Assembly (NCBI RefSeq): GCF_036365525.1
Contig: NC_090372.1
Span: forward strand, 204,762,298 to 204,826,297
Source: Heterodontus francisci
Taxonomy: Eukaryota
Direction: 5' to 3'
DNA: 64,000 nucleotides
This document shows positions 1-64,000 of the stretch, in pieces. Position numbers and translations under genes: made by a program. Numbering within the stretch: the stretch's first letter is position 1; every line of letters begins with the position of its first letter. The notes beneath the pieces are model-generated. The model saw only the letters and a list, made by a program, of their open reading frames with translations. It was not told where the DNA came from and made no database searches.

Positions 1-1960
1 TCTCAAGAAAGATGCGCCATTCATGTGGTATGAAGATCATCAACACGCGTGTGATTCGTTAGAAGAGTCATTTTCTGTTGAAGCATGTTTGTAATACTAC
101 AATCCAAGGAAAGAAACTACACTTGAAGTAGATGCTTTGCAAAAGGGTCTCAGAGCATGTCTGTTACAGGAAGGTATACCAACTGTGTTCAGTTCTATAA
201 GTTTGTCATCCACTCAGGCAAACTATTCCAACGTAGAAGGAGAACCATTGGCATTAGTGTTCGGTGTCGCCAGATTCCATACATACCTATTTGGCAAACG
301 TTTTGTTCTTGAGACTGATCACAAGCCATTGGCAATGACTTGAAAAAATCCACTCACCAGCGTGCCACCTCGGCTCCAAAGTACAGGGATATGATTGTGA
401 GGTCCGATATATAAACCTGGAAAACTTGTGGTTACGTCTAACATATTCAGCAGGCGAGCTGATCCCAAGCATACAGAAGATATACCATTAGATGTACAAA
501 GTAGATGTGGAACTAGGAGATGTATACAACATTGACCTAATGCAATTTGGACAGGAAAAACACAAAGAGCTCCAAGAAGAGATTTCCAGCAATCCTGTCC
601 TCAGGGCATTATGGAAGCTCATCATCAGTGGATGGTCAGATGACGCAAGAGAATCCCACAGACCTCAGAACCTTTTGGCTATATCGTGACGAATTATGGA
701 TCTCCAGTGGAGTCATGTTCAAGGGCAGAAAAATATTGATACCAAAAGCACTTTGTCAAGATATCCTTAGCCAATTACATCAAGGTCATGTGGGCGTTGA
801 AAGATCAAGATGACTTGCATGTGAGACAGTTTATTGGCTCGGGATCAATAACGACATAGAACAAGCAGTGAGGATGTGCAATGTATGTCAGAAGCATCAA
901 CCGAGACAACACAGGGAGACATTCCATACCCATGATGTTCCATTGCATCCATGGTCAAGAAAAGCTCCTGATTTATTTACTGTCAGAGGTGCCAACATAA
1001 TACTTACTACCGACTACTTCTCCAAATTTCCTATCATTCGCCAACTGAGGGATACATCAAGTGCATCGGTAGCAAACACGATGAGAGCAGTTATCAGTCT
1101 GTTTGGTTCCCTGGAGCAGTTAGTGTTGGATAACACTCCACAGTACACTGGTAAACCATTCCAGGATATGTGTGCAAAGTGGGCTGTAAATCACATTACA
1201 TCATCTCCACACTATCCAAGGTCAAATGGACTGGCGTAAAGCATAGCGATAATGGTAGTCACTAATCTTAAAATGTAAGGAGACCGATCAAGACATCCAA
1301 ATCACAATGTTGCACCTATGAGCAACACCACTAGATACAGGATTACCATCCCCAGCAGAGATCATGTTGGGAAGGCAAGTCAAGAGAACTCCTCCGAGTC
1401 ATCATTGGATCAGATTATTGTCAGTCCGAGATAAATTACTGGTAAGAGAAATGAAAATGAAAATCACAAATGATAAACTTGCAGGCGTGGAGTTGCCTCC
1501 TCTGCAGGTAGGACAGAAGGTCAGAGTGCTCCACCTGCAAGAGAAGACATTGTTCCCTGTGGAAGTGTCAAAGATCTGTAAAGAGCCACGGCCTTACGAG
1601 GTAACCGCCCGAATGGAGTGACGTTGAGGAGGAATAGATGTCAGCTGAGAGAGTTATCCAACAGCATCATACCTGATACTCCCAAAGCGTCAAGAACCCA
1701 CTCACATTCAAGTTCTGAATGTGGAGTTAGTTACTGAGAGTTTAGGAAGTTGTCACATACAACACTAAAGTACAAGATAATTGTCAGTCTTGACGTACGA
1801 GTCAAGAGAAAAGAATTGACAATTCCAGATCTCAGCAAAGTTTCACAGTTACCAGATCAAGTCGAGTCAGCAGACCACTTGTACACAGAGACACCTGAAT
1901 AATTAATGTGAGAGTCCATACATGTGTAAATACCGTTCACAATTATCCTATTTCATTATG
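1..1960 (+). mobile_element. Decayed Ty3/Gypsy LTR retrotransposon pol region (RNase H and integrase), multiple stops and frameshifts
   Basis: ORF fragments contain the RNase H motif ALVFGVARFHTYLFGKRFVLETDHKPL (137-343), the integrase Zn-binding LHQGHVG...CNVC (547-900) and the core DYFSK...DN.PQY...SSPHYPRSNGLA (868-1239). The order RNaseH then IN is Gypsy-type. Confidence 0.9.
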
Positions 1961-1972
1961 TACATAGCTTAT

Positions 1973-3437
1973 TCTTCTTCTTTGGCCTCCTTATCTCGAG
2001 AGACAATGGGTAAGCGCCTGGAGGTGGTCAGTGGTGTGTGGAGCAGCGCCTGGAGTGGCTATAAAGGCCAATTCTAGAGTGACAGGCTCTTCCACAGGTG
2101 CTGCAGAAAAATTTGTTTGTCGGGGCTGTTACACAGTTGGCTCTCCCCTTGCGCCTCTGTCTTTTTTCCTGCCAACTGCTAAGTCTCTTCGACTCGCCAC
2201 ACTTTAGCCCCGCCCTTATGGCTGCCCGCCAGCTCTGGTGAACGCTGGCAACTGACTCCCACGACTTGTGATCAATGTCACAGGACTTCATGTCGCGTTT
2301 GCAGACGTCTTTAAAGCGGAGACATGGACGGCCGGTGGGTCTGATACCAGTGATGAGCTCGCTGTACAATGTGTCTTTGGGGATCCTGCCATCTTCCATG
2401 CAGCTCACATGACCAAGCCATCTCAAGTGCCCCTGACTCAGTAATGTGTATAAGCTGGGGATGTTGGCCGCCTCGAGGACTTCTGTGTTGGAGATACGGT
2501 CCTGCCACCTGATGCCAAGTATTCTCCGGAGGCAGCGAAGATGGAATGAATTGAGACGTCGCACTTGGCTGACATACGTTGTCCAGGCCTCGCTGCCATA
2601 GAGCAAGGTACTGAGGACACAGGCTTGATACACTCGGACTTTTGTGTTCCGTGTCAGTGCGCCATTTTCCCACACTCTCTTGGCCAGTCTGGACATAGCA
2701 GTGGAAGCCTTTCCCATACGCTTGATGATTTCTGCATCTAGAGACAGGTTACTGGTAATAGTTGAGCCTAGGTAGGTGAACTCTTGAACCACTTCCAGAG
2801 CGTGGTCGCCAATATTGATGGATGGAGCATTTCTGACGTCCTGTCCCATGATGTTCGTTTTCTTGAGGCTGATTGTTAGGCCAAATTCATTGCAGGCAGC
2901 TGCAAACCTGTCGATGAGACTCTGCAGGCACTCTTCAGTGTGAGATGTTAAAGCAGCATCGTCAGCAAAGAGGAGTTCCCTGATAAGGACTTTCCGTACT
3001 TTGGACTTCGCTCTTAGATGGGCAAGGTTGAACAACATGCCACCTGATCTTGTGTGGAGGAAAATTCCTTCTTCAGAGGACTTGAACGCATGTGAAAGCA
3101 GCAGGGAGAAAAAAATCCCAAAAAGTGTGGGTGTGAGAACACAGCCCTGTTTCACGCCACTCAGGATAGGAAAAGGGTCTGATGAGGAGCCACCATGTTG
3201 AATTGTGCCTTTCATATATGGAATGAGATGATGATACTTAGTAGCTTTGGTGGACATCCAATCTTTTCCAGTAGTCTGAAGAGACCACGTCTGCTGACAA
3301 GGTCAAAAGCTTTGGTGAGATCAATGAAAGCAATGTAGAGGGGCATCTGTTGTTCACGGCATTTCTCCTGTATCTGATGAAGGGAGAACAGCATGTCAAC
3401 GGTCGATCTCTCTGCACGAAAGCCACACTGTGCCTCA
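1973..3437 (-). mobile_element. 5'-truncated RTE-clade LINE with 12-bp TSD
   Basis: RT motifs GVKQGCVL and LLFADD, C-terminal CSTCGRACHSRIGLYSH and a (GAA)n tail. TSD tacatagcttat at 1961-1972 and 3438-3449. A 4-nt deletion near 3220 shifts the frame relative to the copy at 15337. Confidence 0.95.
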
Positions 3438-3470
3438 TACATAGCTTATAGTTTATATAATTTCCTATTT

Positions 3471-3540
3471 AAGGAAAGGGGGATGTTGTGATATTGCTTT
3501 AACTGTTTTCATACTAGTTAACATACGACTGAATATGCAA
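3471..3540 (+). mobile_element. Polypurine tract and start of the 3' LTR of the upstream Gypsy element
   Basis: aaggaaaggggga (3471-3483) is followed directly by TGTTGTG. It is contiguous with the Gypsy remnant once the RTE insertion is removed. Confidence 0.6.
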
Positions 3541-4068
3541 TTGTTGAACTCAATGTTGAGTCCAGAAGGCTGTCGAGTGCCTAATCGGAAGATGAGGTGC
3601 TGTTCCTCAAGCTTACGTTGAGCTTCACTGGAACACTGCAGCAGGCCGAGAACAGAAATGTGGGTGTGAAAGCAGGGTGGTGAATTAACATGGCAAGCAA
3701 CCAGAAGCTCAGGGTCATGCTTGCGGACTGAGCAGAGCTGTTCCGCAAAGTGGTCACTCAGTCTTCCCAATGTAGATGTGACTGCATTGTGAGCGGCGAA
3801 TACAATATACTAAATTGAAAGAAATACAAATAAGTCACTGCTTCACCTGGAAGGAGTGTTTGGGGCCTTGGATGCTGAGGAGAGAGGAGGTAAAAGGGCA
3901 GGTATTGCACCTCCTGCAATTGCATGGGAAGGTGCCATGGGAAGGGGACGTTGTGTCAGGGGTGATGGAGGAGTACACCAGGGTGTCATGGAGGGAACAG
4001 TCTCTTCGGAATGCTGACAGGGGAGGGGAAGATGTGTTTGGTGGTGGCATCACACAGGAGGTGGCGAA
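3541..4068 (-). mobile_element. Decayed Penelope-like element fragment (GIY-YIG region)
   Basis: ORFs 3465-3770 and 3835-4200 match the ORF at 24352-25095 (AFRRD.SL.DTLV, CNCRRCNTC, RKLEEQHLIFRLGT.QP.GLN). Confidence 0.9.
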
Positions 4069-4169
4069 AAATAGGAACTTGAGTGAAGAGAGTGGGACTC
4101 CAGCAGGGAGGTCCCATGGGAAATTTAAACAGTCTGCACACATGATTGGTGCCTTTAGAATGGAAAAAC

Positions 4170-4610
4170 TTCCCAAGGTGCTGCACAGGAGTATTACCAA
4201 AGTTTGACACCAAGCGATGCAAGGAAATATTGGAACAAATTGCCAAAAATTTGGTCAAAGAGGTAGATTTTAACAAGCATTTTAAGGGAGGTGAAAGAGG
4301 CGGAGAGGTTTAGAGAGGAATTCCAGAGTTTTAGGCCTAGGCAGCTGAAGGCCCAGCCATCAATGGTGAAGCGATTAACATTTTTGGTACACAAGAGGCC
4401 AGAATTCTAGGGCTGGAACAATTTACAGAGGTAGAAGAGGGGGGAGCAAGGCCTTGGAGGGATTTGAAAACATGGGTGTGAAATTTAAAATCAGGTTTTT
4501 GTCAATCTGGGAGCCAAGGTAGGCCATCGAAGACAAGGGTGAAGGGTCAACTGGTCTTGGTGTGTGTCAGGATATGGGCAGCAGGGTTTTGGATGAGTTC
4601 AAGTTTACAG
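4170..4610 (-). mobile_element. L2-type LINE 3' remnant
   Basis: G.AFS.LG.KLWNS...FK..LK.YLFDQ.F-like C-terminus, homologous to 28435-28750. Confidence 0.7.
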
Positions 4611-4784
4611 ATTCAAGCTGAGGTTTCTGTGACTAAAGCTATCCTCTAAATGATCACACAACACTTACATAAATACCGAGGCCTTGCAGAGCTGAATCAG
4701 TTAGATAGAGCCCACTTCCTCAGAGATGGGTGAATTCACCACACTGTGGATACAGTGCTGTGACACTCTCTGTCAAGTTCCAGA

Positions 4785-4965
4785 TGCTGGGGCAATTAGA
4801 GTTTTCAATACTAAGATTGATAGTTTTTTTGTTAAGTAAGGATCTCAAGGGATGTGGAGCAAAGGTGGGAAAATGGAGTTGAGGGGCAGATCAGCCATGA
4901 CCTAATTGAATGGCGGAACAGTCTTGAAGGGTTGAATGGTCTCCTCCAGTCCCTAATATTTCTAT
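4785..4965 (+). mobile_element. CR1 3' end remnant
   Basis: gatcagccatga...tgaatggcgg...ctcct 3' UTR motif shared with the other CR1 copies. Confidence 0.65.
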
Positions 4966-5904
4966 GTGCCCATGCCACAATCTTACATCTAATGGTATAT
5001 CGCATAGTTTGTATCAGTATAGGTCATTTACGGGTTCAAGAGGGAGCTGAACGGGTCCCTGACTGGGGCAGAGGTACAGAAGGTCAGTGTCATTAGAGAT
5101 AACATCTGGTCAGTATGATCTCTGGGGTGGTTTCAATTGCCTGAGAGGGTCGGAAAGGAATTTTCCAGACTGTTTTTTCCCTGGGATATTTCTCTGCTTT
5201 TTTGCCTCTCCCTGGAGATTACAGGGCTGCTGGTGGAGTGGGGCAGAGAGTGGATGGGAGTGGGGGGCAGAGAGAAATTGAATTATATTTTGTCACGATG
5301 CTCGAGCCATTATGGTGTGGGACAGGCTTGATGAACCAACCAGTCAATTTCATATATAACAAATTTCATTGGGCATAGTCACAGAGTCAGATTGGCACTT
5401 TTAATGCTGTCCGATATTTACCAAAACAGGCTTGGTGTCAATTCCACAGCGAGCCCCTGTAATTCATCTTTTGCAAACAATATTGGGTGTCTTCAGTTCA
5501 CAGACATAGCAGAATTGTTTGATGCAATTGATTTCTACACTATTTGATGTACTTACCCAACATATACTCTGGTAATCTCCCACCAGGGAGCTCACCGTGT
5601 CTTCAAATGGAACACGGTTTCAAATTATTTAAAAGTAATCTGCGGTTCATGACTCCGCTTTGTTCTCCCCTGTCTTCTTAGATGTTGTCACAATCTTTTA
5701 TTTGGAGAACCCAGAGGAGTGAATCACGAGGGATGCATAGCAAAGACTTGTGTCTGTGACTGAACACAAGTGCTTGAGTTTTAGGCAGACTTCAGCTGCA
5801 GAAGCTGGGTTTGGATTTCCAGGGCTGGGGTGTCCTTCCCTCCACATCCCATATTTGGTCTGAAACAATCTGACTTGATACCTAGTTGAATGGTAGCATC
5901 ATGG

Positions 5905-6050
5905 AATGAATGATACAGCACAGAAGAAGGCCATTCATCCCTTCGTGCCTGTGCTGACTCTTTGAAAGAGCTGTCCAGTGAGACAACCCCCACTCCTCTT
6001 TCCCCTGCAGATGACTCCCCCTTCAAGCATTCATCTAGTTCTCCTTTCAA
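5905..6050 (-). mobile_element. CR1-type 3' UTR remnant
   Basis: atacagcacagaagaaggccattc...ctctttgaaagagct, the reverse complement of the tail at 45590-45660. Confidence 0.55.
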
Positions 6051-6869
6051 TGTCACTTTTTTGGATACCAAGGGAACTAAGGGATACAGTGCGGTGTAGT
6101 GCAGTGTGGTGTGGTACAGTGTGATACAGTGTGTTGTGTCTGAATTCACCCTCATTGTCCTGGCCATCTACCATGCTGCTGTGCTGCTCTCCATTATCAT
6201 TTGCTGTTCCTGATTATGTAGAGAAGCACGTTCATTGCTTCCTTACGGAATTGTGTGGGGTGGGGGACTAGAGGTGGAGGCGGGGGGGGGGGAGGGGGTG
6301 GATTTCGAGCTCTCCTGTTCTCCTGCAGTGTCCTGTGATATTTTTGCCAGTTACCAGTTGCACTCATTCCCACAGGAATCTGGGTGTTGTGGTCCTATAA
6401 TAGTTGCTTTCTTTACACCGGCCAGTAACACGCTTCCCCACACCCCCTCGCCCAGATAGTCAGCCCCTAACCAGGGTCTGCCCACTTTCAGGGGAGCAGG
6501 AGTGGTACCCACAACTGTTTTGCCAGGACAATCTAAGCTTCTAGTCACTTTTCACTTTGTATTACTCAAAATGCGCCCATAGGGAGCACTGTTAAACACA
6601 GAGAAACTAAAACTCTGCAAATATACTGGCAGCATATTAAATCTGAACCCTTTTTAAGCTACTGTGTTATAATCTTGTAACACGATCTGACTTCTGTTTT
6701 ATTGTATATACCAATGGTCCCTTGTGGCACTTTGTTGATGATGAGCCTGTTTTTTTAAGGAGAGGCATTTTCCTAATCTAAGTGTAATCTGCTGTTGTCC
6801 CTCTCAAAGGCTGCACAGTCTAATTGTTAGTAAGTAAATATTGTGTGAGATGAGTGAAAGAGCAAGCTC

Positions 6870-7400
6870 GCATTCTTATTGTGCCTTTCACAACCTCAAA
6901 ACATGCCAAAGCGCTTTACAGCCAATGAGGTACTTTTGAAGTGTAGTCACTGTTATATTGTAGGAAACGTGGCAGCCAATTTACGCACAGTAAGCTCCCA
7001 CAAACAACAATAAGATAACCGATCAAATAATCTGTTGTAGAGTTCTGAAGAAAGGTCATTGACCTGAAACGTTAACCCTGTTTCTCTCTCCACAAATGCT
7101 GCCTGACCCACTGAGCATTTCCAGAACGTTGTGTTCTTATATCTGCTTTAGTGATGTGGGTTGAGGGATAAGTATTTGTCAGGACACTGGGCAAAACTCC
7201 TCGATCTTCATTGAAAAGTGATATTAGATCTTTTATATGTACCAGAGAGGGCAGTAGGTTTAACATCTCATCCGAATGACAGCACCTCCATCACTATATC
7301 ACTCCCTCAGTTTTGCACTAAAGTACCAGCCTACACTGAGTCTCTGGACCATGGCACGACCCTTTGACCTTCTGATGCAGAGGCGAGAAAGCTGAAGTAC
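6870..7400 (-). mobile_element. Deu-domain SINE (SacSINE1-like) with L2-type tail, interrupted at 7041-7140
   Basis: Tail aaagcgctttacagccaatga.gtacttttgaagtgtagtcactg and core acatctcatccgaa.gacagcacctcc...ctccctcagt. The family recurs at 8393, 17225, 18665 and 60352. Confidence 0.75.
7039..7079 (+). ncRNA. Minimal type-I hammerhead ribozyme motif in a solo Penelope pseudo-LTR fragment (7041-7140)
   Basis: agagtt-CTGAAGA-a-aggtc(att)gacct-GAAA-cg-TT-aaccct. It has the canonical core, a 5-bp stem II, a palindromic ACGT stem III, and stem I with one mismatch. Confidence 0.7.
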
Positions 7401-7459
7401 TGAACCTGATGGCTTTTTGGTGTTGATCCAGGTCATCTGATGTTAGTGTTTTTTCCATT

Positions 7460-7625
7460 TTCGGTGCTGGGTCATAAACCTGGAACTCCCTTCCTAACAG
7501 CACTGTGGGTGCACCCATACCACATGGACTACAGCGGTTCAAGAAGGCGACTCACCACCACTTTCACAAGAGAAATTGGGATGGACAATGGATGGGCCTT
7601 ATCTGCATCACCCACAAAAAAAACC
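7460..7625 (+). mobile_element. 3' end of the Jockey/CR1-group LINE family seen at 23790-26610
   Basis: ctgggtca.aa.cctggaactccct...cagcggttcaagaaggc..ctcaccacc followed by an A-tail. Confidence 0.7.
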
Positions 7626-8392
7626 TAAAAAATTGGCCCCAACTTCAAAACCCTAACCTTTATTGCATCAGTCTGACAATTATTTGTTTCCATTTCCTAG
7701 AGCAGCTATCATCCTGTCACCTTGCTGAGTGGGATTGTTAATTAGTGCTGAGTTTTTAAAAAAGAATTTCTGGGCTGTAAGCTCTTGCCTTTTAGGACTT
7801 GTCCTGAGACAAAAACTATTCAGGAAGGAAGGGGCAGGAAATAGTATGCTGCTGCAGCTCAAAGGATGAGGCTACTGAAAATCCTATGGTGGCATAAGTC
7901 CAACATCTTTTAGATAACACACATAATAGCCAACAGATAGAAGAGATTGTCCTCCCTTCAGCCTGGGTCAGAGAGGTTAGCGTCTAACCCATTGTCTCAT
8001 CCAGTTAAAAGACACTAAAGACAACTTGAATGGATTAGTGTGGGGGTAGGTGGGGTGAGGGAGGGTGAGTGCGATTGGTGTGGGTGGGGTGAAAGTAAGA
8101 GTCAGCAATGGTTGGGAAGGCCGTTTCAATGTCAAGGTGTAGGCAGCAGCTCCTGTGTCACTTGGGTACATATTCAAAATGGGTTCACTTTGTGATTTGG
8201 CATGGTGAGCAAAGTATTGCTCACGCCTTTCATGGGACCTTTGCTTCAGCTTTACAATTATTATTGCGTGTGGCAAACAAACTGGTGGTGGGGTGGGGTG
8301 TGGTGGAGATGAGCAGAATTCTTTTTATGCAACAAGTTGTTATGTTTTGGAATGCATTAACTGAAAGGGTGGTGGAAGCTGATTCAATAATA

Positions 8393-8524
8393 ACTCAGTG
8401 GGTAGCACACTCACCTTGGACTCAGAGAGTTGTGGGCTCAAGTTCTACTCCACAGACGTGTGTACATTATCTAGGTTAACACTCCAGTGCAGTACTGAGG
8501 GAGTGCTGCATTGTCGAAGGTGCA
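8393..8524 (+). mobile_element. Deu-domain SINE 5' half (3' continuation at 14754-14830)
   Basis: tRNA-like head ctcagtgggtagcac...gggctcaagt followed by agtactgagggagtgctgca. It resumes as ttaaaccaaggcccc...aaaagattccatgg after the CR1 stack. Confidence 0.7.
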
Positions 8525-9518
8525 TGTAGCATTCGAAACAAAATAGATGAACTGATAGCGCAACTAGAAATATACAAGTACAATCTGATAGCCAATACAG
8601 AGACATGGCTGCAGGATATCATAGATTGGTACCTGATTATTGAAGGGTACATGACATTTAGGAAGGGCAGGAAGCTAGGAAAAGGTGGAAGGGTGGCTCT
8701 GTTGATTAATGATGGTATTAGCACATTAGAGAGGAATGACCTAACTTCAGGAAAGCAGGATGCAGAAACGGTTTGGGTTGAGATGAGAAATTATAAAGTC
8801 AAGAAGTCACTCGTCGGAGTGGTGTACAGGTCCCCTAAAAGTAACCACATGGTAGGACAGAGTATAAAGGAAGAAATAATGGGAGTTTATCAGAAAGGTA
8901 CAGCGATAATTATGGGAGGATTTTAATCTACATATGGACTGGAAAAATCAGATGGGCAAAGGTAGCCTAGATGAGGAGTTCATTGAATGTTTTCGGGATA
9001 GTTTCTCAGAACAACATGTTCTGGAGCCAGCCAGAGAGCAGGCTACATTGGACCTGGTATTGTGCAATGAGATAGTATTAATTGATAACCTTATAGTGAA
9101 GGCTGCCCTAGGTAGCAGCGATCATAATATGAATTTTACATTCAGTTTGAGGGAGGGAAGAGTGGGTCCAAGTATTTTATACTTAAATAAGGACAATTAT
9201 GAGGTCATGAAAGCAGAGCTAGCTAAAGTGAACTGGCAAATTAGGTGAAGGGATAGGTCAAAAGGAATGCAGTGGCAGACATTTAAGGGGATATTTCAGA
9301 ATATATTCCAACAAGAAAGAAAAATTCCAAGGGGAAGACTCAATATCTGTGGTTAACTAAAAAAGTTAAAGATAGTATCAAACTTTAAAAAAAAGTGTGT
9401 AATTGCACAAAGATGGGTGGCAGGTTAGAAGATTGTACAGAATATAAAAAACAGCAAAGAATGACTAAAAGATTGATAAGGAGGGAAAAATAAGAGTTTG
9501 AGAGATAGCTAGCTAGAA

Positions 9519-12204
9519 TTAGAATTAGAACATTACAGCGCAGTACAGGCCCTTCGGCCCTCGATGTTGCGCCGACCTGTGAAACCATCTGACCTACACT
9601 ATTCCATTTTCATCCGTATGTCTATCCAATGACCATTTAAATGCCCTTAAAGTTGGCGAGTCTACTACTGTTGCAGGCAGGGCGTTCCATGCCCCTACTA
9701 CTCTCTGAGTAAAGAAACTACCTCTAACATCTGTCCTATATCTATCACCCCTCAACTTAAAGCTATGTCCCCTCGTGTTTGCCATCACCATCCGAGGAAA
9801 AAGACTCTCACTATCCACCCTATCTAACCCTCTGATTATCTTATATGTCTCTATTAAGTCACCTCTCCTCCTCCTTCTCTCCAACGAAAACAACGTCAGC
9901 CTTTCCTCGTAAGACCTTCCCTCCATACCAGGCAACATCCTAGTAAATCTCCTCTGCACCCTTTCCAAAGCTTCCACATCCTTCCTATAATGCGGTGACC
10001 AGAACAGCACGCAATACTCCAGGTGCGGTCTCACCAGAGTTTTGTACAGCTGCAGCATGACCTCGTGGCTCCGAAACTCGATCCCCCTACTAATAAAGGC
10101 TAACACACCATATGCCTTCTTAACAGCCCTATTAACCTGGGTAGCAACTTTCAGGGATTTATGTACCTGGACACCAAGATCTCTCTGTTCATCTACACTA
10201 CCAAGAATCTTCCCATTAGCCCAGTACTCTGCATTCCTGTTACTCCTTCCAAAGTGAATCACCTCACACTTTTCCGCATTAAACTCCATTTGCCATCTCT
10301 CAGCCCAGCTCTGCAGCCTATCTATGTCCCTCTGTACCCTACAACATCCTTCGGCACTATCCACAACTCCACCGACCTTCGTGTCATCCGCAAATTTACT
10401 AACCCACCCTTCTACACCCTCTTCCAGGTCATTTATAAAAATGACAAACAGCAGTGGCCCCAAAACAGATCCTTGCGGTACACCACTAGTAACTAAACTC
10501 CAGGATGAACATTTGCCATCAACCACCAGCTAGCCAATTTCTGATCCAAAGCTCTAAATCACCTTCAAACCCATACTTCCGTATTTTCTGCAATAACCTA
10601 CCGTGGGGAACCTTATCAAACGCCTTACTGAAATCCACATACACCACATCCACTGCTTTACCCTCATCCACCTGTTTGGTCACCTTCTTGAAAAACTCAA
10701 TAAGGTTTGTGAGGCACGACCTACCCGTCACAAAACCGTGCTGACTATCGCTAATGAACTTATTCTTTTCAAGATGATTATAAATCCTATCTCTTATAAC
10801 CTTTTCCAACATTTTACCCACAACTGAAGTAAGGCTCACAGGTCTATAATTACCAGGGCTGTCTCTACTCCCCTTCTTGAACAAGGGGACAACATTTGCT
10901 ATCCTCCAGTCTTCCGGCACTATTCCTGTCGACAATGACGACATAAACATCAAGGACAAAGGCTCTGCAATCTCCTCCCTGGCTTCCCAGAGAATCCTAG
11001 GATAAATCCCATCTGGCCCAGGGAACTTATCTATTTTCACACTTTCCAAAATTGCTAACACCTCCTCCTTGTGAACCTCAATCCCATCTAGCCTAGTAGT
11101 CTGAATCTCAGTATTCTCCTCGACAACATTTTCTTTCTCTACTGTAAATACTGACGAAAAATATTCATTTAACGCTTCCCCTATCTCCTCTGATTCCACA
11201 CACAACTTCCCACTACTATCCTTGATTGGCCCTAATCTAACTCTAGTCATTCTTTTATTCCTGATATACCGATAGAAAGCCTTAGGGTTTTCCTTGATCC
11301 TATCCGCCAATGACGTCTCGTGTCCTCTCCTTGCTCTTCTTAGCTCTCCCTTTAGATCCTTCCTGGCTAGCTTGTAACTCTCAAGCGCCCTAACTGAGCC
11401 TTCACGTCTCATCCTAACATAAGCCTTCTTCTTCCTTTTGACAAGCGCTTCAACTTCTTTAGTAAACCACGGCTCCCTCGCTCGACAACTTCCTCCCTGC
11501 CTGACAGGTACATACTTATCAAGGACACGCATTAGCTGCTCCTTGAATAAGCTCCACATTTCGATTGTGCCCATCCCCTGCAGTTTCCTTCCCCATCCTA
11601 CGCATCCTAAATCTTGCCTAATCGCATCATAATTTCCTTTCCCCCAGCTATAATTCTTGCCCTGCGGTATATACCTGTCCCTGCCCATCGCTAAGGTAAA
11701 CCTAACCGAATTGTGATCACTATCACCAAAGTGCTCACCTACATCTAAATCTAACACCTGGCCGGGTTCATTTCCCAGTACCAAATCCAATGTGGCATCG
11801 CCCCTGGTTCTCCTGTCTACATACTGTGTCAGAAAACCCTCCTGCACACACTGGACAAAAACTGACCCATCTAAAGTACTCGAACTCTCGTATTTCCAGT
11901 CAATATTTGGAAAGTTAAAGTCCCCCATAACAACTACCCTGTTACTCTCGCCCCTGTCGAGAATCATCTTCGCTATCCTTTCCTCTACATCTCTGGAACT
12001 ATTTGGAGGTCTATAGAAGACTCCCAACAGGGTGACCTCTCCTCTCCTGTTTCTAACCTCGGCCCATACTACCTCAGTAGACGAGTCCTCAAACGTCCTT
12101 TCTGCCGCTGTAATACTCTCCTTGATTAACAATGCCACACCCCCTCCTCTTTTACCATCTTCTCTGTTCTTACTGAAACATCTAAATCCCGGAACCTGCA
12201 ACCT
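9519..12204 (-). mobile_element. Young 5'-truncated CR1 (HER1-like) LINE with TSD
   Basis: ORFs 10519-12201 (APE to RT) and 9594-10526 (RT, KFADD) are separated by one frameshifting deletion. (TTCTAA)n tail. TSD gctagaa at 9512-9518 and 12205-12211. Confidence 0.95.
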
Positions 12205-12999
12205 GCTAGAAATATAAAAACAGATAGTAAGAGTTTCTATAGATATTTAAAAAAGAAAAGAGTTAACAAAATGAGCATTGGTCCGATAGAAAGTGAGTCT
12301 GTGGAATTAATAATGGAAAATAAGGAAATGGCAGATGCATTGAACAGGTATTTTGCATCGGTCTTCACCATAGAGGATACAAGTAACATCCCAGACAGTG
12401 CTGTAAATCAGGAAATGGAAGAGAGGGAGGAACTCAAGAAAATTACAATCACCAGGGAAGTGGTACGAAACAAATTGTTGGAGCTGAGGGCTGACAAATC
12501 CCCAGCTCCTGATGGACTTCGCCCTCGGGCCTTAAAAGAAGTGGCTAGTGAGATAGTTGATACATTGGTTTTAATTTTCCAAAATTCCCTAGATTCAGGG
12601 CAGGTTCCATTAGATTGGAAAATAGTGAGTGTAACTCCTTTATTCAAAAAGGGAAGGAGACAGAAAGCAGGAAACTACAGGTCAGTTAGCTTAACATCTG
12701 TCTTCGAGAGAATGTTAGAAGCTAATATTAAAGACATTATAGCAGGGCACTTAGAAAAATTCAAGGTAATCAGGCAGAGTCAACAGAGTTTTGTGAAAGG
12801 GAAATCATGTTTAAGCAATTTATTGGAGTTCTTTGAAGAAGTAACATGTGCTGTGGATAAAGGGGAACCAGTGGATGCACTGTACTTAGATTTCCAGAAG
12901 GCATTTGACCAGGTGCCACATCAAAGGTTATTGCGGAAAATAAAAGCTCATGGTGTAGGGAGTAACATATTGGCATGGATAGAAGATTGGTTAGCTAAC

Positions 13000-13351
13000 G
13001 GAGTGGTGCAGTGGTTAGTACTGTAGCCTCACAGCTCCAGTGACCTAGGTTCAGTTCTGGGTACTGCCTGTGCAGAGTTTGCAAGTTCTCCCTGTGACTG
13101 TGTAGGTTTCTGCTGGGTGCTCTGGTTTCCTCCCACAGCCAAAGACTTTCAGGTTGATAGGCAAATTGGCCATTGCAAATTGCCCCTAGTAGGTAGGTGG
13201 TAAGAGAATTGAGGGAAGGTGGGGATGTGGTAGGGAATATGGGATTAATGTAGGATTAGTATAAATTGATGGTTGGCACAGACATGATGAGCCAAAGGGC
13301 CTGTCTCAGTGCTGTATCTTTCTATGACTAATATACAAAAGAGAGTAATTT
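13000..13351 (+). mobile_element. HE1-like V-SINE, near full length
   Basis: A-box tggtgcagtgg, B-box-like ggttcagttc, V-domain ggtttcctcccacagccaaagac and a CR1-derived tail. TSD gctaac at 12994-12999 and 13352-13357. Confidence 0.85.
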
Positions 13352-13689
13352 GCTAACAAGAAACAGAGAGTAGGCATAAATGGGTCAATTTCCGGTTGGC
13401 AAGATGTAACAAGTGGTGTGTCACAGGGATCAGTTCTCAGCCTCAACATTTTAGAATTTATTAAATGACTTGGATGAAGGGACAGAAGATATGGTTGCTA
13501 AATTTGCTGATGACACAAAGATAGGTGGGAAAGTAACCTGTGAAGAGGACATAAGGAGGCTGCAAAGGGATATAGATAGGTTAAGTGAGTGGGCAATGAT
13601 CTGGCAAATGGAGTATAATGTGGGAAAATGTGAAATTGTCCATTTTGGCAGGAAGAATAAAAAAGAAGCATATTATCTAAATGGTGAGG

Positions 13690-14022
13690 GTTTTGTTTTA
13701 TTCATTTTTGTGGGATGTGAGCATTGCTGGCTATGCCAGCATTTATTGCCCATCCCTAATTGCCCTTGAACTAAGTGGCTTGTTAGGCCATTTCAGAAAG
13801 CAATTTAAGAGTGAACAATGTTGCTGAGGGCCGTAAGGGCAGCAGATTTCCTTCCCTAAAGGACATTAGTGAACCAGATGGGTTTTTACAACAATCGACA
13901 ATGGATTCATGGTCACCATTAGACTAGCTTTTTTCAAAAAAATTCTAGATTTATTAATTGAATTCAAATTCCACCATCTGCTATGGTGGGATGCAAACCC
14001 ATGTCCCCGGAGCATTAGCCTA
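13690..14022 (-). mobile_element. Short LINE-tail/SINE-like insertion inside the host CR1
   Basis: It interrupts aatggtgag|...|gattgcagagctctgag and contains gccagcatttattgcccatccctaattgccctt, the reverse complement of the LINE tail at 33240. Confidence 0.65.
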
Positions 14023-15049
14023 GGATTGCAGAGCTCTGAGATATAGAAGGATCTGTGTGGCCTAGTGCATGAATAGCAACAGGGTAGTATGCAGTTACAG
14101 CAAGTAATTAGGAAGGTTAATAGAATGTTGCCATTTATTGCGAGGGGAATTGAATAGGGAGGTTATACTTCAGTTATACAGGGCATTGGTGAGACCTCAC
14201 TGGAGTACTGTGTACAGTATTGGTCTCCTTATTTAAGGAAGGATGTAAATGTGTTGGAAGCAATTCAGAGAGGTTTAATAGACTAATACCTGGAATGAGT
14301 CTTATGAGGAAAGGTTGCATAGGCTTGGCTTGTATCTGCTGGAGTTTAGAAGAGTAAGAGGCGACTTGATTGAAACATACAAGATCCTGAGGGGTCTTGA
14401 CAGGGTGAATGTGGAAAGGATGTTTCCTCTTGTGGGAGAATCTAGAACTAGGGGTCACTGTTTAAAAATAAGGGGTTGCCTATTTAAGACAGAGATGAGG
14501 AGAAATTTTTTCTCTCTGAGGGTCATGGGTCTTTGGAACTCTCTTCCTCAAAAGGCAGTAGAAGCAGAGTCTCTGAATATTTTTAAGACAAAGGTAAATA
14601 GATTCTTGATAAGCAAGGGGGTGATATGTTATCTGGGTAGGTGGGAGACAAGGTGACAATCAGATCAGCCATGATCTTGTTGAATGGCGGAGTAGACTCG
14701 AGGGGCCGAGTGGCCTACTCCTGCTCCTAATTCATATTTCGTATGTATGTTCGCATTAAACCAAGGCCCCGCCTGTCCTCTTGGGTGGACATAAAAGATT
14801 CCATGGTGTTATTTCAAAAAGAGCAGAAGCGCTCTCCAGGCACAGGTATGACGGGCCAAATGGCCTTCTTTCTTTGCTGTAAGATTCTGGATTATATGAT
14901 TACTGTATAACTTCTTTTCACCTGAGGGAATATCACAACGAAATGTTGCTATAGATTCTGAGCAGTAGTGGGAGAAATATCTGAAGATCAATTTAATATT
15001 TGTCTTCTTGTATAAGTTGTTATACAGTTGCAGTGGGCCTGCAGATTAA

Positions 15050-16920
15050 AGAATTTGTAGAGTGTGGCTTATGCCTGAAGAACCTGATGGAATGTTTTGA
15101 AAAGGCAACTGAAGTAGTGAACAGGGGCATGTCTATGGATGTTATTTATATAGACTTCCAGAAAGCATTTGATAAAGTCCCTCATAAGAGACTATCAGCT
15201 AAAGTTGGAGGTCATGGAATTGAAGTCAAATTATTGACCTGGCTGGGAATTGGCTGAGAGGCAGGAGACAGAGAGTAGGGTTAATGGGCAGATACTCTAA
15301 TTGGCAGGATGTGATTAATGGTGTCCTACAAAGATCGGATGTCCACCAAAGCTACTAAGTATCATCACCTCATTCCATGACAATATGAAAGGCACAATTC
15401 AACATGGTGGCTCCTCATCAGAGCCCTTTCCTATCCTGAGTGGTGTGAAACAGGGCTGTGTTCTCGCACCCACACTTTTTGGGATTTTCTTCTCCCTGCT
15501 GCTTTCACATGCGTTCAAATCCTCTGAAGAAGGAATTTTCCTCCACACAAGATCAGGGGGCAGGTTGTTCAACCTTGCCCGTCTAAGAGCGAAGTCCAAA
15601 GTACGGAAAGTCCTCATCAGAGAACTCCTCTTTGCTGACGATGCTGCTTTAACATCTCACACTGAAGAATGCCTGCAGAGTCTCATCGACAGGTTTGCGT
15701 CTGCCTGCAATGAATTTGGCCTAACCATCAGCCTCAAGAAAACGAACATCATGGGGCAGGATGTCAGAAATGCTCCATCCATCAATATTGGCGACCACGC
15801 TCTGGAAGTGGTTCAAGAGTTCACCTACCTAGGCTCAACTATCACCAGTAACCTGTCTCTAGATGCAGAAATCAACAAGCGCATGGGTAAGGCTTCCACT
15901 GCTATGTCCAGACTGGCCAAGAGAGTGTGGGAAAATGGCGCACTGACACGGAACACAAAAGTCCGAGTGTATCAGGCCTGTGTCCTCAGTACCTTGCTCT
16001 ACGGCAGCGAGGCCTGGACAACGTATGCCAGCCAAGAGCGACGTCTCAATTCATTCCATCTTCGCTGCCTTCGGAGAATACTTGGCATCAGGTGGCAGGA
16101 CTATATCTCCAACACAGAAGTCCTTGAAGCGGCCAACACCCCCAGCTTATACACACTACTGAGTCAGCGGCGCTTGAGATGGCTTGGCCATGTGAGCCGC
16201 ATGGAAGATGGCAGGATCCCCAAAGACACATTGTACAGCGAGCTCGCCACTGGTATCAGACCCACCGGCCGTCCATGTCTCCGTTATAAAGACGTCTGCA
16301 AACGCGACATGAAATCGTGTGACATTGATCACAAGTCGTGGGAGTCAGTTGCCAGCATTCGCCAGAGCTGGCGGGCAGCCATAAAGACAGGGCTAAATTG
16401 TGGCGAGTCGAAGAGACTTAGTAGTTGGCAGGAAAAAAGACAGAGGCGCAAGGGGAGAGCCAACTGTGCAACAGCCCCAACAAACAAACTTCTCTGCAGC
16501 ACCTGTGGAAGAGCCTGTCACTCCAGAATTGGCCTTTATAGCCACTCCAGGCGCTGCTTCACAAACCACTGACCACCTCCAGGCGCGTATCCATTGTCTC
16601 TCGAGATAAGGAGGCCCAAAAGAAAGAAAGACAAAGATCTTGTGTTGGAACCTCAACTATTCACTGTACTTATTATCAACTTAGATGATGGGATAGAAAG
16701 CCACATATCCAACTTTGTTGATGACACAAAGAGAAGCAACATTTGTAAGCTGTGTAAATGGAAGCATAAAATTACAAAGAGATATTGACAGATTAAGTGA
16801 ACGGGCAAAATGTGGCAAATGGATTTCAATGTAGACAAATGTGAGGTCATCCACTTTGGACCAAAAAAGGGTAGAAGAGGGTACTTCCTAAATGGTGAAA
16901 AGCTAGAAACAGTGGAGATC
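15050..16920 (+). mobile_element. Old CR1 RT fragment split by an RTE insertion
   Basis: [13 protein letters not shown] at 15000-15257, continuing as ISNFVDDTK...WQMDFNVDKCEVIHFG at 16631-16920. Confidence 0.8.
15337..16630 (+). mobile_element. Young 5'-truncated RTE LINE with an uninterrupted RT C-terminal ORF (15385-16572) and 9-bp TSD
   Basis: 395-aa open frame with GVKQG, LFADD and a terminal zinc-finger-like motif. (GAAA)n tail. TSD acaaagatc at 15328-15336 and 16631-16639. Confidence 0.95.
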
Positions 16921-17224
16921 CTAACAGCTCTTTTCAGCCCCTCAACCCTACTGGAAAATCTATTATCTCTTATGCCGACCATCGCTGTTATGGGAGTTAA
17001 GGGGGGGTGGGGGGTGAGCTATGAAGGAAGGTGGCTTATGGCCGAGAAACAGCCATGCTTCTGTCAGGAGGAGACAGAACCACTTAGCCCCTCCCCATGT
17101 CGCGCAGCCTCCCGCGTGGTCACGTGCGATCCTCATGAAGGCGATTGGTATGGAGCACTCACCTTGGCTGAAGGCAGGAGGTCATTGACCTTCTTTCTGC
17201 ACTGGACCCAGTTGCGCTAGGTGA

Positions 17225-17490
17225 CTCCACAGCTGCTATTTTGAAGAAGATCAGGGGAATTTACATGGTGCCCTGGCCAATATTTTTCTCTGAAATAACA
17301 CCACTGAAACAGATGATTTGGTCATTATAACATTGCTATTTGTGAGAGCTTGCTGTGCACACAATGGGCTTCCACGTTTCCTACATTACAACAGTGAGAC
17401 TACATTTCAAAAGTACTTCATTGGCTGTAAAGCGCTTGGGGATATCCTGGGATCATGAAAGGCGCTATATAAATGCAAGTTTTTTCCTTC
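17225..17490 (+). mobile_element. Deu-domain SINE 3' part
   Basis: ctattttgaagaaga.cagggg...ctggccaatattt...aagtacttcattggctgtaaagcgct...ggcgctatataaatgcaag. Confidence 0.75.
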
Positions 17491-18664
17491 TGTTATGTCC
17501 TTTACAACTCCAGATATTCATGATTTTCTACTCCCTTGTGAAGCTGCACTAAAAATCATCGGGCATTTCTTGACACAATGTCTGCTGACAATAAACATTC
17601 TTTAAAAGCAAATTTTCTCACTTTTTTCCCCCGATGTTGCAATGTAACTTGGATTCTCAAACAGCCTTCGTATCCTACAGGTTGTCAGAATAATTCGCTG
17701 GATTGTGCGCGATAGACAATAAATCCTTCAGGATTTGACGGTGTCCAATAAGATTTAAAGGTCAATTGATGCATTTATTTCCATTTTGCAGGTTCAAAAA
17801 AAATGCTTCAGTAATATTTAAGCTGCCCTTTTTCATAATCACTTTACTGCGACAGAATCAATGAAAAGGATTTTTAGAATTATTATTAATATGGGTGACC
17901 CATTTCCTGTTGTGTATCGATGACTTAAAATTACCTGAACACTCTCTTGCAGCAGAGAGCAGATAAGAGATTAATGGGTCAGATTGACCTCTTGGGTCCC
18001 ATTAAGGTTAACCCCATGAGCACCAACGGCAGGTTACCAGAAATCCTCCAGTGAGAAAATCAGTCAAGTTACGGGTCAAACTTGAGTGGAACAGAAGAGA
18101 AAAATTGGACAATAGGACGCAAAACCTAACACAAAACAGAGGGAAAAAACTGCCATTTCATCGACTGCTGTGTTAGGAATTATCATGCAAAAAAAAACCT
18201 CAGCTATATTGGTTGACCTTTAACAAGACCCTCCAGGGCTGATTGTAAATCCTGGAATTTTTTAGTGAGGGTTAGATTGGGGATTATCAAGCAACATAAA
18301 GGAGAAATAAATTACAATAATTAGTTGTTTAAAGGGATCTCATACTTCTGATTTTCGAGTAAATAATTCAATTTCTCTTCTCTTTCCCTTTGCCACCTGA
18401 TTGCTGTTAAGTGTTAGAAATGTTTTTCAGTTTCTCAGAAGTACTTTGTGAAGTTCTTGCATGAAGGAAAGGTTTACATTTATACAGCACCTGCTATCGC
18501 TCAGAAACATGCAATGAGTTGCTTTGAGGTCTTATGTGGGCAAATGTAATAGCCATTTTGCACAAAGCAAGATCCCACAAACAACATTGGGATGATTCTG
18601 CTTTGGGTTATAGCGGTTGAGGGAGAAAGGTTCCAGGGTAACAAGAGTACTCTCTGCTTGCCCT

Positions 18665-19625
18665 GGCATCAGCCTTGGCTCAGCTGTTAGCTCACTTGCC
18701 TCAGAGTCCAAGAGTTGAAGGCTCAAGTCCCACTCCAGAGACTTGAGCACATCATACAGGCTGGCATAGCTGGTGCAGTGTGGCAGCGCCACACTGTTGG
18801 AGAAGCAGGATGAATTTAGTCGTGGTAGCTGGGCTCCCAAAGCCAGGCTGAAAAGGCAAGGGGAACACTGCCTAGGCCCTTTGGAGCCACACCGCCCCCC
18901 ACCCCCCAGTGTGATTCAATGGCGCTCGGACAATTAACTGCTGGCACTGGGATCCCTGTCCCTTTAAGGATGGCGATCCCACCTCCGAGAGCTGAAGTCC
19001 CAGACCAAAGATGAGTGAGGTGGTGTCGCCAGGGCCAATCTGACAGGTACGAGCAATAGTGGAGGGGAGGCATTGAGGGCCAGGGGAGTGTTAACGGAAG
19101 GGTGGCCTTTGCCGCCAGGGGCCCTTCATGGGCCACAGACTGCCTACGGAGGAGGCTCCCCCACCAAACCTGCAGGGAGGCCATCTTGTTTAACAGGGTG
19201 ACCTCCCCATATGGTGGAGGCCCTCCTCACCACTAGCGTAATTCCAGCGGTGGCGGGAAGAGGCCCTTAAGTGGCTAGTGTTTGGCCTGGCTCCTGGAGG
19301 CCCATTAAATTCCGCCTGCAGTCTTTCAGACAGGACATTAAAGCAAGGCCACATCTGTCCTTTTGGGTGCACGTAGAAGATCCCATGGCACCTTTTGGAA
19401 ATGAGCGGGGTGGGGCGGGGCTTCTATCTGGTGTCCACGCCAATATTTATCCCTCAAACAACACCTAAAAGCAGATGATCTAGTCATTATCGTTTTGCTG
19501 TTTGTGAGAGCTTGCTGTGCACAAATTGGCTACTGCGTTTCCTACATTTCAACAGTGACTATAATTCAGAGGTACATCATTAACTGTAAGGTATTTGGAA
19601 TGCCTTGAAAAGCGCAAGTCTTTCC
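18665..19625 (+). mobile_element. Deu-domain SINE split by a MITE-like insertion
   Basis: Head cagccttggctcag...ggctcaagtccc to 18804. It resumes at 19320 with gtctttcaga...agatcccatggcac and the tail. Confidence 0.75.
18805..19319. mobile_element. GC-rich non-autonomous DNA transposon (MITE-like)
   Basis: Imperfect terminal inverted repeats gcaggatgaatttagt / attaaattccgcctgc sit exactly where the SINE is interrupted. Confidence 0.6.
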
Positions 19626-20754
19626 TTTTTTTTCAAACCTCAGTATTAACAAGAGTGATAGTCATCAATCTGTTCCCTGCTAAATGCACTAGAGAAAATA
19701 AAATAAATCACACTTACACTAATTCACCTTAATACTTTACAATATGCTTCTTCTTTGTAAGCGTCCTGTATGATACTCCTAATTTATCAGCTCTCACCAC
19801 CACTGACAGACCAGCATTTCCCCCTGGTGTCATGTCGCTCAAAATGCTTTCTTAAGGCACAACCCATGTTTGGACGGACAAAAACTATAATTACACTGCT
19901 GGGCATTTATCACAGTTCATTAGGGCACAGGATGAATCTGTCACCCCTTATTTACCCCATTGTACTGATGACATTGTTAACTCGTTCATTGCCAAAGGCA
20001 CCATTTGGCATCACTCCGTCTGTAGTAGTTGGTCCCAGACTGACACCAGATGGTGTTGTTATCGACTGCAGCTGCAGAAAAATGGACATTGGGTTTTATC
20101 ACAACGGCAAGTGCACAGCAAGATAAGTTTTGCAGAGATTTCCCTGCTATGCTTTATTTTAACATTACACTTTGCAGGAAGAAATGACAAAGTAGAATTC
20201 CAACTGCGAAGTGAACCAATTTGGTGTTTTATTATAAGATATTACTGCTGTAAGAGGGGAGAGTGCTCTTTCTCAATCCCAAGTGAGTCCTTGGCTATTC
20301 TGCTTTTTTCAATAAATCCACCCCTTACTTCTGACATATGTGACCCTGCATGAGAGCTGGTGCCCTCCTCTGTTTTTCCTTCCATTATCACAGGCTATTT
20401 ATCTTCCATTCCCTTCTAATAAAGCCCAGTGGTTCTATGTTTAGCAGTGAGTCCATCAATTTAGTACTACGCACAATTATTTGTGGTGCTTTGAAATCAA
20501 AGCTCAAAGCACCACAAATTCATATTCAACACTGTTCATTTGGAGCTAAACAGAGCGAGTAAGTAGCACAACTGAGCTCCTGTGAAAGCCCTGTTTCCTC
20601 ACGACCTTAGTTAACTCTTTCCTGTGGCTTATCTATTCCTCACCTGAAGTGGAACAAAGTGACAATAGTTAAGGTGAAAGTCAGGCCATCACTTTCTCAA
20701 TTATAAGCCAGTTACGCTACACAGTTTGCATCAACACAAAGAGGCTCTATCTCT

Positions 20755-21340
20755 TGATGGGTGAATGGGACTTGGTGCGAGTCAAGACATGGGCAACAGA
20801 GTTTGGGTGACCTCAAATTTTTGGAGGGTAGAATATGGGAGGCCGGCCAGGAGTGTATTACAATAATCAAGTCTAGAGGTAGCAAAGGCATGGCTGAGGG
20901 TTTCAGCAGCAGATGAGCTGAAGCAGTGGCAGAGTCGGGCGATGTTATGGAGGTGGAAATAGGCGGTCGGAGTGATGCCACTTTATGTGGCTCATCTCAT
21001 GGTCAAACATGTCACCAAGGTTTGAATACTCTGACTCAGCCTCAGACGGCAGGGTGAGGGAACAGAGTGGGTGATGAGGGAACGGAGTTTGTCATGGGGA
21101 CTAAAGACAATAGCTTCGGTCTTCCAAATATTTAATGGGAGAAAATTTCTGCTCATCCAGTACTGCATGTCGGACAAGCAGTCTGACAATTTTAGAGACA
21201 TCAAGGGGTTGAGTGAGGTGTTGGTGAGGTAGAGTTGGGTGTCATCAGCATGCACTTGAAAACAGACGCTGTGTTTTCGAATCATGTCGCCGAGGGGCAG
21301 CATGTAGATGAGAAATAGAGGAGTCCAAGGATAGATCCAG
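20755..21340 (-). mobile_element. L2 LINE RT remnant
   Basis: PLFLIYMLPLGD.IRKH...HADDTQLY...WMSRNFL.LN..KTE. Confidence 0.85.
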
Positions 21341-21439
21341 AGTGGCAAAGTCACTTGAGGCACTGAATAGCTGAGTCCAGGAATGTCCCAGGCTCAAGTC
21401 CCTTATCTTGGCTGGGACAACAGTAGTGATGCTCTAATT

Positions 21440-21852
21440 CCCCATTCATCACCTTAAACATTCACTCCCTCCACCACCGTGCACAGTGGCAGCAGTGTGT
21501 ACCATCTACAAGATGCACTGCAGCAATTCACCAAGCCTCCTTCAACAGCACCTTCCAAACCCACAACCTCTGCCACCTAGAACAAGGGCAGCAGATGCAT
21601 GGGAACACCACCACCTGCAAGTTCATCTCCAAGCCACACCATCCTGACTTGGAACTGTATTGCCGTTCCTTCACTGTCGCTGGGTCAAAATCCTGGAACT
21701 CCCTTCTAAACAGCTCTGTGGGTATACCTACCCCACATGGATGGCAGCGGTTCAAGAAGGCAGCTTACCACCACCTTCTCAAAAGCAATGAGGAATGGGC
21801 AATAAATACTGGCCTTGGCAGCGATGCCCACATCCCATGAAAGAAAAAAAAA
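21440..21852 (+). mobile_element. 3' ~400 bp of the Jockey/CR1-group LINE, inserted into an older SINE-like remnant
   Basis: Homologous to 26210-26610 (HSLHHR.TVAAVC region to A-tail). Confidence 0.8.
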
Positions 21853-22679
21853 TGGCCTCAGTATCCCTGCACTAGGAAAGGAAAAATTGGCCCAATTTTT
21901 CTGCAGTTATTTGATGACCTCTTCTGGAATTGCACATGTGTGGATTTTGACTGGGGGAGAGTTGGGGGGGGTGGGGTGGGACGCGGAGAGGGAAGAAGAG
22001 GACAGGCTCTTGTGGTTGAATAGCCAGCCAACACTCACTTTCCCTGCTCACATATTAGAGATGGAAGAAGGGTTTGCTGATTTTGAGTGAGATCAAAAAA
22101 CGCTATGTGTAGGGTTAAGAAAACCTGCCCTCTCATAAAGCGACGGGTCTTTGAACTCAAGCTAATGAGGTCAGATGTGTGGGATGCAGAAACGTAGCCC
22201 AGAGCATATGGAAGAGAGATTAATAATAAGTGAGGAGGCAAGCAATCAAATGGTGAGCACAAAGTGAGAGTATGGAGGCACGGATCTTAGGACAGGTAGT
22301 AGGAGGATTAAGAAGGAGAATGAAGGAAGGAATAACAAAAACAGAAAGAAAAAGGGCACTGAAGAATTTGAATGGATCAGGGTTTGTGCGAGAATCCATA
22401 AAATAGCAGAAATAAAGCCACTAATTAGAGTAGAGGGACATGGTGTTCTAGCCTTGACAGTGGTATTACTGCAGGCTGAGATTGAAGTATTTCTGGCTAT
22501 AAAATGTTAAGCAGAGATGGAAAAAGAGAGAAAGGGAGGAATTGCCTTGTTAATTAACACTGTGATCACAGCCTTGGAAAGCAGAGTTTTTATTAATGGA
22601 GTGTGAGCGGGGGTGTGGAGGGATGCTCAGATGGAATCTGCTGTGGTTTAGAAATAACAAGGAAAGCAGTTACCAAGTT

Positions 22680-23660
22680 TACCCTTTTTTACAGCCCTTT
22701 TATCTCCTCCTCACCGCCCAAGGCCCCAAACAGTCCCTCCAGGATAAACAGTGATTTATTTGTACTTCTTTCAATTGAGTATACTGTATTCGTTGCTCAT
22801 AATGCGATCTGCTCTACAGTGGGGACACCAAAAGTAGACTGGGTGACCGCTTTGCGGAGCAACTCTATTCGGTCCGGAAGCATGGCCCCGAGCTCCCAGT
22901 CGTGTGCCATTTTAATTCTCCACCTTGCCCCCACATTGACATCTCTGACCTCGGCCTCATGCAGTGTTCCAATGAAGCTCAACGAAAGCCCAAGGAACAG
23001 CACTTCATCTTTCAATGAGGCACTTTACAGCCTTCCAAGCTCAACTTTGAGTTCAACAATTTTAGATCATAACCTCTACCCTCATTTTGTTACAGTTATC
23101 TTTGGTGGTTTGGTGTTTTTCCCTCTTGTTTCTCTATTAATTACTTTGCTTTTGGACGGCAGCTAGTCAGGATCCTGCCATTCACAGCTCCTTTAGACAT
23201 ATTATTTATTCCTTTGAAAGTTCTGTTGAAAGGTCACAGATCTGAAACGTTAACTCTGTTTCTTTCTCCACAGATACTGTTGGACCTACTGAGTATTTCC
23301 AGCATTTTCTGTTTTTATTTTAGATTTCCAGCATCTGCAGTATTTTGCTTTTGTCTTTTGTTTCTTTACTTGTCCCATTACCACTCCCTTTGGCCTTACA
23401 ACATGAAATCTTTTGTCATTTAATCTCTCTTGCCTTTTACCCAATCACAGACCTTCCATTATGTTCTTCTTCCCACCCTCCCCCTCTCACTTGCTCAAAA
23501 CAGATTACATTTCTAACTTCTCCCAGTTCTCATGAAAAATCACAGAGCTGAAATGTTAACTCTGTTTTTCTCTCTACAGATGCTGCCTGACCTGTTGAGT
23601 ACTTCCAACGTTTTCTGTTTTTATTTCAGGTTTCCAGCATCCGCAGTATTTTGCTTTTAT
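22680..23660 (+). mobile_element. Decayed Penelope-like element with two tandem pseudo-LTR units
   Basis: 22700-23060 is homologous to the GIY-YIG coding region at 24700-25095. The terminal module repeats at 23219 and 23525 (306-bp period), each copy with a degenerate hammerhead motif. Confidence 0.85.
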
Positions 23661-24351
23661 ATATCGGTTACCACATTGGAAGGATATTACAACCCTATGA
23701 CTACTGGGTCAGTAATGGAAAATAAAAAGTGTAATATTAACAGTTATAATACTGGGGGGTTCTTCAGTATCCTAAGATAGACTGGAATAGGCTATGGGCC
23801 CTGACACATTCCAGCAATAGTATTGAAGACTTATACTCCAGAACTAGCCGTGCCCCCTAGCCAAGCTGTTCCAGTGCAGCAACAACACTGGCATCTACCC
23901 GCCAATGGGGAAAATTGCCCATGTATGTCTTGTACACAATAAGCAGGACAAATCCAACCTGGCCAATTACCACCCTATCAGTCTACTCTCGATCATTAGC
24001 AAAGTGATGGAAGATGTCGTCGACTGTACTATCAAGCTGCACTTGCTCAGCAATAACCTGCTCAGTGACGCTCAGTTTGGGTTCTGCCAGGCCATTCATC
24101 TCCTGACCTAATCACAGCCATTGTCCAAACATGGACAAAAGAGCTGAACTCAAGAGGTGAGGTGAGAGTGACTGCCCTTGACAACAAGGCAGCATTTGAC
24201 CAAGCCCTAGAAAAACTGGAATCAATGGGACTCAAGGGACAAATTCTCTGCTGGTCGGAGTCATACCTAGCACAAAGGAAGATTCTCCCAGTTTCTCCGT
24301 CTCCGACGCATCTGCTCTGATGATGCTACCTTCCATGACGGTGCTTCTGAT

Positions 24352-25095
24352 ATGACCTTTTTCCTCAACCGAGGATTTCCCCCCACTGTGGTTGACAGGG
24401 CCCTCAACCGTGTCCGGCCCATTCCCCGCAGTTCTACCCTCACCCCTTCCCCTCCCTCCCAGAACCGTGACAGGGTTCCCCTTGTCCTTACTTTTCACCC
24501 CATCAGCCTCCATATCCAAAGGATCATCCTCCGCCATTTCCGCCACCTCCAGCGTGATGCCACTACCAGTCGCATCTTCCCCTCCCTTCCCCTGTCAGCA
24601 TTCCGAAGGGATCATTCCCTCCGCGACACCCTGGTCCACTCCTCCATTACCCCCACCACCTCGTCCCCGTCCCATAGCACCTTCCCCTGCAATCGCAAGA
24701 GGTGTAATACCTGCCCATTTACCTCCTCTCTCCTCACTATCCCAGGCCCCAAACACTCCTTTCAGGTGAAGCAGCGATTTACTTGTACTTCTTTCAATGT
24801 AGTATACTGTATTCGCTGCTCACAGTGTGGTCTCCTCTACATTGGGGAGACCAAGCGCAGACTGGGTGACCGCTTTGCGGAACATCTCCACTCAGTCCGC
24901 AAGCAGGACCCTGAGCTTCCGGTTGCTTGCCATTTCAACACTCCCCCCTGCTCTCATGCTCACATCTCTGTCCTGGGATTGCTGCAGTGTTCCAGTGAAC
25001 ATCAACGCAAGCTCGAGGAACAGCATCTCATCTACCGATTAGGCACACTACAGCCTGCCGGACTGAACATTGAGTTCAATAATTTCAGAGCATGA
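24352..25095 (+). CDS. PLE RT-thumb/linker plus GIY-YIG endonuclease (N-terminally truncated transposon ORF)
   Basis: CNRKRCNTC linker and NVVYCIRCSQCGLLYIGETKRRLGDRFAEH...VACHF...E..LI..L.T..P.GLN. Confidence 0.85.
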   Translation: MTFFLNRGFPPTVVDRALNRVRPIPRSSTLTPSPPSQNRDRVPLVLTFHPISLHIQRIILRHFRHLQRDATTSRIFPSLPLSAFRRDHSLRDTLVHSSITPTTSSPSHSTFPCNRKRCNTCPFTSSLLTIPGPKHSFQVKQRFTCTSFNVVYCIRCSQCGLLYIGETKRRLGDRFAEHLHSVRKQDPELPVACHFNTPPCSHAHISVLGLLQCSSEHQRKLEEQHLIYRLGTLQPAGLNIEFNNFRA

Positions 25096-25452
25096 CAGCC
25101 CCCCATTTTATTTTCATTTTTAGTTATTCTTTCTTCCTTTTTATTTTTACATTCATTTTTACATTTTTTACAATCTTTTTTTTGCATTTATTTCATTTCA
25201 TCTTAGTTTGTTCAGTTTGCTTACCCACTGTTTTTTTTCAGGTTTGCACTTGCTGCTGTTCAATATTCAGTGTATTAACACCTAATCTGTACTAATGCTT
25301 TGTCTTTCAACACACTATTAACATATTGTTTGCCTTTGCTCCGTGACCTTTTGGTCAGCTATGTGGCCTGGTCCAATCTAGACCACATTTGTTATCTCTT
25401 GCCCCACCCCCACCTCACTTGCTTATAACCTGTGACTTTTCTAATATTTGTC

Positions 25453-25489
25453 AGTTCCGATGAAGGGTCACTGACCCGAAATGTTAACT
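25453..25489 (+). ncRNA. Minimal hammerhead-like motif (CCGATGA core variant) in the PLE terminal repeat
   Basis: agtt-CCGATGA-a-gggtc(act)gaccc-GAAA-tg-TT-aact. Confidence 0.65.
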
Positions 25490-26715
25490 CTGCTTCTCTT
25501 TCCACAGATGCTGCCAGACCTGCTGAGTGGTTCCAGCATTTCTTGTTTTTATTTCAGATTTCCAGCATTCACAGTATTTTGCTTTTATACAAAGGAAGAT
25601 TGTTGTGGTTGTTGGAGGTCAATCATCTCAGCCCCAGGAAATCACTGTAGGAGTTCCTCAGGGTAGTGTTCTAGGCCCAACCATTTGCAGCTGCTTCATT
25701 AATAACTTTCAAAAGGTCAGAAGGGGGATGTTCACTGATGATTACACAATGTTCAACACTATTCACGACTCCTCAGTTACTGAAGCAGTCTGTGTCCAAA
25801 TGCAGCAGGACCTGGATAATATCCAGGCTTGGGCCAATAAGTGGCAAGTAACATTAGTGCCATACAAGTGCCAGGCAATGACCATCTCAAACAATAGAGG
25901 ATCTAACCATTTCCCCTTGATGTTCAATGGCATTACCATCGCTGAATCCCCCACTATCAACATCTTGAGGGTTACCATTGACCAGAAACTGAACTGGACC
26001 AGCCACATAAATACCGTGGCTATAAGAACAGGTCAGAGGCTGGGAATTCTGTGGAGAGTAACTTACCTGCTGTTTCTCCAATGCCTGTCCATCATCTACA
26101 AGGAGTCAGGGGTGTGATGGAATACTGTCCACCTGCCTGGGTGGGTGCAGCTCCAACAACATTCAGGAAGCTTGACACCATCCAGGACAAAGCAACCTGC
26201 TTGATTGGCACTCCATCCACTACCTTAAACATTCACTCCCTTCACCACCGATGCACAGTGGCAGCAGTGTGTATCATCTCCAAACTGCACTGCAGCAACT
26301 CACCAAGGCTCCTTAGACAGCAACTTCCAAACCTGCGAGCTCTGACACCTAGAAGGACAAGGACAGCAGATGCATGGGAACAGCATCACCTGCAAGTTCC
26401 CCACCAAGCCACACACCATCCTGACTTGGAACGATGTCGCCGGTGCTGGGTCAAAATCCTGGAACACCCTTCCGAACAGCACTGTGGGTGTACCTACACC
26501 CTGAGGACTGCAGCGATTCAAGATTCACCACCTTCTCAAAGGCAATTAGGGTTGGGCAATAAATGCTGTCCCAGCCAGCGCCACCCACATACCATGAACG
26601 AATAAAAAAACCTAATCCTCATTGGACAAACATCATTGTTCATTCATTGTTGCTGGCCCTGGAATTCCCTACCGAGCACCATTCTGGGAGGACCATCGCT
26701 GTTTGGATGGCAGCA

Positions 26716-27935
26716 GCTCAAGGAGCCAGTGGATGTGGTTTATTTGGATTTTCAGAAGGCTTTCGATAAAGTCCCACATAAGAGATTAGCGTGCAAAATT
26801 AAAGCGCATGGGATTGGGGGTAGTGTATTGCGATGGATAGAAAATTGGTTGGCAGACAGGAAACAAAGAGTAGGGATAAATGGGTCTTTTTCCGAATGGC
26901 AAGCAGTGACTAGTGGGGTACCTCAGGGATCAGTGCTAGGACCCCAGCTACTCACAATATACATTAATGATTTAGATGAGGGAACTAAATGTCATATCTC
27001 CAAATTTGCAAATGACACAAAACTGGGTGGGAGGGTGAGTTGTGAGGAGGATGCAGAGAGGCTTCAGGGTGATTTGGACAAGTTGTGTGAGTGGGCTAAT
27101 GCATGGCAGATGCAGTATAATGTGGATAAATGTGAGGTTATCCACTTTGGTAGCAAAAACAGGAAGGCAGATTATTATCTGAACGGCTATAAACTGAGAG
27201 AGGGGAATATGCAGCGAGACCTGGACATTCTCGTACACCAGTCGCTGAAAGTAAGCATGCAGGTCCAACAGGCGGTAAAAAAGGCAAATGGTACATTGGC
27301 CTTCATAGCGATAGGATTCGAGTACAGGAGCAGGGAGGTCTTGCTGCAATTATACAGGGCCTTAGTGAGGCCACACCTGGAATACTGTGTGCAGTTTTGG
27401 TCTCCTTATCTGAGGAAGGATGTTCTTGCTATGGAGGGAGTGCAGCGAAGGTTTACCAGACTGATTCCTGGGATGGCGGGACTGACCTATGAGGAGAGAT
27501 TGAGTCGGTTAGGATTATATTCGCTGGAGTTCAGAAGAGTGAGGGGGGATCTCATAGAAACCTATAAAATTCTAACAGGACTTGACAGGGTAGATGCAGG
27601 AAGGATGTTCCCGTTGGTGGGGGAGTCCAGAACCAGGGGTCATAGTCTAAGGATACGGAGTAAACCTTTCAGGACTGAGATGAGGAGAAATTTCTTCACA
27701 CAGAGAGTGGTGAGCCTATGATATTCTCTACAACAGAAAGCAGTTGAGGCCAAAACATTGTATGTTTTCAAGAAGGAGTTAGATATAGCTCTTCGGTCTG
27801 AAGGGATCAAAGGGTATGGGGCGAAAGCGGGAACAGGTTACTGAGTTGGATGATCAGCCATGATCATAATGAATGGCGGAGCAGGCTCTAAGGGCCGAAT
27901 GGCTTACTCCTGCTCCTATTTTCTATGTTTCTATG
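26716..27935 (+). mobile_element. 5'-truncated CR1 inserted in a LINE tail
   Basis: RT frame open from 26716 to 27721, with an FAND substitution and a premature TGA. Tail ttctatgtttctatg. The host tail resumes at 27936. Confidence 0.92.
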
Positions 27936-28064
27936 AACAGATCAACCACCACTTTCTCAGGGCAACTCAGGATGCTCAATAAATGTGGTCCTGCCCATCT
28001 CTCCCAGAGCCCAAGAGCAAATCTTTTTTAAAGTACCAGTTAAGGAACTATATGGGTAAGAAAG

Positions 28065-29056
28065 AAGCCATTGTTTTTGATCCGGACTCCAAACTCCGTT
28101 TCCTAGCTACCGACTCCATCCCTCTCCTGGCAGCAGTCTGAGATTAAGCGTCTGTTCGTAGCCTTGGTGTCACATTTGACCCGAGCTTCCGACCTCATAT
28201 TTGTGCCATCACTAAGGCTGCCTATTTCCACCTCCATAACATCACCCAACCTTGCCCTGTCTCAGCTGATCTGCTGCTGAAACCCTCATTCAAGCTTTTG
28301 TTACCTCTAGACTTGACTATTCCAACGCACTCATAGCTGGTCTCCCATATACTACTGTTAATTTGAGGCCATCCAAAACAGTGCTGCTCGTGTCTTAACT
28401 CACACCAAGTCCCATTTTCCTGTCACCCCTGTGCTTGCTGACCTGCGTTGGCTGCCGATCAAGCAACGTCTTGATTTTAAAATTCGTCCCTCCCTATCTC
28501 TGTAATCTCCTCCAGCCCCACAACCTTCCAAGATATCTGCGCTCCTCTAATTCTGGCCTCTTGTGCATCCCTGATTTTAATCGTTCCACCATTGGTGGCT
28601 GCGCCTTTCGTTGCCCAGGCCCCAAGCTCTGGAATACTCTCCCTACATTTCTCCGCCTCTCCACCTCACTTTCCTCCTTTAAGGCACTCCTTAAAACCTA
28701 CCTCTTTCACCAAGCTTTTGATCATCTCCTTCTGTGGCTCAGTATCATACCTTGTGTTAAAGGTCTGCAAAGGAAACCCGACCGAGCCCGGACCCTGAAG
28801 TGCGACCCGACCCGAAGCCGACACATGTCGTCGGGCCCCGTCGAGGTCAGGTCGGGTAGTAGGCCTGTACCCATGTACTGATGTACAGGCCTCCTACCTA
28901 ACTGGACCCCGATGGGACCTGACGTCATGTGTCGGCTTCGGGTTGGGTCGGGTCGCACTTCCGGGTCTGGCATTCAGGCTCGGTCGGGTTTCCTTTGCAG
29001 GCTCCTGTTTTATTACTTTCAAGGTGCTATATAAATCTAAGTTGTTGTTTTTGTTG
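28065..29056 (+). mobile_element. L2 LINE 3' portion, with its 3' UTR interrupted by a foldback element
   Basis: AFVTSRLDYSN-type coding, GGCAF..PGPKLWN.LP...FK.LLKTYLF, and tail gctatataaat..aagttgttg. Confidence 0.85.
28761..29000. mobile_element. Palindromic MITE/foldback (~240 bp, ~105-bp inverted arms)
   Basis: ctgcaaaggaaacccgaccgagcc...gtaggcctgtac is mirrored by gtacaggcctcc...ggctcggtcgggtttcctttgcag. Repeated cccgac motifs. Confidence 0.85.
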
Positions 29057-29179
29057 CAATGAGCTAAATGGTCTCATTAGGTATTGTAATTTTTATGATT
29101 CTCTGATCCAGGTAGATTGTGGTGTCCACAGAAAATATATCAATCCTTACTATCCTCCCCAGACCAGGCTACATACCTG

Positions 29180-32100
29180 CTGGCCAGGGAAGTGGTACTA
29201 AACAAATTGTTGGAGCTGCGGGCTGACAAGTCCCCGGGTCCTGATAGTCTTCATCCTAGGGTCTTAAAAGAGGTGGCTAGTGAGATAGTTGATGCGTTAG
29301 TTTTAATTTTCCAAAATTCCCTAGATTCGGGGAAGGTTCCATTAGATTGGAAAATAGCAAATGTAACTCCTTTATTCAAAAAGGGAGGGAGACAGAAAGC
29401 AGGAAACTACAGGCCAGTTAGCTTAATATCTGTCTTAGGGAAAATGTTAGACTGTATTATTAAAGACATTATAGCAGGACACTTCAAAAAATTCAAGGCA
29501 ATCAGGCAGAGTCAACATGTTTTTGTGAAAGGGAAATCATGTTTAACCAATTTATTGGAGTTCTTTGAGGGAGTTACATGTGCTGTGGATAAAGGAAAAC
29601 CAGTGGATGTATTGTACTTAGATTTCCAGAAGGCATTTGATAAGGTGACACATCAAAGGTTATTGCGGAAAATAGAAGCTCATGGTGTAGGGGGTAACAT
29701 ATTGGCATGGATAGAATATTGGCTAGCTAACAGGAAAAAGAGAGTAGGCATAAATGGGTCATTTTCTGGTTGTCAAGATATAACGAATAGTGTGCCACAG
29801 GGATCTGTGCTGGGCCTCAACTTTTTACAATTTATATAAATGACTTGGATGAAGGGACCGAAGGTATGGTTGCTAAATTTGTTGATGACACAAAGATAGG
29901 TAGGAAAGTAAGTTGTGACGAGGACATAAGGAGGCTGCAAAGGGATATAGATAAGTTAAGTGAGTGGGCAAAGATCTGGAAAATGGAATATAATGTGGGA
30001 AAGTGTGAAATTGTCTATTTTGGCAGGAAGAATAAAAAAGAAGCATATTATTTAAATGGTAAGAGATTGCAGAGCTCTGAGATGCAGAGGGATCTGGGTG
30101 TCCTAGTGCATGAATCGCAAAAGGTTAGTATGTAGGTACAGCACGTAATTAGGAAAGCAAATAGAATGTTATCATTTATCGCAAGGGGAATTGAATATAA
30201 AAGTAGGAAGGTTATGTTTCAGCTTTACAGGGCATTGGTGAGACCACATAGAGTTATACAGCACAGAAACAGGCCCTTCGGCCCATCATGTCCGTGCCGG
30301 CTATCAAGCACCTTTCTATTCTAATCCCATTTTCCAGCACTTGGCCTATAGCCTTGTATGCTATGGCATTTCAAGTGCTCATCTAAATACTTGTTAAATA
30401 TTGTGAGGGTTCCTGCCTCTACCACCCCTTCAGGCAGTGTGTTCCAGATTCCAACCACACTCAGGGTGAAAAATATTTTCCTCAAATCCCCTCTAAACCT
30501 CCTGCCCCTTACCTTGAATCCATGCTCCCTGGTTATTGACACCTCTGCTAAGGGAAAAAGTTTCTTCCTATCTATCCTATCAATGCCCCTCATAATTTTG
30601 TAGACCTCAATCAGGTCCCTCCTCAGCCTTCTCTGCTCTAAGGAAAACAACCCTAGCCTATCCAGTCTCTCTTCATAGCTGAAATACTCCAGCCCAGGCA
30701 ACATCCTGGTGAATCTCCTTTGCACCCTCTCCAGTGCAATCACATCCTTCCTATAGAGTACACAGTACTCCAGCTGTGGCCTAACTAATGTTTTATACAG
30801 CTCCATCATAACCCAACTTCTCTTATATTCTATGCCTTGGCTAATAAAGGAAAATATCCCATATGCCTTCCTAACTGCCTTATCTACCTGTGCTGCTGCC
30901 TTCAGTGATCTATGGACAAGTACACCAAGGTCCCTCTGACCTTCTGTACTTCCTAGGGTCCTACCATCCATTGTATATTCCCTTGCCTTGTTAGTCCTCC
31001 CAAAATGCATCACCTCACACTTCTCAGGATTAAATTCCATTTGCCACTGCTCCGCCCATCTTACCAGCCCATCCATATCGGCCTGTAATCGAAGGCTTTC
31101 CTCCTCACTATTTACGACACCACCAATTTTTGTGTCATCTGCGAACTTACTGATCATACCTCCTCTTTTCACATCTAAATCATTAATGTACACTACAAAC
31201 AGCAATGGTCCCAGCACTGATGCCTACGATACACCACTGGTCACAGGCTTCCACTCGCAAAAACAACCCTCGACCATCACCCTCTGCCTCCTGCCACTAA
31301 GCCAATTTTGGATCCAATTTGCCAAATTGCCCTGGATCCTATGTGCTCTTACTTTCTTGACCAATCTCCCTTGCGCGACCTTATCAAAAGCCTCACTGAA
31401 GTCCATGTAGACAATATCAACTGCTTTACCCTCATCTACACACCTAGTCACCTCCTTGTAAAATTCAATCAAGTTTGTTAGACACAATCTTCCCCTGACA
31501 AAACCATGCTGTCTATCCCTGATTAATCCCTGCCTCTCCAAGTGGAGATTAATTCTGTCCCTCAGAATTTTTTCCAATAGTTTTCCTACCATTGATGTTA
31601 GACTCACTGGCCTAAAATTACCTGGTTTATGCCTGCTACCCTTCTTGAATAATGGTACCACATTTGCTGTCCTCCAGTCCTCTGGTACTTCTCCTGTGGC
31701 CAGAGAGGATTTGAAAATTTGTGTCAGAGCCCCTGCTATCTCCTCCCTTGCCTCACATAGCAGCCTGGGATACATCTCATCTGAGCCTGGGGATTTATCC
31801 ACTTCTAAGCCTGCTAAAACAGCTTCTTCCCTTTTAATGCTAATTTGTTCAAGTTTCTCACAATCCCCCTCCCTGATCTCTACACCTACATCATCCTTCT
31901 CCATAGTGAACAGAGATGAAAAGTAATCATTTAAAACCACACCTATGTTCTCCAGCTCCACACACAGATTGCCACTTTAGTCCCTAATGGGCCCTACTCT
32001 TTCCCCGGTTATCCTCTTGACCTTAATCTACTTATAAAACGCCTTGGGATTTTCCTTTATCTTGCCCACCAGTGTTTTTTCATGTCCCTGCGTCGTTTTC

Positions 32101-33040
32101 CGAATTACTTTTTAAAGTACCCCCCCTACACTTTCTATACTCCTCTAGGGCCTCCGCTGTTTTCAGCGCTCTGAATCTGCCATAAGCCTCCTTTTTTTTC
32201 CTTATCCAATCCTCTATATCCCTTGACATCCAGGATTTCCTGGACTTGTTGGTCCTACCCTTCACCTTTGCGGGAACATGTTGGCCCTGAAATCTCACTA
32301 TTTCCTTTTTGAATGACTCCCACTGGTCTGATGTAGATTTTCCTACAAGTAGCTGCTCCCAGTCCACTTTGACCAGATCCTGTTTTATTGTATTGAAATT
32401 GACCTTCCCCCAATTCAGTACTTTTATTTCCGGTCCCTCTTTGCCCTTTTCCATGACTATCTTAAATCTCACAGAGCAAGATAAAGTAAGAATCTGGAGT
32501 ACTGTGTACAGTACTGGTCTCCTTATTTAAGAAAGGATGTAAATGCATTGGAGGCAGTTCAGCGAAGGTTTACTAGACTAATACCTGTAATGGGCAGGCT
32601 GTCTTACGATGAAAGATTGGACAGTTAGGCTTGTATCCGTTGGAGTTTAGAAGAGTAAGAGGCGACTTGATTGAAATGTATAAGATCCTGAGAGGTCTTG
32701 ACAGGATGGATGTGGAAAGGATGTTTCTGCTTGTGGGAGAATCTAGAACTAGGGGTCACTGTTTAAAAATAAGTGGCTACTCATTTAAGACAGAGATGAG
32801 GAGAAATATTTTCTCTCAGAGGGTTGTGAGTCTTTGGAACTCTCTTCCTCAAAAGGCAGTGGAAGTAGAGTCTTTGAATATTTTTAAGGCAGAGGTAGAT
32901 AGATTCTTGATAAGCAAAAGGGTGAAAGGTTATCGGGGGTAGGTGGAAATGTGGAGTCATCAGTTCAGCCATGATCATTGAATGGTGGAGCAGGCTCAAG
33001 GGGCCGAGTGGCTCCTAATTTGTATGTATGTATGTATGTT
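29180..33040 (+). mobile_element. CR1 RT and 3' UTR (same subfamily as 8525-14750), split by an antisense CR1
   Basis: ORFs 29117-29839, 29845-30135 and 32631-32942. Junction gagaccacat|...|ctggagtactg. (TATG)n tail. Confidence 0.9.
30249..32472 (-). mobile_element. 5'-truncated CR1 LINE
   Basis: ORFs 32080-32472, 31224-31961 and 30321-31217 (KFADDTK) plus the 3' UTR. Confidence 0.92.
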
Positions 33041-33770
33041 GTGTATATGGCCTGTATCACTGAGAAGGTACATCCCACATATCTGTTTCCTGGTCATCTA
33101 CCTTTCCCCATGGTAAATATAGTGGGGCATTTGTCGGTCTAAGCAAGTTATACACATTTGTATGTGCATCAGGAGAAGTGTGTTACCCCTGCCTTCCTAT
33201 TCCACATGGACTGCAGCAGTTCAAGAAGGGGGCTCACGGGCAATTAGGGATGAGCAACAAATGCTGGTCTTGCCAGTGACGCCCATATCCCATGAAACAA
33301 ATAAAAAAAATCCTCCCTTTGCCTCTCCCCCATACAATTAAAGAGAACCTTTGACCAGTGCACAAACAGGCAGGTCCCAGCTCCCCAGTGGAAACAGGCT
33401 GCATACTGTCGAAACTTCACCCAGACCTAACACGCAAAGTGTGTTTAACGTACAGGCATCTAAACGGTTGGAAGTGAAGGTGATCCCATAACATGCTCAG
33501 TGGTTAGCTCTACTCAATCAGCAGACATATAATTGAATACTTAGCCAACGCTTTTACAGCTGAGTCTCAATCTGAATGCATGGAACAAATTGCGGCAAAT
33601 TGTGAACTGAGGCCATACCACAGTTGGCTGTGGTCTTGCCCTGTACTGGTTACATACAGCAAGAGAATGCAAACCCACCAACCCTACACTAAGGGTACAG
33701 CAAATGAAACTACAGTACATCAGTGTAAAAGTGTTCCCAATCTTTGCTAAACAGACTAGAGTGTGAACAG

Positions 33771-34003
33771 AAACAAAAACAAGAAATGCTGGAATCACTC
33801 AGCAGGTCTGGCAGCATCTGTGGAAAGAGAAGCAGAGTTAAAGTTTCGGGTCAGTGACCGGAACTCAGTTCCGAAGAAGGGTCACTGACCCGAAACGTTA
33901 ACTCTGCTTCTCTTTCCACAGATGCTGCCAGACCTGCTGAGTGATTCCAGCATTTCTTGTTTTTGTTTCAGATTTCCAGCATCTGCAGTATTTTGCTTTG
34001 TTA
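33771..34003 (+). mobile_element. Stand-alone inverted Penelope pseudo-LTR pair (foldback) with 14-bp TSD
   Basis: Arms 33771-33865 and 33867-33968 are near-perfect inverted repeats of the module at 25453-25588. TSD tagagtgtgaacag at 33757-33770 and 34004-34017. Confidence 0.92.
33867..33903 (+). ncRNA. Minimal hammerhead-like motif (CCGAAGA core variant)
   Basis: agtt-CCGAAGA-a-gggtc(act)gaccc-GAAA-cg-TT-aact. Confidence 0.65.
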
Positions 34004-35549
34004 TAGAGTGTGAACAGGTTCAGAACCTCAGTGCAGTAAACCAGAGGACATGAGCAAACCAGCCTCAGATCAATGTGAACACGATCGAGGTGTACTCAAC
34101 TTAGTCGCCAGAGTCAAATGGCTCACAGTGGTATTGGATTCAAATCCCTTTCCATGCTGAGTTTAGTGCCTGACTCTGGGGTCACTGATTAAATGCACAC
34201 CATCAGAACAAGAGGAGCTAGTCTGTTGTATGACACTTATCCAGTTGATAACAGTGACTCTTAAGTAGGGCATCTCAGTGGGATATTTCCACAGCTATAA
34301 TTGTTGTTGTTCTGCACACCCTCACATCACCAATGTTGCACCATTTTAAAAGAGACGGTCTTTGAAACAACCCATTTACCAGGCACGTGAACTTTGCTCT
34401 GCATCATAAGTCACGACCCTTCCTGCTCAGGGGGAGAATCTGAACAACATTGGAAGTTCCAAGGGCGTGATTTATGCACAGAATTTAAACTGAGGTCAAA
34501 TTTGGCCAGATATTAGGCCTGGACTTCCCAGTGCTGTCACTATCAATTAAAATAGAAAGGACATGGTTAAAAAGTTGTTTGGTACACCATTTAACACGAT
34601 GTACATTTATCAGAAATCAGAGCCCTGAAAGTTAAGTCTGAGTCTGATGGAGCCTGATTAAATGTGCATTTGGCTTCAATTTCTGCGTTAGTTTTTCTGC
34701 CAATTCGTATAAGGACATTAATTAAGAACTGAATTTGTTCCCTTTTCCAAGTGCAAATTAGACTGAAGTTGCTGTTTGCTTTGTTCGGGCAGTTTGCTCT
34801 ACTGTTTTAAGCCCTTTCTTGGGGCCTTGCAAGTGTCATCATAAAAAGAAGTGTTTCAATTTCATGCTTGGCCATCACACACGGAGCCTGCAATCCCAAC
34901 TGAGTCCCTTCAGATTCTTCCCTGGGAAAATCGTTGCTGAGGATACAGCACAGATTCGCGAAGAGGAGGTAATTGTACTCAGGCCTGAAAGTGAAATGAA
35001 TGAAAGATTTACAAGATAAAAAGAGCCTGTCAGGAGACAATGACAGACAGAGCCCGCCACGAGATGATGATTCTGCCTTCATTTCCACTCTGCTATCTCG
35101 ATGTCACTTCATGTCCGTGACCTTACTTTTTAATTATACCGGATGTTGAGTTTGAGGCCTAGTGCTCTGCAATTCAGCTAAAGCAAAGAAGAGGTTGAAA
35201 TGATGTCTTTGTTTAGAGGTAACCATTCGGAAACCGCACGTCCAAGGTTTCAGTTTGAATCTGGCGCATATGTCTCTTTACATAGTCAAGCCTGAGTAGA
35301 TCAAAGGGGGATCCTCTGTCCCCTCCGGAGCCAAAGCTTTATCTGAAATATTTAACAGAAATACTGGTACATATTTCCCTCTGTCCGCTGCTGTAAATAT
35401 TCTACCCCTCAACATGCCTTTTGGGACTGGTTTAAGTTTCTACTGGCACTAATTTGTTTTCTGCTGATTCTGTTAAATCAATCGCATTGACTTTGCATTT
35501 ATAAAGTTGAACCACAATTTACAGATGTCTGCCTAGCTTGGACTTCATA

Positions 35550-35902
35550 AATCTTGCATTTATATAACGCCTCCTATGACCTTGAGATATCCCAAAGAGC
35601 TTTACAGCCAATGAAGTACTTTTGAAATCCCTGATTTTAATCACTCCGCCATTGATGGCTGCGCCTGCAGCTGTCTGGATCCTGAGCTCTGGAATCCCCT
35701 CCCTAAACCACTCTGCCTCGCTACTTCCCTTTCCTCCTTTAATATGCACCTTAAAACCTACCGCTTTGACCAAAAACATTTGGTCATCTGCACTAATATC
35801 TCCTTAAAGGACTCAGTGTCAAATTTTGTTTTATAATTCTCCGGTGAAGCGCCTTGAAAGATTTTATTACATTGAATTACATAAATACAAGTTATTGTTG
35901 TT
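35550..35902. mobile_element. SINE tail (minus) abutting an L2 3' end (plus)
   Basis: cttgcatttatataacgcc...aagtacttttgaa followed by an L2 C-terminus and tail ataaatacaagtt.ttgttg. Confidence 0.65.
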
Positions 35903-36484
35903 ACACACAAGGGAATACAAGCCTAGTCTATGTAACCTGTCCTCCTAATATAAGCCTGTTCACCCTTAATGGCCTTTCCTGACTTTTCTCTTTTACGTGT
36001 TTTTGCTCTAAAACTCGGCTTTAAAGTTTCATACGCGACAAAACTGTGAGCTCCAAATATTTCCATCTTATTTTTGGATGAACACTCTGACAGAGTAACA
36101 GCTTGTTACGCTTTATGTGGGAAGGTTTTTTTCTTGCAGCAAAATCTGTCTCCACAATGAATCTTAAACATTTCCTGTTTCTATAGCAAAGGACATGTAT
36201 CATCATGGATAACAGATGCTTACTGATTAACTATGCATTCCCCACCCTCAGTTATGTAATGTAAGAGTCCACCAATATAAATAATTCTTGCAAAAATCCA
36301 TTTTTCATATGGTAGTGTACCCACCTGAAATGGATTGCTGCTGCACTGACCTTCATAAGTCTTAACTAAATAGACCGTGCAACTTGGTAAATAATGACGT
36401 GCCTGTCCCTTTAAGGTACACTTCATTGAAATCACACTAAGCTTCACAGGTCACTGTGATTATTATTATTATTACGTTTGAGAA

Positions 36485-36895
36485 TAAGGATTATTCTCCT
36501 TAGAGCAGAGAAGGTTAAGGTGAGATTTAGTGGAGGCGTTCAAAATTATAAGGAATTTTGATAGCGGAGATAGGGAGAAACTGCTTTCATGAGCAGAAAG
36601 GTTGGTAACCAGAGGACCTGGATTTGAGACAAGTAGCAAAAGAAATGGGGGTGGGGGCAGATGAGGAGATTTTTTTTCTACACAGCGAGTTACTGGAATA
36701 CAATGTCTGAAAAGGTGGTGGAAGCAGATTCAATGGTAACTTTCATAAGGGAATTGGATAAATATTTGAAAAGGAAAGATTTGCAGGGCTATAGGGAAGG
36801 AGCCAGAGAGTGGGACTAATTGGATAGCTCTTTCAAACAGTTAGCATAGACATGATGGGCCAAAAGTCCTCCTTCTGTGCTGATTGATTCCATGA
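36485..36895 (+). mobile_element. CR1 3' remnant
   Basis: ttctccttagagcagagaagg (FSLEQRR) region and 3' UTR. Confidence 0.75.
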
Positions 36896-38064
36896 TATAA
36901 AATGCTTCAGGTCTTTTGACCAGACGACTACCCCAGATCATATGCCTCATTTTCTTGTACAATACAGAATGTCCTTTATTTGATTTGCTCCCATTTGGGC
37001 CGACAGTTAAGTGAAACAGAATATTGTAGCGTGAATATAAAATGATGCATATAAGTCAAAAATTTTATTTTCTGCTCATTTTCTGCCCTCCCTTCAACTC
37101 CTGAAGACATTGCATTCTTAGCTGGTACAGTATCATGAGCTCTGAGCACATTCCAGTACCTCAGCCATGTGGTCAGGTTCATCCCTGATACATGTCAGCC
37201 ATCATAGCCAAACCTAACCCTCACCTCCACGTGTGCACTTCCAGCAAGGGCCCCGTTGCTACAACACAATTAGGAGCACAAGAATGGACCATAGCCATTT
37301 TCTAACCCTTCCTAACATCAGCTCTGAACGCCAATGGTAGTACTCCTCGCTCAGTACAGATCACAGGATGAACCTGAAACTTTCCCCACCGGCATGGCTC
37401 AGCTGCTCACTGGAGAATCAGCCTTCGGTGGAGACCCCGTCAACACAATTTTGAAAGATATTTGAGCCATCGAAGTGAAGGGCCAAGGCTTGTAGATGAC
37501 ACTGTTACCAAGGTTCAGAATGGTAGAAGGGAAAACAGCACAAAGCCAGGAATAATTGATCAGTGATGCCAGTTTTGTGCTTTAGAAGCTTGAGAATTAT
37601 AGGAAGGGAAGACTAAGGGAGCAAAGGAGTTCCACAGTTTGGGATTTTTTGGAATGAATGGGGTAAGAGTTGTTCAGTGAGTCACTTTCACGTGGTGAGG
37701 ATACAAGAAGGAGGAAGAGAGTAAACAATGGTGTATTTGGGGCTTAGGAGGAAGCAAAAAGGAAAGTTCAGAGGAGGAATGACCAAAACGTTATATTGAA
37801 TTTTACAAAACAGACACAGACCATTTGGCCCAACTGGTCCATGTCAGTGTATATGCTCCTTGCAAGTCTCCTCCCTCCCTACATCATCTAACCCCATCAA
37901 TACATCCTTCTATTCCTTTCATCCTCATGTACTTACCTGGCTTCCCCTTAAAAGCATCCATGCTATTCGTTTCAACGACTGCTTGTGGTAACGAGTTCCA
38001 CATTCTAACCGCTCTCTGGTAAAGACTTTACTCTTGAATCCTGTATTGGACTTATTAGTGACTA

Positions 38065-38300
38065 GTCGAAGAGACTTAGTAGTTGGCAGGAAAAAAGACA
38101 GAGGCGCAAGGGGAGAGCCAACTGTGCAACAGCCCCAACAAACAAATTTCTCTGCAGCACCTGTGGAAGAGCCTGTCACTCCAGAATTGGCCTTTATAGC
38201 CACTCCAGGCGCTGCTCCACAAACCACTGACCACCTCCAGGCGCGTATCCATTGTCTCTCGAGATAAGGAGGCCCAAAAGAAAAGAAAGAAAGAAAAGAA
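38065..38300 (+). mobile_element. Very short RTE 3' insertion with 8-bp TSD, inside an old antisense CR1 tail (~37790-38330)
   Basis: Near-identical to 16407-16630. (GAAA)n tail. TSD agtgacta at 38057-38064 and 38301-38308. Confidence 0.93.
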
Positions 38301-39334
38301 AGTGACTATCTTATATTTGTTACCCCTACAAAGTATAGAAGTCGCATCAATAAAACCAAAAGAGAGAAGTGAGGTAATAATGGAAGTAGGTAGATTGGAG
38401 ATTAACTGTAAGAAAAGGATCATCTATTGGACAATAAGCTTCTTCTTACGTTCGAGCTAAGAGTGTTAGAAACATGCATAGATAACTAAAAACTGAGAGT
38501 CCTAAAATAAGTCCTATGGTGTGTTGGGAGGAAGATGAGAAATATAGAGGCTTACTTCATTCAAAGTGTTTAAAATTATACCATTTTCCTTGCCTAAATT
38601 TGCTATCCTTGTATTAATGAGCTTGTTTCTGTAGTCAGGTACAGGAAATTCTCTCTGACCTGGCAGTGTTTGTAAAATTGTCAGCTGAATCTAGTTTAGT
38701 TGAAATGGCTGATCAGTCAGTAGCACAACCCTGAAATGTTCACTCCTTCTTGGGCGAAATTCTAGTGCAGTGCAAGTGGAAGAAATGTAATTCGGGCCAG
38801 AAGCTGAAATTCACTCAGACTTCACCACGAGAGTGCCAGGTGCTTCTTCTGTCTGCCCATTAGATCCTGACTGAAGTTTAGGGGCAAGTCTTGGGGAGGG
38901 GGAGGGGGTGGGGGTGGGGGAGGGGGTGGGCCCCTGTGCCACTGCAGCAATCCCATCAGATTTTCAGAATTAGACACAGGGGCTATTCTGGGCTGCATGT
39001 GGGCCAGAAAACATCAAGTATTTTGCTTTTATATCAATTTCAAATGGCACTCACTCCTGGGAAGAAATGCAATTCCAGTAAGGGAAAGGTCGAATGTTAC
39101 TCCAGATATGAAGCCCAACAAGCTTTGGAAGCTGCTGAAGTAAACCATGTGAAAAATGTCATGTTTGAAGGTGGAAATGCAAGGCATGGAGAGAACATAA
39201 GCATTTCTCAGCTGAGTGTCCATAAATTAGAAATCGAAGCAAAAGTGAACATTATCTAAATATTGTAGATTAAGCTAATTCTTATTTAGATGAAGTTACA
39301 CTCTCTCACTTGACGTTGTTGATCCTGTAGGAGA

Positions 39335-39710
39335 TTGGATTGAATAGCCTGGGGCTCCTTTCTCGAGAAAAGAGAAGGTTGAAAGGTGGCCTAATAGAAG
39401 TCTTTAAGATTATGGAGTGTGTTAGTGTAGACGTACAGAAGGTATTTCCACTTGTGAGCGAAACCAAAACTAGGGGCCATCAATACAATAGACTCTAATA
39501 AATCCAATGGGAAATTCAGGAGTAAGTTTGTTATGCACAGAGTGGTTAGAATATGGAACTCACTACCAAATAGAGAGTTGAGGCGAATAGCATAGATGAA
39601 TTACAGGGGAAGCTAGACAAATACAGGAGGGAGAAAAGAATGGAGTTAGATGAAGGAGGAGGAACATAAGCACCAAATGACCTGTTCCTTTGATGTATAT
39701 TTTATGTAAT
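39335..39710 (+). mobile_element. Old CR1 3' remnant
   Basis: Degenerate LG..SLEKRRL.G.LIEVFKI...TRGH...W.SLP coding. Confidence 0.65.
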
Positions 39711-39759
39711 TCTGTGCAAGACCCATCATACTAACACATATTATAATATGCTCATGAAA

Positions 39760-40470
39760 AAAAGGCAAATCAGCTTGAAGCCAGGTGGTGGTGTTACTGT
39801 CAATGTTTTGTATGAGAATACATAACTAAAAGTGTCTGAAATTCCAAATAGTGAAGCACTTGGGGATTCTTGATTCTTCCATGCTCATGTTGAACAGAAA
39901 AGAAATGCAGTTATTGTGGAAGTGACGAGTCATTGTTACAATACCCCAAACAAGAAGAAATGAGGCTTTGAGTTTCAAGTAGAGTTCATAGATGTCAACC
40001 TGTTCTAGGTGCTGGAGTCATTCAATGTGTATAACAGGTGGTAGTGAATTATAAGAACATTGTGATAATGGCGTTGCATTCACATTCATAAAACAATCTA
40101 GATGCCTTCAAAAGAGAGGTGAAGTTAGAAAGTGTTCATCACCTTTAAATTGATTGCAAGGTCTCACATTCACAGTCACCAGCCAAGAAACTACTTCTAG
40201 CTATAATAGAAGTGCTATCAATAATAGGAGAGTTCTTGTTGCAGTGAATGTAATGACTAGTTGGGTTTCTTCAATGGCGGTGGTAATGAAAAGGGAATGG
40301 AAAAGTACAGAGAGTGTCAAAGTGTCCAAAGCCACACAACAAAACCATCAAATGTATTTACTACTCAATTCAAACCACAATCTCTGCCTGAACTAGGGAA
40401 TGCAAAGCTATTCATGGCTGCAGATGCAAAGAACCGGATTTGGCAAGTTGTGTTAGATAGAGATGATAAA
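39760..40470 (+). mobile_element. Highly decayed Gypsy-type protease/RT remnant
   Basis: TSWVSSMAVVMK and LPELGNAKLF...DAKNRIWQVVLD resemble the Gypsy RT N-terminal motifs (WVSP.VVV.K; L..AK.F..LDA..GFWQV.LD). Confidence 0.65.
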
Positions 40471-40524
40471 GATAAATATATATTTTATATATATAAATGA
40501 ATACATAAAGATAAAAATGATCAC

Positions 40525-40990
40525 TTTAGGAAGATAGCGAAGGCTTTAGAGAGGGTGCAGAAAAGATTGATGAGAATGTTTTCAACGATAAGGGATTTCA
40601 GTTACCTGGATAGACTGGAGAAGCTGGGGCTGTTCTCCTCAAAGATAAGATTAAGAGGAGATTTGATGGAGGTTTTCAAAATCATGACAGAATAGATAGC
40701 GAGAAACTGTTCCCTTTGGCAGAGGGGTCAAGAACCAGAGGGCACTGATTTAAAGTGATCGGCAAAAGAATCAAAATCGACATGAGGAAAAAAGTATTTA
40801 TTTACTTAGCGAGCAGTTAGGATCTGGAATGCATTGCCTGAGAGTGCAGTGGAGTTAGAATCAATTGTGGCTTTCAGAAGGAAATTGGATAAACACCTGA
40901 AGGTGAAAAATTTGCAAGACCACCGGGAAAGGGTAGGGGAGTGGGACTAGCTAAACAGCTTTTTTAGAGAGCCAGCACAGACTCCTCTGT
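40525..40990 (+). mobile_element. CR1 3' remnant
   Basis: RK..KALERVQKR...LEKLGLFS...GDL.EVFKI...TRGH coding and 3' UTR. Confidence 0.75.
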
Positions 40991-41014
40991 TTAAACCTTT
41001 GGGTTAACCTTTAG

Positions 41015-43752
41015 CCCAATACCGAACATTTGTTCCTGCTGGGGGACTTTAACGCCAGGGTTGGGGTCAACCATGACTCATGGTCCTCCTGCTTTGGGCG
41101 CTATGGCATTGGAAGGATGAATGAAAATGGACAGAGACTGCTTGAGTTGTGTACCAATCACAACCTCTGCATATCCAACTCGCTCTTTCATACTAAACCC
41201 TGTCACCAGATTTCATGGAGGCACCCAAGATCACGTTGTTGGCACCAGCTGGACCTCATCGTCACAAGGCGAGCCTCTTTAAACAGCGTTCAAATCACAT
41301 GCAGCTTCCACAGTGCGGACTGCGACACCGACCACTCCCTGGTGTGCAGCAAGGTTAGACTCAAACCAAAGAAGCTGCATCACTCCAAGCAGAAGGGCCG
41401 ACCGTGCATCAACACTGGCAGAATTTCTTATCCACAGCTGTTACATAAATTTTTTAATTCACTTGAAAAAGCCCTTCAAAACACTCCTACAGGGGATGCA
41501 GAGACGAAGTGGGCCCACATCAGATACGCCATCTATGAGTCAGCTATGACCACCTATGGCAAACGTGTGAAGCAGAATGCTGACTGGTTTCAATCTCACT
41601 TTGAAGAGCTGGAACCTGTCATAGCCGCTAAGCGATTGCACTGTTGAACTACAGAAAGCCCCCAGGGAGTTAACATCCGTAGCACTTAAAGTAGCCAGAA
41701 GCGCTGCACAAAGAACAGCCAGGCGCTGCGCAAATGACTACTAGCAACACCTATGTAGTCGTATTCAGTTGGCCTCCGACACCGTAAACATCAGAGGAAT
41801 GTATGATGGCATTAAGAGAGCTTTTGGGCAAACCATCAAGAAGATCGCCCCCCTCAAGTCTAAATCAGGGGACACGATCACTGACCAATGCAAGCAAATG
41901 GACCGCTGGGTGGAGCACTACCTAGAACTGTACTCCAGGGAAAATGTTGTCACTGAGACCGCCCTCAATGCAGCCCAGTCTCTGCCAGTCATGGATGAGC
42001 TGGATGAACAGCCAACAAAATTGGAACTCAGTGATGCCATTGATTCTCTAGCCAGTGGAAAAGCTCATGGGAAGGACGGCATTACCCCTGAAATAATCAT
42101 GAGTTCCAAGCCTGCTATACTTTCAGCACTCCATGAACTGCTTTGCCTGTGCTGGGATGAGGGAGCAGTACCACAGGACATGCGCGATGCCAATATCATC
42201 ACCCTCTATAAGAACAAGGGTGACTGCGGTGACTGCAACAATTACCATGGAATCTTCCTTCTCAGCATAGTGGGAAAAGTCTTCGCTCGAGTCCTTTTAA
42301 ACAGGCTCCAGAAGCTGGCTGAGCGTGTCTACCCTGAGGCACAGTGTGGCTTTCGAGCAGAGAGATCCACCATTGACATGCTGTTCTCCCTTCGCCAGCT
42401 ACAGGAGAAATGCTGCTAACAACAGATGCCCGTCTACATTGCTTTCATTGGTCTCACCAAAGCCTTTGCTACTAAGTCCACCAAAGCTACTAAGTATCAT
42501 CACCTCATTCCACAACAATATCAAAGGCACAATTCAGCATAGCGACACCTCATCAGACCCCTTTCCTATCCTGAGTGGTGTGAAACAGGGCTGTGTTCTC
42601 GCACCTACACTGTTTGGAATCTTCTTCTCCCTGCTGCTTTCACATGCGTTCAAGTCTTCAGAAGACGGAATTTTCCTCCACACAAGATCAGATGGCAGGT
42701 TGTTCAACCTTGCCCGTCTAAGAGCGAAGACCACAGTCGGAGGGTCCTCATCAGGGAACTCCTCTTTGCTGACGATGCTGCATTAACATCCCACACAGAA
42801 GAGTGTCTGCAGAGACTCATTGACAGGATTGCAGCTGCCTGCAACGAATTTGGCCTAACCATCAGCCTCAAGAAAATGAACATCATGGGACAGGACTCAG
42901 AAATGCTCCATCCATCAATATTGGTGACCACGCTCTGGAAGTGGTTGAGGAGTTCACATACCTAAGCTCAACTATCACCAGTAACCTGTCTCTCGATGCA
43001 GATATCAACAAGTGCATGGGAAAGGCGTCTGCTGCTATGTCCAGACTGGCCAAGAGAGTGTGAGAAAATGGCACACTGACACGGAACACAAAAGTCCGAG
43101 TGTATCAAGCCTGTGTCCTCAGTACCTTGCTCTATGACAGTGAAGCCTGGACAATGTATGTCAGACAAGAGCAACGTCTCAATTCATTCCATCTTCGCTG
43201 CCTCTGGAGAATCCTTGGCATCAGGTGGCAGGACCGTATCTCCAACACAGAAGTCCTCGAGGCTGCCAACATCCCCAGCATATATACCCTACTGAGTCAG
43301 CAGTGCTTGAGATGGCTTGGCCATGTGAGCCGCATGGAAGATGGCAGGATCCCCAAGGACACATTGTACAGCGAGCGCGTCACTGGTATCATACCCACCC
43401 GCCGTCCATGTCTCCGCTTTAAAGACGTCTGCAAACGCGACATGAAGTCCTGTGACATTGATCACAAGTCGTGGGAGTCAGTTGCCAGTGATCGCCAGAG
43501 CTGGCAGACAGCCATTAAGGCGGGGCTAAAGAGGGGCGAGTCGAAGAGACTTAGCTGTTGGCAGGAAAAAAGACAGAAGCGCAAGGGGAGAGCCAACTGT
43601 GTAACAGTCCCGACAACCAATTTTATCTGCAGTGACTGTGGAAGAGTCTGTCACTCTAGAATTGGCCTTTATAGCCACTCCAGGCACTGCTTCACAAACC
43701 ACTGACTACCTCCAGGCGCTTACCTCTCGAAACAAGGAGGCCAAAGAAGAAG
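41015..43752 (+). mobile_element. Longer, decayed RTE LINE (APE C-half plus RT)
   Basis: LLGDFNARVG, W.HPRS..WHQLD, TDH, LYKNKGD..DCNNY.GI and QCGFR motifs, then the RT C-terminus. Several frameshifts. (GAA)n tail. Confidence 0.93.
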
Positions 43753-43981
43753 ATGATTCTATAAGAATTGAGCCGGTTGACATTTTCAGCAGTTCTTAAT
43801 ACCTGCCTGCACCTAGTAGGGGACAGATCCTTGCACTAGCACAGCACTACCTTCTGGATTGCTGCTGTAAACTGAATCTTTATTATCGACACCCTCTAGT
43901 GCTACACTGCACATGCTACACCAAGGATGTACAGTGGCCTCAAATGAACAATACACTATATATCAAATGAGCAATAAATAA

Positions 43982-44588
43982 GAGCATAAGAAATAGGTGC
44001 AGTGTAGACCACACGGCCAATTGAGTCTGCTCCGCCATTCAATACGATCATGGCTGATCTTCCTCCTCAATTTTTCCGCTCACTCCCGATATCCCTTGAT
44101 TCCAAAAATCTGTCTATCCCAGCCTTAAATATATTCAATGATGGAGCATCCACAACCCTCTGGGGTAGAGAATTCCAAAGATTCATAACCCTCTGAGTGA
44201 AGAAATGTCTCCTCATCTCAGTCTTATATAATCAGCCCCTTATCCTGAGACTGTACCCCTGTGTTGTAGATTCTTCAGCCAGGGGAAACAATCTTTCAGT
44301 GTCTACCCTGTCAAGCCCCTTCAGAATCTTGTATGTTTCAATTACATCACTCTCATACTTCTAAACGCCAGAGAATATAGACCCAATTTATTCAGCCTTT
44401 CATCAAAGGACAAGCCTCTCATCCCAGGGGCCAATCTTGTGAACCTTCACTGTACTGCTTCCAATGCAAATATATCCTTCTTCAAATATGGAAACCATAG
44501 CTGCACTCAGTATTCCAGGTGTGATCTCACCAAAGCTCTATACAATTGTAGCAAGACTTCCTTATTCTTGTGCTCCAATCACCTTGCT
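43982..44588 (-). mobile_element. CR1 3' remnant
   Basis: cataagaaatagg.gcag...ctccgccattcaat..gatcatggctgatc tail and RT C-terminus. Confidence 0.8.
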
Positions 44589-45254
44589 GTGTGTTTCTTC
44601 CCGAGATTTACAATGTGAGATCTTACAATGGCGATGAGGATGGGAACTGTATTTACTTTATAGCCAGGTATAATATGCTGTGCTTTCAGTGGTGAACTCC
44701 AGGTAATGCAGATTGTCAAATATGGACAGTGTTAGGGTTTGTGTACAGCAGGCCTTGTATCTTTGTGCAGCTAATGCAGGACAGCAATTTTGTCGCATAC
44801 ACCAGTGCAAGTGTAGTTTGGTCTACTTAAACCTTAGAGAAGAATTTATTGCAGGATTGTAGCAGCCACGAAATGTGCATTTGTTTCTTTCAGAGATTTA
44901 CAATAGCAGATTTACAATATGAGATCTTACAGAGGACAATCTAAATCTTCGAAAAGCATAGTCTATAAATGTCTTGTCTATAAAAGAAACAAGGAGATGT
45001 TTCTTACTGTTATACTAGATGAAGATTATCCACCTTTATGAGTGGAAAGGTTGACAAGGAGGAGGTCACGTCAATTGATGTATGTTCAGAAACAGTAAAA
45101 GAGATATGACGGCCCAGTGGGCTGCAATATTTACCCCTGTCTGAGGATGAAATAACCAAGGACAAACAAGCTACTGGAATAGATGATCTGAATTTGTTGA
45201 GAATGGAAATAAGCAGAGGAAGGTCTGACACAAGAGAAGTGCCACCCAGATTTC

Positions 45255-45995
45255 TGTGCATTTCAACAGCACCTTCCAGACTCATGACCTCCACCACCTC
45301 TAGGGACAAGGGCAGCAGGTGCATAGGGACATTATTACTTAAAGAGAAACTCTTTCCAATGGCTGGAGATACGACAACTAAAGAGCACAGGTTTAAGGTG
45401 ATTGGCAAAAGAACCAGAGGCAACATGAGGAAGAACATTTTTACACAATGAGTGGTTAGCACTACCTGAAGGGTGGTGGATACAGATTCAATAGTAGCCT
45501 TCAAAAGGGAATTGGATAAATACTTGAAGGAGAAAAAAAATTGCAGGAATATGGGAAAAGAGCTGGGGAGTGGGACTAACAGGATTGTTCTTTGAAAGAG
45601 CCAGCATAAACTCAATGGGCTGAATGGCCTTCTCCTGTGCTGTATTATTCTATGATTCTATAATTCTAAGTTCCCCTCCATGTCAAATGCCTTCTTGACC
45701 TCATCGTCGCTGGGTCAAAATCCTGGAAATCCCTGCCGAATAGAACCTATGGACTGCAGTGGTTCAAGAAGGCGGTTCACCGCCACCTTCTAAAGGGCAG
45801 TGAGGGATGGGCCATAAATTCTGGGCCTTGCAAACAACGCCAACTTCCAGATAATGAATTGAAAAACATTAGAGATGAATTCAGTGTACAGGATGGATGG
45901 ATGGTCAAGGAGATGCCTTTCTCAAGGGCATTTCGGGATAGCCAATAAATGGTGGGCTTGCCAGCGACGCCCACATCCCATGAATGAATAAGAAA
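45255..45995 (+). mobile_element. LINE tail fragments with a nested CR1 3' end (45340-45665)
   Basis: cagcaccttcca...gggcagcag.tgcat|CR1|aagttccc...gctgggtcaaaatcctgg, plus a second tail at 45915-45995. Confidence 0.7.
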
Positions 45996-46254
45996 AAGAT
46001 GAAGTAGTTATTATCACTCAGTATGAAAAAAGAGATGAAGCTCAGAGCTCACATCGAAAACTAGGTTTTCTTCCGCAGCTGGAGAAGTGATTTACTGGCT
46101 CTCTGACGAGGAAGGACACAGACACATACTTATTAAAGGGTGATACGTGCTAACAAACTCCAGCTAAAATGCAAAGTCAACTGCTTATTAGCCACCAAAT
46201 ACCAGAGAAAAAATAGGATGTGACTTTGACTCAGATGGAAGAAACTCTCTTCTA

Positions 46255-46846
46255 TAAGAACATAAGAACATTAGAAACGAGATCAGGAATAGGCCATATG
46301 ACCCTTCGAGCCTGCTCTGCCATTCAATAAGATGATGGATGATCTGATCTTGGCCTCAACTCCACTTTCCTGCCTCTTCCCCATAACCCTTGAGTCCCCT
46401 ACAGTTCAAATATCTGCCTTGAATGTATTCAATGACACAGCCTCCACTGCTCTCTAGGGTACAGAATTTCAAACATTCACGACTCTCTGAGAAAAGAAAT
46501 TCCTCCTTATCTCCATCTTACATTGGCGGCCCCTTATTCTGAAACTATGCCCCCTAGTTCCAGATTCTCCCATGAGGGGAAACGTCCTCTCAGCATCTAC
46601 TGTCAAGCCCCCTCAGAATCTTGTATGTTTCATTAAGATCACCTCTCATTCTTCTAAACTCCAATGAGTACAGGCCCGACCTGCTCAACCTTTCATCATT
46701 AGACAACCACTTCATCCCAGGAATCAATGTAGTGAACCTTCTCTGAACTACCTCCTAAAATAAGGAGAACACTGTACACAGTACTCTAGGTGTGGTCTCA
46801 CCTATGCCCTGTACTGTTATAGGAAGATTTTTACACTCCATCCCCC
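46255..46846 (-). mobile_element. CR1 3' remnant abutting the minisatellite
   Basis: (cataagaa) tail, the 3' UTR stem motif and RT C-terminus. Confidence 0.8.
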
Positions 46847-49800
46847 TTAATGTCGGTGATCCTGATGTCGGTGATCCTGATGTCGGTAATGCTGGTGTCG
46901 GTGATTCTAATGTCGGTGATTCTGATGTCAGTGAACCTGATGTCAGTGATTCTGATGTCAGTGATCTTGGTGTCAGGGAACCTGATGTCGGTGATCCTGG
47001 TGTCACTGATCTTGATGTCAGTGATCATGATGTTAGAGATCCTGATGTCAGTGATTCTGATGTCAGTGATCTTGATGTCAGTGATCTTGATATCAGTGAT
47101 CTTGAAGTCGGTGATCCTAATGTCAGTGATCTTGATGTCAGTATCTTAATGTCAGTGATCTGGTGTCGGAGATCTTAATGTCAGTGATCCTGATGTCAGT
47201 GATCCTGGCGTCAGTGGTCTTAATGTCAGTGATCTTGAGGTCAGTGATCCTGGCGTCAGTGATCCTGGCGTCAGTGATCTTAATGTCAGTGATCTTGAGG
47301 TCAGTGATCTTGGTGTTGGTGATCTTAATGTCAGTGATCTAGATGTCAGTGATCCTGATGTCAGTGATCTTGATGTCGGTGATCTTGATGTCGGTGATCT
47401 TAATGTCAGTGATCTGGATGTCAGTGATCTTGATGTCGGTGATTCTGATGTCAGTGATCCTGATGTCGGTGATCTTGATGTCAGTGATCCTGATGTCAGT
47501 GTTCTTGTTGTCGGTGATTCTGATGTCAGTGATCTTGATGTCAGTGATCTTGATGTCAGTGATCCTGATGTCAGTGTTCTTGATGTCAGTGATCCTGATG
47601 TCGGTGATCTTGATGTCGGTGATTCTGATGTCGCTGATCTTGTTGTCGGTGATTCTGATGTCGGTGATCTTGATGTCAGTGATCCTGGTGTCAGTGATCC
47701 TGATGTCAGTGATCCTGGTGTCAATGATCTTGATGTCAGTGATCCTGATGTCAGTGATCCTGTTATCGGTGATTCTGATGTCAGATATCCTGATGTAGGT
47801 GATCTTGATGTCGGTGATTCTGATGTTGGTGATCTTGTTGTCGGTGATCCTGATGTCAGTAATCTTGATGTCAGTGATCTTGAATTCAGTGATCCTGATG
47901 TAGGTGATCTTGATGTCGGTGATTCTGATGTCAGTGATCCTGATGTCGGTGATCTTGATGTCGGTGATTCTGATGTCAGTGATCCTGATGTCGGTGATCT
48001 TGATGTCGGTGATCTTGATGTCAGTGATCCTGATGTCAGTGATCCTGTTGTCGGTGATTCTGATGTCAGATATCCTGATGTAGGTGATCCTGTTGTCGGT
48101 GATTCTGATGTCAGATATCCTGATGTAGGTGATCTTGATGTCGGTGATCCTGATGTAGGTGATCTTGATGTCGGTGATTCTGATGTCAGTGATCCTGATG
48201 TCGGTGATCTTGATGTCGGTGATTCTGATGTCAGTGATTCTGATGTCGGTGATCTTGATGTCGGTGATCTTGATGTCGGTGATTCTGATGTCAGTGATCC
48301 TGATGTCGGTGATCTTGATGTCGGTGATCTTGATGTCAGTGATCTTGAATTCAGTGATCCTGATGTAGGTGATCTTGATGTCGGTGATTCTGATGTCAGT
48401 GATCCTGATGTCGGTGATCTTGATGTCGGTGATCTTGATGTCAGTGATCTTGAATTCAGTGATCCTGATGTAGGTGATCTTGATGTCGGTGATTCTGATG
48501 TCAGTGATCCTGATGTCAGTGATCTTGATGTCGGTGATCTTGATGTCGGTGATCTTAATGTCAGTGATCTGGATGTCAGTGATCTTGATGTCGGTGATTC
48601 TGATGTCAGTGATCCTGATGTCGGTGATCTTGATGTCAGTGATCCTGATGTCAGTGTTCTTGTTGTCGGTGATTCTGATGTCAGTGATCTTGATGTCAGT
48701 GATCTTGATGTCAGTGATCCTGATGTCAGTGTTCTTGATGTCAGTGATCCTGATGTCGGTGATCTTGATGTCGGTGATTCTGATGTCGCTGATCTTGTTG
48801 TCGGTGATTCTGATGTCGGTGATCTTGATGTCAGTGATCCTGGTGTCAGTGATCCTGATGTCAGTGATCCTGGTGTCAATGATCTTGATGTCAGTGAGCC
48901 TGATGTCAGTGATCCTGTTATCGGTGATTCTGATGTCAGATATCCTGATGTAGGTGATCTTGATGTCGGTGATTCTGATGTTGGTGATCTTGTTGTCGGT
49001 GATCCTGATGTCAGTAATCTTGATGTCAGTGATCTTGAATTCAGTGATCCTGATGTAGGTGATCTTGATGTCGGTGATTCTGATGTCAGTGATCCTGATG
49101 TCGGTGATCTTGATGTCGGTGATCTTGATGTCAGTGATCCTGATGTCAGTGATCCTGTTGTCGGTGATTCTGATGTCAGATATCCTGATGTAGGTGATCC
49201 TGTTGTCGGTGATTCTGATGTCAGATATCCTGATGTAGGTGATCTTGATGTCGGTGATCCTGATGTAGGTGATCTTGATGTCGGTGATTCTGATGTCAGT
49301 GATCCTGATGTCGGTGATCTTGATGTCGGTGATTCTGATGTCAGTGATCCTGATGTCGGTGATCTTGATGTCGGTGATCTTGATGTCGGTGATTCTGATG
49401 TCAGTGATCCTGATGTCGGTGATCTTGATGTCGGTGATCTTGATGTCAGTGATCTTGAATTCAGTGATCCTGATGTAGGTGATCTTGATGTCGGTGATTC
49501 TGATGTCAGTGATCCTGATGTCGGTGATCTTGATGTCGGTGATTCTGATGTCAGTGATCCTGATGTCGGTGATCTTGATGTCGGTGATCTTAATGTCAGT
49601 GATCTGGATGTCAGTGATCTTGATGTCGGTGATTCTGATGTCAGTGATCCTGATGTCGGTGATCTTGATGTCAGTGATCCTGATGTCAGTGTTCTTGTTG
49701 TCGGTGATTCTGATGTCAGTGATCTTGATGTCAGTGATCCTGATGTCAGTGTTCTTGATGTCAGTGATCCTGATGTCGGTGATCTTGATGTCAGTGATCT

Positions 49801-52629
49801 TGATGTCGGTGATTCTGATGTCGCTGATCTTGTTGTCGGTGATTCTGATGTCGGTGATCTTGATGTCAGTGATCCTGGTGTCAGTGTTCCTGATGTCAGT
49901 GATCCTGGTGTCAATGATCTTGATGTCAGTGATCCTGATGTCAGTGATCCTGTTGTCGGTGATTCTGATGTCAGATATCCTGATGTAGGTGATCTTGATG
50001 TCAGTGATTCTGATGTTGGTGATCTTGTTGTCGGTGATCCTGATGTCAGTAATCTTGATGTCAGTGATCTTGAATTCAGTGATCCTGATGTAGGTGATCT
50101 TGATGTCGGTGATTCTGATGTCAGTGAGCCTGATGTCGCTGATCTTGATGTCGGTGATTCTGATGTCAGTGATCCTGATGTCGGTGATCTTGATGTCGGT
50201 GATCTTGATGTCGGTGATCTTGATGTCAGTGATCCTGATGTCAGTGATCCTGTTGTCGGTGATTCTGATGTCAGATATCCTGATGTAGGTGATCCTGTTG
50301 TCGGTGATTCTGATGTCAGATATCCTGATGTAGGTGATCTTGATGTCGGTGATTCTGATGTTGGTGATCTTGTTGTCGGTTATCCTGATGTCAGTAATCT
50401 TGATGTCAGTGATCTTGAATTCAGTGATCCTGATGTAGGTGATCTTGATGTCGGTGATTCTGATGTCAGTGATCCTGATGTCGGTGATCTTGATGTCGGT
50501 GATTCTGATGTCAGTGATCCTGATGTCGGTGATTCTGATGTCAGTGATCCTGATGTCGGTGATCTTGATGTCGGTGATCTTGATGTCAGTGATCTTGAAT
50601 TCAGTGATCCTGATGTAGGTGATCTTGATGTTGGTGATTCTGATGTCAGTGATCCTGATGTCGGTGATCTTGATGTCGGTGATCTTGATGTCAGTGATCC
50701 TGATGTCAGTGATCCTGTTGTCGGTGATTCTGATGTCAGATATCCTGATGTAGGTGATCTTGATGTCGGTGATTCTGATGTTGGTGATCTTGTTGTCGGT
50801 GATCCTGATGTCAGTAATCTTGATGTCAGTGATCTTGAATTCAGTGATCCTGATGTAGGTGATCTTGATGTCGGTGATTCTGATGTCAGTGATCCTGATG
50901 TAGGTGATCTTGATGTCGGTGATTCTGATGTCAGTGATCCTGATGTCGGTGATCTTGATGTCGATGATCTTGATGTCAGTGATCCTGATGTCAGTGATCT
51001 TGATGTCAGTGATCATGATGTCGGTGATTCTGATGTTGGTGATCTTGTTGTCGGTGATTCTGATGCCAGTGATCTTGATGTCAGTGATCCTGATGTCGGT
51101 GATCTTGATGTCGGTGATCTTGATGTCAGTGATCCTGATGTCAGTGATCCTGTTGTCGGTGATTCTGATGTCAGATATCCTGATGTAGGTGATCTTGATG
51201 TCGGTGATTCTGATGTTGGTGATCTTGTTGTCGGTGATCCTGATGTCAGTAATCTTGATGTCAGTGATCTTGAATTCAGTGATCCTGATGTAGGTGATCT
51301 TGATGTCGGTGATTCTGATGTCAGTGATCCTGATGTCGGTGATCTTGATGTCGGTGATTCTGATGTCAGTGATCCTGATGTCGGTGATCTTGATGTCGGT
51401 GATCTTGATGTCGGTGATTCTGATGTCAGTGATCCTGTTGTCGGTGATTCTGATGTCAGATATCCTGATGTAGGTGATCCTGTTGTCGGTGATTCTGATG
51501 TCAGATATCCTGATGTAGGTGATCTTGAAGTCGGTGATCCTGGTGTCAGTGATCTTGATGTCAGTGATCCTGGTGTCGGTGATCTTGATGTCAGTGATCT
51601 TGATGTTGGTGGTGATCTTGATGTCAGTGATCTTGATGTCAGTGATCCTGATGTCGGTGATCCTGATGGTCAGTGATCTTGTTGTCGGTGATTCTGATGT
51701 CAGTGATCCTAATGTCGGTGATCTTGATGTCAGTGATCCCGGTATCGGTGATCTTGTTGTCGGTGATCCTAATGTCAGTGATCTTGATGTCAGTGATTCT
51801 GATGTCAGTGATCCTGATGTCGGTGATCTTGATGTCAGTGATCTTGATGTCAGTGATTCTGATGTCAGTGATCCTGATGTCGGTGATCTTGATGTCAGTG
51901 ATCCTCATGTAGTTGGTCTCGAAGCCGGTGATCCTGATGTCAGTGATCTTGATGTCAATGATCTTGATGTCAGTGATCTTGATGTCAGTGATCTTGATGT
52001 CGGTGATCTTGATGTCAGTGATCTTGAAGTCAGTGATCCTGGTGTCAGTGATCTTGATGTCAGTGATCCTGGTGTCGGTGATCCTGGTATCGGTGATCTT
52101 GTTGTCGGTCATCCTGATGTCAGTGATCTTGATGTCAATGATCCTGATATCAGAGATCCTGGTGTTATTGATTCTGATGTCAGTGATGCTCGTGTCGGTG
52201 ATCTTGATGTCGGTGATCCTGGTGTCAGAGATCCTGGTGTTATTGATTCTGATGTCAGTGATGCCCGTGTCGGTGATCTTGATGTCGGTGATCCTGGTGT
52301 CAGATATCCTGGTGTCGGTGATTCTGATGTCAGTGATGCTCGTGTCGGTGATCTTGATGTCGGTGATCCTGGTGTCAGAGATCCTGGTGTTATTGATTCT
52401 GATGTCAGTGATGCTCGTGTCGGTGATCTTGATGTCGGTGATCCTGGTGTCAGATATCCTGGTGTCGGTGATTCTGATGTCAGTGATCCTGGTGTCGGTG
52501 ATTTTGATGTCAGTGATTTTTATGTCGGAGATCCTGGTGTCGGTGATTCTGATGTCAGTGATCCTGGTGTCGGTGATTTTGATGTCAGTGATTTTTATGT
52601 CGGAGATCCTGGTGTCATTGATCCTGATG
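46846..52629. repeat. 15-bp minisatellite (GATGTCRGTGATYYT)n, about 385 units, with higher-order repeats
   Basis: Directly visible. Indel-free register from ~47161 to ~51608 with more diverged edges. Marker variants recur at 1155- and 1035-bp spacing. Confidence 0.98.
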
Positions 52630-52779
52630 CCCTACCTGGAGTGGAGCAGAGGCAGTTGGGAGCGGGAGCACCATAAGTACAGCACGGGGATCGGAGTGTG
52701 GTCTTTCCAACCTCCAGTGGAACAGAGGCTGTCAGGGATCGGATCACGTCCTTTCCTATCTGAAGCAGAGGCAGCCTTA

Positions 52780-53522
52780 GTCTGGGTCTGGGTCTGGGTC
52801 TGGGTCTGGGTCTCAGTCTCAGTCTCGGTCTGGGTCTGGGTCTGGGTCTGGGTCTGGGTCTGAGTCTTGGTTGGTCTGAGTCTCGGTCTGGGTCTCAGTC
52901 TCAGTCTCGGTCTGAGTCTCGGTCTGAGTCTCGGTCTCGGTTTGAGTCTCCGTCGGTCTGAGTCTCGGTCTAGGTCTCAGTCTCAGTCAGTCTCGGTCTC
53001 GGTCTGAGTCTGGGTCTGAGTCGGTCTCGGTTTGAGTCTCCGTTGGTCTGAGTCTCAGTCTGGGTCTCAGTCTCAGTCAGTCTCGGTCTCGGTCTCGGTC
53101 TGAGTCTCGGTCTCGATTTGAGTCTCCGTCGGTCTGAATCTTGGTCTCGGTCTCAGTCTCAGTTTCAGTCTCGGTCTGAGTCTCGGTCTGAGTCTCGGTC
53201 GGTCTGGGTCTCAGTCTCAGTCTCAGTCTCGGTCTCGGTCTTGGTCTGAGTCTCGGTCTGAGTCTCGGTCGGTCTGGGTCTCAGTCTCAGTCTCGGTCTG
53301 AGTCTCGGTCTTGGCCTAGGTCTTGGTTTCGGTCTGGGTCTGGGTCTGGGTCTTGGTCTGAGTCTCGGTCTTGGTCTCTGTCTCTGTCCCAGTCTCTGTC
53401 CCAGTCTCGGTCTCTGTCTCTGTCCCAGTCTCTGTCTCTGTCCCAGTCTCGGTCTCGGTCTCTGTCTCTGTCCCAGTCTCTGTCTCTGTCCCAGTCTCAG
53501 TCTCTGTCTCTGTCTTTGTGTC
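52780..53522. repeat. Hexamer array (GTCTNN)n in the CR1 5' region
   Basis: Units grade from GTCTGG to GTCTCG/GTCTCA/GTCTGA to GTCTCT/GTCCCA. Confidence 0.95.
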
Positions 53523-53942
53523 CCCGTGGGCTGTGTTTGAAAAGTGCAAAAAAACCCTAACAGTGACATCACAGCAAATCTGTAAGCTGATTGGTTGGTA
53601 AGTAATAGCTGTTATTAACTTAAAAAAATCAGAGAAAAAAAAGTTTGTTTTTATAAAACTCTCAAGCTACCTTGTAAGTGAGAAGGTTAGTACTACTAAG
53701 GTTTTTTAATTAGTGCAGTTTATTAATAATTACGAATTAGAAAGTGCTTTATGGATAAAGTGTAAGGCTGTGAGTTATGTGTGAGGGATTTTATTGACAA
53801 GAGGAAAGAAGTGTTCTTTGCTGTCTTTCTTTTCTTTTCTGCCTGTTCAGCCTCCACGGTACAGGGCAAGAAGCTGATTAGTAAGTAACTGGTAAGTTAT
53901 TCCACTTATTACACTGCAATAATTAGTTTGTAAAGCTAAGTA

Positions 53943-55097
53943 ATGGCAGGGCAGCTCGGCCAAGCAGAATGTGCCTCCTGTGGCATGTGGGAAGTCGTGG
54001 ATGCACCATGTGTCCTTGACAAACACATCTGCAGGAAGTGTCACCGGCTGCAGGTTTTGGAATTCGAGCGGCAGCTGGAATCGCAGTGGCGCATCCGCGA
54101 GGCAGAGAACTACATTTCAGGAGGTAGTTCCTGGAGCTTAAGAGAGCACAGGCAGAGAGGGACTGGGTGGCTGCCAGACATACAAGAAGGTCAAGGCAGG
54201 TAGTGCAGGAGTCCCCGGAGGGCATCCCACTTTCTAACCGGTATTCCGTTCTGAGTACCGATGGGAGAGAGGGTTCCTCTGGAGAGTGCACCGAGAGTCA
54301 TGACCGGAGAACCATGGGCAGCTCAGCTGTGCAGGGAGGGAGGAGAAAGGATAAGAGAGCAATAGTGGTAGGGGATTCTACGGTTAGGGCAACAGATAGG
54401 CGTTTCTGTGGTCGCAGACGTGATTCCAGGATGGTATGTTGCCCCCCTGGTGGAAGGGTCATGGATATCACTGGGCAGCTACAGAGCATTCTGGAGGGTG
54501 AGGGTGCACAGCCAGAGGTCATGGTCCACATTGGTACAAACAATATAGGAAGAAAGAGGGATGAGGTCCTGCAGGTTGAGTTTAGGGAGTTAGGAACGAG
54601 ATTAGCAAGCAGGACCTCAAAGGTAGTAATCTCCGGATTACTCCAAGGCCACGTGCTAGTAAGTGCTCTGGTTTCCTCCCACAAGCCAAAAGACTTGCAG
54701 GTTGGTAGGTAAATTGGCCATTATAAATTGCCCCTAGTATAGGTAGGTGGTAGGGAAATATAGGGACAGGTGGGGATGTGGTAGGAATATGGGATTAGTG
54801 TAGGATTAGTATAAATGGGTGGTTGATGGTCGGCACAGACTCGGTGGGCCGAAGGGCCTGTTTCAGTGCTGTATCTCTAAACTAAACTAAACTAAGTATA
54901 GAAAAAGAAAAATACACCAGATGAATGCGTGGCTGGAGAGATGGTGCAGGAGGGAGGGCTTCAGATTTCTGGGGCATTGGGACCGGTTCTGGGGAAGGTG
55001 GGACCTGTACAAACTGGACAATCTACACCTGAACAGGACTGGGACAAATATTCTTGCAGGAAGGTTTGCTAGTGCTGTTGGGGATGGTTTAAACTAG
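53943..55097 (+). pseudogene. CR1 ORF1: N-terminal CxxC..CxxC finger and SGNH/GDSL esterase, frameshifted and SINE-interrupted
   Basis: CASCGMW...ICRKC, NRYSVL, IVVGDS, CC.PG and VHIGTN motifs. A D.LH-like end follows the SINE. Confidence 0.88.
54665..54892 (+). mobile_element. 5'-truncated HE1-like V-SINE inside CR1 ORF1
   Basis: Homologous to 13120-13325. (CTAAA)n tail. Candidate TSD taagt at 54660-54664 and 54893-54897. Confidence 0.88.
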
Positions 55098-58085
55098 TTT
55101 GGCAGTGGGATGGGAACTTGAACGCAGTCTTAGACAGGCAATTTCAGGGCAGGCAACAGGAGGCAGAAAATTAGTGAGTGACTCTGAAAGACAGAAGAAG
55201 CCAAGGTTAAAAAGTGTGCAGCACAGGAGTTTGGCAGTGTTAAAGGGTATTTATTTAAATGCAAGGAGTAGAGTAAATAAAGCCGATGAACTGAGGGCAC
55301 AGATAGACACATGGCAACACAATATTGTTGCTGTAACGGAAACTTGGCTTAAAGAGGGGCAAGAATGGCAGCTCAACATCCCTGGATATAGAGTTTTCAG
55401 GTGGGCTAGAGAGGAAGAGAAAAAGGAGGGGGCGTAGTATTATTGGTTAAAGAATCAATTACAGCTGTGAGGAAGGATGATGTGTTAAATGAATCATCAA
55501 ATGAGGCAAAATGGGTGGAGCTCAAAAATAAAAGGCAGTCACACTACAAGGAGTGTACTATAGACCCCCAAATAGTGAGTGGGAGATAGAAGAACAAATA
55601 TGTCGGCAAATATATGAGTGCAAAAACTACAGGGCATTAATAGTTGGGGATTTCAGCTACCCCAATATCAACTGGGGTACAAACAGTGTGACGAGCACAG
55701 AGGGGCAAAATTCTTGAACTGTGTTCAAAAGACCTTTTTTAGCCAGCACATAACAAGCCCAACGAGAGGGGCTGCATTCTAGATTTAGTCTTCGGTACTG
55801 ACACTGGACAAGTGGATGAAGTTACAGTGGGTGACCATTTTGGAAATAGTGACCATAATACAGTTAGTTTTAGCATATCATGGAAAAGGACAAAGTTAAG
55901 ACAGGAGTAAAAGTTCTAAATTGGGGGAAGGCAAAGTTATGAAACTGAGAGGTGACCTGGAGAAAGTGGACTGGATACAGCTATTTGAAGGAAAATCAGT
56001 GGCAAACCAATGGGAGGCATTCAAAAACGAGATACTACAGGCACAATGTAGACATGTCCCCACAAAGATAAATGGTGGTACTGCCAAACCTAGAGCCCCC
56101 TGATTATCTAGAATCTTACAGGGTAAGTTAAAGCAGAAAAAGGAAGCTTATGACGATCACAAAAATCACTAAGAAGTGCAGGGGTGAAGTAAAAAAGGAA
56201 ATTAGAAAAGCAAAGAGAGGACATGAAAAATTATAGGCAGGTAAAATCAAGGAAAACGCGAAGATGTTTTATCAGTACATTAAGAGCAAGAGGATGACTA
56301 AGGAAAGGGTAGGACCTATCAGAGTTATACAAGGGAACTTATGCGTGGACGCAGAAGATGTGGGCAGGGTTCTCAATAAGTTTTTTGTCTCTGTCTTCAC
56401 AAAGGCGAGGGTTGATGTAGACATTGTAGTTAAAGAGGAGGAGTGTGAAATATTAGATATGATAAGCATAATGAGAGAGGAAGTGCTAGAGGGTCTGACA
56501 TCCTTGAAAGTGGATAAATCGCCAAGGCCAGCTGGATTGCATCCCAGGTTGTTAGAGGAAGCCAGGGAGGAAATAACAGATGCGCTGAGGATCATCTTCA
56601 AATCCTCACTAAATACAGGCGAGGTATCAGATGATTGGAGGTCTGTGAACGTTGTACCATTGCTTAAATAGGGTGTGAGGGATAGGCCAAATAGTTATAG
56701 GCTGATCAGTCTGACCTTGGTGGTGGGTAAATTGTTAGAATCAATTCTGAGGGACAGGATAAACTGCCACTTAGAAAGGCACGGATTAATCAGGGATAGT
56801 CTGCATGGATTTGTTAAGGGAAGGTCGTGTCTTACTAACTTAATTGAGTTTTTTGAGTAAGTAACAAGGAGGATTAATGAAGGTAGTGCAGCGGATGTAG
56901 TCTACATGGGGTTTAGTAAGGCATTTGACAAGGCAGACTGGTCAGTAAAATGAAAGCCCATGGGATACAGGGGAATGTGGCAGGTTGGATCCAGAATTGG
57001 CTCAGGGACAGGAAACAAAGGGTAGTATTTGACGGATGTTTTTGCAAATGGAAAGCTGTTTCCAGTGGTGTTCCACAGGGCTCAGTGCTGGGTCCCTTGC
57101 TGTTTGTGGTATATATTAATGTTTTGGACTTAAATGTGGGAGGCATGATTGGGAAATTTGCTGATGACACAAAAATTGGTCGTGTAGTTGATAGTGAAGA
57201 GGACAGCCATAGACTCCAGAAAGATATCAATGGTTTGGTTGAATGGGCAGAAACGTGGCAAATGGAATTCAATCCAGAGAATTGTGAGGTAATGCATTTG
57301 GGGAGAGCAAATAAAGCAAGGGAATACACAATAAACGGGTGGATATTGAGAGGGATAGAGGAAGTGAGAGACCTTGGAGTACATGTCCACAGGTCCCTGA
57401 AGGTGGCAAGACAGGTAGATAGAGTGGTGAAGAAGGCATATGGAATGCTTTCCTTTATTGGCTGAGGTATAGAACACAAAAGCAGGGATGTAATGCTGGA
57501 GCTGTATAAAACGCTGGTTAGGCCACAGCTGGAGTATTGCGTACATGTTCTGGTCACCACGTTACAGGAAGGACATAATTACTCTGGAGAGAGTACAGAG
57601 GAGATTTACAAGAATGTTGCCAGGGCTTGAAAGTTGCAGCTATGAAGAAAGATTGGATAGGCTAGGGATGTTTTCCTCAGAAAAGAGGAGGCTGAGGGGT
57701 GACTTAATTGAGGTATACAAAATTATGAGGGGCCTAGATAGAACAAACAGGAAGGACCTGTTTCCCTTAGCAGAGAGGTCAATTACCAGGGGGCACAGAT
57801 TTAAGGTGATTGGTAGAAGGATTAGAGGGGAGATGAGGAAAACGTTTTCAACCAAAGGGTGGTGGGTGTCTGGGATCCCTGCCAGGAACGGTGATGGAGG
57901 CAGAAACCTTAAATTCTTTTAAAAGGTACCTGGACATGCACCTGAAGTGCTGTAACCTGCAAGGCTACAAACCAGATGCTGGAAAGTGGGATTAGATTGG
58001 GTGGCTACTTTGTTCAGCTGGCACAGACATGATGGGCTGAATGGCCTCTTTCTGTGCCTATATTTTTCTATGGTTCTATGGCTCT

Positions 58086-58124
58086 ATGTCAGTGATTCTG
58101 ATGTCGGTGATCCTGATGTCGGTG
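58086..58124. repeat. Distal stub (~2.5 units) of the 15-bp minisatellite
   Basis: atgtcagtgattctgatgtcggtgatcctgatgtcggtg. Confidence 0.9.
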
Positions 58125-58900
58125 GTGGAGGGAGTGAATGTTTGTGGATGGGGTGCAAATCAAGTGGGCTGCTTTGTCCTGGATAGTTTTGAGCTTCTTG
58201 AGTTTTGTTGGAGCTGCACCCATCCAGTCAAGTGGAGAGTATTCCATCACACTCCTGACTTGTGCCTTGTAGATGGTGAACAGGCTTTGGGGACTTGGGA
58301 GGTGAGTTACTCGCCTCAGGATTCCTAGCCTCTGACCTGCTCTTGTATTTATATGGCTACTCCAGTTCAATTTCTGGTTAGTGGTAACCTCCAGGATGTT
58401 GATAATGGGGGATTCAGCGATGGTAATGCCATTAAATGTCAAGGGGAGATGGTTAGATTCTCTCTTGTTGGCGATGGTTATTGCCTGACACTTGTGTGGT
58501 GCGAATGTTACTAGCCACTTTTCAGCCCAAGCTTGAATATTGTCCAGGTCTTGCTGCATTTCTACATGGACCGCTTCAGTATCCGAGGAGTCATGAATGG
58601 TGCTGAACCTGTGCAATCATCAGTGAACATCCCCATTTCTGACCTTATCATTGATGAAGCAGCTGAAGATGGCTGGGGCCTAGTTCACTACCCTGAGGAA
58701 TTCCTGCAGTGATGTCCTGGACCTGAGACGATTGACCTCCAACAACCACAACCATCTTCCTTTGTGCTAGGTATGACTCCAGCCAATGGAGAGTTTTCCC
58801 CTTGATTCCCATTGACACAAGTTTTGCTCTGGCTCCTTGATGCCATACTTGGTCAAATGCTGCCTTGATGTCAAGGGCAATCACTCTCACCTCACCTCAA
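58120..58900 (-). mobile_element. Internal RT fragment of the Jockey/CR1-group LINE
   Basis: ALDIKAAFDQVWH, GIPQGS.LGP and MEYSPL.W...HSLHHR motifs, homologous to 24160-26250. Confidence 0.88.
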
Positions 58901-58918
58901 CTCACCTGTACACACAAT

Positions 58919-59750
58919 TGTAAGATTAAGAGGTCACTAAAAAGTAACTAACCAGAAAACTAACTGTTAAAATTTAGCTATTATAAATTGTCAACTGACT
59001 TAATATTAGAAACTAGCATTCAACTGTATTAGAACCCTTCTTTGTAGTATGGTAAATTGGGAAAACTTAGGAAGTAGGACACAATGCAGTATAAGGGTGA
59101 GACCTTGAAAGCAGACAGTGAAAACAGCTTCTGTGTAGATTTGTCTAGTAATGAGGTAGGAACTTCAGAATGTAAAAGCATTGAGATAAAGTAATCAACA
59201 CAAAGGGTTAGCAACAGCCAAAGAATGATCCTTGATTGGTTAAGAAAGGCATCCAATAAAACAAGACTAATCAGTGATTGGGGAAAGGGAGGGTTAATTG
59301 GAAAGAAGCCAGGATACAAGAAGGCTCGACTGTGTCCCTGTATGGCAGAGAGTCTTTGAAGNNNNNNNNNNNNNNNNNNNNNNNNNNNNNNNNNNNNNNN
59401 NNNNNNNNNNNNNNNNNNNNNNNNNNNNNNNNNNNNNNNNNNNNNNNNNNNNNNNNNNNNNNNNNNNNNNNNNNNNNNNNNNNNNNNNNNNNNNNNNNNN
59501 NNNNNNNNNNNNNNNNNNNNNNTGCAAGAGAAAGAGTCATGCGTTCTGCCGTCCAGTCTCTAATACGGGTAGTATCTATGTTAGACTGTTAATCACTGCC
59601 TGAGTTTGTGACTATGGTTTATGTGAAAATTTAATACATTTGTCTTTACCTTTATCTCAATAAAGTTCATTCACAACAAGCTTTGTGCTGCCAAGTCTGT
59701 TCCCATCGTAGAAGGGGGCATAAAACACCCCTATCTGATCAAATCTTACA
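58919..59750 (+). mobile_element. Solo LTR with 4-bp TSD
   Basis: Ends TGTAAGATT...AATCTTACA form a 9-bp inverted repeat. TSD caat at 58915-58918 and 59751-59754. Internal CCAAT/ATTGG boxes and AATAAA near 59659. Confidence 0.8.
59362..59522. other. Assembly gap (161 N)
   Basis: Run of N. Confidence 1.
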
Positions 59751-60351
59751 CAATCGATACTTGCTTTGAGATGTTTCATATTGATAATATTGATATTGGA
59801 GAAATGTTTGAAGGGGGGAAATTGCTAAGGGGGTGGGGTGGAGTGGGACTGATTGGACAGCTCATTCAGAGACACAATGGATGGAATGGCCTCCTGTGCT
59901 GTGAGATTCTATGTTTTCTAGGGCTGATTGCATTGAACATTTTGGATCCCTTCCAGTGGCAGAAGTCCTGCTTTGGTCCCCCACACTCTCCTGTGAACTG
60001 CCAAGCTGGCAAACAGTTCCTGATCCTGCCAGTGACACAGTCCGCTTTATAACTGTAATGCATTTAGGAAAACCTCCAAACCATTTCCTAATCACTCCTG
60101 TATGTTGCAGCCCTTTTCTTTTTATGAGGGCATTTAATTTGTAATGCTGTAAAGAACCAACAAGACATTAACTTTTAGAGTTCTAACGCAGCAGATGCCA
60201 GCTGCACCTCCACCCAGGCTCCCTTCACCGAGGGTAATAAAGTGAAATTAAAATATATTAATAGTCTGACATTATACGGAACGTAAATCAGAAGAACCAT
60301 TGCTCCTTCGAGGTTCTGCGATGCAGCAGCTTCGGGGAGTGTAAGCAGCAA

Positions 60352-61200
60352 AAAGAAAGACTTGCATTTCTATAGAGCCTTTCAGAACCTCAGGCCACCC
60401 CGAAGCACTTTACAGTCAATAAAGCACTTTTATGAAATGTCATCACTGTTGAGAATGTAGGAATTATGGGCAACCAATTTTCACACACAGTAATGACCAC
60501 GTAATCTGTTTATTTATTGATGTTTGGTTGAAGGATAAATATTGGACAGGAGACTGGGGAGAACTTCCTTGATCTTCTTCAAAATAATGGCATGGGAGCT
60601 TTTACTTCTACCTGAGAGTTTACATACATACGAACATACGAATTAGGAGCAGAAGTAGGCCATTGGGCCCCTCGAGCCTGCTCCGCCATTTAATAAGATC
60701 ATGGCTGATCTGTTTCTGTCTCGAATTCCACACTCCCATTTACCCCTGATAACCTTTGATTCCCTTGCCTAACAAGAATCTATCTACCTCCGCCTTAAAA
60801 ATATCCAACGACCCCGCCTCCACCACCACCTGAGGCAGAGAGTTCCAAAGTTGCACAACCCTCAGAGGGAAAGAATTTCTCCTCGTTTCTGTCCTAAAAG
60901 GGTGACCCCTAATTTTGAAACAGTGCCACCTAGTTCTGGACTCGCCCACAAGAGGAAACATCCTTCCCACATCCACCTTGTCAAGATCGTTCAGGATCAG
61001 ATAAACTTCAATCAAGTCTCCCTTCACTCTTGTTTAGCTCCAGTGAAAACAAGCCCAGTCTGGCCGACCTTTCCTCATAAGACAACTCGCTCATTCCAGG
61101 TATCAATCGAGTAAACGCCTTTGGACCGCCTCCAACTGCATTTCATCTGAAAGTCACCACCTCCGACATGCAGCACTCCCTCAGTACTGTGCTAGATGTG
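60352..61200 (-). mobile_element. Deu-domain SINE split by a CR1 3' fragment (60622-61137, minus)
   Basis: SINE tail at 60352-60620. CR1 with (tatg) tail and GDLIEVY..L..LD coding. The SINE resumes with tcatctgaaag..accacctccgac..gcagcactccctcagtact. Confidence 0.75.
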
Positions 61201-61647
61201 TCGACCTAGATCTCAATAACAAATATATATCAATCTCAGTTTTGAAATGTTCAGCTGACCCCCAGACTCAACAACGTTTTGAGGGGAGAGAGTTCCATAT
61301 TTCCATTACACTTTGCAGTGCTACCTGACATAACCTAGCTCTAATTTTAACTTAATATTCCCTTGTTCAAGGCTCCCTCACCAGAGAAAATAGTTTCTTG
61401 CTATCTACCCTATCATTTCCTATAATTATCTAATGCACCTCAATTATGTTAAAGTTTCACTGGTTGTTATTGCATAATGGGCTAGATTGACTGTAAGAAT
61501 AAAGAAAATAAGAAATGAAAGATTGCAAGACATTAGCGAATTTTCTTTTGATTTATTCACAGGATCTGGCAAGGCCAGCATTTGTTGCCCATTCCTAATT
61601 GCCTTGAAAAGGTGGTGGTGAGCCACCTTAAACAACTCAGCGATTTC

Positions 61648-64000
61648 ATAGAAACATAGCAAAGTAGAAGCAGGAGTAGACCATTTGACCCTTCGATCCT
61701 GCTCCGCCATTCAATACGCTCATGGCTGATCATCCAAACTCAGTAACCTGTTCCTGCTTTCTCCCCGTATCCTTTGATCCCATTAGCCCTAAGAACTATA
61801 TCTAACTCTTTCTTGAATATATTTAATGATTTGGCCTCAACTGCCTTCCGTGGTAGAGAATTCCACAGGTTCACCACTCTCTGGGTGAAGAAATCTCTCC
61901 TCATCTCAGTCCTAAATGTCCCCTTTCCTTAGACTGTGACCCCTGGTCCTGGACTCCCCCACCATCGGGAACATCCTTCCTGCATCGAGTCTGTCCAGTC
62001 CTGTTAGAATTTTGTAGGTTTCTATGAGATCCCCTCTCATTCTGCTGAACTCTAGTGAATACAAGCCCAATCGACCCAATCTCTTTTCATACGTCAGTCC
62101 TGCCATCCCAGGAATCAGTCTGGTAAACCTTCGCTGCATTCCCTGCATAGCAAGAACAAGGCAAATCAAATTAGTCACAATACCGTAGAGGACGAATTCT
62201 TGGAGTGTATACAGGATGGTTTTCTGGACCAATACGTTGAGGAACCAACCAGAGAACAGGCCATCCTAGACTGTGTATTGTGTAATGAGAGAGGAATAAT
62301 TGACAATTGAGACCCCTTGGGGATGATCAACCATAATATGATAGAATTCTTCATCAAGATGGAGAGTGACGTAGTTGACTCTGAGACTAGGGTCCTGAAT
62401 CTTAGTAAAGGAAACTACGAAGGTATGAGGCGCGAGTTGGCCATGATGGATTGGGAAACGTTACTTAAAGGGATGACGGTGGATAGGCAATGGCAAACAT
62501 TTAAAGAGCACATGGATGAACTGCAACAATTGTTTATCCCTGTCTGGCGCAAAAGTAAAACGGGAAAGGTAGCCAAACCATGGCTTACAAGGGAAATTAG
62601 AGTTTGTATTAGATCCAAGGAAGAGGCATATAAATTCACCAGAAAAAAACAACAGACCTGAGGATTGGGAGCAGTTTAGAATTCAGCAAAGGAGGATCAA
62701 GGGATTGATTAAGAAGGGGAAAAGAGTACGAGAGCAAGCTTGCGGGGAACATAAAAACTGACTAAAAGTTTCTATAGGTATATGAAAAGAAAAAGATTGG
62801 TGAAGACAAATGTAGGTCCCTTACGGTCAGAAACAGGGGAATTTATTATGGGGAATAAAGAAATGGCTGACCAACTAAATGCATACTTTGGTTCTGTCTT
62901 CACAAAGGAGGACACAAATATCATACCAGAAATGTTGGGGAACACAGGGCTTAGTGAGAGAGAGGAACTGAAAGAAATCAGTATTAGTGGAGAAATGGTG
63001 TTGGGGAAATTGATGGGGTTGAGGGCCGATAAATCCCAGGGCCTGATGGTTTGCATCCCAGAGTACTTAAGGAAGTTGCCCCAGAAATAATGGATGCATT
63101 GGTGGTCATCTTCCAAGATCCTATAGACTCTGGAACAATTCCTACAGATTGGAGGGTAGCTAATGTAACCCCACTATTTAAAAAGGGAGGTAGAGAGAAA
63201 GCAGGGAATTATAGACCAGTCAGCCTGACGTCAGTAGTGGGGAAAATTCCGGAGTCCATTATCAAAGATTTTATAGCAGAGCACTTGGAGAACAGTGGTA
63301 GAATCGGGCAGAGTCAGCATGAATTTACAAAAGGGAAAATCATGCTTGACAAATCTACTAGAGTTCTTCGAGGATGTAACTAGTAGAGTTGATGAGGGGA
63401 AGCCAGTGGATGTGGTTTATTTGGAATTTCAGAAGGCTTTCGACAAAGTCCCACATAAGAGATTAGCATGCAAAATTAAAGCGCATGGGATTGGGGGTCG
63501 TGTATTGCGATGGATAGAAAATTGGTTGGCGGACAGGAAACAAAGAGTAGGGATAAATGGGTCTTTTTCCGAATGGCAGGCAGTGACTAGTGGGGTACCG
63601 CAGGGATCGGTGCTAGGACCCCAGCTATTCACAATATACATTAATGATTTAGATGAGGGAACTAAATGTAATATCTCCAAATTTGCAGATGACACAAAAT
63701 TGCCACTATATCGTATCCATTTACATCTATTTGCACGGTTAATTCGCCTACCTTATTGCGAATACTCCGCACATTGAAACACAATGCATTTAGGCTTATC
63801 TTTTTAATATTCTTAGTCATTTTAACATTATTTCGCACTATGGCCTTATTTGTTTCTTGCCCTTGATTTCTATGCCTTCCACTTTTGTCTTTTTGTTTTC
63901 TTTCTTTCGTTTCTATCCTTGTTTCCTCCTCCTCAGTCTCCCCGCTCAAGTTCACATCCCCCTGCCATTCTAGTTTAAATCCTCCCCAACAGCACCAGCA
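61648..64000 (-). mobile_element. CR1 LINE on the minus strand with an internally inverted segment (62160-63700 on plus), running off the window end
   Basis: Minus 3' end at 61648-62158, plus APE-to-RT block at 62160-63700, and minus ORF1 end/APE start at 63698-64000. The segments are collinear, non-overlapping parts of a CR1. Confidence 0.85.

Follow-up and report, generated by a model that had tools for sequence, protein, structure and literature searches.

The window, a stretch of 64,000 nucleotides of Heterodontus francisci DNA, carries a 233-bp insert that is bounded on both sides by TAGAGTGTGAACAG, an exact 14-bp target-site duplication (TSD). The insert consists of two terminal repeats (pseudo-LTRs, or pLTRs) of a Penelope-like element (PLE) that face each other head to head around a single base, and only the right-hand copy continues into the tail of the element (Table 1). 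Positions within the repeat are given as q numbers, where q1 is 33867, the first base of hammerhead stem I in the right arm.

Table 1. Features of the insert and related PLE copies in the window
Feature	Position	Strand	Basis or remark
Left TSD	33757..33770	.	14 bp, exact repeat
Inverted, tail-less PLE pLTR copy, q1-q102	33771..33865	-	Alignment; 95 bp
Centre base C	33866..33866	.	Sequence; parent context TGTC/AGTT
Direct pLTR copy from q1	33867..33968	+	102 bp; q1 is the 5'-end hotspot and putative transcription start
Minimal type I hammerhead motif	33867..33903	+	Sequence and constrained folding; cleavage predicted only
Hammerhead stem I	33867-70/33900-03	+	Sequence, constrained folding
Hammerhead core CCGAAGA, C at position 4	33871-77	+	Sequence
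Extra A; stem II; GAAA	33878; 33879-91; 33892-95	+	Sequence, constrained folding
Palindromic ACGT helix III	predicted cut after 33899	+	Sequence; prediction
PLE tail, this arm only	33969..34003	+	35 bp
Right TSD	34004..34017	.	14 bp
ORF fragment of longer copy	24271-25092		
pLTR with tail of longer copy	25451-25585		95% to right arm
Older pLTR copies	7041-7124, 23219-23351, 23524-23663		81-84% identity; matches begin at about q1

A longer, 5'-truncated copy of the same PLE family is present at 24271-25589. Inspection by eye of the open frames in the window identified no host exons near the insert. LINE-type frames resembling reverse transcriptase (RT) were recognized, also by eye, in many places (for example, 2031-3302, 9597-12246, 15319-16569, 26606-31976 and 41015-43702). 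A long tandem repeat of low complexity, probably a minisatellite, occupies ~47150 to 52700; its strands are strongly skewed, and both contain open frames of more than 1,500 codons.

Structure of the insert and its hammerhead motif

Read on the minus strand, the left arm aligns to the right arm from 33867. It lacks seven nucleotides, GAAGAAG (q7-q13, corresponding to 33873-33879 of the right arm), and has a single substitution, G to T at 33842 (q31), within the ACGT helix III. Its outer end coincides with the inner of the two points at which copies of the family end on the 3' side. An initial annotation, made from the letters alone, had described the exact TSD, the arms meeting around base 33866, the 35-bp tail at 33969-34003 and the altered left arm, and alignment bears out this description. 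The central C may be the -1 base of the parent, carried by the right arm, or may have been added to the left cDNA, either without a template or opposite the cap; the two origins are indistinguishable in sequence.

The TSD is not a chance repeat, because TSDs of 13-16 bp flank 36 of 52 compact sister hairpins, a pool that includes the insert and was drawn non-randomly from pattern-selected loci. TSDs of 8-12 bp were found for nine members of this pool and none for seven, and the mode of 14-15 bp accounts for 30 of the 52. Over q1-137 the right arm differs from its parent unit (see below) at five positions, three of them within the last four bases, and the insertion is therefore young. The left flank is single-copy in the assembly. 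Among public assembled contigs (4 of 22 runs were compared), the repeat is covered and the unique flanks hardly are.

The q31 substitution lies at a CpG site, and the identical G-to-T change is found at 3 of 170 matched sites, versus 5 transitions. This change, two bases before the predicted ribozyme cut, also occurs in one arm only in four hairpins (L001, L006, L092 and L106), which is odd for CpG decay, the numbers being small.

The right arm holds a hammerhead motif, as had been proposed, judging from its sequence and from constrained folding; cleavage is a prediction. The motif comprises stem I (AGTT/AACT), the core CCGAAGA, one extra A, stem II (GGGTCA-C-TGACCC), GAAA, CG and TT. It thus has the minimal type I layout, with core boxes, helices I and II, the extra base and a palindromic helix III, and the left arm does not. 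U is the usual base at core position 4 of hammerheads; C occupies it in 121 of 149 motif matches from the fetched loci. Stem II pairing is kept in most variants, with G-C to A-T changes. A scan of the insert with Rfam models, which had been suggested as a check, gave no hammerhead family at E<=10 and only generic hairpin matches under the gathering scores.

Like the minimal type I hammerheads of metazoan PLEs (PMC4209133), the right-arm motif combines a short helix I and a long helix II with an extra base after position 9, G-C at 10.1/11.1 and a palindromic 15.2/16.2 pair. It differs from those in having C at core position 4 and U at position 17, and in that the two motifs of the insert are adjacent and one is broken. 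The motifs recorded in that 2014 survey are mostly solo, with opposite-strand pairs 100-700 bp apart.

Folding of the whole insert gives one hairpin of -178 kcal/mol (z = -23.9), and none of 200 shuffled sequences was equally stable. Any transcript of the locus is predicted to form this dsRNA hairpin. Adopting the hammerhead fold would cost ~1 kcal/mol in a solo arm versus ~30 kcal/mol within the full insert, and a read-through transcript is therefore predicted to be cleavage-dead. The ribozyme appears to be a passenger in this insert, its motif buried in the single predicted hairpin.

The parent element and its hairpins

The 6.0-Gb genome has 20,968 exact matches to a 58-mer from the right arm and 49,638 matches to an internal 34-mer. 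The proposed PLE origin was upheld by the finding of a tandem parent with an intact RT/GIY-YIG open reading frame (L051; G000:C1:23217000-23226999). Near-identical full-length units of 3,290 bp are repeated there, a tandem arrangement of the kind that forms pLTRs in PLEs, where a tail of 30-40 bp is optional. The ORF is unbroken for 916 codons from the first Met, and the motifs DKG, YIDD and VY..C..C...YIG are visible in it. Pfam matches to RVT_1 (E 6e-6) and GIY-YIG (E 0.002) are both below the curated cut-offs, and a PDB sequence search with the ORF gave 0 hits. From its sequence, the parent is an autonomous, endonuclease-containing (EN+) PLE that encodes RT plus a C-terminal GIY-YIG domain in a single intact ORF. 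The ORF also includes the linker CNRRRCNTC (CX4CX2C), which conforms to the CX2-5CxxC linker that precedes the endonuclease and defines the Neptune and Nematis clades (PMC8557442); judging by its linker motif, the parent would be of Neptune/Nematis type. This PLE was recently active and left thousands of one-off insertions. The tandem array itself is a candidate recent source locus.

The ends of copies were surveyed in the first 100 of the 49,638 34-mer matches, which cover the first 12 Mb of contig C1 at genome-average density and retain both duplicates (L066 and L067) of one insertion. Their 3' ends are bimodal, with 53 at q94-112 and 47 at q133 or beyond, and match the pair of RT start sites on either side of the tail in an Anolis element (PMC11167929). 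At the 5' side, 54 copies begin at q-3 to q19, 5 at -30 to -4 and none at -140 to -31. Another 37 begin further upstream, 3 at q20-43 and 1 at the pattern edge; among the upstream group, apparent ends between -219 and -292 mostly arise where T-tract indels break the alignment, and these were scored simply as beyond -140. The rate of 5' ends per base in the hotspot is ~30-fold above that upstream. Hairpin arms make up 27 of the 54 hotspot starters, and the other 27 are not hairpin arms. Matches to the older pLTR copies in the window likewise begin at about q1, which makes the hotspot older than this subfamily.

The parent has TATAAT at -29 and TC/AGTTC at q1, where the slash marks the position before q1. 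A second young subfamily keeps TATAA and CT/AGTTC, and in four older copies an A/T box near -30 survives. The TATA-like box and the initiator-like TCAGTT near q1 fit the TATA and initiator consensus motifs, and this arrangement suggests that transcription may start at q1.

No copy in the survey begins at q34, which immediately follows the predicted ribozyme cut. RNA cleaved by the hammerhead was accordingly rejected as the template (0 of 100). The absence of such starts accords with a report that uncleaved RNA is the template of the Anolis PLE protein (PMC11167929).

The exact centre junction of the insert occurs once in the 6.0-Gb genome. Head-to-head pairs number 3,827 with 0-30 nt between stem II motifs and 837 with 31-60 nt, a total of 4,664 same-subfamily foldbacks with varied centres, and a looser pattern for older or decayed copies found 957 further hairpins. 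The listed centres vary widely, and the longer ones are mostly filled by short repeats of the 5' end, not by upstream sequence. Identical centres were found on different subfamily markers (L002 and L009; L003 and L005). Since centres vary and the recurring ones differ in subfamily background, each hairpin was built anew at insertion.

The pattern of the 7-nt loss is present at three places in the genome, namely the insert, a hairpin with a look-alike junction (L094) and a long, non-inverted copy (L096); absence of the catalytic core is not conserved. The initial annotation had offered two readings, an extreme 5' truncation with inversion or a tiny non-autonomous, retrozyme-like family, and had proposed counting copies with the same centre and deletion. 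That count, one exact junction and three instances of the deletion pattern, speaks against the family, as do the identical centres on different markers; the truncation with inversion gains support from the 5'-end pile-up and the sister hairpins. A family defined by the exact junction was rejected since the junction is found only once, and a subfamily without the 7 nt was rejected because the pattern has only three occurrences; of the two outside the insert, one is a hairpin. A lone accident or random truncation was likewise rejected, given thousands of such hairpins and 5' ends that pile up at one site.

Origin of the two arms

One arm has the tail and the other lacks it in 51 of the 52 compact hairpins, versus ~50% expected; the remaining hairpin is tail-less. 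A subfamily marker is common to both arms in 42 of 47 scorable pairs, versus 29% by chance. A second set of 51 pairs, also pattern-selected and non-random, includes longer pairs; one of the longer pairs, L031, has two tails, and one pair, L002, has none. Within this set the 5' extent of the tail-less arm exceeds that of the tail arm by 5 nt or more in 18 pairs, the tail arm is the longer on that side in 8, and the arms are level in 23. The arms of L050 reach -866 and -2120, a difference of ~1.25 kb, and because each has private sequence, neither can simply have been copied from the other as DNA. Asymmetry of this kind argues for two cDNAs, primed separately on one source, rather than for a cDNA that snaps back on itself. 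The palindrome of stem II blurs arm starts at q13-18, however, and asymmetry could also be mimicked where part of a hairpin centre was deleted later.

The insert is a one-off insertion of PLE terminal repeats and was probably made as it inserted, by head-to-head joining of two short cDNAs whose synthesis had run off the 5' end of the RNA. Transcription would start at q1, at the initiator-like TCAGTT and with the TATA-like box at ~-29. The protein would bind near the 5' pLTR-ORF junction and nick both target strands ~14 nt apart. Each nick would then prime RT on RNA of the same source, from an internal site at either q~100 or q~137, and both cDNAs would stop at or near q1, as strong-stop DNA does. 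End joining with microhomology and short filler would close the centre. Survival of only one cDNA would leave a solo pLTR, and longer copies would require read-through or circular templates. The observations on which this scheme builds are the parent, the copy numbers, the two 3' ends, the pile-up at q1, the one-tail rule, the TSD and the unique centres.

Both parts of this scheme have precedents elsewhere. In L1 twin priming, two target-primed cDNAs produce an inversion, and retroviral strong-stop DNA forms when RT runs off the 5' end of the RNA. However, the primers in L1 twin priming copy different parts of the RNA, whereas the arms of the insert are both copies of one 100-nt segment. The PLE protein of Anolis, a predicted dimer, cleaves and extends both strands in vitro, with sense RNA as template and with starts at two tail-bounding sites (PMC11167929). 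These data come from a Penelope/Poseidon element, whereas the parent has a linker of Neptune/Nematis type.

Taken by itself, the insert locus fits snap-back equally well, as its tail arm reaches q1. A cDNA started at the tail would reach the 5' end, fold back through stem II or a short palindrome and be copied, with the second arm cut or stopped at q~100. Such a course explains the identity of the arms and the one-tail rule, many centres do fall on palindromes (for example, stem II or AATATT), and Arkhipova et al. (PMC3846280) have invoked self-priming, with an antisense template, to account for PLE junctions of the head-to-head type. However, 18 of 51 pairs have private sequence in each arm, clear cases being L050 and L182 and, in the compact pool, L164, L017 and L128, and neither arm of such a pair could be copied from the other without later deletion. 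Solo copies also end at the same two 3' points, and the Anolis enzyme uses sense RNA to extend both strands (PMC11167929), so that we regard snap-back as rather unlikely. Two cDNAs might also have been joined as proposed while the pile-up at q1 reflects a splice acceptor (CAG/TT), another RNA cut or stalling of RT at the ribozyme fold. A YAG and a branch-like CTAA[CT] motif are kept in young and old copies, and an intron in D. virilis ends at helix I (PMC4209133). The additional G expected of a capped start is not a signal specific to q1: G is enriched before q1 (2,947 cases versus 2,940 for A+T, where 9 of 30 sampled loci with A/T are read-through copies), but also before q4 (37 G, 40 C and 23 A among the first 100 listed). 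Against splicing, a junction with element sequence from further upstream is present in just 1 of the 94 copies that are not read-through, and that junction does not use a GT donor, on which basis a spliced upstream exon was rejected; moreover, 60 sampled copies share no upstream exon, a mere ~10 nt separate the branch-like A from the AG, and the A/T box at -30 is left unexplained. Stalling of RT should place ends 3' of the fold (q25-37), yet only one of 100 lies there, at q29. A start of the copies at q1 for any of these reasons is distinctly improbable.

The thousands of similar hairpins with their own TSDs, and the few centres that recur, would also be expected of a self-propagating non-autonomous family, retrozyme-like or MITE-like, in which the entire hairpin is transcribed and reinserted. 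Yet the centre of the insert is unique, and recurring centres stand on different subfamily backgrounds. The head-to-tail ribozyme tandem that defines non-LTR retrozymes is missing, the hairpin has neither the upstream TATA-like box nor the ORF-proximal sequence beyond the tail, and its ribozyme is buried. Propagation is largely refuted for this locus, and we give it very little credence.

Strong-stop DNA could perhaps be the main output of this PLE, a proposal that we consider slightly less likely than not: synthesis would start ~100 or 137 nt from the capped 5' end, with both target strands primed simultaneously from the two sites of one RNA, to yield solo pLTRs or hairpins, and only read-through or ribozyme-circularised RNA would give long copies. 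If true, a single scheme would account for pLTR, tail and head-to-head inversion alike, and the PLE would have seeded the genome with thousands of near-perfect 100-bp hairpins.

Relation to known elements

The inverted pLTR, the one-sided tail, the palindromes at junctions and the TSD are already published features of PLEs. The insert matches an inverted pLTR insertion in its head-to-head copy, one-sided tail and TSD. Insertions of EN+ PLEs with an inverted, 5'-truncated pLTR, such as Pen2a_Av (PMC3846280; PMC8557442), share with it a head-to-head pLTR whose inverted arm is the shorter, a one-sided tail of 30-40 bp, a palindromic junction and a TSD. Unlike those, the insert has no ORF or direct pLTR pair and consists only of ~100 + 137 nt. 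The hairpins described here also differ from the published examples in their thousands of copies and in junctions concentrated at one site, and their TSD mode is 14-15 bp, versus 8-10 bp in Adineta (PMC3846280).

PAc, a Poseidon element of Anolis carolinensis (PMC11167929), likewise has two tail-bounding RT start sites, a pLTR hammerhead and an uncleaved RNA template. The parent differs from PAc in its CX4CX2C linker and in that the first ATG of its long ORF is at q173, after the tail, and not in stem II. The main text of PMC11167929 makes no mention of 5' run-off or head-to-head joining.

Non-LTR retrozymes (bioRxiv 10.64898/2026.07.22.740005) resemble the insert in being non-coding and PLE-derived and in carrying a type I hammerhead. 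They are head-to-tail tandems with at least two complete ribozymes, whereas the insert is head-to-head with one intact motif, and a retrozyme identity was rejected for this reason. The insert also shows no sign of onward copying, unlike the retrozymes described there.

The origin of tandem and inverted repeats in PLEs has been called an open question (PMC8557442). In the literature covered, which excluded most subscription journals and supplements, we found no account of strong-stop products or twin priming in PLEs. A single locus of this kind is ordinary and matters little, and it is the set that informs the mechanism of PLE insertion. In this young family, junctions formed separately by the thousand, the ORF is intact, and a candidate transcription start and two RT start sites are available, which makes twin priming, snap-back and antisense self-priming testable against one another. 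The hairpins are also predicted to give rise to dsRNA and palindromic DNA.

Some minor observations concern the hairpins and the leader of the element. Two distant hairpins (G000:C1:87126352 and C1:127347824) have the same unusual centre filler, possibly through onward copying or segmental duplication. Both RT start points (33867-34003 in the window; L051:7794-7620, minus strand) lie in T-rich tracts before a YAG (q105 and q141), which resemble splice acceptors. A 5'-UTR intron like that of Penelope in D. virilis is possible for this PLE. At q56, upstream of the ORF, an ATG opens the same frame, which stops before the ORF begins.
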